Shown: positions 1-64,000 of the stretch, one piece after another | Numbering within the stretch: the first letter of the stretch is position 1 | How the letters are laid out: each line of letters starts with the position of its first letter | Source of the DNA: Takakia lepidozioides | Lineage: Eukaryota; Plantae; Bryophyta | NCBI GenBank assembly: GCA_030704615.1 | Contig: CM060731.1 | Span: forward strand, 22,630,001-22,694,000 | Length of the DNA: 64,000 nucleotides | Direction: 5' to 3' | Program-made: the position numbers and the translations under genes | Notes under the pieces: generated by a model | What the model was told of the DNA's origin: nothing | The model's database searches: none | What the model saw: only the letters and a program-made list of their open reading frames with translations

Positions 1-831
1 CTTTTTTCCCTCTGGGCTTATCAAAGGGCAGTAACTTTTATGGTTTCACACAATGCTAAAGAACCCCTGTTGACAATTCCACAATGAAGATGGTGAGCAT
101 GTGTTTCTGAACAATGTGTGCATTAGATCTGTAGTCATTAAATGACACAACTGGAGTGGTCTGGCCAGGTGAAGGTGCAATCTCTGTAAATGCTTTGCCA
201 AACAAGGCCAGGAGTGTGAAAGACAGGAGAGAGAAGACTCCAGCCAAAGCCAGTGGAAAGGGCAGGATATCTATGGGAGCTCCAGGAGGATGATAAGGAG
301 AAAAATAAGCCAACATTGTGTTCAAATAGCAGATCTGTGATAGAAGGGCTTTAGGCGGCAGCCATGTGATAATTGAGGGGCTAACGCAGTAGCTCCTACA
401 AGAGACAACTATGACTGGATAGTCCAAGTATTGTTTGTGTGTTCAGGATATTGACAGGCGACGAAGATACTCCTGTGTAGGCGTTCTGCTCTCAGACAAG
501 CCTTTTGGTGGCCTGTGAGGGGCTTCGTTAGGCTGTCACTTGGCAGCTGTTTGGCGAGTGCTTCTGAGGTGAGCTTACATCAACTCAGTTAAGGTATCTG
601 GAACTTAACCACAGAGGAGCAACTGCACAAAAAGCACATCACACAGATTAACAGGGTTGGAGATTAAAAGTTGCGAGGTGGGCACAAAGAAGGGGTCAGA
701 GGAAGGGGTTTCAAAAGTCCATCGCTTGCCCTGAATTCTGCGTCACTCTATTGAAATTCCTTTATCATCTGTCTATTGTACAGACAGTTAATCTGCCACG
801 GCAGATCTGGATACATCCCCAATTTCTGAGC

Positions 832-3074
832 ATGGCTACTCACGATGCAAATACGCCAGGGGCTCTAGATACCAAGGATGCAATCAATGTGGAGGAAGCA
901 ATGCCAGAGGAACTACAAGGTGACGATGACACACGCCATTATAAGAAAGGGATGTGGACCATTTCAGAGCTACTTGTGTTGCAAGCTGTGAGGAGAGAGG
1001 ATTTTGAGAAGCAATCTAAGGGTGGGAATCGAGAGAAGCACAGGTCAGCTAACTTCTCATTCCTTTATAGTTTGAGCGTGAGGATATCTGTCTCTATCCA
1101 TCTGTGCCAATTCATGTCATGCAGCTGGAGATCTTGTGATTTTTATAGCTAAATCAAGCAAAAGGTGTTGTGGGCACCTAGCATTATGCTGTCGTGTGAA
1201 GGCAAAGAGCTCGCTCAGCTAGTGATTGTACTTTGGAGGCCTTACATAGGCCTCTCAATTGAAAACCCAAGTTTTGTTGTTTACTAGTCAGCACAAATCA
1301 AGAGCCCAGTGCTCCTGGAGGTCCCAACACGCGATTTCCACCTGATAGGACCAATGATGCCTCAGGACTCCTGTTGTTGGCCTGCTTGACACAGGGTCAT
1401 CCTCTTGTGCCGCTTGCACGGAACTCTTCAAACTTGGGTTCTCACTTGGTATCTTTGTATCTTGGCACTTTAGATACACTGGAGGTTTGGGGCTTTCATT
1501 GATTTAGATATATATGTGGCACTCTTTGCAGCCCAAAATGAAATACCAATTGTTGAACTGAACTTTCACTGGAGACCCTGATGTAAAACGGCCCTATCAA
1601 GTGGATCTTCCTGTAGGTCACTGTTAATGGGAATTATTAGTTACACTGAACTTAGCATAAGCATGACTCCACTAAGACATATTTTATGTAGTGCACCTAG
1701 TATTGGGAGGCAATGGGCTCTTAAGAGTCTCATATATTGTTCTCTAGCAAAGACAGTGAGAGATATCTAGGACAGTTCAGACTCTTTTGTCCACAAATAT
1801 TCTTGCAACCATCTGAATTTAAAATCCTGTATTGGTTAGGGTTCAAAATGCTGAGGGTTATCTTCCATCAAGTCCAACTCCATTCTCTAAGTTAGTCAGG
1901 GATGGTCTCAAAGCCATAGAGGATGTACCAGGAATATACATGGTTGGCTACCTCATAGAAACCCTTTGCCATTTGCATGTGTCAATTAGAATATTGTGTG
2001 GCAGCTTTGAACACCAGTGAGCACATAGCAGGTCAGCCCACGAGCGATGGAAATGGATGGAGGATCAATGCTGGGCTCAAGGGGTGCAGCGGAGTGCAGG
2101 CCAGTGCCAGGACAAGTGGGAGGGCATCACTGCAGGCTTCAAAAAGGTGAGTGACTACGAAAAGCAGGTCAATATCGGGCAAGTCTCGTACTGGCAATTG
2201 GGGAGCGACGAGAAGAAGAAACTGCGGTTACCCCCTAATTTTCACAAGGAGGTTTTCCTAGCTCTCCAGGAGTGGTATGTCAAGAGTCGCACTGGTGAAC
2301 CAGGTGTCCTTTTCGATGCATTGGGCCCCACGAGAGGTGCGGGTGCGTTATTACCTCGTCATTTGTAGTGATAAAAGGTTTATCTCCACTACAGACTATG
2401 TGAGTGCTTTACATGTAGCTGCAGCTGTGGCCTTCTGCCATATTTACTACCATAAAACCATGTTTCCTTGTGGATGGGATGATTTGGCTGGTAACCGAAC
2501 TGTGGTTGATCTGTCATGCTGGTTTTGCAACAAAGGGCCTTGGGTTCTTAGGCTATACGTGGGGCTTCTGGATGGTCCCCAAGAGCTGCTTTGCTGTTTT
2601 TCAACTCGTAAATTGGTCTGGAAACCTTCAATAGTGCATGAACTTTAGATGCAGGGTAGGAGCCCTCTACTTCATATCCTGTTGTCTCTGTCAGTTGTTA
2701 ATAGCTAATTGTATCTTGCAGCAAGCAACATGGATTTCTCAGGCTCTGTAGGAGATGAGAGCGATGAAAACGACATCGGCCCCACTCCCACAGGGAAGCG
2801 AAGAAGGCTTGGGGGCTCAAAGTCAAGGGGCCTAGATGGAATAGCAGGTGCGCTTGAACGGAACAACAAGAATATGGTGGAGGCCTTGAGGCAATCAGAA
2901 GAGAGAAAAGACAGCAGGCACAAACAAATTATGCAATTTGAGCGTGAAATGCATAAAGATCTCGTGGAGCTTCAATTGAAGCTAGGCACTGGCTACATTA
3001 CTGCATTGAACCGGATTGGGGATGCCCTTGAGAAAATTGCAATGGCGATGCAGGCAACCCTACGGCCCTTATAG
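832..3074 (+). CDS. Trihelix (Myb/SANT-like) transcription factor, SH4/ASR3-like; join(832..1043,2032..2342,2722..3074), ~291 aa
   Basis: The spliced frame reads YKKGMWTISELLVL...KHR|SAHERWKWMEDQCWAQGVQRSAGQCQDKWEGITAGFKKVSDYE...SYWQL...LRLPPNF, with the trihelix W..W..W core and a C-terminal coiled coil. Both GT-AG introns are phase-compatible. Confidence 0.85.
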
Positions 3075-5048
3075 GAGTGCCTAGGTTTCAGTCTACTACT
3101 GAGATTGTTAGGGTCACTTGCTTGCTATGTATCCATTGGTCATTGTTTGCCATTCCACACAAGCAATACAAGTAAGGTCCTGCTGGACAGAGCAGAACTC
3201 AAATGGTAGATCAGGTGGCTCATGCTTTGTTCACTCATCTTTGATCCCCACATTGTGGGGGTCCCTATATTTGTAGTTCAATTTTTTGCCATCAAGTTAT
3301 GGCTGGTTTACTAATGGAGTATTGTCTTGGACATTTGACTTGAAAATGAGGGAATGTATGCTCTAGTGTAGGTCAACACAGCACAACTTCGAGCATTCGA
3401 GCCCCATGGGCGCGAAGACCAACCTTGTATCTTTCCTATTGTGTCCAAAATGTACAAACCTGTGGTGATTGGGAGGCCAATTGGTTGCAAAATGGGTACC
3501 TCTTTGAGCATGCATCCAAGTGGGTTACATTGTTACATCATCACTTATTTCCCACTTTACTTCAGGAAAAGAATCATCTCATAGATACAATCTTTTTGTT
3601 CAAAGATCTGTCCAGACAATTTACTGGACATGTGTCTCTATTCACTTTTGGCATGCAGTCGATGTATCATAGGACTCCAACAGGACTCCAACGGGGGATG
3701 GACTTCACAAATTGACAAAGATGATTGATGGTAAATTAAAGTCTCCTTAGTTTGAGAGATTTGTCATGAGTCTCTCTGGCAAAGCCTTAGAAAATAATTA
3801 CAATCTCCTGGATTTGGCATCACATCAAAGGCACAACAATTAGGAGCAATTTGTTGTTGTTTGTACTTGTGTATATCTTTTGTAGTTTGGTGAAAGAATT
3901 GGCTATGGCTAGAATAGATATGTGCCTTCAGATACATAGATGATGAGTTTTGGCAACTCTGCGCAAGTTTGCATGCTTGACATGATCAATACAACCCTCT
4001 CGGTCCCACAATTCGGATTCAGCGAGTCACCTACGATTCTAGTGTTGACTTTCCTGAGATTCTGTTCTTGAAAAACTTGATTTTGTTCAATACTAGGCAA
4101 GAAGAATAAGAGACTCTTGCCGAACTAAGCATAAGGTGGAGCGAAGGTGGAGCAAATACATGGTTGCCCTCGGGTACCCACATAATATAATTCTAGTGCC
4201 CCACATAATATAATTCTAGTGACGACTGAAGGTCAGAGACTAGTTTAGTGTAGAGCAAGAATAGGGTGTCCTTGTGCCACATCATTGTCGCCATTTTGTT
4301 TCAACCTGCCCGGATTGCCAGAACAAACCGAAAATAAGTTATGAACCTGTCTGAAGCTTGTTGAATCCTCTAATCGGATTTTCATGGAGGTGTTGAGCCC
4401 TTTCATTGAGAGCATATTGTTCTGACAAATACAGAGAGAATGTACTCGTAAGCATTGTTTACTCAGTGCTGTAGCCTTGTGGTCATCGACCCTGTGTCCA
4501 GTTTCGTGAGGAACAAAAGGAAATAGATGCTACCTTTGTGAGGGGCTCACTCAAGTAGCCTGACTTACCTTAGTAGAAATAATTGTTCGGGTTTTCGAGA
4601 TATCCCTTCACACAAACACCAACTTGCTGTGTATGAGCTGCCCAGCAATTATACTCCAACAGGGCCAGGGCTTTAGGCCCAGCCTCAAGATTACCACCCT
4701 GAGTTAGTTTCAGTCTAGAGAGAGAGAGAGAGGGACTCCATGCCGACCCTCCGAGGGAGCTGTCATTGGCGCTCGATTGCATAGCCAGAGAGGCACCAAA
4801 TTCTCACAATTGACAAACTGGAAGAAGGTAACATTTGCACTCTCGTAATCAAAAGGGTCGTTTCTCAGCCGCCTCGACCTCCCAAGGCACAGGCATGCAG
4901 AAATACAACCTCGCTTGAATGCTGCTTTGATAAATGCCTGTTCTTCCCTGTTCTACTGCTGCCAGGTCCCATTGGACCCATACCAGCACCCACCGCAGAC
5001 CCAATAGATCCCCCTCCTCCAGCCACACTTGCCACTGTCCGACATTTC

Positions 5049-6340
5049 TTAAGCAAAAACCAAATTTGAGCCTCTGTTGACGACTGGATCATCTTGCGGA
5101 AACCTATCTCTATCGTGTTTCCAGGCCTGACTGGCCCACACATCAAACCTGAGGACTTTTACTGCAATGCTTGTCTCAGGATGTAGGCATTTCCAGGAGA
5201 CAAAGAAGAAGCAGACCCTGTTTGCATACTGATAAAAGCCATCTGTCATACGTGTGATAGCAGTATACCTACTGGTCTTGTCAGTAATGTTTTTTCTCCT
5301 CAACTGGAAAATCATCCAAGCAGACAAACAGCAACTGGTGTACACTGCCCAGGAAACAAGACGGGGGCTGAACCTGACATAAGAGAAATGGTCGATGCTT
5401 GCCACCCTGTGGCACCTGCATTCCTGCCTGAGGCATTGTTAGAGGCTGAAGCCTGTAATCAGCAATCTTTGCCGCCAAGATCAGCAATCTGACTTCATTT
5501 CACTTGAAGCTGCACTAACCGAGGTTAGATGATTACTAAGATGCATACAATTGGCTTCCAACTTCTCCAAGAACTTCCAGCTACTTCGCAAACAGAGTTA
5601 GACCTGATGATTTGGCATGAGGCTAAGGAGAAACATTTGTTGGATCAAATGGGCCCCAAAATTTGTGTCTTTCAGTTTGACTTGTTCCTTATCTCCCGAT
5701 CCAAATGGTGCACCAGAATACTAGGATTAAGGTGGTGTTCCTTCCATAGGAAAAGCTACAGTTTCAGAGTTGGCTGCAGCTTTTTGGGGGCAGGTGTCCA
5801 GACTGACAGGGCCCTGTGGACATACATGTGTTCTCACCTGAAAGTACACACATCAAATTATGGTCCCAGCTACTGATGGAAAGAACCCAGCTAATGACAG
5901 CCAGGGAAGAGCACACCAAGTAAGATAAACAGTGGTCGAACCTGAGCTAATTGGCACTAACAAAATACACTCTCAGGCACACAGCACAGGGATTGAGACC
6001 TACCTGCCTATCTGCAACGCTGTTCGCGCTCGCGATTAACATCATCAGCAGTTATAACGGCCAGAACATTGTCCAGGATGCTCTCAGGGTTGACCACACT
6101 TTTGTCATCCCGAATGCGCCTTCCTAGAGAAGGGATGCCGGAAACAGAAGTGAACGTTCTTGACACGCATCTGCCACTTTGTGCAAGAATAACGAAGAAT
6201 CAATGCAATGTCGGGCTGCCCAATCCCATGAACGAATACAGACCATAGTAGACTCCCAACCGTGCTAGCGGGTAGTTTCCACATCGTTCTCCAAAAGGCC
6301 CAACCCTCCTCACTCCCTACTCTCTCTGCACTCTGCACCC
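5049..6340 (-). mobile_element. Highly degraded non-LTR (LINE) 3' remnant, zf-RVT-like
   Basis: Broken peptides WRTMWKLPASTVGSLLWSV, CRCHRVASIDHF and AWMIFQLRRKNI resemble the LINE C-terminal zf-RVT / W-x-IW-xx-RN motifs. There are many stops. Confidence 0.3.
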
Positions 6341-7091
6341 AGTAGCCTCTATCGGAAGCTTACCAGTTCCGTCCGGATTCCTTTTCTTGCACTTCCCGGA
6401 TCCATCACCGTCATCGTGGGATCATCAGGAAAGTGGTTGACATCCACTCTTCTTCCTCCCCAACGTCAGCATAGCCAAGCCATCATCGGCCACTACAAAT
6501 CTGCTGGAATTCTCGCGGCGTTTGGCCACCAGGACGGTGTAGTCCGCTTCAGAGACACTATCATATACTTTATCTTCCAGCTTCAGCTGACAAGCATCTA
6601 TCTGGCAGCCCCCTGGCTGCTTCAGATTCCGTAACTCGATCAGCGGTGCGGTCCTCGCTGAAGCTTCCGGAGCTTGGTCCTTCTCCTGCTCCTATCACTC
6701 CCACGACCGCTTGCCATGCCACTCTTTACTAAATCAATCCCTTTCAACCTTTCCACGATACCCAGTGGCCCATGGGTTGAGTCCAGCAAACAAGTAGCAG
6801 AAAAAGACCTTGCAAACTGCTGTCACGTGAATGGACTGCGTTTTCAAAAATCTCAACAGACGCACAAGAGAAGAAATCATCAACGTTGCCTGCTCTCAAG
6901 CCTTTGTTCTCGCACAACAGAAATCGATAGCAGCCCAGCTCAAGAAGATCCGTCTTGGTTCACCGCCCAGGGTGAACCAAGTAACCCCAGGAAGGAAAAA
7001 AAGTTCCTTGTTCTGTCATGAATCAGGGGCTGGTTATATTGTGGATCAATTTGTTAAAATTCAGCGATTCTTAATGTGCCCTGATTGAACA

Positions 7092-10031
7092 TCACCAGAA
7101 ATCCCCACACGAACAGGTACCATTCTTGAAATGATGGAGGCGGTTGGCATCCCTTGCAAAAATTTCACAGCCAACAATCTTGGAGATAAACTTGGTGGCA
7201 GTGTGGCAGTCGCCACAAACACGGAGATTTTTGGTGATGTGGATAGGCTTCCCAGGAGGCATGCTGATGAGCCCAAAAGCAATGGCCAGCTTTTCACTAT
7301 GGTGTGATAGGGCCTGTTCCTTTGACCCCTGATCCACATCATGCAAGACATAGCCTGTGTTGGGCACATATCCCGCATCTTTGATGAGCCTAGTCAGTCT
7401 CTCTAACTCAGAATAGATCTCCTTTGTTTGTGCGTGTGATTTATCTGCAACAAGGAATGTATGTCTCTTGTTGTTGACCTCAATCCAACTGCACCCGGGC
7501 TCCTTTTTGACATTTCTGTCCTCCATCACTTTCCTTACCTTGGCTACAGCATCCCACTTGCCAGCCACTGCATAGATGTTTGAAAGCAGCACATACCATG
7601 CAGCATTTTGCGGTTCCAAGTTCAGGAGACGTTCTGCTGTGCGTTCTGCCACATCTACATTGCCGTGGACTCTGCAGGCACCAAGTAAGGCCCCCAACAC
7701 CGGAGGATCTGGTTCAAATGGCATCTTGTTGATGAAGTCTTCTGCCTCATCCAAGTGTCCTGCACGGCCAAGAAGGTCAACCATGCAGCCGTAGTGTTTT
7801 CCTGTTGGTGTAATGCCATGATCTCGGTTCATCGAGAGGAGATAATGACGACCTTCTTCCACTAGGCCCATATGGCTGCATGCAAAGAGAACACCAATAA
7901 ATGTGATGTTGTCTGGCTTAATCTGGTCAACAGGCATTTGCTCAAAAAGTTGAATAGCCTCCTTACCATGCCCATGCTGGGCATATCCTATTATCATCAC
8001 ATTCCACGAGTACACGTCTTGTTCCAGTATTTTGTCAAAGACCTGCCGTGCATCCCCCACACTACCACACTTGGTATACATGTCCACAAGTGCATTCCCT
8101 ACACAAACATCTAACTCAGATTCAGATTTGATGATGTGGGCATGGACCCACTTGCCCTCTGCCAGGGTTCCTAGACTAGCGCAGACTTCGAGGATGCTCA
8201 TGAAGGTGACTTTGTTTGGCTTCACACCTTCTTCTTGCATTTGCTGAAAGAATTTGAAAGCCTCCTCACCCTGACCATGCTGAGCAGATCCTCCAATCAT
8301 CGTGGTCCAAGAGATCACATCGCGCTCAGGCATTTTGAAGAAGACTCGGCGAGCATCTACTATACTTCCACACTTGCAGTACATGTTGACGAGGGCATTC
8401 CCCAATCGGACATCTGACTCACATCCAGCTTTGATGATGCATGTATGGAGCCGTTTACCCTGTTCCAGTGCTGCTGGTGAGGTACATGCATTGAGGATGC
8501 TAATGAAAGTAACAGTATCTGGCTTCACAATCCCTCCTTGCATTTGCCAAAAGAGTTCCAAAGCCTCCTGAGCATGACCATGCTGAGCAAATCCTGCAAT
8601 CAGTGCATCCCATGAGACAACATCTTGTTCAGGCATTTGGAAGAATACTTGGTGTGCATCCTCCACACTTCCACACTTGAAATACATTCTCACAAGAGCA
8701 GTCCCCACTCGGACATCTGATATAAATCCAGCTTTGATAATGGCGACATGTAGCCTCTTGCCCTGTTCCAAAGCTGCTGGATTGGCACATGCACTGAGGA
8801 TGCCAATGAAAGTGACCTTGTTAGGCTTCACGCCTTCTTGTTGCATTTGCTGAAAAAGTTCAAAAGCTTCTTCACCATCACCACACTGAGCAGACCCTGC
8901 AATCATCGCAGTCCATGAGACAACATCTCGAGCACGCATTTTAAAGAACACTTGGTTTGCATCCACAACACTCCCACATTTCCAGTACATGCTGACAAGG
9001 GCATTACCCACTGGGATATCTGACTGAAGTCCAGCTTGGATAATGTCCACATGGAGCTGCTTGCCGTGTTCCAAAGCGGCCTTACTAGCACAAGCGTTAA
9101 GGATACTGATAAAGGTGACTTTGTTTGGCTTCAAGCCTTCTTGTTGCATTTGCCAATAGAGTTCAAGAGCCTCCTCACCATGGCCAAGCTGAGCAGATCC
9201 TGAAATCAGTGCAGTCCATGTAATCACATCTCGCTCAGGCATTTTGTAGAACACGACATGTGCATCAGCCATGCTGCCACACTTGCAATACATGCTGACC
9301 AGGGCATTGCCAACTCTGATGTCCGACTCAAATCCAGCTTTGATGATGCTTGCATGGAGCCACTTTCCCTGTTCCAGAGCTCTTGGGCTCGCACATGTGT
9401 TAAGGATGCTGATAAAAGTGATTTTGTTCGGTTTCACACAATCTCGCTGCATCTCTCGAAAGACTGCAAGTGCCTCTTCACCATGACCGTGCCGAGCCAA
9501 TCCTGCAATCATTGCATTCCACGAGATCATGCTTCGTTTAGGCATTCTATCAAATACTTGTCGTGCATCCACAACTCTTCCAGATTTTATATACAAGCTG
9601 ACAAGACTGTTTGCCAGGTGGATGTCTGGCTGGAATCCACTTTTGATGGTGTGATTATAGAACCCCTTGCCATCTTCCTGTGCTTGCATCTTAGCATCTC
9701 CCTGCAAGAGACTAGGGCTATTGGAATCTTCACTGAAACCTGGTTGATCCATCGGCTCCTTCAATCGGTTCTCAAACACTCCACCCACATACCCACTAGT
9801 TCCACAAATGCCCTTTCTTGCTGCTTCACTAGAAAGAAGGACGATGGTGGACCCGTACAAGGTAATACCGTCGCTCCCAAACCGTCGCACAGCCCTACAC
9901 GAGAACACGAGGACACTTCGATAAAATGTAGAAGAGTCTGATGTACAAACATCCACCGATCGGAACCCATATCCTAATCCACTCCAACACACAGTTAAAC
10001 AAGGATGCACGTCATTCCACAGAATACTCAC
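7092..10031 (-). CDS. PLS-class PPR protein with E1/E2 and DYW (PG-type) deaminase domain; organellar C-to-U RNA editing factor
   Basis: 19 S/P/L motifs, then E1/E2, the PG box KKEPGCSWIEV, HSEKLA...RVCGDCH and C-terminal HHFKNGTCSCGDFW. The frame is open to 10031 but the first ATG is at 9752, so the true 5' end may be an upstream exon (candidate ATG 11067). Confidence 0.95.
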   Translation of the reverse strand: MSILWNDVHPCLTVCWSGLGYGFRSVDVCTSDSSTFYRSVLVFSCRAVRRFGSDGITLYGSTIVLLSSEAARKGICGTSGYVGGVFENRLKEPMDQPGFSEDSNSPSLLQGDAKMQAQEDGKGFYNHTIKSGFQPDIHLANSLVSLYIKSGRVVDARQVFDRMPKRSMISWNAMIAGLARHGHGEEALAVFREMQRDCVKPNKITFISILNTCASPRALEQGKWLHASIIKAGFESDIRVGNALVSMYCKCGSMADAHVVFYKMPERDVITWTALISGSAQLGHGEEALELYWQMQQEGLKPNKVTFISILNACASKAALEHGKQLHVDIIQAGLQSDIPVGNALVSMYWKCGSVVDANQVFFKMRARDVVSWTAMIAGSAQCGDGEEAFELFQQMQQEGVKPNKVTFIGILSACANPAALEQGKRLHVAIIKAGFISDVRVGTALVRMYFKCGSVEDAHQVFFQMPEQDVVSWDALIAGFAQHGHAQEALELFWQMQGGIVKPDTVTFISILNACTSPAALEQGKRLHTCIIKAGCESDVRLGNALVNMYCKCGSIVDARRVFFKMPERDVISWTTMIGGSAQHGQGEEAFKFFQQMQEEGVKPNKVTFMSILEVCASLGTLAEGKWVHAHIIKSESELDVCVGNALVDMYTKCGSVGDARQVFDKILEQDVYSWNVMIIGYAQHGHGKEAIQLFEQMPVDQIKPDNITFIGVLFACSHMGLVEEGRHYLLSMNRDHGITPTGKHYGCMVDLLGRAGHLDEAEDFINKMPFEPDPPVLGALLGACRVHGNVDVAERTAERLLNLEPQNAAWYVLLSNIYAVAGKWDAVAKVRKVMEDRNVKKEPGCSWIEVNNKRHTFLVADKSHAQTKEIYSELERLTRLIKDAGYVPNTGYVLHDVDQGSKEQALSHHSEKLAIAFGLISMPPGKPIHITKNLRVCGDCHTATKFISKIVGCEIFARDANRLHHFKNGTCSCGDFW

Positions 10032-10744
10032 AAACTTTCAAGAGTGCAAAGTCTTCCAATTTCAACTACAGTGAGGGTGGGGAGTGGAGCATACCAACAG
10101 TGCAGATTTGTCTTTGGAAGCCCATTGCACAGCACCAAAAGCAAGTAGGAAATCATCCCTCATTTTCCGCCGTTTCTGCAAAAGGTACCGCATTGGGCTG
10201 TAAGCACAGTAGCGGCCAAGTCATCTGCGGGCATCCTACATAAGCGGACAAGACCTGTTTACAGATGGAGGATTCTGCACAAAGCCAATTCGAAAGTCTG
10301 CACAAAGCCCCTTGAGTATTTCCCCATCAATTAGTGTGATGCATGTTGCAAGCTATGATCTTCTCCAGTCTCCAAATCTGCATAGAAATGAAAGAATCTC
10401 GGGGGTCGATGATCAGAACTCATGTGTCCATCGCAGTATCTCTAAGGGCTCTGGTGGAGTATATGAGACCGACCTTACTGGCTCTTATGTTGGGTAGGTA
10501 TGCAGTGCAGGTTGCTAATTGCACCAGCACAACAATACTCCTTTTGAGACTGCTGCTCCACAATTGCTTACCACTAGACCTGAATGTCTTAACTCTTTCT
10601 TCAATAACGTTAACACAGAGAATCAGGCCAGTATACATACACATGATCCGAGAACTAAAAGACGCCAATTTCCTTGCTCAAGGAAAGATGCAACCTTTCT
10701 CTTAATGCTGACACAAATTTTATCATCGACCTGTTATTGATGCA

Positions 10745-11215
10745 AGGACAAATTGAAGCTGGATAGCTCCTACACACACAGTTTGGAGGCTCAAACAAAT
10801 AATCAACGATTTACATGTCATACCTTCCTCTGTTATCGGCTGGGGAGCAGGCTATGCATCACAGCCATCTCTTGTGACTGTCGGGAACCAAGACCAGAAT
10901 CTGCCAAGCTGGATATCCATTTCAGCGGCCCATCCCGACCCAATGATCTGATTTGTGATATCAAACTTTCTGCCCCTCCACGGCAAGGCCAAGGAAGGGC
11001 AGGGCCTCCCCCGCTTCCCCGCACCCCCTTCCCCCGCGCTCAGAAGAGCAGGGGAACTCGCAGCCATCGCTGCGCCTGCGAAACTGCCATGGAGAGCCTG
11101 TTTGCAGAGTCTTCTTCCTACCCATCAAATTTTCAAAAACTTCTGTTAAAACCAAATGTTTTACGTAGATGGGTCTTTGGGTTATAAATCGGAGGTGAGA
11201 ACTGGAGTGATCTCT
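10745..11215 (-). repeat. PPR upstream/leader segment, duplicated inverted at 37181-37610
   Basis: GGACAAATTGAAGCTGGATAGCTCCTACACACACAG ... ATAAATCGGAGGTGAGAACTGGAGTGATCT recurs as the reverse complement at 37181-37610. Confidence 0.9.
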
Positions 11216-11336
11216 TCCGAGGCCAAAAAGCTGATGGGAAGTAGCAGGATTGGAGCCCATAATTTCCCTGTGGATTTGAAGTAGTGAAGGGTGAAGGACA
11301 CAAAACGATCGACAAGGCGCCTAAAGCGTGGGAAGG

Positions 11337-12217
11337 ATGAGTGTCAATTCATCTTGTTGTGCTCCGTCTCTTGCATCGACCTCAGGATTTCAATTATGTG
11401 TTTCCTCGCATAGACCTGGGTTTGCTCTATCGTCCAGGGGCTCAACTGCTTCGTTTTCAAGACAGTTGCTTCAGATTGGAAATGTGGGTTCCAGACATAG
11501 TATCAAAGGAGTTGTGGAATGGCGAGCCATGGCTACAGACAACGGGAACAGTGCAGAGGATAGTAAAATTAGCTCAAGCACCCAAGAAATTGGGAAGGTG
11601 TCCACGGCAGTTGATGACGCCAGTCCACCGTCAAAAGGGTTTGGGGGTAGCATAAAACCTGGGGCAGGCAAATCGTCGAAGGAGGCGAAGAAGTCTGGCA
11701 CCATTCGACGATCTGCGCCACAACAACCGCTACTTGAGGCCCCTGGCGATCCACAAGCTCAACAGATTGAGACAGCCTACCTCTTATCACTTGCTTTCTT
11801 AGGCGTTCTCATCTTCGTCCAAGGTCTTGCATTAGCGGCCTCAGGTACCCTGCAATCGTCTCTCTTAACAAGCTGTGTCCTGAAGCTATTGTCAATATAG
11901 TCCCTCGATTTTGAAGGGGTTATGAGAAAATTGCTTTGTGCTTCTGTAATGCGAATGGGAATCGGGATCAGTGAAAAAATCTTTCTGTGAATTTGCAAGT
12001 AGGTTCGTAGAGGTTAGCATCAAGCTCTCTGTCTTTCACCGCCTTGTTTTGTTGCTGAGAGTTGTCATCTTTCCCTGCAGGACTTTTGCCCGATGAATGG
12101 GATGAGTTCTTGGTGAAATCCGTGTACCCGGCATTCACACCTACTGTAGGGTTGTTCCTGGCTGGTGGGGCAGGCTATGGGCTGTACAAGTATCTAGGGG
12201 GCAATGGGGGGAAGTAA
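11337..12217 (+). CDS. LPA2: LOW PSII ACCUMULATION 2-like thylakoid protein; join(11337..11844,12081..12217), 214 aa
   Basis: Ser-rich transit peptide, KGFG motif, IRRSAPQQP, then ETAYLLSLAFLGVLIFVQGLALAASG|LLPDEWDEFLVKSVYPAFTPTVGLFLAGGAGYGLYKY, the two-TM C-terminus typical of LPA2. One GT-AG intron. Confidence 0.88.
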
Positions 12218-12679
12218 ATCTTATGCTTGAGTCTGTGTGAGAAAAATAGGGTTACAAGCTAAGGAGATGCGGGGTTCATGAAGGGTGCTCTCCAGACGTC
12301 GTTTCCTGCACTTGTAGTAGGCTGGGAGAATGAAAGCCAAGGCTGGTTTTGATTGTTGTGTAAGATATCATCATGGCCAAGTTTAGATGGCTTACCATCT
12401 GTTAAACGGAATGCTGGGGATGTACTGCAACTCTCACTGTGGAGTTGTAATCTCTCACTGTTTTCATCTTTTGGTCCGAGCTAAGATCGACTGAATGTCT
12501 ATCTTAGACAAGAGAAGGACAAGTGAGAGGTTGCAGATCATATCCTTGTATCGCGCATAACAAATATTGAATCACAACTGGATGGCTATAAATTGAATGA
12601 GAACAAACAAGGACAGCGAGTAAGGAGCTCCAACAGCGTGGACACACTTAAGGACCTGATTGCAAGGGCTGCAAGTCTC

Positions 12680-12880
12680 AACAGGTTTGATAAGGTCAGT
12701 TTTGTTGTTTACGATCTGGAAGAGTGTCAAGTGGGGCTTGTCCTGAATCTGGTAATGTGATATTTGGTGGATTGAATCGTATCCCTGTATCTCTGTGCTT
12801 TATTTGATTGATTTTTCTCTGTCCCCAAGCAAATGTGGCTTTCTTACCATGCTATCACCAACAGTAGGTTTTTCTTCAGT
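12680..12880 (+). repeat. ~200-bp segment duplicated in direct orientation at 37921-38120
   Basis: GATAAGGTCAGTTT...ACGATCTGGAAGAGTGTCAAG...GTATCCCTGTATCT...TTATTTGATTGATTTTTCTCTG...CCAAGCAAATGTGGCTTTC occurs in both places. Confidence 0.9.
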
Positions 12881-12992
12881 AGGGCATATTGTTTTACGTG
12901 CACAACACTGCACCAACTTCTTTGCATGACATATCCATCCAAAACATCTTATAAACTTCATTTTTACAGAAAGGGGAATTGACTTGATCTCC

Positions 12993-14880
12993 AATTAAAG
13001 GCCTTCTATCACTCTGCTCGATGCTTCTTGAAAAATCATAGCCAAAGCCCTAGCTCGAAGGCTGCAGCCTCTACTTCCTAAAATCATTCGCTCGGTTCAA
13101 ACATGTTTCACCAAAGATTGTATGATCTTAGATAATATTCTCTTTGCATTTGAGGCCTTGAATTATGCGGAAAGTTCTAACCCATCGTTGGCTTTCCTTA
13201 TGCTAGATTTTGAAAAAGCTATTGCTTCTATTGATTGGGAGGTTTTGTCGGGCGCCCTCGTGCCCTCTAGCTCTTTTCTTATTTCTAATTGTGGCCAACT
13301 GTTTGGAGCACCAGCTTGATGCAAGAAATGACATCATTGGTCTCCAACTCTCCCATCCGCACTTTGACTTGCCTCCTAATGTGAAATCATCCACGTATGC
13401 AGATGATACAATGTTGACGCTAGACAATTCCAACCATGAGAATATTGAAAGGGCCCTGTCTGTTCTCAACTCCTTTTGCCTTGCTTTGGGCCTCAAAATG
13501 AATTGGGTAAAGTCAGTGGGCTTGCTATAGAAGCTGCAGGATAATTCTTCTTCTGTGCATTGCACCACCCACTAGAGTACGGAGTTCGGCCTCCGTTAGT
13601 TGGCCAATGGCTCCTCGCACACTCTCCTGGGATTTCCAATTTAGCAACCACCTCACGGAGGAGCAAAGGTTTCAGGGTGTGCTTAAGAAGCTGAAACTGA
13701 AGCTGGTATTTTGGAGTTCGGCGATTATTTCGATTGCCAGGAGAGCTCTAACCCTAAATCAAGTGTTACTGGCTTCCATCTGATATTTTGCAGCTGTTTG
13801 TGCCCCGGGCTCTCAACTCGTCAGTCCATTACGGCGCTTGTGAGGACTTTCTTATGGGGTGCCACTTCTGCTTCTCCGACCCGTAGGGCATTGCTTCCTG
13901 GAAGCAACTGTGCGAAGAATGGGGACTGGGGCTGCTAGACGCAGAAACTCAGATACTGCCCTTTTGGCCAAATAGATCCATTGAGTCTTCTTTCACTTTA
14001 ATAGCCCTTGGAGCAGGCTTATCCCCCCTTACCTGGTGGGTTCCATTCCCAGCTCGTCGCAGAGGTGTGCCCCCTCTCTGCGTTGGATGTTCAAGGAAAA
14101 GGTAAGTGCCTCTCTATCGGTTCCCTAGCGACGTGGAAGTCTTCTTGGAGTGCATGGAGATCCTTGATGCCTCATCTCACTCAAAGAATGCCTTCAATCT
14201 TTGCAGAAGCCATTAGGCAATCAATATTTGAGAATTACAACTTAGATTTGGAGCTGTTGGATTCCTTGAATTCTAAATGGGCTCCTTGGGAGGAGGCTGG
14301 CCTCATGCGCCGGGCAAACATTTTGAGAATGGGGATTTCATTTTGGCTCCCTTGGTATAAGCCTCGTACGTTGGTAAAAGAAGACCCACACTTCTTGGCC
14401 TGTCATTTTGTCGACCCAAATCTCTCCTAACATTCGTCCGTTGCTTTCTGGCGGGCAAGAGCAGTGGCAGCCACGGGCTTGGATGGGTTTTGTCCACCTC
14501 CCCTGTCAAGCCATGATGGTCCTATCTGTGAATGGGCGTCTGCCTCTGGTCTGGTTTCAGGGCCATTCAGACTGGTAAGCTTCTGCTCTACAGTGAGGAT
14601 GGCGTGGCTGTGAAATCAGACTTGTTCCATATCAGGGTCATTGATAACTCATCTGGTGTTCCCAATCCTCTGCATTGGGCCTTACATGCAGACTTTTTCT
14701 GGTTTATCTCCTTTCAATTTACAAGTCCTCCAGTTTGACCCGCGAGAATGGGCATGGATGGATCATATTTGTTAAAGAAAGGAAACCAAAATGACCAGAA
14801 ATGATGGTAAACTGGAAGGATGTCAGGGAGCTCTTCACTGGCGCCTCCACAAGGCTATGAGGATCTCCCTTGAATGGCAC
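12993..14880 (+). mobile_element. Degenerate LINE reverse-transcriptase fragment
   Basis: KIIAKALARRLQPLLPKII, ILDNILFAFEAL, LDFEKA, CPLALFLFLI and YADDT, with stops, frameshifts and an internal deletion. Confidence 0.85.
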
Positions 14881-15089
14881 TTGCCTCTGCATTAAGTCGT
14901 AAATCCCAATTGCCTGCATGAATCCTCCATGGCTCCCATGCATAGGCCGGTATTTCTAGGTCAGTACTTAGTACCATAGGAAATGCCTTAGACCCAAGAC
15001 CAAGAATCTAGCGTGGTTGGTACTGATCATGATTACCTCCATGGAGGTAGTTTGTCACTATTTGCATGAAGATAGGTTAGTGTATTCTT

Positions 15090-15205
15090 ACAACTACCTT
15101 CATGCAAGAAAGATGGACACCTTAGTGACACCAAGGGTGAATTGAACCCACAACCACTTTCGGGGTGGTATGTGCCCATTAGCACTGGGCTACAACTTGG
15201 TTGTC
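15090..15205 (-). mobile_element. tRNA-derived SINE, family 1, partial copy A
   Basis: The minus strand reads GACAACCAAGTTGTAGCCCAGTGCTAATGG (A box) ... GGGTTCAATTC (B box). It is homologous to copies B-D. Confidence 0.7.
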
Positions 15206-15399
15206 AACCTGTGTGTAGGGTTTAGCCAGAGGGCTCCTTATGAGAGCTTGGGCGTTCCTAAACTCATATGTTGTGTCACATGCACTATCGTATGAATGTG
15301 CTACACTGTCCGGCCCGTCCATCCCCCTCCACATATGCGGAGGGCCCGCCACTATAGGCAGACGGTTTTGCAGCGGTGAATCTCACTTGAGATAATTCA

Positions 15400-15556
15400 T
15401 AATATTTGGCACCTCCTGAAAAAAGCGTAAATTATGGTGTGTCTTCACCACGAGGCCTTTCGCTAGGAAGATGAACACGTTTGTGACACCAAGGGTGGAT
15501 TGAACCCATGACCACTTCTGGAGGTGGTATGTGCCCATCGCCATTGGGCGACAACT
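15400..15556 (-). mobile_element. tRNA-derived SINE, family 1, copy B
   Basis: Same body as 18596-18810 and 47913-48091 (GGTTCAATCC B box; GACACACCATAATTTACGCT 3' part). Confidence 0.7.
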
Positions 15557-15769
15557 CACAATTTTGTTAAGAGCTCTAGAGGAGGGCAAAATTTAACCCC
15601 TTGTAATACAAGGGCCACGTTTCCTGGCCCGGACTCTGGAATGCTCCCATAGCAGTCAGCCCTAAAAAGGGATATCGGTGGTTCAATGGATACCATTCCA
15701 TCCCCCCCCCCCCAACTCATGGCAGTTGGTGCCGACATACTAAATAACAATTAATTTAGCCTTAGGATG

Positions 15770-17644
15770 GAATATTAATCTTGAAACTGACCATCTACCT
15801 TTGAAAGCCTTGCTAACTCCCCGTGAACTCACTGGCAAATTAGCTCGGTGGGCTCTGATTCTGCAAGGCTATGACTTCACCATCTCCTACAAACGTGGGA
15901 AGGATAATGTTAATGCAGATGTTTTGACTTGAGGCGAACCCAAAATCCCTGAACCTTACACTACCTTAAATGACCTAGTCCTTCATGCTGCACGCTCTAC
16001 ACACTTGATGTGCGTGTTTTAGATCCCTATGTCTTGTGTTATTTGTTGGACTATCCTTATGTTCCTCCAGATCTGCTTGACACGTAGGATCTATTTCAGT
16101 TTGATGTTGGTTGATTTTCCCTTGATATTGGTATGAATTCTAGTTTGGTATCCTACAGAAGGGTCTGGTACTTTCCCTTACCTTAGAATTGATCTTCTTG
16201 TCTTGCGCCTGCCTTGGTTTGTATCCCGATCGAGGGACTGAGCTACGCCTTACAGCCTGCTTGCCTCCTCATAGGCAGCCAACTGAAAATGAAGTCAGGA
16301 TTACGAAAAGAAGAGAACGGGGGCTGTCACTTTCTTCTCGCCTGCACTAACCTGCTGTTGTGTGGCCATAAGTGATATAGGCATGGATGATCCATTATAC
16401 GATGTTCTTCTCCATAGGTGCAAAACCGGCACCCATCTTAGTGGCATATCCAAGCTGCTCATGAGGCAAGTCAACTATCACTTACCCAGCCACCGGGAAA
16501 GTGAAGGGAGATTGTTCAAAGTCACTGCTTTGGAAGGTACCTCTGCTGTGGAAGTCCCTTCTAGATCCGCTGTCTCTACTTTGCTCGAATTGTACTATGC
16601 TTCTACTTATGCTGGCCATTTGGGGGTTGCTAAAACTGTCAAGAGATTACAGGAGCAGTATCACTGGAGAAGCTTAGTTAAAGATGTCTCAGCTTTCATT
16701 GCCAGATGTGTGCCCTATCATGCTAAAACCATCATACCTTTGCATTGCCCTCCTTGGGGTGCTGACCTAGGCCTGAGATGGCTAGAGGATGGACAAGCGC
16801 ACACTCTCCTGGACCTTTGATTGCTAAGGATAATGACGAGGTGGTGCAGTTCTTCTTTGATAAGGTGATACTTTGTCATGGTTGCCCTCTTGAGATCCTC
16901 ACAGATCAAGGTACAGTGTTCTGCAACCAACTTATGGAGATTAACTTGTATAATCTCAACACTAAGCATGCCGTTACTGCTCATTACAATCCCCAATGCA
17001 ATGGTTTGACAAAACGATTTAACCAAACTATATACCAGATGCTCAAGAAGAATGGAATACTCATTGATGAATGGGATATTGTTGTGCCTATTCTGCTCTT
17101 TGCCTATAGGACTTCTATCCATGCCAGTACCAAAATCCCACCTTTTAAACTTTTGTATGGTAGGAAATGTAGAACTCATTTGCATATCTCCTGGCTGCAG
17201 GTATCCGCAACTGAGCGTAAGAACTGGGAAGTTTTTTTGCTTTCCATGGATGCTAGACGACGTAGTTTACGTGAAACTACAAAATCTAACATTGTGTTTG
17301 CCCAAGCTGCTCAGGCCAAGAATTACAATAGACGTGTTGTGTATTCTGAGTCATTCAAGGTAGGCCAGTCTGTTTGTGTCAGGCTCCATCCTGGTAAGCA
17401 GATCTCTAAGGCCAAACGTAGAATTGATGGCCCTTACCTTATCTCTGATATCCTACCTGGCAGGCAGTATATCTTGTTCCCCCAGCATGCTTCTACTCCT
17501 CACTTAGCTAGCTCCATTCATGTTTCATTGTTTGTTCTATGCACTCTTACTTTTTATTTGAATGTTGAGAACCGTCAGGTGATCTTCACCCCCACAGCTC
17601 GGACAGCTCGTACTCAGACCATGGCATCTTCTTCTTTAGAGTAG
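15770..17644 (+). mobile_element. Truncated Ty3/Gypsy pol remnant (RNase H plus integrase)
   Basis: RNase H: ETDHLPLKALL...GKLARWALILQGYDFTISYKRGKDNVNADVL. Integrase Zn finger: GHLGVAKT...HWRSLVKDV...RC. Core: ILTDQGTVF...YNPQCNGLTKRFNQT. Confidence 0.88.
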
Positions 17645-18134
17645 TTTTTGAGTTTCATGCTAGTTTTCTGCACCAATTGTAGCACTTGGGGTTTTTCCTA
17701 TGGGATGTTTTGTCCTCCAGCCAGCTTGCAGGGTGAGGTTTTATTCCCTAGGTTTTTTCTTCCCTTGTGTGCCGGGTGTGTAGTTTGTTTTGGCTAGGCT
17801 TCGTTTTTGTTCTTTCTGAGCTCATCACTCGTAGGAGCTCGCAGTTTCTTGTGGCCCCAGCAAACTTCACATATTTGGAGCTGGGATTCTTTCTCACCTT
17901 CATTTTCGACATGGATGAATGGAGGAGGGATGCGCTCCAGATGATTTAGGGATGGACGGAGCCATGATGAAGTCTGGATGAACTTACACCTTGCGCATGA
18001 GGATGAGCTGGCAACAGCTGATGACTTTATTAAGTGCTGTCTTATTCTAACAACTAGTTTAGGATTAGATTAGGATAGATCTGGTGATCTGGCTTCTTTC
18101 TATGGCTATGCTGGAAGGGCATCTGGTGGGCCTA

Positions 18135-18353
18135 TGTGTAAGTGCCACACAACACTAGGATTAGATTATGACCTAATACTATTTAAGCCTCACTGCCGTG
18201 GCAGTGAAGGTGGTGGCATTTGGATCTTACGCGAGTGTACGCTGGGTGTAACGGTGTGCTTGAGTATGTGGATAAAAGTGCTTTGAAGTCCGACTCAGTT
18301 GCGTCCTCTTCGTGAGATTCCGTCTTCTCAGTCAAGCCCATCTATCGACTACA
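18135..18353 (+). repeat. Possible 3' LTR of the upstream Gypsy remnant
   Basis: A TG...CA bounded segment after a purine-rich tract, containing TATTTAA and GATAAAA. No partner LTR was found. Confidence 0.25.
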
Positions 18354-18595
18354 TTCCCCAGATAGGATTAAGTACGGTAGAGGAAGGGGAACAAACCCAT
18401 ATCGCCGGAATCAAACTTCACAAACCTTCAGGGAATATTCTATTTAAACCACAGCTGCTAGTTACATGTGGGGGAATTGGAGTTGCCCATGAAATTTGGC
18501 ACTAGTGAAGCATAGCATTTCCAAAAGCAAGTTTAAGTTATGAGATCTTGAGGAAAAGCACCACGCCTACTAACCCCCAAACCTTAGCACTTGCA

Positions 18596-18810
18596 GACAA
18601 CCAAGTTCTAGCCCAGGGTAATTGGCACATACTCACCACATCGGAAGTGGTTGTGGGTTCAATTCATCGATCACAAAGGTGTCCACGTGTCCAATGTCCA
18701 CCTTCCGGTTGGAGTGCAGTAGCCCTTGGGGATCAAGAGACACCATAATTTATGCTTCCTTGGGGAGGCCTCACATATTATCATCATCATTATTATTATT
18801 ATTATTATAA
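18596..18810 (+). mobile_element. tRNA-derived SINE, family 1, full copy C
   Basis: A box TAGCCCAGGGTAATTGG, B box GGGTTCAATTC and an (ATC)n(ATT)n tail. Flanked by the direct repeat AGCACTTGCA (18586-18595 and 18817-18826). Confidence 0.8.
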
Positions 18811-20541
18811 GCACTCAGCACTTGCAGGATAAGTATCATGATATGAGCCCCAAACCATGATTGCGGTGATTGTACAATGTGCACTGCTCCTACCAGCTCT
18901 GTGACCCGCTGCTTCTAAAAGTTAACACCTGAGAGCCAGCCTGAATGAATGCTTGTCTAAACAACTCAACACTCCACCCAAAAAGTGTTATTCGTGAGCT
19001 TCCACGGCCAAGATGACTTGATGACACTGTAGTAGCGAATTCCTGCTAGAAGCAATCACAGTGACGTGGATCTTTAGAGCCACGCAATGTGGGTGGGTGC
19101 GAGATGGGGGCGTTGGTGCCATGGTGGGTCTTGTGGGTTGCGTGCGGCCCACAGAGGATTCGCGAGAAACCATGTCCATATTTTTCGGGTGGTCAATCTG
19201 CATGCAGACTGTAGGATCCACACACACAGACTTGTACAACCGTCCAACACTAGTCCGATTCCATTTGGGGGAGGTGACAGGTCGCAGCTCTGCCCACGTT
19301 TGTTTTGCACCTGACCCTCACCTGACATGCTCCTGCGTCGAGTCCCGACACTTTCTTTTGCTCCAGCCCTGTGCCAGCCGACTCGCTGGCCCTACATAAG
19401 TACTATATAAGTACATACGTACGTCAAATTTGGAAATTTAAGATGTCTATCCTTTGTTTTGACTCACACCGACAAGTATCGCAGACCTATGCAGGGTGAG
19501 AGATCAGACGAGCTTGGAAATTTCAGGAAGGCGGAACATGTGCTATTTTCGTGGATCCAAGGTCATGGATCTCCACCTCGTCTAAGTACTACTCAGATCC
19601 GATACTTTCCTCGATGTTGCAGAATCCACCCAGTTCCTCGCCCTGATACCGGTCTGTGAGTTTCTTACAGTGCCTAACAGTGTCAACTATTAAAACAATG
19701 CAGTTGAAAACCAAGTTGTGTGGATTGCAAAGTATTGTGTTGAAATTGTGAGCTCAGATTGTTCCATATGCCAAGATGTAGGAAACTCATATACAAATTG
19801 CACATTTCTTCTCTAGAGTGTCCTTTCACGGTGCTGCTCGCCACTTCATTGACTTTCACAAGAGGGTATGTCATCATGGGTAACCCCCAGAATTGACACG
19901 AGATTCAGACGTTTTGACAGTTGCAGGGCCAAAGAGTTCTGACTACCCTTCATCACCCATGCGAGACACATGTCTAAGTGGTACCAAAACTGTAACTTGG
20001 CTCAACCATCGATTAAGAAAAACATGTGTGAGTGTTACATTGACGAGTAGGAAGACAACGGTTTCTAGCGCTGCAGTAAGGCTAGTGTCCGTGACCGCAG
20101 TGGTTATACTCACTGCAGAAAAGTGCTGTCCATCCATCACTGTGAACTATTATGCAACAACAGCTGCATTCATGACATGGAACTCGTCTGAATTTGCATA
20201 ATCCACTTGAGTGTACACTTTGTGCAAGCTCCCGCAGTTGCTACTGATCTGTGGAGTAGTGTCCCCGAAGCACTCCTTGGCATGGTCAGCGATCATCTGT
20301 CGTTAAGGCACAGCACAATGCACATGGAGCTAGCCACACTAGGATGTTACAACTTGTGAGTCTGTCAAGCTCAGGAGTGTTGTTTAATCTGAATTGAAGC
20401 TAGCTAGGCTATCATTAGATACCTGGTGGACATCACACTCCGGTGACCTTTCAGTAGCTGGCTCTTCAATGTCAATCCTCAAATGTAGGCTACACGAGGT
20501 TCTCCATGAGACTTTCTGTGAAGTATTGCACTTTGGAATAC

Positions 20542-22496
20542 TTAGATGGATTTGCGAACATTTTCGCTCCGAGGATCCGTATTTTCTGGATCATCAAGAG
20601 CTAAAGTGGCACTACTGTGCTTGGATTGGTGGTGCAGCTCATAGTACATCACGTCGACGTAAAACTTCCTAGTGCGGACAATCAGGATGATGCACAAGAT
20701 GCATCCGAAGAGGCACATGCCTGCCATGATGAGAAACGTAAGGCGAAAGCAAGTGGTGCCTGTACACGAAAGTTGATCCCCCGATGGAGTGAATAATTTT
20801 TCAGTAATTTTTGTCATCAATCTGCGTCCAAGCGTTATACTTGGAATCCGATGCGGATTTTGCTTCTGGGCCTCCGTATCGTACAGATATCCAGCAACCC
20901 GCACCGAGAAAAAGTAGGAGCCGACAGGACTGGCCATAGTGACTGCATTGAGCAGTGTCCCAAAATGCCTCAAGCCAAATATCTCAGAAGTTGTAGCAGG
21001 TACCAGTGCCCAGTGAGCTCCAAAGTTCAGGCCGATAACAACAGATCCCATGTAGAGTGAGCCTGGTAGAGCCCATGCCATTATAATGTGCCCGACAGCC
21101 AGACTTAGGTGCGCAAAAAGGAGGAAAACTGGCCTTGGAACTCCCATCTCATGTAAGCAAATCTCGGAGAGAGCTCCAGACCCCAAACGTCCAAGGAAAT
21201 TCCAAATCGATACCAATGACACGAACGTGGTGACCTTGCTCGCTGGGTACCCAAGGGAGGCTCCAATCTGACCAAGATTATCCATGGCTGTGAGCCCAGA
21301 TCCCATCCCAATTCCTGCAATTAAAATGAGAAGCCAGAAATCTACGGTTGCCAGAGCCTGTATTAAATTGTGATCATTTCCTCTGTCGGGGAAATGGCCC
21401 AACCGGCTTAGTCCCCAATCTCCTTCCGATTCGTCCTGCTCTGCGCGAGTTCCATCGACACTGCTTTCAGTCCTTGATGAACTGGCAGTATCAACTATGC
21501 TAACATTTCCGCTTTGATCGTCCCGGCCTTGTAAATCGCCACTTTTTCCAGTGCGCCAATTACTTGCAAATGTGCCATAGTCGCTTAAAGATGGAGCAGA
21601 TTCTGCTGCAGCAATGCTTGTTTTCTCGTCACCCTCGACCTGTAACAATGGTTCCCTCTCTGATGTGCTTGACTTCTGTTGCAAAGTTTCAAGCTGGGAT
21701 GCCACGACCAACCCGAGAGGACAGAGGAGAATGAAAAGGATGACCAAGCACACACACAGGCTGGCTGATACCGAAAAGGCCACTGAATTCTGCACCATAA
21801 TGATGCCCATGAGATAGGCTGCCAAAGTGACTGCGACGATGGAAAGCAAAAGGAAGTAGGGAGATTCTTTTCTGTCTATTCCAATAGTCGGGGCACTGAT
21901 TGGAAATACACCAAACATGAAAACGAGAGAGATGAGAGAAGGAAACCATGAGAGAAATAAAAGGACAGAGGATGGGTTGGAGCCATAGAGTACATGGTGG
22001 ATCTGCGTTAGGATGGCAGCACTCAGACCGATACAACCTTTCATTAACCCAATGACCGTGCCTCGACTCATTGGAAAGTTCTTCACTAAAGACACGATCA
22101 CTGCAGTGATGAAGAAGGTTTGGCCGTTAGAACCCACAAAAAGATACAGTGACATTTGCCACACAGCAGGCCTCGCCACTCGACTGGTCACTGCCAACCA
22201 TGCCATCCCATATCCACTGCTGACCTGCACGGCTCCAACGATAAACACAGCCCAAGTTGGCATGAAATCGTAGAGCAACCCCGAGACCAAACCCACGCTA
22301 CCATCTTGAAAAATGCCAGTGTGTCCAGTGTCTGCTGGTCATACAGTAGTGAGTTTTTTATGGCCCCCGAGTACTCGCTGTACATATATGATGTGCCGCT
22401 AGAGCACATAATCCAGATGCCCACGGCCATCATCATCCACCGATTCCTCATCACCCCCATCATATTGCTAATCCAGGAGCTCCCTGCGCTTTCCAT
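20542..22496 (-). CDS. Nodulin-like / NFD4-like MFS transporter, intronless, with one apparent frameshift near 22300
   Basis: N-terminus NRWMMMAVGIWIMCSSGTSYMYSEYSGAIK...YDQQTLDTLAFFK continues in another frame as VGLVSG...KNFPMSRGTVIGLMKGCIGLSAAI...DFWLL...DNLGQIG...SIWNFLGRL...SEIFGLRHFG...CTGTTCFRLTF. Confidence 0.85.
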
Positions 22497-25400
22497 GTAA
22501 CTTTGAAGTCGAACTGGAGCTAGATTTCCTCTGTCGCTTTTGTTCAAAGTGTTCATATCATGGTGAAGTTCGACAACTGGAACATTTGAGCATGTCTACA
22601 GGTTCCCGTCTGTCGCGCGGGGTCTCATGTGGCCACAAGGCAACGGCAAACAACGACTTAAATGAGTTCATTCTCTCTCTTCAGGGCCCTAAGTACCCGT
22701 CTCCCTTGTCAAGCTCCGCCCAGCAACCTTCGCCCTTCATTTAAGTGGATTGAAGTACCTACCGGCTTGTCTACGTAGGACACTATGACCTCCTCGCAAC
22801 AAACTCTCTGTCATCACCATCAGTCCCACATGTTTACATGCATGACGAAACAGTTGACTGAACGTTCAACATGTTCTCTTAGGTTTTTCTCCCCCGAATA
22901 CCTTTATGGCATCAATTCCAAGTTCGACGAGCGCCGCCAGAGTGGCGACACTGGTCAAGAGTAGACCCGTCTCTCGTCTATTCTCTATTAATATGCACAG
23001 TTTGGTCGGCAGAACTGTGATACATCACACATGACCCTCTCAGTAAGCTCACAGGCCCCATTTAAGCTTCCACAATCATCTTGTATATCATAAAAGTACC
23101 ATGATAGCCAAAATGGTGCAAACTGTCTGAATTTGAAGGATATGATGATGAGTCTAGTTTACAGGGCCCGCACACTTGTGACCTGATGACTCCCAGATTG
23201 ACTGGTTAGTCATGATGAGGATGGCCTTTTCTGGAGAACTGATTGATGGAGGCTGCTGAAAGCGGGGAGGACGGAGCAGCTGGGTAAGGAAAAGTTAGGC
23301 GCCTCAGACAGGACAACGCCAGAATCTTTCTGAACAAAAATATCAGTTGGGTTGTATATTTTGGGCCTCTCGTCGCACAGCTGTGTGGGCCCCCTTGTTC
23401 TGTTTGTGTTTGTGGATGGTACTCTTGAGCTTTCTCTGGCAACAGCTGTACCACTGAATCAGTGGTGACCCAATATCGTTACGGACCCTGCTCAAATATC
23501 TCCCTTCTTACTTGAATACATCCCACCAAGGCGCTGCAGATTGGACTATTACCTTTTAGAGAGAAACGACTGGATGGAAACTTTGAGACAAGTTGATCCA
23601 GTCACGCCTCAGATGTATGTCCTAGTACTGTTGGATTCATCAGCATTGTGACAAGCGGATCTCCACTAGCGGATCTCCTACCAGCGCTGGGGCGATGAAG
23701 ATGACACAGTGTGCTGACTCGCTGTGGTTATCGCCAGCTCCGCAGCCACCATCTTCCCGTAGGATTGCCAAGGTGGATACCTATCCTGCACCAAAACAAG
23801 CTGTGCTGATGATGTGGGCGATTTCTGTGCCAAAATAAAAAATTTGGCAAGAGCAAATGGCAATCCAGTTTGCAATATAACACACAATATTAAAGACGAA
23901 GGCTCTTCTGCTGCTTCGTTGTGACTGGTGCGGAAGGAGCTCCCTAGCTCAAATTCGAGCTGTGTCCATCTGAACTTGCCAGTGTCCTTTTTGGACCCGG
24001 AAGTGTGAGGACCAAGTCGTCCCATTCTCTATCAACTTTTTAACAACCTCGGGTTTTGCTGTTGCGCACGGTCCGACCTTCGGACCGCTCATGCATTGGT
24101 GGCTTTCATGATCTACCTGCGCCAGGTGACACCCACCTCGCAATCCCCCCCCCCCCACATTGTGTTCGTTGATTCACGATGTACACTAACAAGACAAACG
24201 AAGATACTCGTATCAAAACATATACTTCTCGGAGTAGTGTTCCATTTCAGTTCCATCCTCATGTGCCCATGTGGTACCGGCTACAGTACTCATAAGAAGC
24301 GCTATACCTTCGTACCTTCCTCATCTTACTAGTTTCATCGGTGAACTCCCCAGCCAAAGTACCCGTACGATCCTGCACTACTGAATAGAGCCCACCCCCC
24401 AAAGGGGGCAGTACCCACCCACACGGGGAAGAGGCTCTTATTTACGCTAGCTTGGGCTGGCGTCATATATATATATGTGCACTACTGTTGTTTATGATGC
24501 GATTGTCGTGTACCCGTTACCCCTATGATGAGATGATACGTTTCTTGGATCTGTCCCTTCTTTCCACCAGAAAAATAGGGGTGCACCTTGATGTCACATG
24601 GGTTACTGTTTTCAGTGAACCTTTGCAAGCTTGTAGTATTATACCGATATGAAAAGTTATACCTTACTGCATTGGTTCTTTTCAGCGCACCTTCTTTCTG
24701 CGTGTACACAGACATTCACAAACACGCCTACATTATAACATTACAAAGAAGACAGCGCGTAATTGTGAGCCACTTCGCCCTCACTGCTACTGGTGCCTTT
24801 CTAGGGATGAGCTCTAGATACAACTTAATGGACAGAAGAGCCTAAGCCGCTTGCCCCATCATCAATCTTTTTGCCATTGGAAAATGTTTTTGAAGTAAGG
24901 AGCTTGAGAGGACGCATCAGTGAAAGGAGCTTCACTACTTCAATGGTGGGGTCTCCTTTCCGCAAGGTTCATTCGCAAATCCGCTGCTAAAAGATTGAGC
25001 ACGAGGGAGGAGTAGCCCCACAACGAATCGTCCGATCAATTGGGTCATGCTGACATGGAAGAATCTGAAGACTTCTTACGGGAAGAAGGGAATGTGTTCG
25101 GAAGGCTCTTTTTAGAGTTGGTTACATGGACATAGAGCTGTACTGGAATTTCACTGTGGATTCCAACAGCACCAACACTCTCTGAAAAGCCACAACGTTA
25201 AGTCACAATACTAGGTCAAGACACGAAAAGCATGTTGCCTACAGCAATCATATTCCACTGTCTGATGGTGTGCAGGACGATCTGTTATTAGGATTGCAGG
25301 TCTGTGTGATGGTGTTGCACATGTTTGTGTAAGGTACCCGCAACATTAGGTCACCATATTGATGTTTACAGAAACCAAATGCTGCTGTCTGATCGTGTAG

Positions 25401-27636
25401 CTGAGTAAGGACGACCTAGCCTATCGGTACGATTTCTGCTAACTGTATGCATTGCATTGCATATGTCTGTGTGTACAAAGCAGCAAGGCATCAAGGGTGG
25501 CAAGAACAGAACCCAGACCCATGCTCCTTGTAGGCCAGGGCTCTCCAAGGGAAGGTCCCCTGCAGAAACTGGAGAGTGGTCCGGGTAGCTTCATTATGGA
25601 TCTCACTGGGATGTCTGCGCTTCCATGATTCCTGACAGCTGAAAATAGGTTAGGGTGATGGTGATCCATCAACTGACAAGGACCCAAATGGGAAAAACTA
25701 TTCATGACACACCAGCACCCTCAATTCTGCCCCAGCCTCTCATAGCCAACCCTAAACTCAAATCCTTCTAACTTTTGAAGTGTGGAGTTATAGCATCCTC
25801 TAGAACTTAGTGGTCCCTTCTTTTTTTCCCTTTTTTCTTTTTCCTTTCCTTCCTGTATACTAGTACCAGCGGGTTCTGTTCGCAGTCCGGATTTGATATT
25901 AGTTCTAAATCTCAGAAGAACTAACTTCAAGAGAAGTGTCATGGTTTTAGTCATGGTTACTTAGAAATGATTTATTTCCAGTTGATTATGACATTATAAC
26001 TGGTGGTTTGTTTTGTTTTGTTGTCATGTTCAAATTAAGCGTCGCTACTAGACTCACTTTCAGTCTTCACAACTATTTTAAATATATTTTAACTAATTTT
26101 ACAGAAAATCTTACATGAGGATCGGAGTCGCCCTCGTGAGGTGTTTCATCATCACCCAAACCAAAATTGGTGAAGATACATTTGTATGTTGGGGTGGAGT
26201 GGGTAGATGAATGATGGTGGCTCAAGTGACTCTTAGGTTGAAGCTGAAGACCTACCAAATCTTCAAGGTTGGACCATGCAGAAAGGCTTGCTATGGTGCA
26301 ATGACATCCAGGCTTTCCTAAACCTCTGACTACAACTCCCCCTGAGAAAATGAAGACCCCTTGTGTGATGTCCAACCATACTAGATCCATCTGGGCCTCC
26401 TTTGACACAATTCTAGAGGGCTAGAGATGACATGCATTGTCCAGTGTCATCGCCTCTCAGCGAAAGTAGTAGGTAAAGTAGTTTGGTGAATTCAAATTTC
26501 GTATGATAAATATCATCGACTGTTTTGTCAATGAAAAATTATGTTGCAAAATGTTTATGGTGAAATTTCTCATAAAACTTTAGCTTATTGAGAAATAGTT
26601 TGAAGGCAAAGACTACATAAAAATAGGATCCCCGGGAGGAGGAGTGGGAGCATCAACGTTCCCATGACTCCAAACTTTAAGACAGCCTAAGTTTTCATCT
26701 TGGTTCCCTTGGCTCCTGGTTGTGTCTTTCTGGGGGTTTTTTCATTCTTTCCTCTTTTCCTGTAATGTCTCGGCATCCTCACACTGCCTCTAGTGTGTGG
26801 TGGGGTGATTATCCCCATTGTAAGCAGCCCAGGTTATTTTTTCCAATCCTCTTTTTAATGCATTTTCAAGGGCCTCTGTCCCCTTTAAAAAACCCAACAA
26901 AGACTGGTAGGCATGAGTATAAAATTAATGTGGGCAATTCACCTTTTTTCTTTCGAAATGAAAACCTGGGAGCTTGAGAATCAGGACCTTTCAAGAGGAG
27001 GGGCCAAAATAACCCCCTTTCATTTATGAGCCATTACACAGGAGACACCCCAGACAAAACCCGACACCTTTTTAAATTAAAAGAAACAACACAATGACCA
27101 TGCTTCATCCTCTACTAGGGCTATGCCAGAGGTTGCCTGCAGGTTTAAAGGAGATCAAGTTGGATCCTGCCTAGGGGTGTTTTGCATCCTAGTTAACAAG
27201 GTATTGGGGAAGGTAGACTATCCTACACAGGAGTATTGAAGCCCGCCGGTGCGTTGCAAGACTCCTGCAGGTCCTCTACTCATTTGAAGGTCAAGACAAT
27301 GACAAGCTGTGGCATGTCTTGGATTCAAATCAACTATCTAAAGGCGATCCTGACAATTTTGGAGGAGCAAGCTACAAAGACGTCTGGTGAAACCCATTTC
27401 TATTCATGGATGATATTAGGCATTCCTCACACTACACTTCATTGCACTGTGCAGTGCCTAAATCTACAGTTGCTTGATGAATAATTTGTACACATCTACG
27501 TACTAACAATCTAAGCCATTTGTCTGCTGATTAATTCAAAAACCTTCCAAAATTGTGCAGCTGCGCGTGCATCCTCAACTTCTTTTGCCAAGGTTCACTT
27601 TATAATCAGGCATTCCAAACTTCCAGGAGTCACCCA

Positions 27637-30600
27637 TCAAACAATCCTAATCCATCGACCTGCACACATTGGACAGGAAAACGCCCACCTTCCTGTCCAC
27701 CATGATTCTCTCGCAGTTTGGCTTGGTGCAGAATTGCTGGGGGGTGCCAAAGCTGCTGTTTGTCTCCCACATCGTATGCACTAACCACCCAGCCAGAAAG
27801 CAAGTGTGATCAAATTCTGCAAAGATGTTGGTCCGTACTGTTACAATGCTCTTGCACCACTGAAAAGTTCATCCTCCCGAGTACTACAAGCAGAAAACAG
27901 CCAGGGGGTTTATAAAAGAACCAAATTGCATTGCCCGGTCCCTGCCCAGCCCGTGCAACTTTATATTGGGCCTACCATGAAGAAAGTACAATAACCTTTT
28001 GACACTCTTCTGCCACCACATTACTCATTTCTAAACTCCAACGAGGAGAAAAGGCATCCCCTCTGCACACCACTCCACAAAGCTCCTGGTAGGTGAGGAA
28101 AGACTGGTCAGTTGATTATTACAGGTGCAAATTAGGGGCACCAGTTTGATTAATCTCTACCACTTTACTACTCAATACAAGTTAAAAGTTTGATACAAGA
28201 CAAACCTTATGCCAGACCCCATGTTGAGCAGGCTTCCAAACCGCTGTGATGACATCATGTCGAGAGCCCATCAGGCATGAGAAGCTGCCTAGGCCTATCG
28301 CACTCCGGAGGCCAAATGCAGTATCACGTTCTGCACGCCTACGCTTTCGAGGCCACAACTCAATGGGATTTGGATCCAAGTCTTCGATGCCATCCTCGCA
28401 CTCAAACGCACCTGACCATGGTCCCCCTGACGAATTGCGCCGGCTCCATTCTTCTGCAGGAGGGTGCAGGTCAAGTTCCCGCATCAGCAACCCTGCTATG
28501 TCTGCTCCCCGTGGTCGTGGCAAACTCTGTCATGCACACAACACCTGTCAGCTTCTACACTGTCAAAGATTTACTAGCTTGTAAATACATCTTCGAGCAG
28601 AAATAGGCTCCACATCAGCTTTCACATAGTCTGTAGCCACAGATACAATGCAAGAAATTCCTTTCAAAAATTCCTCAAACATTGTTTGAGGCTTCACATC
28701 AGCTTTTGTGGATGCACAACTTCCTCGGATGGAAGCAATTGAAACAGGGGAGAATTTCTTAAAGTGTCAACGTGCCTAAGGGTGCAAGCAAGGTATTCTA
28801 TGATTGTAGACAAAAAGAACATTGTTAAAGGTAAATAATGCGTTTAAATCTTTGTCCCCAAGTAGTTGCATACACATCAACTACAAATCATGTACATGCT
28901 GAGTGAGATTCAGGTACAAACCTGCATGTGAGGTCCAAGGGAAGCCTCCACAACTTCTGGAGCAACTGTGTACTGGCCATCGATGAAGTGCAATCGAAGG
29001 ATTGGATTGGCGATTCCAACTTGCGACTTGGGCAATGGATGTGGAGTTGATGCAGTACGTTTGCAAAGATCAACCAGCACAAGAAACAAATATTTCACCT
29101 GTACCACAATGACAGATGCTGCCTGTTAGCTTTACCAAACCAAATAAAAATATGAAAGAAAAATAAAAATATATTTATTATTACGTTCCCAGGAGGCCCA
29201 GGGAATGTACTCATACAATGTTGTTTGCCATAGCCTTGTGGCCATTGACCCTGCACCCAGTTTGAGCAGAAGTTATTGGGCAAACCACACACAGCAGATC
29301 GATGCCCCAAAAGTGGTTTGCCCAAAAGGCGGGAGAGAGAATGTACTCATAAGATGTAGCCTTGTGGCCATTGACCCCGCGCCCAGTTTGAGCGGCACAC
29401 AAAGGGACAGAACCTATCTTTGTCAGGGGCTGACGCCGGTACTAAGACTTCCCTTCGAAGGGGGGGGGAGAGAGAGAGAGAGATTGTACTCATAAGACAT
29501 TGTTTGCCGTAGCCTTGTGGCCATTGACCCCACGCCCAGTGAGAGAGAGAGAGAGAGACTTTATGGCAGCTTATTGGACAATCTGAAACATCCTAGAGAA
29601 GAGCAGAGCGTTTCTAAGACACTTGCAGACTCATCGGACTTTGCTTCTGCCCATGCGCACCATGCCTGGTTTGGATGGAGCAGAAATTTGGAGGGGGAGG
29701 AGGGCAAGGGGGTTGGGAACAGAACTACACTCACAGAAGGTTTGCTCCAATAACACAACTTATCTTTTTGAAAGTGAAGTTCTTCTAAATTTTCGCTTAA
29801 GCTCTATATCAAAGCACTTATATATGAGAAATCTGCTATCATGATCATCACGTTTACAAATAAGATGGAGAAAGAGAGAGATACTCTTGCTTTTAGGAAG
29901 AGGGTTTTCACCTCTTCCGAAGTATAACCAAGACCAGCATTGCCATTACCCATACGTGCAGAACGAGAGTTGGCAATGTCATCAGGCCCTTTGATGCCTG
30001 CACTGCTGCGAGCTGTTAAATGGCCTTCCTCTACTTTTATAGCAGCTGTGGAACTGGTATGAGATCCAGACATTGACTCCTCTTTGGCAGGCCCCAGTTT
30101 GATGGCTGCATCACCACCACCACGGGGGGGTGTGCCTCCTACAAATCGAGGAAGCTGGCGCTTCCGAAAAACAAGACAGAACAAGAGAAGCTGACACAAC
30201 CTGTGAAGAAAATGGCAGTCGCCAATGAGGCGCACGGCTGGGGTCCCAGGAAATGTGGCAGTGCCGACACTCAATGGCAACAGACCACCAGGGCCTCCAA
30301 TACTTGTGCTAGGCATTGTGGCAGATGACGGAGCCTCAGCATTAGTGCTGCTGCTGTTGATTTTGGCTATGGCCCCCTGCACCCATGCTTGCACCTGTGC
30401 TGTTCCCCCATTGCTTGCTGCTCCTGATGTCGCCCCTGGCCCAGCCCACCATGCAAGCCACACAAACTGTTAACTCGTTGAGGATTTCAGGTTGACAAGC
30501 ATGTCTGCTCCATGTTCACATATCACCAGCAGTTCAGCAGTTCCTTTCTCCTTTCTGCTCTAGAATTAAGACAAACAGACTAATTCTTACCCTAGCCACA

Positions 30601-33600
30601 AGACTACAACAAACAAAGCCTTATGAGTACATCTCTTACCCTGGTTAGCCGGTGCCGGAGATGGGGTTGCAGTGCTAGGGGAAGTAGAAGAACGCACAGA
30701 ACTGGGCGACATAGAGGTGCCTGAAGCAGCATGGGCACTGGCCAGCGTACGGCAGAAGCTGGCATAACGTCGCACTCTTGTCAAAAAGTGGGAAGCCAAG
30801 TCCAACACTGCATCCGCGTATGCCTGCACACTCACACCCCCTTCCTATGTTAGATCTGTTTCTTTTTCAAAGAAAAGAAGTGCAATAAACAAACACAGCA
30901 CACAGCCCAGAGTTTTAATTGCAAAGGTTCCTGTCTTCTTCACATCAGTCAAGAGTACTTTTGAGTGCAAGAAAGAGAGAGGAGACCTGAATGGTAGGTA
31001 CAAGGGCAGGGTCCACAGCCATGGCATCTACACCAAGTCCTGTTAGGATCTCACTAGAAGCTTGCCATGGCTCAGGTATGAGAGTGGAAGGATTCACTAG
31101 TGCTGCCTCAATCCCACTCCCCAACATATCCAGCATTAAGCGCCCCTGCATGTCCAACACCAGTGCCCGCACATCGGCTGTTTCCACTCCCTCCAGTATT
31201 CGACACTTGATTCGGTCCAAGGCCTGTACCACCACTCTTCAAGCACACGTCCTTAGCTCAAACAAAGTGCCTGCAACTTGGGGAACAGAACTGAAGGCAA
31301 TCTTTCAACATTGTGTCCCTCTAGAAAATAAGGAGAGTCAATGTATTTTCAACAGATTTTGTTACTTTTTCCATATACTTAACGTTTGCAGAATACACGG
31401 ACGATGCACTCAATATCGTATCACAAAAATTAGATAATCTCTTCCCCTTGCGTGAAGAGAATTCTTGAAAGAGTGTGAAGAATAAAGTACAGGGGCATAG
31501 TGCTGACGATGGACAGCACTTGGAAGCACGTGAAAGTCAGCGTCCAGCAGTGCCATCACTCTGCTTACCGTCACTGGCCACATAATCACCCAGCAACATG
31601 ACAATCATATCAGTCAAGTCAGTGCAGCTTTGGCTTCTGGTGCTACAATTATGGAGGGACGAGAGGGGAAGGAGGCTGGAAGAGGAGAAAGGAAGATACT
31701 ACAAAGGAAGGCAAGAAAGAAGAAATGAATTATGTCCATGGGAGGCCCAAGCCAGTTCTACTCCACGATGTAAACTGAAACAGAATACCATACCAGCACC
31801 ATCCTCGGCAGCACATTGGGTACAGGCCACAGCATCCCACCAATCCACCTCACTCACCACACTCCACCAGAACCTGTACATCCATGACACAGGCATAACT
31901 TGCTAGTTGCCACACGATAATGCACAGACATTGCATGCCACAAAAGCACTTCTTTTGAAATTAGATGATGCTATTACTGGGATGTTCCTCTTTCAATGAT
32001 CCTGGACCGTGCATCACTCAAAGCACCAACTAAGGTCCGTTAAACCAATGTCCATGAGGGCCTCTTTTTCAACTATCATATACTTGTGCACCACAAAAGA
32101 TTCATTGAAAGAGGCACATCTGATTCAAATGATGTTTCATAGTCAGGTGTGTCCTGCTGAGAGAATTGGTGGAAATGGTATGTGGCATAGCAGTACAAAC
32201 TAGACCAAACAATCACACAAGCACGTGACAGACAGAGAAACCAAACAACAGGAGTAGGAAGGAGCAAAGATCTTGCCTGTCAGCAAAATGGCGCTCCAAT
32301 CCTAACTGGTTGGAGGTGTTGACAGGTGGGATACGCACAATCCGCAGGCGACAAGAGTCAGTCTTGCGATCATACCATACAGACCCCAGGCAGCAGCTTG
32401 TGGGTGAGAAGGCTGGTAGGGCCAGATTTGAGGAGTTGACGCGTACCAGAAAACTATCAACGGGCACCAGTGCCGTGCCTGAAAAAACATGCACCTCACC
32501 TCCAAAGACCGCCACTGCCACCTCACCTCCATGTCCCGAAAAACTAACCCTGGCTATCAACCTGGGGTTCCCAGGACGGTCAATCTCCATGTGCTTCCGC
32601 AGTTCCTGCTGCTTCTGTTCCAGATATTCCCTTGCAGATTGGGAGCCCCTGCACATTGTCATGCTCTTGTTCACAACGGCTGCCCAAGTAGTGGTCATCG
32701 CGGCTGGGCCCCCAGGACTCTCAAACAGAGGGTGAATAGCCACCTGCTTCTGGGAACTCTCCCACCGTTGTATCCTCCAGCCAGTCAATGATGGCCCATC
32801 GTCTGGGTGCTCCGGCGATATGTAGTACCCTGCATGCCTTCCGAGTAACCTCGACCTTAACAAAACCCCGCTGCTCCCCTCCAGATTGATATTCTATTTC
32901 TGCGTCCTTCTCTTACTACACAACATGTATCATTTACAGGCCCATGGTATAGTTGAGAGACATGTATAGGTCTGCAGATATATCAAAAACATGGATTGGA
33001 AGTTAGAGCTTACCCTCCACGATGACTGTCACTAAAGCAGAACCTCCACGGGAAGGATCAAAGGCAACGACAGTAACTCCAGAACCCCATGCCGTGGATG
33101 CAGATGCTTCAGGACTGACATAAGCAGACAAGTTTGAAATAGGGGAGCAGTGCAGTAGCGGGCCTGCATTGTCCTCATCATCTACCTTGGTATCGGAGGC
33201 AGCCTGCTCCTGCCATGTAAATAAGTAGGCCGCAACTGGCGCAAAGCCAGGCCAAGAGGGAGGAGTAGCTATGAGCGGGGACTGCATGCCGATTACTAGC
33301 TTAGGAGCCACTTGCTGGCTGCTGACTGGGCAGCTCAGACCCCAGGGGGTCACCTCCCACACCACCACCGTTGATGGATTACCAACAGGAACTGCCGCAA
33401 CCAGCAGTGCGCCAGCCTCACTCACAGTCACATCAGCCGTGAAAATACCACTTGGCCCAGCACCTAAGACCCCCTTCTTGGTGGAGTGCCACTTTAGAGG
33501 GTTTCCTGGCCATTGTCGCCAATGCAACTGCACTGTGCCTGACCAGAACACCGTGCACACACACAGAAAATTGGGCCAACGTGCTGCCATCACCCATCCC

Positions 33601-36600
33601 ACCTTCCATCAGAATCTGCATGTCTGTTTTTCTACAAGAAGTGGATGTTCAAACAACATGGTCAGGCCACGTTCTCGGTAGCATTCTTGCTGAAACGCTG
33701 ACATCAGGTCTGCCATATCAAAACGCCTGTCTTTGCCTCTTCAGGTTTGCGAAAAGGGGAAGACCTTGAGATGGACCTCAATCAGATTGCATTGTCAAGT
33801 TCTATCTTTCTCAAAAAACATTCCTGATTGTGTATGTCTAATTTACGTCTGTTTGGCATTGGAGAGGAAGAAAGAAAATGCATGGACAAGAGGCCTAGAG
33901 AGAGGAAGGAGGGCATCTTACCAGTTGCACGAGATTGGTGGGAAAGAAATTTCTCTTCAAAAGAGACTTTTGTGCTTGAGGCTGTAGATGACCACCGGTA
34001 CTGAGCCAGATACATGTTCAAGGAGAAGACACAGATGTAAATGCACAAGTTTTGGTTCCTTAACTGGAATATCAGTTCTGGAGTTGCTGAATGCTCTGGC
34101 CATGCAGTTGAACGGAATCAATTCAGTGACTGAAAGGCAGTACTCACCAAGAGAACTATTTGTGTCAAACTGAACCTAGAGATGCCTGACAGTCCTATAA
34201 GGGGACTCCAGTTATGGCTGTCCTCCTTTCCAATAGAGCCTAGGTACTTTCTCTGATTGTTTCACTTAAGAGAGGCAGCCTTGTGGATAGATTTTCTCCA
34301 TGCAAACAGTTTGATGTCCGACGTACATCGTGCACAAGGCAAAGTCAAAGAATCTACTTCTACTATAGAAGTGCATTTCCATATGTTGCAACAGCACTTG
34401 ATGTAGTCAGAAGTCATACACTCCCAGCTTCTTTACAACTACCCTCCTCAAGGAGAAGGACACTACTCCACATTAACCTCTCCTTTATCTTGCTGTTTTG
34501 CCAACTACTGGAATGATTCAGAGAAGAGATCAATAATGATACCGGTGAGACACCAGCAACCCACTTGGTGAGGACAGACTGCTCCTGCTGCCACTCATGC
34601 TCACAGTTCCATCCATTAATAGTGTGCGCCACATTAACCCCCCCCTGCATACCAGCCCTCGTTTTCAGCATTAGTGCAAACTCATCACATTCAATCATCC
34701 CCAGACAGGTAAGCAGCCAAGATAGAGGAGTGGAGCAAGGTGGGTGTCATCCATACTGTTTCACAGATTTTGCAAATTATTTTACTGTTGAAAAGCTGCT
34801 TTAGCTACCAGAAGCTCAGCAACAGTGAGATTCTCAGCACAGACAAAATGAGCAAATGAGAGTTACTTGAGTGGGCTGAGTCCAGATGGTAACCCTGCCA
34901 CCATCGGCTGCAGCTAACAGGGCACGCGGGCATGAAATCGGTGACCACTCCAGGAACTGCATTGACTCACCAAGCGAGTCTGCAGCTTGTTTTGTCAAAA
35001 AGCGACTGGGCAAAACTTTTAAATCACCATAGGGGAAAAAGGGTGGAAGCTTTTGGACAAAGTAAACACAGGAGCCAGATAAGATAAAGTTTCTTTAACA
35101 TCCAGTGAATTTACAGAACCTACTGCTCAACACACAGCCCATCGAGGGGCCAATGGACGGTTTGAAGGCACATGTTGAAGGATTGAACCGAGGATCACCC
35201 AGGTTATGCACAGGCAAGGCACAAATACCCAACCACTGGGCTACCTGCTCAAGTGCCGTGAAACTCAAAACTAAGAAAGTATGAAAGACAAGTCAGAGAA
35301 CCTTCAAGAGCCAACCAAAGGTAAAAACTAAGAGGACAATACCAGCCGTGACATTTAAGATGGAATGTTCCATAGGACGTTCTGGGACCACCACATGCAC
35401 TGGTATCCAAAAAGCCGGTTGCTGACTGGACCTGATCCCATCCATGCATCATCTCCCACTGAGGCAGTTGGCCTTCCACCCAATGTATACAGAGGGAACA
35501 AAAGATGATCCATCTTATAGCCATGGATTGATGCTCTCATGCACCTAGTTTGTTGAGCCAAAAGAGGCACAACCCCCTCAAACTTTGAACTATTTCAAGT
35601 ACTTGCTGACACAACAAAGAAAATACCCAGACTAAATGATACAGCTAGTATAACCACTTTTGCAGTACAAAACATCTCCACATCACAACATCTTCCGCAC
35701 TTCAGATGTTTGGTCTTGTTTATGTTCCCAATTGCTGCTTTTTAGTCGTGGACTTCGGTGAATGACCATAATCTTTATCTCCCTAATAAGATCTGTGCCC
35801 AGCAACAATGTGACTTGCTCCACAATAGAATCTGATAGCTAAAAGTTCAGGCACCCTATCTGGAGTAGGTTGCTAGAAATCAGTGTACCAAGATTCATTG
35901 GCAATCCACAGTTCCTGAATGCATGTACTTGTTCCTTAAACCCAAAACCTCGACAGATTGCCTAACACAGAGAAGAAAATAAATCAGAATGTGGAGGGGG
36001 CAGACAGAGAGAGAGAGAGGAAAAGGTCAGGACCCTTGATCTCTCGCACAGGTCTCTGCAGCACAACAAATAATGTTGGTTCTGGCACACCATGCAACTG
36101 CACTGCACAATGGCCACAATATGTGTGAGTTTCAATGGAATCTACGAAAAGGGAAGAAAGGCTGTAATAGGCATTCCGTTTCTACTATTGCACACACTGG
36201 ATCCAGCAGTGAGAATTTTACTCGTCCTGAGTTTATTTCAGAGTAAAGTGCAGAATCCTCGCTGCTATTGTCCCATTTAACACCAAAAGTGGATATCTCC
36301 TGGTTTGCTGTTCACAACCTCTAGAAGGCGAAATACTTCCCCACCGCCCTCCTCAGCTTTTGGTTAGAATCTCAGAAGAGACTGGAGAGGTTTTAGAACA
36401 AAGACGAAAAGAAGCAGCGAGTCCCAAAGTTCGAAGAACCAGAGGACGGGTAGAATAATACAGAGAACTTTTCGTCAAAGGGAATTGTGGGAGCCGCAAG
36501 AGGGACAGGGAAAAAGAGGACCTGAAAGTTCTGCACAGTTGAGGGAAAGCCATCTTGTGAGGAGACGTGAACGAGGCGGGAAGCAATGAAATTTGCAGAA

Positions 36601-36715
36601 TGGTGGTGGCCGATTCCCTCTCCTCCTCCTCATCGTCTTCATCTGCGTCCTGGCAATCCGCTTTCCTGGTGGCCCTCCATGCTGCCTCTCCATCCCCTTC
36701 CTCACTGGCATTCAT
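27637..36715 (-). CDS. MED16: Mediator subunit 16 (SFR6). About 16 exons at approx. 36715-36522, 36102-36034, 35431-35343, 34981-34867, 34645-34545, 34003-33922, 33587-33014, 32830-32277, 31874-31794, 31585-31490, 31223-30987, 30823-30640, 30440-29912, 29098-28922, 28526-28207, 27780-27637
   Basis: SFR6 motifs in order: HKMAFPQLCRTFSAVAWC, FWIPVHVVVPERP, FLEWSPISCPRALL, ARWPNFLCVC, GWRIQRWE, FWWS...DWWDAVACTQ, LDADFH, ALDRIKCRILEG, AVLDLASHFLTRVRRYASFC, VEASLGPHMQ, MPRPRGAD, and C-terminal CIRCGRQT...WAFSCPMCAGRWIRIV*. Confidence 0.93.
29204..29560. repeat. Three imperfect ~140-bp-period repeats with (GA)n in a MED16 intron
   Basis: TGTACTCATA...TAGCCTTGTGGCCATTGACCC...CCCAGT at ~29204, ~29340 and ~29484. 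Confidence 0.8.
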
Positions 36716-37180
36716 ATCTGCCACAATGTGTGCCTGTATATCTACCTAAGCCTCACCCATCAATAATCTGGAAAACGAACACAATGAAGCCTACCCAAAT
36801 GGGAAAAGGAGTCATGAAGTTTGTGGGCTCGGGCATTGCACATTCAAGCCTGTGCAGTGTGCGGCCAAAGGCACCACTTTGATGCGCCCAATCTGTCCTT
36901 GTCATTCAAATCCTCCCTTCCGTATTCCACAGGACCATGTCAAATCCTATCGCTTGGATTTGCAAAGCGAACCCTTTTACTATAATCGATCACTAATCAT
37001 TCAATCATCCCAACCACAAATTTCTGAAGCCAGAGTATTCGAGCTTCCCAAACAGTGGGATACCGACTCCAGTTTTAGCAAGACGAAGACCTAAATATCC
37101 ATATGCCCTTCCTTACACCGGCAATGCAATCAAGTCCCATCCTCTAGCATAGCTGATTCTTTCTTTGAGGTGTTGAACTC

Positions 37181-37610
37181 CAGATCACTCCAGTTCTCAC
37201 CTCCGATTTATAACCCTAAAAGGTCGCTGAATCACAAAGACCCATCAGCGTAAAACATTCGATTTCAACAGAAAAGTTTTCGAAAAATTTGATGGGTAGG
37301 AAGAAGACTGTGCAAACAGGCTCTCCATGGCAGTTTCGCAGGCGCAGCGATGGCTACGAGTTCCCCTGCTCTTCTAAGCGCGGGGGAGGCCCTGCCCAAG
37401 GCCCTTGCTTAGCCTTGCGGTGGATGGGAGGAAATTCTGATATCACGCATCAGATCATCGGGTCGGGATGGGCAGCTGAAATGGAATAGTCTGGTCTTGG
37501 TCCCGGACAGACCCAAGAGATGGCCTGCCTCCCCACCCTCCAGGGATAACAGAGAAAGGTACGAGCCGTCATACTGTGTGTGTAGGAGCTATCCAGCTTC
37601 AATTTGTCCA
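37181..37610 (+). repeat. Copy of the PPR upstream segment 10745-11215
   Basis: Reverse-complement match. It keeps ATGGCTACGAGTTCCCCTGCTCTTCT (MATSSPALLSAG), corresponding to MAASSPALLSAG at 11067. Confidence 0.9.
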
Positions 37611-38369
37611 TGACCGAAGCAAAACCCGTCATACAGCTGTGTAATCGACACTCTTGCCCTCCTTCCATCAGCTCCATCAGTATCTTCTGAAATACATGCA
37701 GTGCATGATACATTCACCCTATTTCCATTGAGTGCATCATTGAGAGAGAGATAGGCAATTGTATATTTTAGCCATAGCCCCTGTGGACACCACGTGTTTG
37801 GGGAAACGGTCACCAGGAGCTGCTTAAAGATCAAAGTTGAAAGTGTTGGACGCAGGCCAAACATTGAGCAGAGATGGGCTCTGGCAGGAGTTCTTCTCAG
37901 ATCCTTCACAGTGGTGGGACAACAGGTGTGATAAGGTCAGTTTCTTTGTTGACGATCTGGAAGAGTGTCAAGCGGGGCTTGTACTGAAGCTGGTATTATG
38001 ATATTTGGTCGACTGAATTGTATCCCTGTATCTATGTGCTTTATTTGATTGATTTTTCTCTGCGTCCAAGCAAATGTGGCTTTCGTACTGTGCTCTATCG
38101 CCAACAGTACGTTTTTCTTCCTTCTTAGCCGGGCATGCAGGTAGGTTGCTCAAGGTTAGGCCCTGGTAGTTGCAAGAGACTTCGAACTTTGGTGGTTGTG
38201 TGAGGCTGTGTTGCAACAATGGCTGCACAGATGCCCACTGGTGCCTCTAACAGATAAGTCCAAGATCACCAGACTTCAGACATAAGCAAATGAAGGAGGC
38301 CCTTTGGGTTGAGGGTTGGTCTAACCCTCCTTGGGTGAACAGAGCTAGCTGCCCTCATGCAAAGTCAAG

Positions 38370-41220
38370 CACAATGTGATGATGTCAGGGCACTTTAGGA
38401 CAGGACGTCTTCAAGAGGCCCTGCAAATCTTAAAAGGTGATATTACTGCAGACAATGAAACTTATGCTGTCTCCTGCAGGAGTGCATCAAGATGAAAGGC
38501 CTAGCAGAGAGAAAGCAGGTGCATGCCATCATCCTCCAAAGTGCAGTCAAGCCAAACATCTCTCTTTACAATACCCTTGTCAACATGTATGCCAAGAGTT
38601 GGAGCATGGTAGAGTTGGAGCATGGTAGATGCACGCCAAGTGTTTGACAAAATGCCTGACGAGATATGTTTACACGGACTGTAAAGTTGGGGCAGGATAT
38701 ACGAAGCATGGGTATGGTAGGGAGGCTTTCAAGATCATGAGATGATACATGAAGTCTTGACACCTGACAAATTCACTTGCATTCTCAAGGTGTGTGCCAG
38801 CTTGGCAGCCTGGGAATGGGCAAAGAGGTCCATGCTGACATCACGAAAGCTGGACTTGAACCAGATGTAATTCTGGAGAATACCCTTATCGATGTGTATG
38901 CCAAATGCGGCAGCTTACGCAAATTGTTCAATAATACAGCTAAGCAAGATGTGGTGTCATGGAACACAATGATAGCAGGATACGCTCAGCATGGGTGTGG
39001 TAGGCAAGCTTTGGACTGATACAGACAGACATGATGCCCAACAAGGTCACTTTCATCTGCATTCTCAATGCATGCGCGAACTTGGGAGCCCTGGATAAAG
39101 GCATAGAGGTCAATGCTGATATCATGAAATCTGGAATAGCGCCAGGTATCATTCTGGACACTGCCCTTGTTGACATGTATGCCAAATGTGGGAGCAAACA
39201 TATATGGGAGACAACGAACAAAGTTATTTCATTTGCATTCTCAATGCGTGTGTCAGCCTGGCTGCTCTGGAAAGGGGTGAAGGGGTTCATGCAAACATCA
39301 TTAAAGTTGGGATTCCTCCGGATATCATTCTGGAGACCACTCTTGTGGACATGTATTCCAAGTGTGGGAGCTTGAAGGATGCACGTCAAGTATTTGACAA
39401 TATGGTTCACCAAAATGTGGTCTCATGGAGCGCACTCATTGCAGGGTATGCTCAGCATGGGTGTGGCACAGAAGCTTTCGAGACCTATGAGCAAATGATA
39501 TTGGAACAGCTGAGGCCCGACATGGTCACATTCATTTACATTCTCAATGCATGTGCCACATTATGAGCTCTTGGAAAAGGCAAAGAGGTCCATGCTGACA
39601 TCATCAAAGTTGGAATCGGGCCAGATATCATTCTGGACACTGCTCTTGTTGCTATGTATACCAAATGCAGCAGTGTAAAGGATGCGTGTTATGTATTAGA
39701 TGGCTAGACGAGATGTGGTCACCTGGAGCGCAATGATCACAGCATATGCAGAGCATGGGTATGGTAGTGAGGCTTTTGAAATGTATGAGCTTATGATAAA
39801 GGAGGGGGTGACTCCTAACAATGTCACGGTTATTTGCATTCTCAAAGCTCGTGCTACCCTGGCAGCCCTGGAAAAGGCATAGTATTCCCCAGCCAGCTTC
39901 GCCATTGACTCGGGTTCGGAGGTAAGAGCACCGATCCATGCTGACATCATCAAAGCTGGAATTGCGCAAGATAATGGTTGGGTTCTTTCTTGTAACTCAA
40001 TTGCACAGTCATAATGTCCATGTTTTGGCAATATGTCTGCATTTTTTTTCTCAAAGACATCTTTGAAATCTTGATATTGAGAGTGTAATGTTGAAGTACC
40101 TTTGTCTGTCTTGATCGGAGTCGCATAAAGTGCAAATGCCGCCTCCTTTTTGGTAGCTCTCATGAAAGTTCTAGCTCCAAAGAACAGGGGTTGAATACCT
40201 TTGATATTTCTACATTTTTGTCTTGTAGAAATTTTTCGCGATCGCCAATCGATGTCGGGATTGTGAAGTACAAACCTTCGTAAACATGTAGGCCAAATGT
40301 GAACGATGCACTTCTAGTGTCCAGCAATATGACTGAGCAAGATGTTCTCTCATGGAATGCAATGATCACAGGATATGCTCAGCATGGCTGTGGGAGGGAG
40401 GCCCTCCAACTATTTGACCAAATGCAACAGGAATGCTGGAAACCAGACTGTATCAGCAGTACTTATGTTCTCTTGGCTTGTAGCCATGTGGGCCTAGTAG
40501 ATGATGCTAGTCACTACCTCAATTCCACGAGTCCATGAGTCGAGATCATGGCATCACACCTACAGTTGAGCATTTTAGCTGCATGGTCGACCTTCTTGAC
40601 CGTGCAGGGCGATTGGACGAGGCTGAGGATTTCACTAGGAAAATGCCGATTGAACCAGGTGGTAGAGTGTGGGGGGCCTTGCTTGGGGCCTGCAGAATTG
40701 ATGCCAATGTGGACGTTCCAACTTATGTCCTGATATCAAACATCTATGCCACATCTGACAGGTGGGATGACAGAGCACAGGTCAGGAAAATGATGCGGGA
40801 CAGAGGTGTCAGAAAGACACCAGGGTACAGCTGTAACACAGTTGACAACCAGGTGCATACTTCCTAGCAGAAGACAAAATGCATCCACAAAAAAATCCAT
40901 GCTCAGCTGAAGCGATTGACTGGTTGAAGGATTCTGGGTACTAGCCAGAGATGTGCTATGAATGAAGTGGAGGTGGAGCAAAAGGAATTTTCTCTTTGCC
41001 ACCACAGTGAGAAGCTGGCCATTGCTTTTGGCCTCATCAGCATACCCCCTGGAACACCTCTCCGTGTCATCAAGAACCTTCGGGTGTGTGGTGACTTCGG
41101 GTGTGTGGTGACTGCCACACTGCTGCCAAATTTATCTCAAAGATTGCTCTCCAAGCCATTGTCGTATGGGATGCAAACCGCTTCGAAAATGGAGTTTGTT
41201 CTTGTGGAGATTACCGGTAA
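38370..41220 (+). pseudogene. PLS-DYW PPR pseudogene
   Basis: Repeated DVVSWN/SWSALIAGYAQHG, VTFICILNAC and TALVDMYAKCGS motifs across shifting frames with stops. DYW remnant [12 protein letters not shown]. The CxxC is broken by a 17-bp duplication, and the protein ends [12 protein letters not shown]. Confidence 0.92.
39966..40298 (-). mobile_element. Short Gypsy pol fragment (pre-RT linker) inserted in the PPR pseudogene
   Basis: QYQDFKDVFEKKNADILPKHGHYDCAIELQERTQP is the typical Ty3/Gypsy segment just before RT. It sits between PPR pieces IIKAGI and VNDALLVSS. Confidence 0.75.
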
Positions 41221-41795
41221 AAATGAGTAACATGCATGGGAAAAAGCATATTGCTTTGAAAACATCAGGGTGGGTGTAGGTCATGATGTCCTCACTGTTG
41301 TAAGAGTAAAGCCAAAAGAAATAATGGTGATTGAATACAACAGTTCCAACAAAGAAATCCTGGTAGCACTACCTTTGCAGGTAACACTAATTTTCTCACA
41401 CTTCTGAGTGGTGTGTCTGGATTGCATGATGGTAGTTTTCTTGGGAATACCTTTAGCACAGGTAGGCCAATTACACCATTTTCCCACAAAATACAATCCT
41501 GTTCAAGAGCTTGAGGGATGGGTTAGTTGCTATGAAAAGTACCACACTTCAACTCATAGTACTGTACTTCACTGAGAGCACCACCTGCCAACAATTCTCA
41601 CTTAAGGGCAGAATGTACCACTCAGTGACATGCAATGGTACCACCTATGTGAGAGTGAAATCTGGTCATTATAGCATCTGCTCCACCTTGGCATTAACTT
41701 TTTCCCACAACCACCTTCCGGAATTGGGCTTGCTACACAGTTGATTGTAGAAGATTTTAGGGGTAATTTGAATAACACGAAGAGCAACCAAATAG

Positions 41796-44738
41796 CTATG
41801 ATCGCATTGTGTTGAGAAGCACTCCTGCCATGACTAAAACAGCACCACCTTGAATGTAAGCCCGCCCAGCCCCCTCATCCACCCGCACTAAGAATTTGCC
41901 TCCACGCTTTGAAGCCTGTACCATATTATCCCACTGACTCCCGTTAAGTTGACAGAAGCTGCAGGCCTAATGGCTGACCCAAAAGGCTGAGATGGAGCTT
42001 CCATCATGTCATGGCTAGGAACCAGAAAGGAAAACTAGGAGTTTGCAGTCCAAGAAACAATAGGGAAGGGAGAGCTCCATTTTTAGGCAGTGCTTACCGT
42101 AGTCCAGGTAGAAGGGACAAAAACTAAGTTAGCAAGAGACTGACTAACAGGACTGCTTACTTGGTAAGCCGTGAGCTCCTTCTTGCCAAGTTTGGCAGCC
42201 CAGTATGGACCCAATGTGCAATGAGCACTCCCTGTGGCTGGATCCTGGTAACACACATTCACATACACAGATTCTTGCTTTTTCAAATATGCTGTTCTTA
42301 AAAAGTCATGTAAACATCCCACCCATCTGCTATTACTTGGACAAGATGTTGCTCACAGAATACTTTATTGACTAGCCAAGAATGCATGGCCTTCTGCACG
42401 GCCAGACCACCTGTCCCATTTAGAACTGCAAAAAGGAAAGAAAATAGTTTCGTTCCAATGAAACAGCATATCATCGAGGACACCAACACCACATCACACT
42501 TAAGTGAAGACTTCCACAAACACGACAGCCATCAATGCTTTGCATACCTCAGATATTCCATTTTTGGGGCAAAAAAAACGTGACACGAAGTCAAATTCAC
42601 TATCTTCAGCTGCGCGTGCCGTCACAATGACACCCCCCCGACCACTGAGATCCAGCATTTTGTCTAATTGAGGCTTTACGCTTTCCACATCTTCATTTGA
42701 AGGTATTTCCACCTTTGCATGTCCACAAGTGAAATGGGTTAGAGGCAATAGACAGATTTTACACCTTTACCTTTAATCTCTATGCATATGTATTCAATGC
42801 CACAGCACCGGATGCAAAGAAACGCACAACCACATAAAAGTATCCACTATTTGCTAAGATAGCAGCTCATTTCTATCATCCACCAACTTCCAAGGTAGAA
42901 AGCAGACAGGGGATAAGGGGTTTGATCATACATTCCCATAGTTAACTCTCCCTGCACATGCAAGCACCCCCACCCTGTTGCTTGTGTGCATGACTCAAGT
43001 ATTAGTCTGTGTTTGTGTTAGAGATCTAAAGATGAAAGGGAGTACCAGGTAGTCACCCAAGCTGCTTTGTCCAATCCATGTAACTGTAATACCTCCAAGA
43101 GCATCAGAGAGAAGAGAAGCATCATTGCAGGCCACGGCAGGCACCAGCGGGAAGTCAACCTCAACAACACCTTTGCCTGCTGGCCGCTTTTTCTTAAGTG
43201 GCTTCTCTTCCACCTCTGAAGGTGGCTCCTCATCCTCTTCGTAGCCAGAAACCTTAGTGGCTTTGAGCACTCCTGATCTTGTGTGAAACAGTGCTGTGTC
43301 CCCCTCCACAATGCCAGATACAAACAGCAGATGGGCAGATGCAATAGTGGCATGCCCACAAAGATCCACCTGCGGACCATACTCATCAGTCACTATCCTT
43401 CTACACACAAGTGTACCCTCTCTGATACAGTTTCTCCCACCTCAACTCCCGATATAGACATAAATAACCAACACACTCTAGAAGTGCAACGCAACAAAGA
43501 GGAAGGGAACCCCATCAGACTGCATAGGAAATTAGTTGAATCAGCTGACAGCCAAGGGTATATGCTAGAACATGCCAAAAGATGCATGTGGGCGTGTGTA
43601 AGCATGAGAAACATTTGGTAGCATGAATTTGCATACCTCAACAATAGGGGTGAACCAGCGTAGGTCAAACTCATTCTCCACAGGTGCCATGTTCTTCTTC
43701 ACAGCTTTCAGACGCTTACCACTTTCATCCACCTCCAGGAATGAATTGCCTTTGCCTTCTTTCCGTGTAGAACGTCTCTTTACCAGAAATGCAGTCTCGG
43801 ACAGATTAAATTCACGGGCAATAAGTTGCAGCCAGGCATCATCCTTTTCATATGGGAGATAACACACTGCAGCTGGATTGCCAGAAAATGGGCGATCTGT
43901 GAACGCATTTATCTACATTCCAGTTGCTTGGATCAGAGCAAAAGAGCAAGATCATCAAAGAGGGGCCGAAGGGCAGCCAGAGCAGTGCTTCGCATTGAAG
44001 AGACCACCCAACAACCGACTCATAGAAAGAAATGCCATAATGAGGGGGAGAGGGAGAGAGACAGAGACAGAGAGAGGGAACACAAGAAATATTATGCTTT
44101 AGAATAACATAAACCCTTGCGCCTAAACCCCTGACTAGAAACCATCAAACACTTGACTTATTTCCTGCTTATCCGGATCAAGAGAGCCTGTCAAAACATC
44201 ATGTCAACGTCGAACTAAGACACCGTTACTGTACAGTGTATAAAGAACAGCAAAAAGATGTAGAGGATGAGGAGACCTGCGCATAATCAATTTCCGCAAA
44301 GAGCTCCTCTTCAATATTGTACTTGTGGGCAGCCTCCTCCAGGTCCTCCTCTGTGAGCCGTTGCATCACCTCCTGCATCACGCGCTCTCTGGTCAATCCC
44401 TCCGGCGATCCATCCATGGTCCCTTCCGCGATCTCAGCCTCTTCATCCTCCACCGACGCTGCTGACGATGCCGAATCCGCGGCAGACACGCAGGCCCTCT
44501 GCGACGACATCTTAGATGGCATCAAGAAGGGCACTGATCTCCTCAACCCAGCTGGGGACAAATTCCGGGCCCTGCCTAGTCGCTGAGGAGCAAACACAGC
44601 AGACAATGTGTCCACAGCCTGACAATTGCCAGAACGGTGCAACTGAGCACAAGAATGGCGCCAAACAGAGGAAGCTGCTGAATCTTGCAGAAACTGGGTT
44701 TTCGAGAATCCCATGCTGGAGGCAGCCAGCCGTGCCAT
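41796..44738 (-). CDS. PhzF/PhzC-family (DAP-epimerase fold) protein with N-terminal transit-peptide-like extension; 6 exons at approx. 44738-44277, 43912-43637, 43369-43047, 42712-42548, 42244-42161, 41916-41796
   Basis: INAFTDRPFSGNPAAVC, AREFNLSETAFL, LRWFTPIVE|VDLCGHAT, FHTRSGVL, DFVSRFFCPKNGISE|DPATGSAHCTLGPYW, AYQ|ASKRGG...GGAVLVMAG. Confidence 0.92.
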
Positions 44739-45077
44739 TTCTGGCTGCACTGAATTCTGGCTTCAATACCTGCGGAGCAACAATCCACACACCTTGACAA
44801 CTTCAGCAAACAGAGAAGAAGCCCTTGAAATAGTTAATAGCAGTGAAGCTGGATCTTGTTGCTTGAGAATCCAAGAGGAATCGGGCACAGTGGGCGACAA
44901 TGCCCAGAGAACCTTGGCCGTCTTGTTAGGCAGTACTCATCCCACCAAATAAGCAAGAGAGAGCACGTATACATCACTGCCTGTGTGTGTCTTGCCTCTA
45001 TTCTATGCGACTTTGTTTTTGGGTGGGGGGGTTCATGTGTCATATCCTCACAACGAGCTGGGTGGAATTGGAATACC

Positions 45078-45912
45078 CTAGTGGGTCTGCCGGGCAAGCA
45101 AGTCTGTTGCTGGGTCTACTGGGCAGGCAGGTCTGCTGCGGTAGGTCCCAACCAGTGTTGGACTGGTATATAATATTGGTATATGCACTGGTATTAGATA
45201 CCAGACCAGTCTGGTATCATTTGGGAGAATACTTGGTCATATTCCAGACCAGGCTGGTATGAGTTCTTTCATACCAGCCACAATACCAGTACTCGCCCAA
45301 CCGACTTCCTCATTTACTCTGGTATGTATACTGAATTAATTTATGTATACATATGAATATTTGTACTTAAGTATATTTACTTCTTTATGTATATTTTAAT
45401 TATTTTCACTTGATACTTGCCATTTGATAAATCTGTAACCCAAGATGGCTTTGGAATGATACCGGAGTTGATATCTCATACCAGCTGGTATTGTGGTCAT
45501 GATACTCATACCAGTGTCTGGAAAAAAACACATCCACCATTATATAGACCAGATTGGTATGAAAGTTTTGTGATACGTCTGGTACCAGGACCAGTCTCGT
45601 ATTGTGAAAAACTTGATACCAGTCCAACACTGGTCCCAACGTCCCAACCAAGAGGGACTTGCCTACATGCTCTAGTAATGCACAAAAAAATTAGTAATTT
45701 CCAAGGTTTGTAGAAAGCAGCGGGTATTGGCCAATGATTTTTTATTATATCGTAGTGGGTCTGCCGGGCAAGCAGGTCTGTTGCTAGGTATACTGGGCAG
45801 GCAAGTCTGCTGCGGGAGGTCCCAACATCCTAACCAAGAGGGACCTGCCTACAGGCTCTAGTAATGCACATAAAAAATTAGTTATTTCCAAGGTTTGTAG
45901 GAAGGGTATTGG
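45078..45912. repeat. Two tandem ~155-bp units, the first interrupted by the MITE
   Basis: GTGGGTCTGCCGGGCAAGCA...GGTCCCAAC...CCAAGAGGGAC...TTTCCAAGGTTTGTAG occurs at 45081-45152 plus 45641-45732, and intact at 45755-45912. Confidence 0.85.
45153..45632. mobile_element. 480-bp non-autonomous hAT-type MITE
   Basis: Perfect 17-bp TIR CAGTGTTGGACTGGTAT / ATACCAGTCCAACACTG. 8-bp TSD GTCCCAAC at 45145-45152 and 45633-45640. Internal ATACCAG/CTGGTAT motif repeats. Confidence 0.9.
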
Positions 45913-46939
45913 CTTAATTATAGCGTCTTCAATGCGCATGTGGGCCCCGCCAGTACGGCCCATGAGATTAGCTCATAAGCCCACCGGCCACCCAGGGTCC
46001 ATTGGATAGTCTAGTCTGTTCTAGAGAGTCTCCTGAAGGGTCCACTTTGCAAGTCCGTTGGAGGGTCCACTCTACGTGGACTGTGTCCACTCGCCCAGTC
46101 CGTTGGAGGGTCTGCCCAATCCGCTGGAAGGTCCGCCACCGTAAAACAACAAGACTTTTAGAAAGAACCTTTATGCAAAAACATATAATCAATAGTACGG
46201 GGCAATATTCATATATTCTCCCCATATGAAATGGAAAAAACAAATATTGATGGCTCTCATTTTAGATTAATTGGGTCTTAAATTTTCACGTGTGGGCCAG
46301 GCACTGCACGGACCTACGGACGCAGGGTCACCCCACCTTTCCGTGCGACCACCCGGCGGGTCTGCTCGGGTCTGCTCGCCGTGCCGGGTCTGCCCGCCCT
46401 TGGGTCTACTCAGGTGTGCTCGCCCCGCGCAAACTTCGCCTTGGGACTCATAAATTTTTTCGGGAAAATCGTCCACAAAAGACCTCCATTAATACACATT
46501 CAGCATGAGCCGGAGGTGAACCTAGAACCACAGGGACACCATTCAATGCGCCTAACCACCACACTACCCGTTGCTTGCTTCTAAGTCGACAACTTTTTAT
46601 CCCTTATCCTAGAAAATTGCCCCATTTAGCCCAATCATAGCCGGGGATGGTGGACCCACCTTTGCAGTAGACCCTATGTCGGCATACTGGGGCCGGGTCA
46701 AGGCCGGCAGACCCCACCTGAGCAGGACCCCCCCCCCCCCCGCCTGGACTGGGGGGGGGACCCAAGGCGACCCGCGCCCGTGCGTGGGCCCCTGCCTCGC
46801 ACACACGTGCACCTTAAACTCCCAATTATTCAACAATGAGAAGCAATATTGATACCCTACTGATATACATCCATAATTTTATGTTATTGATACCCCTCCT
46901 ATACCTACCCTTCCATACCAATATTGGGAAATGTGAGCC

Positions 46940-46999
46940 CTTGTGATACCAAGACCAGTCTGGTATCATATTTTCATGCCAGATACCAGTCCGACATTG
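46940..46999. mobile_element. Right end of a second, decayed copy of the same MITE
   Basis: GACCAGTCTGGTATC...ATACCAGTCCGACATTG resembles the MITE TIR and subterminal motif. Confidence 0.5.
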
Positions 47000-47129
47000 G
47001 TTTTCACCTCAATGTAAAATAATAACAATAAATTAAATGCAAGAAACAAATGCCAAAAGATAAAAATTAAAAAAAAATCGGATAAAATTGAAATTGGAGG
47101 GATAAATCTGAAGGGAACTGAATATAATG

Positions 47130-47337
47130 GATTTTTTATTTTTTCCTATTTTTAAAGGAAACATCTGGCAGCGACAGCTCACAAATCAGGCCCCTTTATG
47201 AGAGGAGAAAATAACCTCTTTCATGGGACACCGCCCACGGAAGGGGGAAGAAACACACACACCCGTCAAGATAGCAAGATTTGACCCCAGAATCCTTTGG
47301 GCCGCACTCAATGCACTATCCAACTGAGCTATTGACT
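47130..47337 (-). mobile_element. tRNA-derived SINE, family 2
   Basis: The minus strand has A box TAGCTCAGTTGG, a B-box-like GGGGTCAAATC, an unrelated body and an A-rich tail. It interrupts a GGGATAAATCTGAAGGGAACTGAATATAAT repeat. Confidence 0.55.
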
Positions 47338-47409
47338 ATTGGTGTGGAGTTCAATCTGTTAAATTTGAAAAGAACTGAATTGGAAGTCTGCATTACGATA
47401 AAACTGAGA

Positions 47410-47522
47410 GAAAATGAGTATAATAGAGCTGAAGGGGTAAATCTGAAGGAAATTGAATATATTAGAACTAAAGGGATAATTCTGAAGGGAACTGAATATA
47501 ATAGAACTGAAGGGATAAATAA
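47410..47522. repeat. ~37-bp tandem minisatellite
   Basis: About 3 copies of GAATATAATAGAACTGAAGGGATAAATCTGAAGGGAACT, with another unit at ~47098-47128. Confidence 0.75.
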
Positions 47523-47912
47523 GTTATGATAGAATGGGTAACAATAGAGGGATGAGAATCTAGAGTATACTGAAAACGTCTACTTGAAAGTGGAAGGGAC
47601 TCCCCAAGAGAGCAACGTGTAAGGGCTCCTTCATCTCTCTCGACATTATTTCAACCTACCCCAACAGCACAGTGCTCTTCCTAAGTAGACTTTCGGCCCT
47701 ACTCTAGTGAGATTTCGATACCTAGGATGAGACGTTTTCAAGCTATCAAAGTTCATTATTAATTCAACAAAATTGTGCCCCACAAGTTTGTTCATCTTCT
47801 CTTCTTCCCCACACTCCTTTCAGTTTTTTTTTTTCTCAAAAACTACTCAAGACAAGCTCTATAGCGAGCCTTGGCACCCATGGCGCCTCAAATCCACTAG
47901 AATCTCAAGACC

Positions 47913-48091
47913 TCAAAAAAAGTATGACGCCTCCCGAAAGGAGCGTAACTTATGGTGTCACTTCACCACAAGGGCTACTACTTTCCAGCTGAAATGTGGA
48001 CACCTTCATGACACACCATACCGTGGTTTGAACCCACAACCACATCCAACGTGGTATGTGCCCATTACCACTGGGCTATACGCTGGTTGTC
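47913..48091 (-). mobile_element. tRNA-derived SINE, family 1, full copy D
   Basis: The minus strand has GACAACCAGCGTA-TAGCCCAGTGG (consensus A box), GGTTCAAACC (B box) and a T-run tail. CTCAAGA is repeated at both flanks. Confidence 0.8.
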
Positions 48092-48635
48092 TCAAGAAAC
48101 CCTATTTTAACTAATTCTGGACTTTTGGCTTAAATCCGGACCAAACTTCATATATACTTTAATTAAAATTAATTCAAATGTTAATAATATCATGGTGTAA
48201 TGTGTGATTGAACTTTGTGAAATTACAGGTGATGTCATACTTGCTTCAAAATGTGACATATAAGATGTCCATTTGACATTGAAGTGCTTGTGAAGTTGCA
48301 GTACTGATCAGTTCATTGAACGTCCACTGGGTCGAATGATGTAATATTACATTATGTAATCACGATAAACAAATGTGTCGAATCGAACATGGAATAGACT
48401 CCTACTCTACCATACTCGATATAACTGGATAGTAATTTTGATTGAATCTTCATGTTGACAAGCACAATATTCAGAGACAATGCCATTGGAATGATGTTTT
48501 GGGTGTGAGAAGGGCAGTAAAATATTAAAATAGCTTGAAACATTAGGAAGATGACCTACTAGGGTAGTAAAATAAGGATTGGGGTGTAATTAGATATATT
48601 AAGTGCAGTAAGGTCCAAGTTTGTGGTGAGGAGAA

Positions 48636-48955
48636 GGGTTTAGGGTTTGGATTTAGGGTAGAAAGAGAGAAACAAATATGGAAGACTCACCTCCGTAGAA
48701 TGTAAAAATGTAAGGGGAATTTGATATTCATGTAATCATTATATCATACATATCCAACAAAATTAAAGAAAACATTAAAAGAGAATGATACATTTACAAG
48801 AGGTAACATGGTAGTACAATAAGGTTTGGAGTTTAAGTAGGGTACTGCACTAAGGTTGTTGGTATATGGTAAGAGTAATGGTTTAGGGTGCTAAGGGTAA
48901 GGATTAAGGGAAGGGTAAAGGGAAGGGTAAGGGTTTAGGGTTTGGATTTAGGGTA
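48636..48955 (+). repeat. Degenerate telomere-like TTTAGGG/TAAGGG patches
   Basis: GGGTTTAGGGTTTGGATTTAGGGTAG occurs twice (~48636 and ~48931), plus AAGGGT units. Confidence 0.5.
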
Positions 48956-49072
48956 GAAAAGGACAAAGTTTTTGAAATGATGGGGCAAACTATGGTGCTT
49001 TCATGATATGATTGACCTGGAATCCCACCCTCCACCCTGTTTTTTCAGAACCCTGAAATGTAATGGGGTATT

Positions 49073-50041
49073 TGTCGCGCGGCTTTTACTCACCCATCCC
49101 TTCGCTATCCGAGGCGGAAACTCCAAGATAGAAGAGTTGGAAATCTCTAAGTACTCAGCCCGCGCAGAACAATCAGTCATGACCTACAGCTAGTGTATCA
49201 TGGGGGTGTTTCCTATTTGTTTCCTTTTCCGCATTCATCTTAGCTACCTTACCATTGATAATTAAGTATCAGTTTGCTTCATCAATTTTATCGGTTTCCT
49301 TCACTCCTCCATTCAATCCACAGCTTCACTCAGATCTCTCTACACAGTGTGATTGTATCGTATAAGTATCAGATTATGATTTATCAGGTATCAGGCCGAA
49401 GCCATTGTGTCTCTATTCTCCTCTACAATATCCCTACAGCTTTGCATATAACAAGCATCTACTAATCCTCTTTCCTCCTTCATCGTGCTCACCGACTTCC
49501 GCTCCCGCCTGACTCCCAAGTCCTCCCCGAATAATGATAACCTCCCCTATCATTCCCCGTTCTTCCCTTTATCCTCCTATCCGCGTTCTAACCGTTTCCC
49601 TCTCTAACCGTCGTATGTGAACTAACATGTTCCCTTCACTGGTGTTGTTCCCCACAGTCGTTCCCTGTCCTACTCTTCGTTCCCTATTATCGTGACAGCT
49701 GTGTCAAGCGGTGACTGGCTGTGTTTGGCTGTGTGTTGGCTGTGACTGGCTGTGTGGCTGTGTCTGCTGTGACTGTGGGCTGTGTGGGCTGTGTGGCTGT
49801 GACTGCTGTGTGGGCTGTGTGCTGTGACGGCTGTGTGGGCTGTGACTGTGTGTCGGCTGTGTGGCTGTGTGGCTGTGACGGCTGTGTGGGCTGTGACTGT
49901 GTGGGCTGTGTTGGCTTGTAACCCCCCTCTACAGTGCGCTGCTGTCACCCCTAAGGTTCCTGTTTGTCTCAGTCTGTGCAAAAATTAAGGGTACCCTACA
50001 GATCCCGTATAAGTGTCTAAGTCCCCTACAGTCCTCTAACA
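49073..50041 (-). repeat. 3' LTR (969 bp)
   Basis: TGTCGCGCGG...CTCTAACA, near-identical to 61363-62327. Contains a GCTGTG array at ~49697-49912. Confidence 0.96.
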
Positions 50042-50044
50042 TTA

Positions 50045-50058
50045 CCCCTTCCCCCCTC
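50045..50058 (-). promoter_or_regulatory. Polypurine tract
   Basis: Minus strand GAGGGGGGAAGGGG, 3 nt before the 3' LTR. Confidence 0.9.
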
Positions 50059-50079
50059 AAAAAGCCGTGTCCTCACGGT

Positions 50080-53000
50080 TTACTGTTTCCGAGTAGCAAA
50101 CCTTTGTGAGTGAGCACCTTGTTGACGTTGAGAGTTTCGTGGTGGGCTGTGTGTACGAGCCCGAGGTCTGTCTCTGGTTGATGGAGATGGTTGATCACTA
50201 CCTGGATTCTGGAGGCTGATATCGAGGTAATCTTTCCGGCATAGGAGATCCCCTTTGTTTCTTCTCTTCCATCTGAATTGCATAGTCTTCTCCCATGTCA
50301 AAAGAATTTTGTGAAGAAACAGTTGTATCAGAATCCTCATCGCCTCTCAGGTTTTAATTTTCGAACTTTTTGTGGAATCATCTGGGGCATACAATGCTGT
50401 CCTACCATGTCTGGAAGTTTGCATTTTACAACCTGGTGTAACCGTTGAACAGCAAAATTGGTGTAGACACTGAGCTCCTTGTCTGTCCAGATGAGTGGGG
50501 TACCAATTACTGGTGCGGCGTGCAAGTATTTCCATGCGATATGTCCCTTATAGAAAATGTCATCAAGTCCGAATTTCTGTGTTGACAAATTGTTGCAGGC
50601 TGCTTGAAACCATGAACGAATTTGAGAATCCTTCTGTATCATAACTTTTGGGTCATATAGGTACATATGAGGTGGCACCGAAGGTAATACCCAATGATCT
50701 CCACTGGAGTAAACTTTGAAAGCGTGCTTGCATCTTTTGTTGCTCATGTGGTAACGTATCAGAAAACAAGCAGCGTAGTATAGCCCGCACCCCATGACAA
50801 TACTTGCTATCTCCTTTGGTCTTGGTATAAATGAGTCCATGTACAACCTGGAAAGCAACCAATTCCCTCAACATGGTACCTGCCTCGTGCCAGTATTGTG
50901 CAAAGTGATGATCTTCAATATGTCGATTGTTTGGAAGAACTTTAGTCCTGGTTGCCACTGGCAGCCAAATACGCATGATTTGGTAGTAATGTGCGAATGA
51001 CTGCGGAGGACTAAATTCTTTCCAAGCCAAATCCAACATGATGGGAATTTGGTTGAAGGGCATAATCATAGCCCTACTGTACTCCCTGGCAGCTGGAGTT
51101 TTAGGTGGGTTAAAAGCTGCATTGCCCCATACCTCCGGCTGTGGTGGCTGTGGTGTGGTTGTAGTAACCACAGGTTCAGCTACTGGTACACTGACCTGTT
51201 GTGGTGGTGGTGGTACTGGTTCCTGTACCATTGGCATCTCCTGCACCTCCTGTGAAGACTGAAAAGCCAGAGTTCTGGCTTGCAAATAAAGCCATTAGCT
51301 GTTCCTGAGGGATATAGACTCTTTGGTCGATGTTTGAAGTGAGGTCTTCCACTTGAGTCTGGAGTCCGTCTACATCCTCTTGTAACTCTGCTATCCTACT
51401 ATAGACATTGTCTATAGTAGTTGTGGCAATGTTCTGCACCTGCAGTCTGAGCTCATTCATCTCGCTTTGGGTGAGCTTCCGTGGGCTTTGCCTTCTACTG
51501 GCCCTTGTGCTAACCAGACCTGCATAAGGCTGTTATCCACCAAGCTGCTTGTGGTTCCCCTGAGAGTTTGCTCCTCTCTTAGCTTATACAATTCCAACTG
51601 CTGTTTGTAAAGCCTTCATGCGCTTCGCCTGTGGCTCAACCAATTGCGCATAGGCAGCAAGTAGATTATTGGCTTCTTTCGAAGCCTTGTTACTGACCGC
51701 GATTTCATTTCTATTGGCCACGATGGTTTGTTGCAACTCCACGATGTATTTCTCTTCTCAGCTTCCATCTGCCTGTATTGCTTGAAAGTATCTTCATTGC
51801 GACAGATTGTATTCTTCATATCGACAATGAGCTTCATGTGCTCCACATTCTCTTCTTCTGCCTTCGTACATTTTTCCGCTTGACTGTTTATTTCTTTGTT
51901 GATTGGTCAAGCATAGTTGTAAATGTAGCGCATTGTATCGCCATCCTGTTATGCACTGTCTGCAACTCCGTATGTAGTGCATTCAGTTCTTGCAACTTGC
52001 TTTCATGCTGCACCTGCATTTGGTATAGCTGTTGCTTATGTGCTTCGTGCAACTGGTCTTGCGCGAGGCCTGCCTCAATCAATTGTTGCTTGGCCAATTG
52101 CAAAGCCATTTCTGTATTGGCCAAGTCCTGCTTCATCTTGAGAGTGACCTCTTCATCGACCTTGTTTGCACACTCAGTGGCAAGTCGAGCCTCAAACTCC
52201 TTCCTGAGTTCTTCTTTCAAGGCTGTCAATTGGGTAATTGGAACATGGGTTTTGACATAAGTCCCAACAAATTAAGTGTCCTGCCTATGGAACTCATCAG
52301 CATTGCCTGTTGAGGGTCATCATGGTGAGGTTGCTGCTGTTCCTCCCGATCTTCAACAGTATGATGTCTCACTAACCCATTCAGACCATTGTCCCACCGG
52401 ATTTCTTCCTGAACTACTTCATTTATGACCGGTGCTACAGTGTCATGGCCTTCCGCCTGTGGTACCTCCGACACAGGTGTGTGCATTATATGTACCTCAG
52501 GATTTCTCTTGGGCAACTGTTGCACCTCTGGGATTTCTGTCTCTTGACCAGACCAGAATATTCATAGAGAAGGTCCCTTTCTCTATTTCTGCCACTATCT
52601 GTTCTGTAGTTGGAATATCTATCCCTTCACTTTCCAAATCAATTATTTCGGTTGAGCTGCATGGATAACTTGTGACCTTGTGACAAGTCGTTTCAAGTGG
52701 CTGTTTGGTTGTGATGCAGAAGTAACTTCTTCTCCTCCCTCTCTGAAGGTCCTGCTTCCAGTAATAACATTCTTTTTGTGCTGCTGTGCCCCTTCCTGGT
52801 CATGAGCTTGGGAAACATTATCATGCGGAATCCGTGAAGCCAGTGGATCCGCCACTACAGTCTTTCCCCTTCTCTGCCTCTTAGTCTCGGGTTGTGCTGC
52901 TAGTCCACCCTCACTGTGTGAAGAGCCTTGCTCTTCCATTGCAGTTGTTTCTGGCTCAAACACTCCCATTTCCTTCCTTTCTTGTGCATTAAGTATGCCA

Positions 53001-53825
53001 GAATAAGGATTATTTGAGCAATGATTGGGCCAGACACTATGATAGGAGATTTTGCGGTAGTACCTTGTAATCTTTTCATCTCCTCTACCAGTGCGTTGTA
53101 CATTATGTCCGCCCATGGTACCTCTTGTCCCTTCAAGCCTTTGAGGATTTCCTCTGTGAAGGATCTGCTCAAATATTGTTGGTTCTGTTTCAGGGCAATC
53201 AGAACGTTCAATACTTGGCCTATGTCTTTTAACCCTGGGTACACAGCTTTGGTACAAGCATAACCCTGAGTTTTAAAGAAACTCCCTTCTTGGAATAAAT
53301 CCCCTATTTGCAGTCTTTCCCTGTGTTCCTCCACATACACATGACCTGCTGGCAATCGAAACAATTGCTGGAGGTATAGGGGAGTAATCATTTAATTCAA
53401 CTCCCTTCACCGTTGTTGTTCCTGTCTTTGGCTCAAAGTTCTGCAAAATTGTAACATGTACTGTCTATGGTGTAGTGTCCAATCCATGCTTTGCAATCCT
53501 TCCAATCTCAGCTCCTTCAGTATCTTATCGCCTGTGGGGTAGCCATCGTTTGTTTCTGCAGAATTGTGGTGCTCTTCACCCTGATTTCCTCCATTCCTCT
53601 CACTCTCTTCATCTTAGACTCACAGAACTGCTTTGGCTGTAACAACTGCAGGAATGCCTGTAGTGCACAAAGCAGAAACGTATGGTTGCCGCAGAAAGCT
53701 ATGGGTAATCTCTTGTAAGCCTGCGGGGCTTGCAAGCATTGTTCAAGAAAAAGCTGCTCTTTCGTTTCGTGTCTCTGCCATTGCGTAAGTAATATTGCGA
53801 GCGTATAGTCTGTTAGTTCCTCCAT
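50080..53825 (-). CDS. Extra (env-position) coding region of the LTR element, frameshifted; plant-transposon-associated domain, then coiled coil, then an unknown globular C-terminal domain
   Basis: Overlapping same-sense ORFs tile the interval: 53517-53834, 52900-53391, 52643-53257, 52226-52525, 51888-52229, 51616-51846, 51176-51460, 50653-51285, 50337-50858, 50080-50340. Confidence 0.65.
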
Positions 53826-54296
53826 AGTTTCCAAGTTATAGCATTTATGGCCTGTCCTGTCGAGACGCCCGTTACTCAGAACGACGCCGCCTCTTGCGCT
53901 TAATTTCCCTCCATTTCTTGATCATTTCTCTGGTTTTCTATTGGCTGTATCCGCTGTGACTGGATTTTAACTTTTATCTTCTTTAGTGGACTTTCCCTGT
54001 TGGATAGTCCACTAGGATCACACATGCGACATGAATTCGTTTTTCTGTACTTGCCGTTCGTTCTGTTTCCCTTTTTCGTATTCATTAATGGGCCCGCCTT
54101 TCATCCCTTTTGACGGCCGTTCTTGTCCTCTTTCTTTTTGACACCTGTCCTTGCACTTCATTCTCTGCTGTGTGTCGCACCCTGACCTCCACGTGTCTAT
54201 TTTTAAATAATTTTCCGTTTCTTCTTCCTTCAGCCATTTTCCTGAAGTTTTTTGTGTCCACTTGTCACTGATTCTATGGATCGTGTAACTTTAGTA

Positions 54297-54495
54297 GGCT
54301 GTGTTGAGCTGTGACAGGCTGTGTCATACTGTGTTACGCTGTGATAGGCTGTGTTGCACTGTGGTAAGCTGTGATAGGCTGTGACACGCTGCGGTAGGTT
54401 GTGATACGTGCTGTGCTGTGTTTGGGCTGTGATAGGCTGTGACCTGATGGGCTGTGATAGGCTGTGTTCCTGTGTGCTGTGATAGGCTGTGTCAC
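54297..54495. repeat. Internal tandem array (GCTGTGATAG/GCTGTG)n
   Basis: Repeated GCTGTG cores, the same hexamer as in the LTR arrays. Confidence 0.85.
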
Positions 54496-54605
54496 GTTTG
54501 TTTTGCCCACCCCGGTCATATATACTGGGCCTAGCGACAAGTGTTCCATACTCCGTTCGTAACACTGGTGCAGCCCGTGACTGCTCTTGCGGTTCAACAT
54601 GCAAA

Positions 54606-57600
54606 TCATGCTGCGGGTTTGTCATGGATACCACTGTACCCCTTCAACTTATTTGCATTGACTCTTCCCAGCATTTCTTTGTTAATGGTTTGTAACATGG
54701 CTGTGTTGTTATCATACATCTTTTGTATGACATAAGGTCCTTTCCATGGTGATTTAAGCTTAGAAGCTTGAATCTTTCCTTTCTTCTGCAACCATCGAAC
54801 CAAATCCCCCGCCCGTCTTAAAAAAGTCTTTAACTGCCTTCATCCACTGTTCCTTTCTCTTTCTTCATCTGAATTCTGGTCATATTATCAGCTGCATCAG
54901 CACGTACTTCTTCCCATGGTACAGTCAATTCATGTTTCCTGACCTTGATGGAGTCTTGTAATTCCATTCTTTTTCCCATTCCCCACTCCGTTCTCATGGT
55001 TGGTAACAGGAATTCCACTGGAAGTAAGGCTTCCATACCATAAACTAATTGGATGGTGTATACTTTGTGGTGACTTTATAGAGATCCTGTATGACCACAA
55101 AGCTGTCAGCAGCTTTGTATCCTCAATCCAATCGTCTGTTTGCATTGACTATTCTTAGCCAAGATAGTACATAGTATTTTGTTTGTAGCCCTGTGCCTGT
55201 CCATTACCAACTGTGGGTAATATGTTGTACTTCGTTCTATGCACATCATAAACTCTTTAGTCAATAACTCAATGGTCTCATTCATGAAGTGACTTCCTTG
55301 ATCACTGATAAATTCTAAGGGGACATCCAAATTCGTGTAAGTATTTTCTCGTACAGGAACCTTGCTGTGGACTTGGCTGTGTTGTTCCCTCAAAAGCTTT
55401 AGCTTCACCCACTTTGTGTATAATCATGGCTGTAATTATGTACCTGTGTTTTGTGTATCTTGGATGGTGGATTAATTGGTCCAACAATCTAGTCCCCATT
55501 TCTGAAATGGTTCCCGTAGGCATTGTAGGATGCAAGGCCATTCTTCCCAGATCTCTGCAAAGGTCCTAGCCTCTGACATTCATCACACTTCTGACAATAC
55601 TCATGTACAATCTTTGAACAACGTAGGCCACCAGTATCCTGCGAGTAGTATCTTTCTACTGGTAGTCTCTTCTCCAAAATGACCTCCAGCCACTCCTTTA
55701 TGAACTTCCTCCAAGACTTTATTTACTTCATGGTGGTACAAGAATCGTTTTAGTACCACCATCTGGTCCTAACTTATACATTCTGCTTCCTACCATAGTA
55801 TAAGGGTAACTTTGATAGTCGATTCTCTTCCTCTGCTCCTTACCATAACTAGGTGGGCACTGACCATGAGCAGGTAGTATCTGATTGGCCACTGCCAATC
55901 TAACCATTCATTCTGCAGCGTCCTTGCACCTCCATTACAAAAACTCGCATCAGGGTAACTGATCGTATCCCTCATCCTGTGGGGCGGCCTCTCCTGTTGT
56001 TAGTCGTGACAAATGATCTGCCACAAGATGCAAACGGCCGGTTTTGTAAATAACCTCGGAACTCAACCTCATGCAAGATTATTAACCACCTCGTTCTATC
56101 CTTCCTCTTATCAAGGTTTGTTCACCAGATATATCAGAGCCTGGTGATCCACATAAAACATAAACTTTCTTCCCAATAGGTAATGCCTGAATTTCTTCAC
56201 TGCATGATTCATTGCCAATGCTTCTCTTTCCGTTGTGGCTATAGTTCCTCTCAGCACTGTTCATAAACCACCGGCTAGCATAGTACACAGGTGAATCTAT
56301 TTCCCTGTAAACATTCTGGGCTAACACCACCGCTCCCAACGTTTCTCACCGATCCCAACTACCCATGCTGATCATCGCAGTGAACATGAACTACTACATG
56401 CCAGTGAGGGTTAATCAGCACAGGTGTAGTTGTACTGACAGTGTAAGTTCCTCAAACGCCTGTTGACATTCAGCTGTCCATTGCAAACACTGGCATCTTT
56501 CTTACTTTCTTCAGAAGGGCTGCTCAATGGTGCTGCTATTTGTGCATACCTTTTGACAAATCTTCTATAATAACTGGTTTGCCCCAAGGAACTCCTTAAA
56601 ACTCTTAAACATTCACTGGTGGTGGAGAGACTTTAATGGACTCTGTCTTCCTGGGATCCACAAGGAGTCCCTTCTTACACACAATGTGTCCCAGAAGCAC
56701 CCCTGAGTTCACACAGAAGAGTACACTTCTCTGGGTTCAAGCCCATTACTCTCATCCTGCATCGTCTGGCCAGGCATAACTCCAATTTATGCAAGTGCTC
56801 ATTCTTAGAGCTGTACACACTGAAATCATCCAAAAACACCTGCTGAAATCATCCAGATACTCTTGAAAAGATTCACTTATCACTCTCTGAAAGGTCGCTG
56901 GTGGCATTACAAAGTCCAAAGGGCATGACTTTGTATGCATAAGCCCCCCAGTCTGTGATGAAAGCTGTTTTCTCTTGGTCTTCTTCTGGCCAGCTTGGCA
57001 CTTGATTATAACCACTGACCCTGAAAGGCTGATCCAATCGAATGAGTACATCTCATGGCCTGCCAAGTGTGCTAATACTGCTTCTGTGAATGGCAAAGGG
57101 AAAGGATCTTTCTTCGTACAAGCAGCAGCTTTTTATAGTTCACACATACTCTAGTTTGCCATTCTTCTTGGGACCTATAACAATGGGTGACAACCAAGTT
57201 GTATACTCTATTGGGTATATAAACTTAGCCTCAGCCAACTTCTTTATCTCTTCCCAACCTGCTGTGCGTAGTTGGGATTCATTCTATAGACCTCTCCGGC
57301 TTGATTGGTACTGTACCCTGGTTCCATTCAATTTTATGCTGACGCGACTTCAGGTGGTATCCCTTTTAGATCCTCATAGCTCCAAGCAAATACATCTCTG
57401 TATTTATGAACAAGCTTTTAGCTTCTTCGAAGACTCTGGCTCCAACTACAGCTCCTACTTTCACCATCTCCGGTTCCTCCTGAGTTCCCACATTTATTCT
57501 CACTTCTCTCAACCTGCTCATCAAGCTGTGATTGTCCAACCAGTCACCACTTCATCCTTTAAGCTCACAGTGGCTGGTTCTTCTAGGATTTCTATTCTCC

Positions 57601-58260
57601 CTCCTTTTCTTCATAGAAATGTGGTGTGTAAACAGTTGGTTTCCTCTTCAGTTGGTTGTTGCTGTCACTACACCACAGGCATATACCTCTCAAACAACTT
57701 AGGCTTTCCAGCCGCATCTCTGCAACCTGCTCCCACTCTGGGTGTGCAGCAAATAGGGTAGCTTCCTGCTCCTCATCCAGTCCTCCCCTCCCAGTCATAC
57801 TCTCTGACTCCTCGAGGTCTTCTTGTAGCAGGTAAGCTACTAGATTTCTTTGTGGTAATTTGTATCTTATCTTGCATCCCATTATGCCCAGTTAGAAACT
57901 GAGAATTCCAGTCATGGAATACCCTTGCCTGTTTCAGGCCATACGGACGTCCCAATAATAAGGAGTAAGCCTCCATGACTTCATCCATTTTTAATACATT
58001 TACTGTGATCATAAAGATCATTTTCTGTATCTGTATCTTAACTCCTCTTATTAATCCCAATGGCTGTACACTTCTTTGATCTGCCATTGTTACTGTAAAT
58101 GGGGCTTGTTTCATGTTACTTAGACCAAGCTTCTGCTTTCTTCCTTAATTGGTCTGTCATGATATTTACTACTCCAGAACCACCATCTATCAGTACATCA
58201 GTTAGTTCTGTGCTTCCAATTCTCAATTGGATTACTGGCATAGAATCATCAAAGTCCATG
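54606..58260 (-). pseudogene. pol (protease, RT, RNase H, integrase), many frameshifts
   Basis: Protease LIDGGSGVNI (~58180). RT: KKDPFPLPFTE...AGHEMYSF, MPFGLCNA, FLDD (~56830). RNase H: PVYYASR...AERNYS, VDHQAL. Integrase: GGHFG...GYWWPT...CQKCDECQ, FISDQGSHF, STTYYPQ, WKGPY. Confidence 0.93.
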
Positions 58261-58869
58261 ACTGTTTCTCGCCGCCTTCCGGCTTCACATTATAACTGGT
58301 CACCTTGCTGTTCAGGTCTGTGTTTCCTGTCTCTTGGGCAATTTCGATTGATTGCCTGATACAGCCTGTGCCTACAATAAGGTGCCACACAAATCTAATA
58401 GCTGTCCAATGGTAATTTCTGCTTTGGTCTGACATATTACTTCAGCCAAAGTCTCTCATTACTTTGCATGTCTGCATCTTCTTTTTTTCCTCCTTCCTCA
58501 CTCCCCTCTTTTTCTCCATCCGAATCAGAGGAATCTGCCACCAAATATCTTACTCTTTTGCATTTCCCTTATAGTATCTGCCACTTCCTTGTGCAGTTCC
58601 TTCTCATCTTTCCAAGTCTCTTCATCTTCAAGGCATATCATTGCCACTTCCATTCTCATCTTCTTCCTCTTCTACTGGAGGTATTAGTTTGGCTTTACTT
58701 CTTGTTACTATCATTGTACTTACTTCTGGTACAACACATGGCCTAACCATGTGAGCTGCCACCACTGGGGCCCTCATTCACAGGAGCTCTCATCTCATTC
58801 TGGTGTCTTATCCAGAATGAACAGGCTGCCTTGCGATGTCCTGGCTGATTACAATAGTAACATAGCTCT

Positions 58870-60754
58870 TCACCATTGGGTCCTCGCCCTTGGTCTGGCT
58901 TGGATTATTTCTATAATCGTGATTCCCGGCTGGTAATTCCCCCTTGGATTACCCTGATAGTTGCCTCTGGAATTTCCTTGGTAATTCCCTCTTGGATTAC
59001 CTCTCCCTTCCATGCCATTGTTATAACCACCAGACCTACCATAGTGGTCCTGATCATTGCTTCTTCTTGGCTGGGGCTGCACCTGATGCACCCTCACTTG
59101 CCTAGGTTCTCTTGCAGCTGTCCTTCTGTTGTAGTAAACATTCTCAGTAGAATGGTTATCCATTTTACAGATAGTACAGTGTTTCTCCTTCATGTGGCAT
59201 TCTGTAGTGGTATGGCCTTCATTCTGGCACTTTGCACACCATACACCCTTCCTCCAATGTGTTGCAGCCTCTGTGGCATACTTCTTCAAGATTTCTTCCA
59301 ATCTTTTCTCATAGTTATCCCTCTTCAACTTTTCCTTTCTCTTACTCTTTCTTTTTAGTTCTTGCTCTTCTTCTTCATCTGACTCATCTTCAGAGTCCTC
59401 ATCTTCTTTTTCTCTCTCTCTGAGCATTCCCAATTGCTCAATTCTGTTTGCAGTTTCAAATGCCTCCTCCACTGTATTATGGGGTAACATATCCACTTTC
59501 TTCTGCAACTCTGGTCTTAGTCCACTCACAAACCAAGTCTTCTGTAAACCGGGTGCTGGTACTGCAGCCAGCTTTTTCATCATCAATTCCATCTTCTCCA
59601 TATACTCTTCAACAGTTTCATGCTTCTTCTGCTTCAGCTGTTGTAAACTTCCATACACTTCATCCTCAGTTTTACTTGTCCTGAACCTATTTCGAAATGC
59701 TGTATTCAAGCCATTCCAGGTTAGGAAATGATTATCAGGGAATCTTGCATACCATTCACTTGCTTTCTTGATAAGTGAACAAAGGAAACAGTCTCATCTT
59801 GGCATCATCGCCATTCTCATTGTTCACTATACACATGTGCTCAAATTGGCTAATGTGTACATCGGGATCCCCTTTTCCTGAATATATTGGAAAGGGTGGT
59901 TTTGCCCGTTTTGGTTGTAACGCCATCTGTGGCCCTACCTTCTGCCCACTGACAGGTGCTGGCACCCTTGCTGGTGCTGGTCCTTCTGGACCTGTTGTTT
60001 TTGTGGTGGATCTTCCACCAAGTGGTGGCCTGAGCACTCCCTGCTTCTGGCCCCACGATATTCACAGTATTCCCAGCTTCAGTTGCACTACTTCCCACAC
60101 TCCCTGTCCCCCCAGAGCCAGATCCAGGCAGCCCGCCTGATCCCCTGAGCCGACACCTTCGTTGGCCTGTGATCCAAGTGCTCCACTTGATCCAGGTCCA
60201 ACGGGTTGGGATGTCCTGGTTGTAGTCTCAACCTCAGCTGTTGGGTCTACTTCTTCATATTCTTCCTCTTCCAATTTCTTCTCTCTGTTTTCATCCTCCA
60301 AGTTCTGCCCTTGGGTTTCTTCTTCACTCATGTAACTCAACTGTAATGGTGTTGGAGAGTCTGAACTCTCCGTTGGCTCTGCCACATCCTCTTCTCCTTC
60401 TTCATCTTCTGCTTCAGAAACTGGAGTTCCTGCTTTTGGTGTTCCATGCCAACTCTTATCAAAGATTTCTGTCAAGTCTTTTATCCAAGGATGTACCTCA
60501 GATCTTTCACCTCGTGATTGATCTTCTTCCTGTACCAATTCCCTTAATCTTTCTTGCAAAGAAACAGAAGGAGTGGCATCCAACTCTAGTTCTTCCGGTA
60601 TAGGTGATGCACTTTTTGATCTTGATGGTGTGAGAGGTCCAGATGATTCCCCTATGTCTATTCCTCTCTCCCAAAGATATGGATAATTAGCTTTCAGATA
60701 GCTTTCTCTTTTTGATGAATATCTCTGTCGTCTAGCTTCTCTTTCATCACTCAT
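58870..60754 (-). pseudogene. gag (acidic N-terminus, capsid, zinc knuckles), frameshifted
   Basis: FPIYSGKGDPDVHISQFE, LKQKKHETVEEY, WFVSGLRPEL, CAKCQNEGHTTTEC, CTICKMDNHSTE and RGNYQGN repeats. Confidence 0.9.
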
Positions 60755-60775
60755 GTCCCATGTCTTTCATTTATT

Positions 60776-61340
60776 TTAATGTGGCAATAACCAAAACTCT
60801 CTTCTGTAATATCTCTCGTATATGCCTGGATTTCTTTCAAGCTTCAATGCACCCTTGGCTATACTTGAAGTCTCCGTTACCATATAACCATATGGCAAAC
60901 AAGTCTGAAAAGCTGTTCTTGGTGTGAGTTTGATCCACAAAATATCCTTTGGAATCCAATTCTTTACCAGTACAATCTCTTCATGCATATGAGTATAAAC
61001 ATTCACCTTTCTTTCTTCCCAGCCTTCAAACTCTACTCGTTTAATGGATAGCAACGCTATCACATAAACTAATGTGGTAACCAACGTGCTCTTCCTCTAC
61101 AGGCTACCTGATAAATCTTTATCACTCCTTTCTCCAGACCCCATTCTGGATCAGCATCATGCACTCGTTTAAGAATATTTTCTTTACATCCGTCTGGCAA
61201 TTCCAAGAACCTTTGAAAGAATTGTTTGGACAATCTTTCTTCCTTCGTTCCACAGGGAATTTGATTCACTTCAAATTCTCTAATGGTCCAACCACCATGA
61301 TCCCACCAGATGCCTGTCACATCTGGTTGTTCATGTCCCA
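60776..61340 (-). CDS. Possible extra ORF between PBS and gag (two overlapping frames)
   Basis: ORFs 61069-61470 and 60776-61084 overlap on the element's sense strand and have protein-like composition. No family recognised. Confidence 0.4.
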
Positions 61341-61342
61341 GT

Positions 61343-61360
61343 TCCCCAGTATGGTCGCCA
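61343..61360 (-). promoter_or_regulatory. Primer binding site, tRNA-Arg type
   Basis: Minus strand TGGCGACCATACTGGGGA, 2 nt after the 5' LTR. It resembles the complement of plant tRNA-Arg 3' ends. Confidence 0.75.
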
Positions 61361-61362
61361 AA

Positions 61363-62327
61363 TGTCGCGCGGCTTTTACTCACCCATCCCTTCGCTATCC
61401 GAGGCGGAAACTCCAAGATAGAAGAGTTGGAAATCTCTAAGTACTCAGCCCGCGCAGAACAATCAGTCATGACCTACAACTAGTGTATCATGGGGGTGTT
61501 TCCTATTTGTTTCCTTTTCCGCATTCATCTTAGCTACCTTACCATTGATAATTAAGTATCAGTTTGCTTCATCAATTTATCGGTTTCCTTCACTCCTCCA
61601 TTCAATCCACAGCTTCACTCAGATCTCTCTACACAGTGTGATTGTATCGTATAAGTATCAGATTATGATTTATCAGGTATCAGGCCGAAGCCATTGTGTC
61701 TCTATTCTCCTCTACAATATCCCTACAGCTTTGCATATAACAAGCATCTATTAATCCTCTTTCCTCCTTCATCGTGCTCACCGACTTCCGCTCCCGCCTG
61801 ACTCCCAAGTCCTCCCCGAATAATGATAATAATCCTCCCCGTATCATTCCCCGTTCTTCCCTTTATCCTCCTATCCGCGGTTCTAACCGTTTCCCTCTCT
61901 AACCGTCGTATGTGAACTAACATGTTCCCTTCACTGGTGTTGTTCCCCACAGTCATTCCCTGTCCTACTCTTCATTCCCTATTATCGTGACAGCTGTGTC
62001 AAGCGGTGACTGGCTGTGTTTGGCTGTGTCGGGCTGTGACTGGCTGTGTGGCTGTGCCGGGCTGTGACTGGCTGTGTGGGCTGTGTCTGCTGTGACGACT
62101 GTGACGGGCTGTGTGGGCTGTGTGGGCTGTGACTGCTGTGTGGGCTGTGTGGGCTGTGACGGCTGTGTGGGCTGTGACGACTGTGTCGGGCTGTGTTGGC
62201 TGTGTAACCCCCCTCTACAGTGCGCTGCTGTCACCCCTAAGGTTCCTGTTTGTCTCAGTCTGTGCAAAAATTAAGGGTACCCTACAGATCCCGTATAAGT
62301 GTCTAAGTCCCCTACCGTTCTCTAACA
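61363..62327 (-). repeat. 5' LTR (965 bp)
   Basis: Direct repeat of 49073-50041, with a GCTGTG array at ~61993-62204. Confidence 0.96.
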
Positions 62328-63179
62328 GTATTCAAATGAGATTGTAAACATGAAAGGGAATGTTAGATGGTGCCCTGTAAAGGGCTGTTTTGTCTTTCAA
62401 TGACAATGACCTTAGCGGTCTTGTCCATGTCTTGACATGACATGTATATCTTCCCTCTCTTTCGTGTTGCTCACAAAAAAAAAAAACCACAGAGGGAAAG
62501 AGGGGGTATAAAAAGTTAATAAGAGAGAGGGAAGATATACATGTCATGTCAAGACATGGACAAGACCGCTAAGGTCATTGTCATTGAAAGACAAAACAGC
62601 CCTTTACAGGGCACCATCTAACATTCCCTTTCATGTTTACAATATCATTTGAATACCCCATTACATTTCAGGGTCTCTGAAAAAACAGGGCGGGAGGGTG
62701 GGATTCCAGGTCATTCATATCATGAAAGCACCATAGTATGCATCATCATCTCAAAAATTCATTTCAAACTCATTTCAAAAACCAGATTGCAGGTTTGGTT
62801 TGAAGATGATGTTTTAGAACCAAGATATAAGCAGGATTCTTAAAAAGGAAGAAGAAACAACAGGGTTGAGCCCCCTTAAGCAGGTATAGGCCTAGAATGG
62901 TATTTTAAGGCCTCATAAAATAGTTCTGCCAAGGTGAAAGAGCAGCTCAAAAACCCCTGTTTGTTATCAAGCCATGAAACCAAAATGATATGAGGGCCTT
63001 GAAGAATGTGTGTTATCTATCAAAGCCTATCCTTTTGATCCACCAAGTATCAAGGCAGTCAGAGTAACAACTGCTATTTTGTATCCTTGTACCCTTCATA
63101 GCTTAATTCCTACTCATGCAAATGTAGTTGTAAAAAACCAGAAACAGGGGTAAGGAGAGAAGCAGATCCTCATTGGAGC

Positions 63180-63760
63180 CATCTTGGAGCAGGTCTGAAG
63201 CGGCATGATGGCAGTTTGAAACAGCAGATGGCATCAGTAGCATAGGCAGCAGCAGAATCCACATTTGCAAGAACAGGAGCTGCAAGCTTCAAGAAATCAA
63301 GACAAGTGAAGACCCTCACCTATGCCCGTCTCAAAAACCACCACATAGCGATGTGTGTTAGTGAGGATGCAGCAGGTGAGTGGCAGGTCTTCACAGTTGC
63401 TATCCATGTCAGTGTTGAATTCTAAAGCAAGTACAGATCACAATTCAAGCAAGGGTAAACTCAAAAAACCTTGAGTGTTTGTGGTATGCCCTGCGCCATG
63501 GCGTCCAATAGATCGTCTCCAACAGAACGCAATCAGAGTAGAAGTGTTCACAGATAGAGAATGGCTCATACACAAAGAGAGAGCAACATGTAATCTGTAG
63601 ATAAATAGGGATAGAGTACTTCCCAACAAGGAGTAAAAGCGCCGCTGCAAAATAAAGAACCATGAGTTTCTGATCAAAGCGATCACCGCTTTGTCGTCTG
63701 CCAGAGAAGAATCTGCTTAACCACCAATGCGCATCCCAAGAGCCAGCCATCACGAGTACC
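63180..63760 (-). pseudogene. Possible decayed LRR/F-box-like gene fragment
   Basis: The stop-riddled frame L*TLLL*LRSVGDDLLDAMAQGIPQTLKVF resembles a cysteine-containing LRR unit. Support is weak. Confidence 0.2.
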
Positions 63761-64000
63761 ATGTAGCAGCAGGGGAGCAGGTTTATACGGCGCATCATCA
63801 AGGTTCACTGAAGCACGAGTTCAGTGTTGTGAAGTGTGTCGGCCTGCTTAGGGCACAACTTCCTGATTTCTCATCCAGGGTGGATGAAAAATCACATTTT
63901 ATCAAGAGAAGCACTTTGTCAATGGATGACATCCAATAGAAATGTATCTTTTAGGGTTATGGTATAGGCTTAGGTTTAATAACTGCCATCATTTATGATG

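What the first reader, a model, noticed from the sequence alone, without database searches (positions are those of the whole stretch)
50080..54495. LTR retrotransposon carries a large extra gene preceded by a motif array shared with its LTRs: candidate accessory or anti-silencing module
Seen: ~4.5 kb lies between the end of integrase (54606) and the PPT. It starts with a (CACAGC)n-based array (54297-54495), then TTATTTAAAA (54201-54210) and CACGTG (54190-54195). Same-sense ORFs follow and tile ~3.7 kb from ATG 53825 (~1200 aa if they were one frame). The pieces are a block LEGLQSMDW...ITPLYLQQLFRLP...VPWADIMYNAL, a disordered part, a long coiled coil, a Pro/Thr linker and a W/Y/H/C-rich C-terminal domain of ~300 aa that I do not recognise. 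The same CACAGC hexamer forms the arrays in U3 of both LTRs. Known: Athila/Tat/Ogre elements carry extra ORFs (PMD/Transposase_28-like), and VANDAL DNA transposons encode VANC proteins that bind tandem motif arrays in their own non-coding DNA to counter silencing. Inference: this may be a separately promoted accessory gene whose product, or a host factor, acts on the CACAGC arrays.
Basis: partly seen in the sequence, partly recalled or inferred. Interest (0 to 1): 0.8.

Follow-up and report, generated by a model that had tools for sequence, protein, structure and literature searches.

The report
Broken accessory gene in plant retrotransposon
A plant Ty3/gypsy retrotransposon carries, after its integrase, a decayed copy of a large accessory gene of a type already known from Athila-like elements, and the shared CACAGC repeat arrays are real but nothing yet shows the protein acts on them.

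Summary
A 13.3-kb minus-strand Ty3/gypsy LTR retrotransposon (49073-62327, TSD AATAC) has about 4.5 kb between the integrase stop (54606) and the PPT. CACAGC occurs 15 times at 54298-54491 and 20-21 times in each LTR, and is clustered nowhere else in the window.

From 53825 to 50341 the sense strand is clearly a broken coding sequence: 14 stop-free segments against 35.4±3.9 in shuffles (0 of 300 reach it). Here it is a pseudogene. The N-terminal block is not orphan. Its only relative among 1.84 billion proteins is a Selaginella moellendorffii protein (E 2e-7) that matches Pfam Transposase_32 and has the same layout of N-domain, proline-rich linker and long coiled coil. Sense 3' extra ORFs with this domain are published for Athila elements. 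The roughly 260-aa C-terminal domain remains unassigned.

The 471-nt spacer with the TATA-like and CACGTG motifs shows no coding signal, so a separate ORF start near 53825 is possible. Other first readers of this scan noted the same family elsewhere in this genome, some with intact ORFs. I read it as a new variant of a known kind, of moderate interest.

The parts
61363..62327 (-). 5' LTR (TG...CA); U3 holds the CACAGC array at 61993-62204
49073..50041 (-). 3' LTR; U3 holds the CACAGC array at 49698-49910
   Evidence: outside the array the LTRs differ by 9 substitutions and 3 indels in 767 columns
62328..62332 (-). Target-site duplication AATAC (its partner is at 49068-49072)
   Evidence: with the element removed, the joined flanks match the opposite arm of a foldback at 96% over 234 bp
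61343..61360 (-). PBS-like sequence starting TGG, 2 nt after the LTR; tRNA type not determined
   Evidence: no tRNA gene in the window
59794..61342 (-). 1.5-kb leader with a sense coding signal and no Pfam match (5' extra ORF or gag N-terminal extension)
   Evidence: 7 stop-free segments against 23.0 +/- 3.2 in shuffles; no Pfam hits
58873..59793 (-). gag, one unbroken 307-aa frame
   Evidence: Retrotrans_gag E 4e-12, Ty3_capsid E 5e-7
54609..58872 (-). pol (PR-RT-RNase H-integrase), shattered into about 31 stop-free segments
   Evidence: RVT_1, RT_RNaseH and Integrase_H2C2 hits in that order; segment counts
54298..54491 (-). Internal CACAGC array: 15 copies, mostly pairs 10 nt apart, repeated every 25-30 nt
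53826..54297 (-). Purine-rich spacer with the TATA-like string (54210-54201) and CACGTG (54195-54190); no coding signal in this copy
   Evidence: 5 segments against 6.3 +/- 1.4 in shuffles, 85/300 reach it; sequence
52903..53825 (-). Leader plus Transposase_32-like N-terminal domain (about 53545-53010), read across two frame breaks
   Evidence: phmmer hit to P0001, E 2.1e-7; BLASTP 32% over 96-100 aa; collinear short matches of the two upstream pieces; P0001 against PF20167, E 2.6e-9
52272..52902 (-). Charged region with a basic KRQRRGK-type stretch, apparently disordered
   Evidence: coding signal 4 segments against 8.7 +/- 1.9
51300..52271 (-). Coiled-coil region, about 300 aa across several frame breaks
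   Evidence: heptad scan; weak Pfam hits to coiled-coil families only; 5 segments against 13.2 +/- 2.4
51130..51299 (-). Pro/Thr-rich linker
   Evidence: translation
50341..51129 (-). C-terminal domain of about 260 aa, rich in W/Y/H/C, with one frame break inside 50656-50867; no detectable relatives
   Evidence: 3 segments against 10.7 +/- 2.1, 0/500; blank in Pfam, the 213-aa piece in the word search, and the 176-aa piece in Atlas, PDB, viral and metagenome scans
50083..50340 (-). Tail after the stop at 50340; open in another frame but not distinguishable from chance
50045..50058 (-). Polypurine tract

Best explanation
This is a decayed copy of a non-chromovirus-like Ty3/gypsy LTR retrotransposon. 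Besides gag and pol, its family carries a large sense-strand 3' accessory ORF of the kind known from Athila/OTA elements.

Shown: the encoded protein had a Transposase_32-like ('Athila-domain'-like) N-terminal domain, a charged linker, a coiled coil of about 300 aa, a Pro/Thr linker and a C-terminal domain of about 260 aa of unknown type. In this copy it is a pseudogene.

Inferred: in intact relatives the protein is an oligomerising accessory factor (through the coiled coil) that serves the element's own life cycle. It would be made from the LTR promoter through a spliced or read-through subgenomic message, as shown for other plant 3' sense aORFs, rather than from a proven promoter of its own. 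The basic stretches hint at a nuclear location.

The CACAGC arrays are fast-changing tandem repeats of common origin in U3 and in the pol-3'LTR spacer. They most likely act, if at all, as clustered sites for a sequence-specific host factor. That the element's own protein reads them is possible but unsupported.
For: - Element anatomy and exact borders.
- gag, RT, RNase H and integrase in Ty3/gypsy order.
- Sense-strand coding signal over 53825-50341 (14 against 35.4 +/- 3.9 segments, 0/300) and in every sub-block.
- Break density is no higher than in pol (3.7 against 7.0 per kb).
- The only relative in 1.84 billion representatives is P0001 (Selaginella moellendorffii, E 2.1e-7), which matches PF20167 (E 2.6e-9) and has the same N-domain, P-rich linker and coiled-coil order. 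Three pieces across two frame breaks align collinearly to it.
- Atlas feature neighbours include clusters carrying PF20167 and PF03078.
- Literature: a sunflower Athila 3' aORF(+) carries Transposase_32 and an NLS (PMC11728184). ATHILA 'Athila domain' proteins are modelled as coiled-coil pentamers (PMC13547354). OTA elements typically have eORFs and tandem arrays (PMC6317226, PMC11963269). A plant sense 3' aORF (barley Bagy2) is expressed by splicing (PMC7264820).
- Array differences between the two LTRs are concentrated in the array (18 of 27 substitutions, 9 of 12 indel runs).
Against: - None of this window's pieces hits PF20167, PF03078, PF10536 or PF04195 directly, even at E<=10. The family link is transitive and rests on one protein whose own Pfam score (34-38 bits) is below the gathering cut-off of 45.
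- The element's lineage (Athila or other) was not placed by an RT tree.
- P0001 itself lies as a single exon between host genes with no pol nearby, so the domain is not exclusive to retrotransposons.
- No RNA, sister-copy or selection data could be obtained.
- The C-terminal domain is unexplained, and both AlphaFold models were useless (pLDDT 35-36).
Confidence: 0.6

Rival explanations
1. One reading: a separately promoted accessory gene whose product binds the CACAGC arrays in U3 and upstream of itself to counter silencing or to autoregulate, by analogy with VANC.
For: Dense arrays of one motif, all in one orientation, lie in non-coding parts of the element and nowhere else in the window. They change quickly between the two LTRs, like VANC targets (PMC5735166). 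The 471-nt spacer between the array and ATG 53825 has no coding signal, which fits a 5' region. VANC and Athila-domain proteins are both modelled as coiled-coil oligomers (PMC13547354).
Against: There is no homology to VANC, PMD or DUF1985 and no recognisable DNA-binding domain. The promoter evidence is a TATA-like string in A-rich sequence, with the G-box on the wrong side. No TSS, binding or methylation data exist. Shared arrays in U3 and the pol-3'LTR region are common in OTA elements without any such protein known (PMC6317226, PMC11963269).
Confidence: 0.07
2. In intact relatives the region is one giant ORF that starts at or overlaps the end of integrase (an ATG at 54625 overlaps the last pol codons). 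In that case the CACAGC array is translated as a repeat peptide and is not a promoter element.
For: Stop-free sense segments tile the whole stretch from integrase to near the PPT without a gap, and one frame is open from 54643 to 54233. Unchecked notes from other first readers on other copies in this genome describe integrase running into extra ORFs of about 1,080 to 1,570 codons, one of them through a translated 30-bp repeat (s1-476999, s1-477190, s1-460754).
Against: The repeat unit has no stop in any frame, so openness across the array says nothing. Part of the array has a 25-nt period, which is not a multiple of 3. The spacer 54296-53826 is not more open than shuffles (85/300). P0001 has a leader of only about 100 aa before the domain, matching a start near 53825-53921.
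Confidence: 0.2
3. The extra region is a host gene captured by this retrotransposon family (transduction), not an evolved accessory gene.
For: The only detectable relative is a stand-alone, intronless gene in Selaginella, flanked by MutS and WD40 genes with no pol next to it. Transduced genes are usually in the sense orientation (PMC7264820).
Against: Identity is only 31-32% over about 100 aa, and there is no match for the C-terminal domain. Other readers' notes report the ORF in many copies of the family. Captures are typically confined to one or a few copies (PMC7264820). The Selaginella gene may itself be a domesticated or orphaned TE ORF, since PF20167 is a retrotransposon-related family.
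Confidence: 0.1
4. The frame breaks are assembly indel errors and the gene is intact in the real genome.
For: The two LTRs differ by single-base indels, one or two of them in short homopolymers. The break density in the ORF (about 3.7 per kb) is of the order of the LTR indel density.
Against: A host PPR-DYW gene in the same window reads 979 codons without a break, and gag reads 307, so the assembly is not riddled with indels.
Confidence: 0.1

Closest known systems
Sense 3' additional ORFs (aORF-3S / eORF-3'F, 'env-like') of Athila and other OTA Ty3/gypsy elements, e.g. the sunflower Athila 14 3' aORF(+) with Transposase_32 (PMC11728184, PMC7264820, PMC6317226)
   Same: Position between integrase and the PPT. 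Sense orientation. An N-terminal Transposase_32-like domain (by a transitive link). Basic NLS-like stretches. A coiled coil. A 5-bp TSD. No chromodomain detected. Tandem arrays in non-coding parts.
   Different: Much longer (about 1,160 codons or more, against 487 aa). It carries an extra, unassigned C-terminal domain of about 260 aa. It does not reach the Pfam threshold directly. The lineage has not been placed by phylogeny. Transmembrane segments are uncertain.
Selaginella moellendorffii SELMODRAFT_449078 / LOC9640825 (P0001/P0002), a PF20167 protein
   Same: The only sequence relative found. Same order of N-domain, proline-rich linker and long coiled coil.
   Different: 663 aa with no C-terminal domain. 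A stand-alone single-exon gene between host genes, not inside an LTR element. Only 31-32% identical.
ATHILA 'Athila domain' (PF03078) accessory proteins of Arabidopsis, modelled as coiled-coil pentamers (PMC13547354)
   Same: A poorly characterised TE accessory protein that combines a TE-specific globular domain with an extended coiled coil.
   Different: No direct sequence match here. The only link is that PF03078 is described as related to PF20167 (PMC11728184) and appears among Atlas feature neighbours.
VANC anti-silencing proteins of VANDAL DNA transposons and their motif arrays (PMC5735166, PMC10398659)
   Same: Dense, same-orientation, fast-evolving tandem arrays of a short motif in non-coding DNA of the element that also encodes an accessory protein.
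   Different: A different class of element. No homology. No evidence of DNA binding or demethylation. One of the arrays may lie inside coding sequence in relatives.
[quoted passage not shown]
   Same: Arrays sit in the same two places in the element and vary between copies.
   Different: Here the internal and U3 arrays share one core motif ([A/T]CACAGC[C]), although their unit lengths differ (about 9 nt against 10+15-20 nt).

Membership tests
Ty3/gypsy LTR retrotransposon | Two LTRs with TG...CA ends, a 5-bp TSD, a PBS and a PPT | tested here: met
   empty-site control
Ty3/gypsy LTR retrotransposon | Domain order gag-PR-RT-RNase H-integrase | tested here: met
   Retrotrans_gag/Ty3_capsid, RVT_1, RT_RNaseH and Integrase_H2C2 (weak) occur in that order on the minus strand. 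The protease was not detected by Pfam.
Transposase_32 / Retrotransp-rel (PF20167) | Pfam match at or above the gathering score (45 bits) | tested here: not met
   No hit at E<=10 for any piece of the window
Transposase_32 / Retrotransp-rel (PF20167) | Significant similarity to a protein that carries the domain, over the domain itself | tested here: inconclusive
   The N-block matches P0001 residues 166-264 (E 2.1e-7 library-wide). P0001 residues 110-266 match PF20167 positions 16-173 at E 2.6e-9, but at 37.6 bits, below 45. A precomputed Pfam list names PF20167 for it. This is a single bridge sequence.
Plant mobile domain (PF10536) / Transposase_28 (PF04195) | Pfam match | tested here: not met
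   No hit at E<=1 to 10
Athila-type env-like sense 3' aORF | [quoted passage not shown] | tested here: met
Athila-type env-like sense 3' aORF | Transmembrane segment(s) | tested here: inconclusive
   Two hydrophobic 19-mers (Kyte-Doolittle means 2.37 and 1.72). The first aligns to a non-hydrophobic part of the domain in P0001. No dedicated predictor was available.
Athila-type env-like sense 3' aORF | Element belongs to the Athila/OTA clade by RT-RH-INT phylogeny; expression by spliced subgenomic RNA | not tested
No Pfam match suggesting an extra RNase H or a chromodomain in the pol pieces that were scanned.
VANC-type anti-silencing system | VANC-homologous protein | tested here: not met
   No Pfam hit of that kind, and the only relative is a PF20167 protein
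VANC-type anti-silencing system | High-density, same-orientation motif arrays in the element's non-coding DNA | tested here: met
   (15, 20 and 21 copies; no other cluster in 64 kb)
VANC-type anti-silencing system | Protein binds the motif and causes loss of methylation | not testable with these tools
   Needs DAP-seq or EMSA and methylomes

The most novel reading that the evidence does not exclude
An LTR retrotransposon family has evolved a cis/trans module. Its large Transposase_32-like coiled-coil protein, perhaps through the unassigned C-terminal domain, would recognise the CACAGC arrays that sit both in U3 and upstream of its own gene. This would give family-specific autoregulation or protection from silencing, as VANC does for VANDAL DNA transposons.
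Probability: 0.07. Interest if true: 0.8.

Novelty: new variant of a known kind. Interest (0 to 1): 0.35.

Why it matters
The functions of the extra ORFs of plant LTR retrotransposons are an open question. This family links a very large sense 3' ORF to the Transposase_32/Athila-domain group in a lineage whose nearest detectable relative is a lycophyte protein. It also adds an unassigned C-terminal domain and pairs the ORF with arrays of a shared motif.

If intact sister copies exist, as other readers' notes say, the family would be a workable system for asking what such proteins do. This particular copy is a pseudogene and adds no functional evidence by itself.

Tried and rejected
- Pfam on all pieces: only weak coiled-coil noise.
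- Word-index protein search with the 213-aa piece (linker plus first half of the C-domain) and with the 163-aa N-block: blank. This tool sees only proteins of similar length.
- Word-index search with P0001: found only itself.
- ESM Atlas: weak leads for the N-block, nothing usable for the 176-aa C-terminal piece.
- AlphaFold2 on the C-terminal piece and on the N-block plus P0001: pLDDT 34.7 and 36.2. Both were unusable, so no fold search was run.
- PDB sequence search: nothing.
- Viral and metagenome contig scans for both domains: nothing.
- BLAST of the element and of its protein pieces against the rest of the window: no second copy.
- Sensitive BLAST of 53800-54650 against the LTR: similarity only at the level of the motif arrays, so there is no evidence that a larger U3 block was duplicated.
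- Bacterial-type promoter and terminator scan: irrelevant.
- Chance ORFs were rejected by the shuffle tests.
- Assembly error as a general cause of the breaks is made unlikely by the intact 979-codon host gene.
The C-terminal domain was therefore never searched without a length filter, and its lack of relatives is not established.
Full report
**Anatomy**

The finding lies inside a minus-strand LTR retrotransposon spanning 49073-62327.
- The LTRs (61363-62327 and 49073-50041) begin TG and end CA and are flanked by a 5-bp duplication, AATAC.
- The borders are confirmed by an internal control. With the element and one AATAC removed, the joined flanks match an inverted copy at 62524-62757 at 96% over 234 bp. 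The element therefore sits in one arm of a foldback repeat.
- Pfam places Retrotrans_gag/Ty3_capsid, RVT_1, RT_RNaseH and an integrase zinc-finger remnant in Ty3/gypsy order.
- Outside the repeat array the LTRs differ by 9 substitutions and 3 indels in 767 columns, so the insertion is fairly young.

**Checking the observation**

CACAGC occurs 15 times in 54298-54491 and 21 and 20 times in the two U3 arrays, always in the sense orientation. No other 250-nt bin in the 64-kb window has 4 or more copies, and about 0.06 are expected. The shared core is slightly longer than the hexamer, [A/T]CACAGC[C]. The unit structures differ: about 9 nt in U3, against pairs 10 nt apart repeated every 25-30 nt internally. 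A sensitive comparison finds no similarity between the internal region and the LTR beyond these motifs. Most LTR-LTR differences fall in the array, so the arrays change quickly.

**Is the 4.5 kb coding?**

I counted the smallest number of stop-free sense segments needed to cross a region and compared that with shuffled sequence and with the antisense strand.

| Region | Sense segments | Shuffles | Shuffles reaching it |
|---|---|---|---|
| 53825-50341 (antisense: 31) | 14 | 35.4 +/- 3.9 | 0/300 |
| Leader plus N-domain | 4 | 13.5 | 0/500 |
| Charged linker | 4 | 8.7 | 6/500 |
| Coiled coil | 5 | 13.2 | 0/500 |
| Linker plus C-domain | 3 | 12.3 | 0/500 |
| Spacer 54296-53826 | 5 | 6.3 +/- 1.4 | 85/300 |
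| Tail 50340-50066 | 2 | 2.9 +/- 1.0 | 101/300 |

The main stretch and each of its blocks are significant. The spacer and the tail are not distinguishable from chance. Openness over the array itself is uninformative because the unit has no stop in any frame.

So a broken ORF of about 1,160 codons from near 53825 to 50341 is well supported. Whether coding once extended up to the integrase end (an ATG at 54625 overlaps the last pol codons) cannot be decided from this copy.

**State of this copy**

The extra ORF carries at least 13 breaks (3.7 per kb). pol is more shattered (31 segments in 4,264 nt, 7.0 per kb), while gag is one intact 307-aa frame. A host PPR-DYW gene in the same window reads 979 codons unbroken, so general assembly indel error is unlikely. 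Pieces were searched separately and only break intervals are reported.

**Relatives**

Pfam finds nothing in any piece, and the word-index search was blank for two pieces. The exhaustive HMMER search with the 163-aa N-block found one protein among 1.84 billion representatives. This is P0001, a 663-aa hypothetical protein of Selaginella moellendorffii, at E 2.1e-7 and 31% identity over 99 aa.

P0001 matches Pfam PF20167 (Transposase_32, also labelled Retrotransp-rel) at E 2.6e-9. That score, 37.6 bits, is below the curated 45. After the domain it has a proline-rich linker and a long coiled coil, the same order as here. The two short pieces upstream of the N-block, in other frames, align collinearly to P0001 residues 85-132; the second of these reaches its score in only 4 of 1,000 shuffles. 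The domain therefore spans about 53545-53010 across two frame breaks. Atlas feature neighbours of the N-block include clusters with PF20167 and PF03078 (ATHILA ORF-1), but at lead level only.

P0001 is encoded by a single exon (L001:5327-7315) between a MutS gene and a WD40 gene, with no pol nearby. The domain therefore also occurs as a stand-alone gene. With two sequences, the direction of transfer (capture or domestication) cannot be told.

The C-terminal domain gave nothing in Pfam, Atlas or PDB or in the viral and metagenome scans, and nothing in the word search of the 213-aa piece that holds its first half. Single-sequence AlphaFold models were unusable. It was never searched without a length filter, so its novelty is not established.

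**Comparison with what is known**

- Sense ORFs between pol and the 3' LTR are a known feature of Athila and other OTA elements, often called env-like, and barley Bagy2 expresses its one from a spliced message (PMC7264820).
- A sunflower Athila 3' aORF(+) carries Transposase_32 and a predicted NLS (PMC11728184).
- A 2026 Arabidopsis atlas describes the 'poorly characterised Athila domain' proteins as forming coiled-coil pentamers in models (PMC13547354).

Against that background this is a new variant of a known kind. It is unusually large, carries an added unassigned C-terminal domain, and has internal and U3 arrays built on one motif.

The VANC analogy (PMC5735166) fits the array pattern only. 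There is no homology, no DNA-binding domain and no functional data.

**Other notes of this scan**

First readers flagged the same family on other DNA of this genome. Several noted the CACAGC echo (s1-479987, s1-479956, s1-462303, s1-467988). Several reported intact extra ORFs of about 1,080-1,570 codons, some continuous with integrase through a translated 30-bp repeat (s1-477190, s1-476999, s1-460754, s1-451924, s1-482141). These notes are unchecked. They gave me the rival reading that the array may be translated, and my test on this copy neither supports nor excludes it.

**Verdict**

- Most likely (0.6): a pseudogenised Athila-type sense 3' accessory ORF with a Transposase_32-like domain and a coiled coil, alongside hypervariable motif arrays of common origin.
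- Anti-silencing or array-binding module: about 0.07.

Interest is 0.35.

Noticed in passing
window 48969-49072 and 62333-62757: The retrotransposon is inserted in one arm of a foldback (inverted repeat). With the element removed, the joined flanks match the other arm at 96% over 234 bp. Telomere-like (TTTAGGG-type) short arrays lie just outside, at 48635-48659 and 48892-48954.
   Followed up: partly
window 59794-61342 (minus strand): The 1.5-kb leader between the PBS and gag has a strong sense coding signal (7 segments against 23 in shuffles), including a 234-aa acidic frame, with no Pfam match. It may be a 5' extra ORF or an N-terminal extension of gag.
   Followed up: partly
window 54609-59793 (minus strand): Decay is uneven. 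gag is one intact 307-aa frame and the extra ORF has about 3.7 breaks per kb, while pol has about 7 per kb. pol may already have been defective when this copy inserted, in which case it was mobilised in trans.
   Followed up: no
window 7092-10031 (minus strand): An intact 979-aa PPR protein with E, E+ and DYW deaminase domains (a host RNA-editing factor type). I used it as a control for assembly quality.
   Followed up: partly
window 20542-22296 (minus strand): A 584-aa ORF with Nodulin-like, NFD4_C and MFS domains, apparently a host transporter gene or exon.
   Followed up: no
L001:5327-7315 and 14447-15430 (Selaginella moellendorffii GL377716.1): The PF20167 coiled-coil gene is a single exon between MutS and WD40 genes. 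Its 3' half is repeated about 9 kb downstream inside a local segmental duplication (WD40, cupin and GH17 repeated), and the public gene range spans both.
   Followed up: partly
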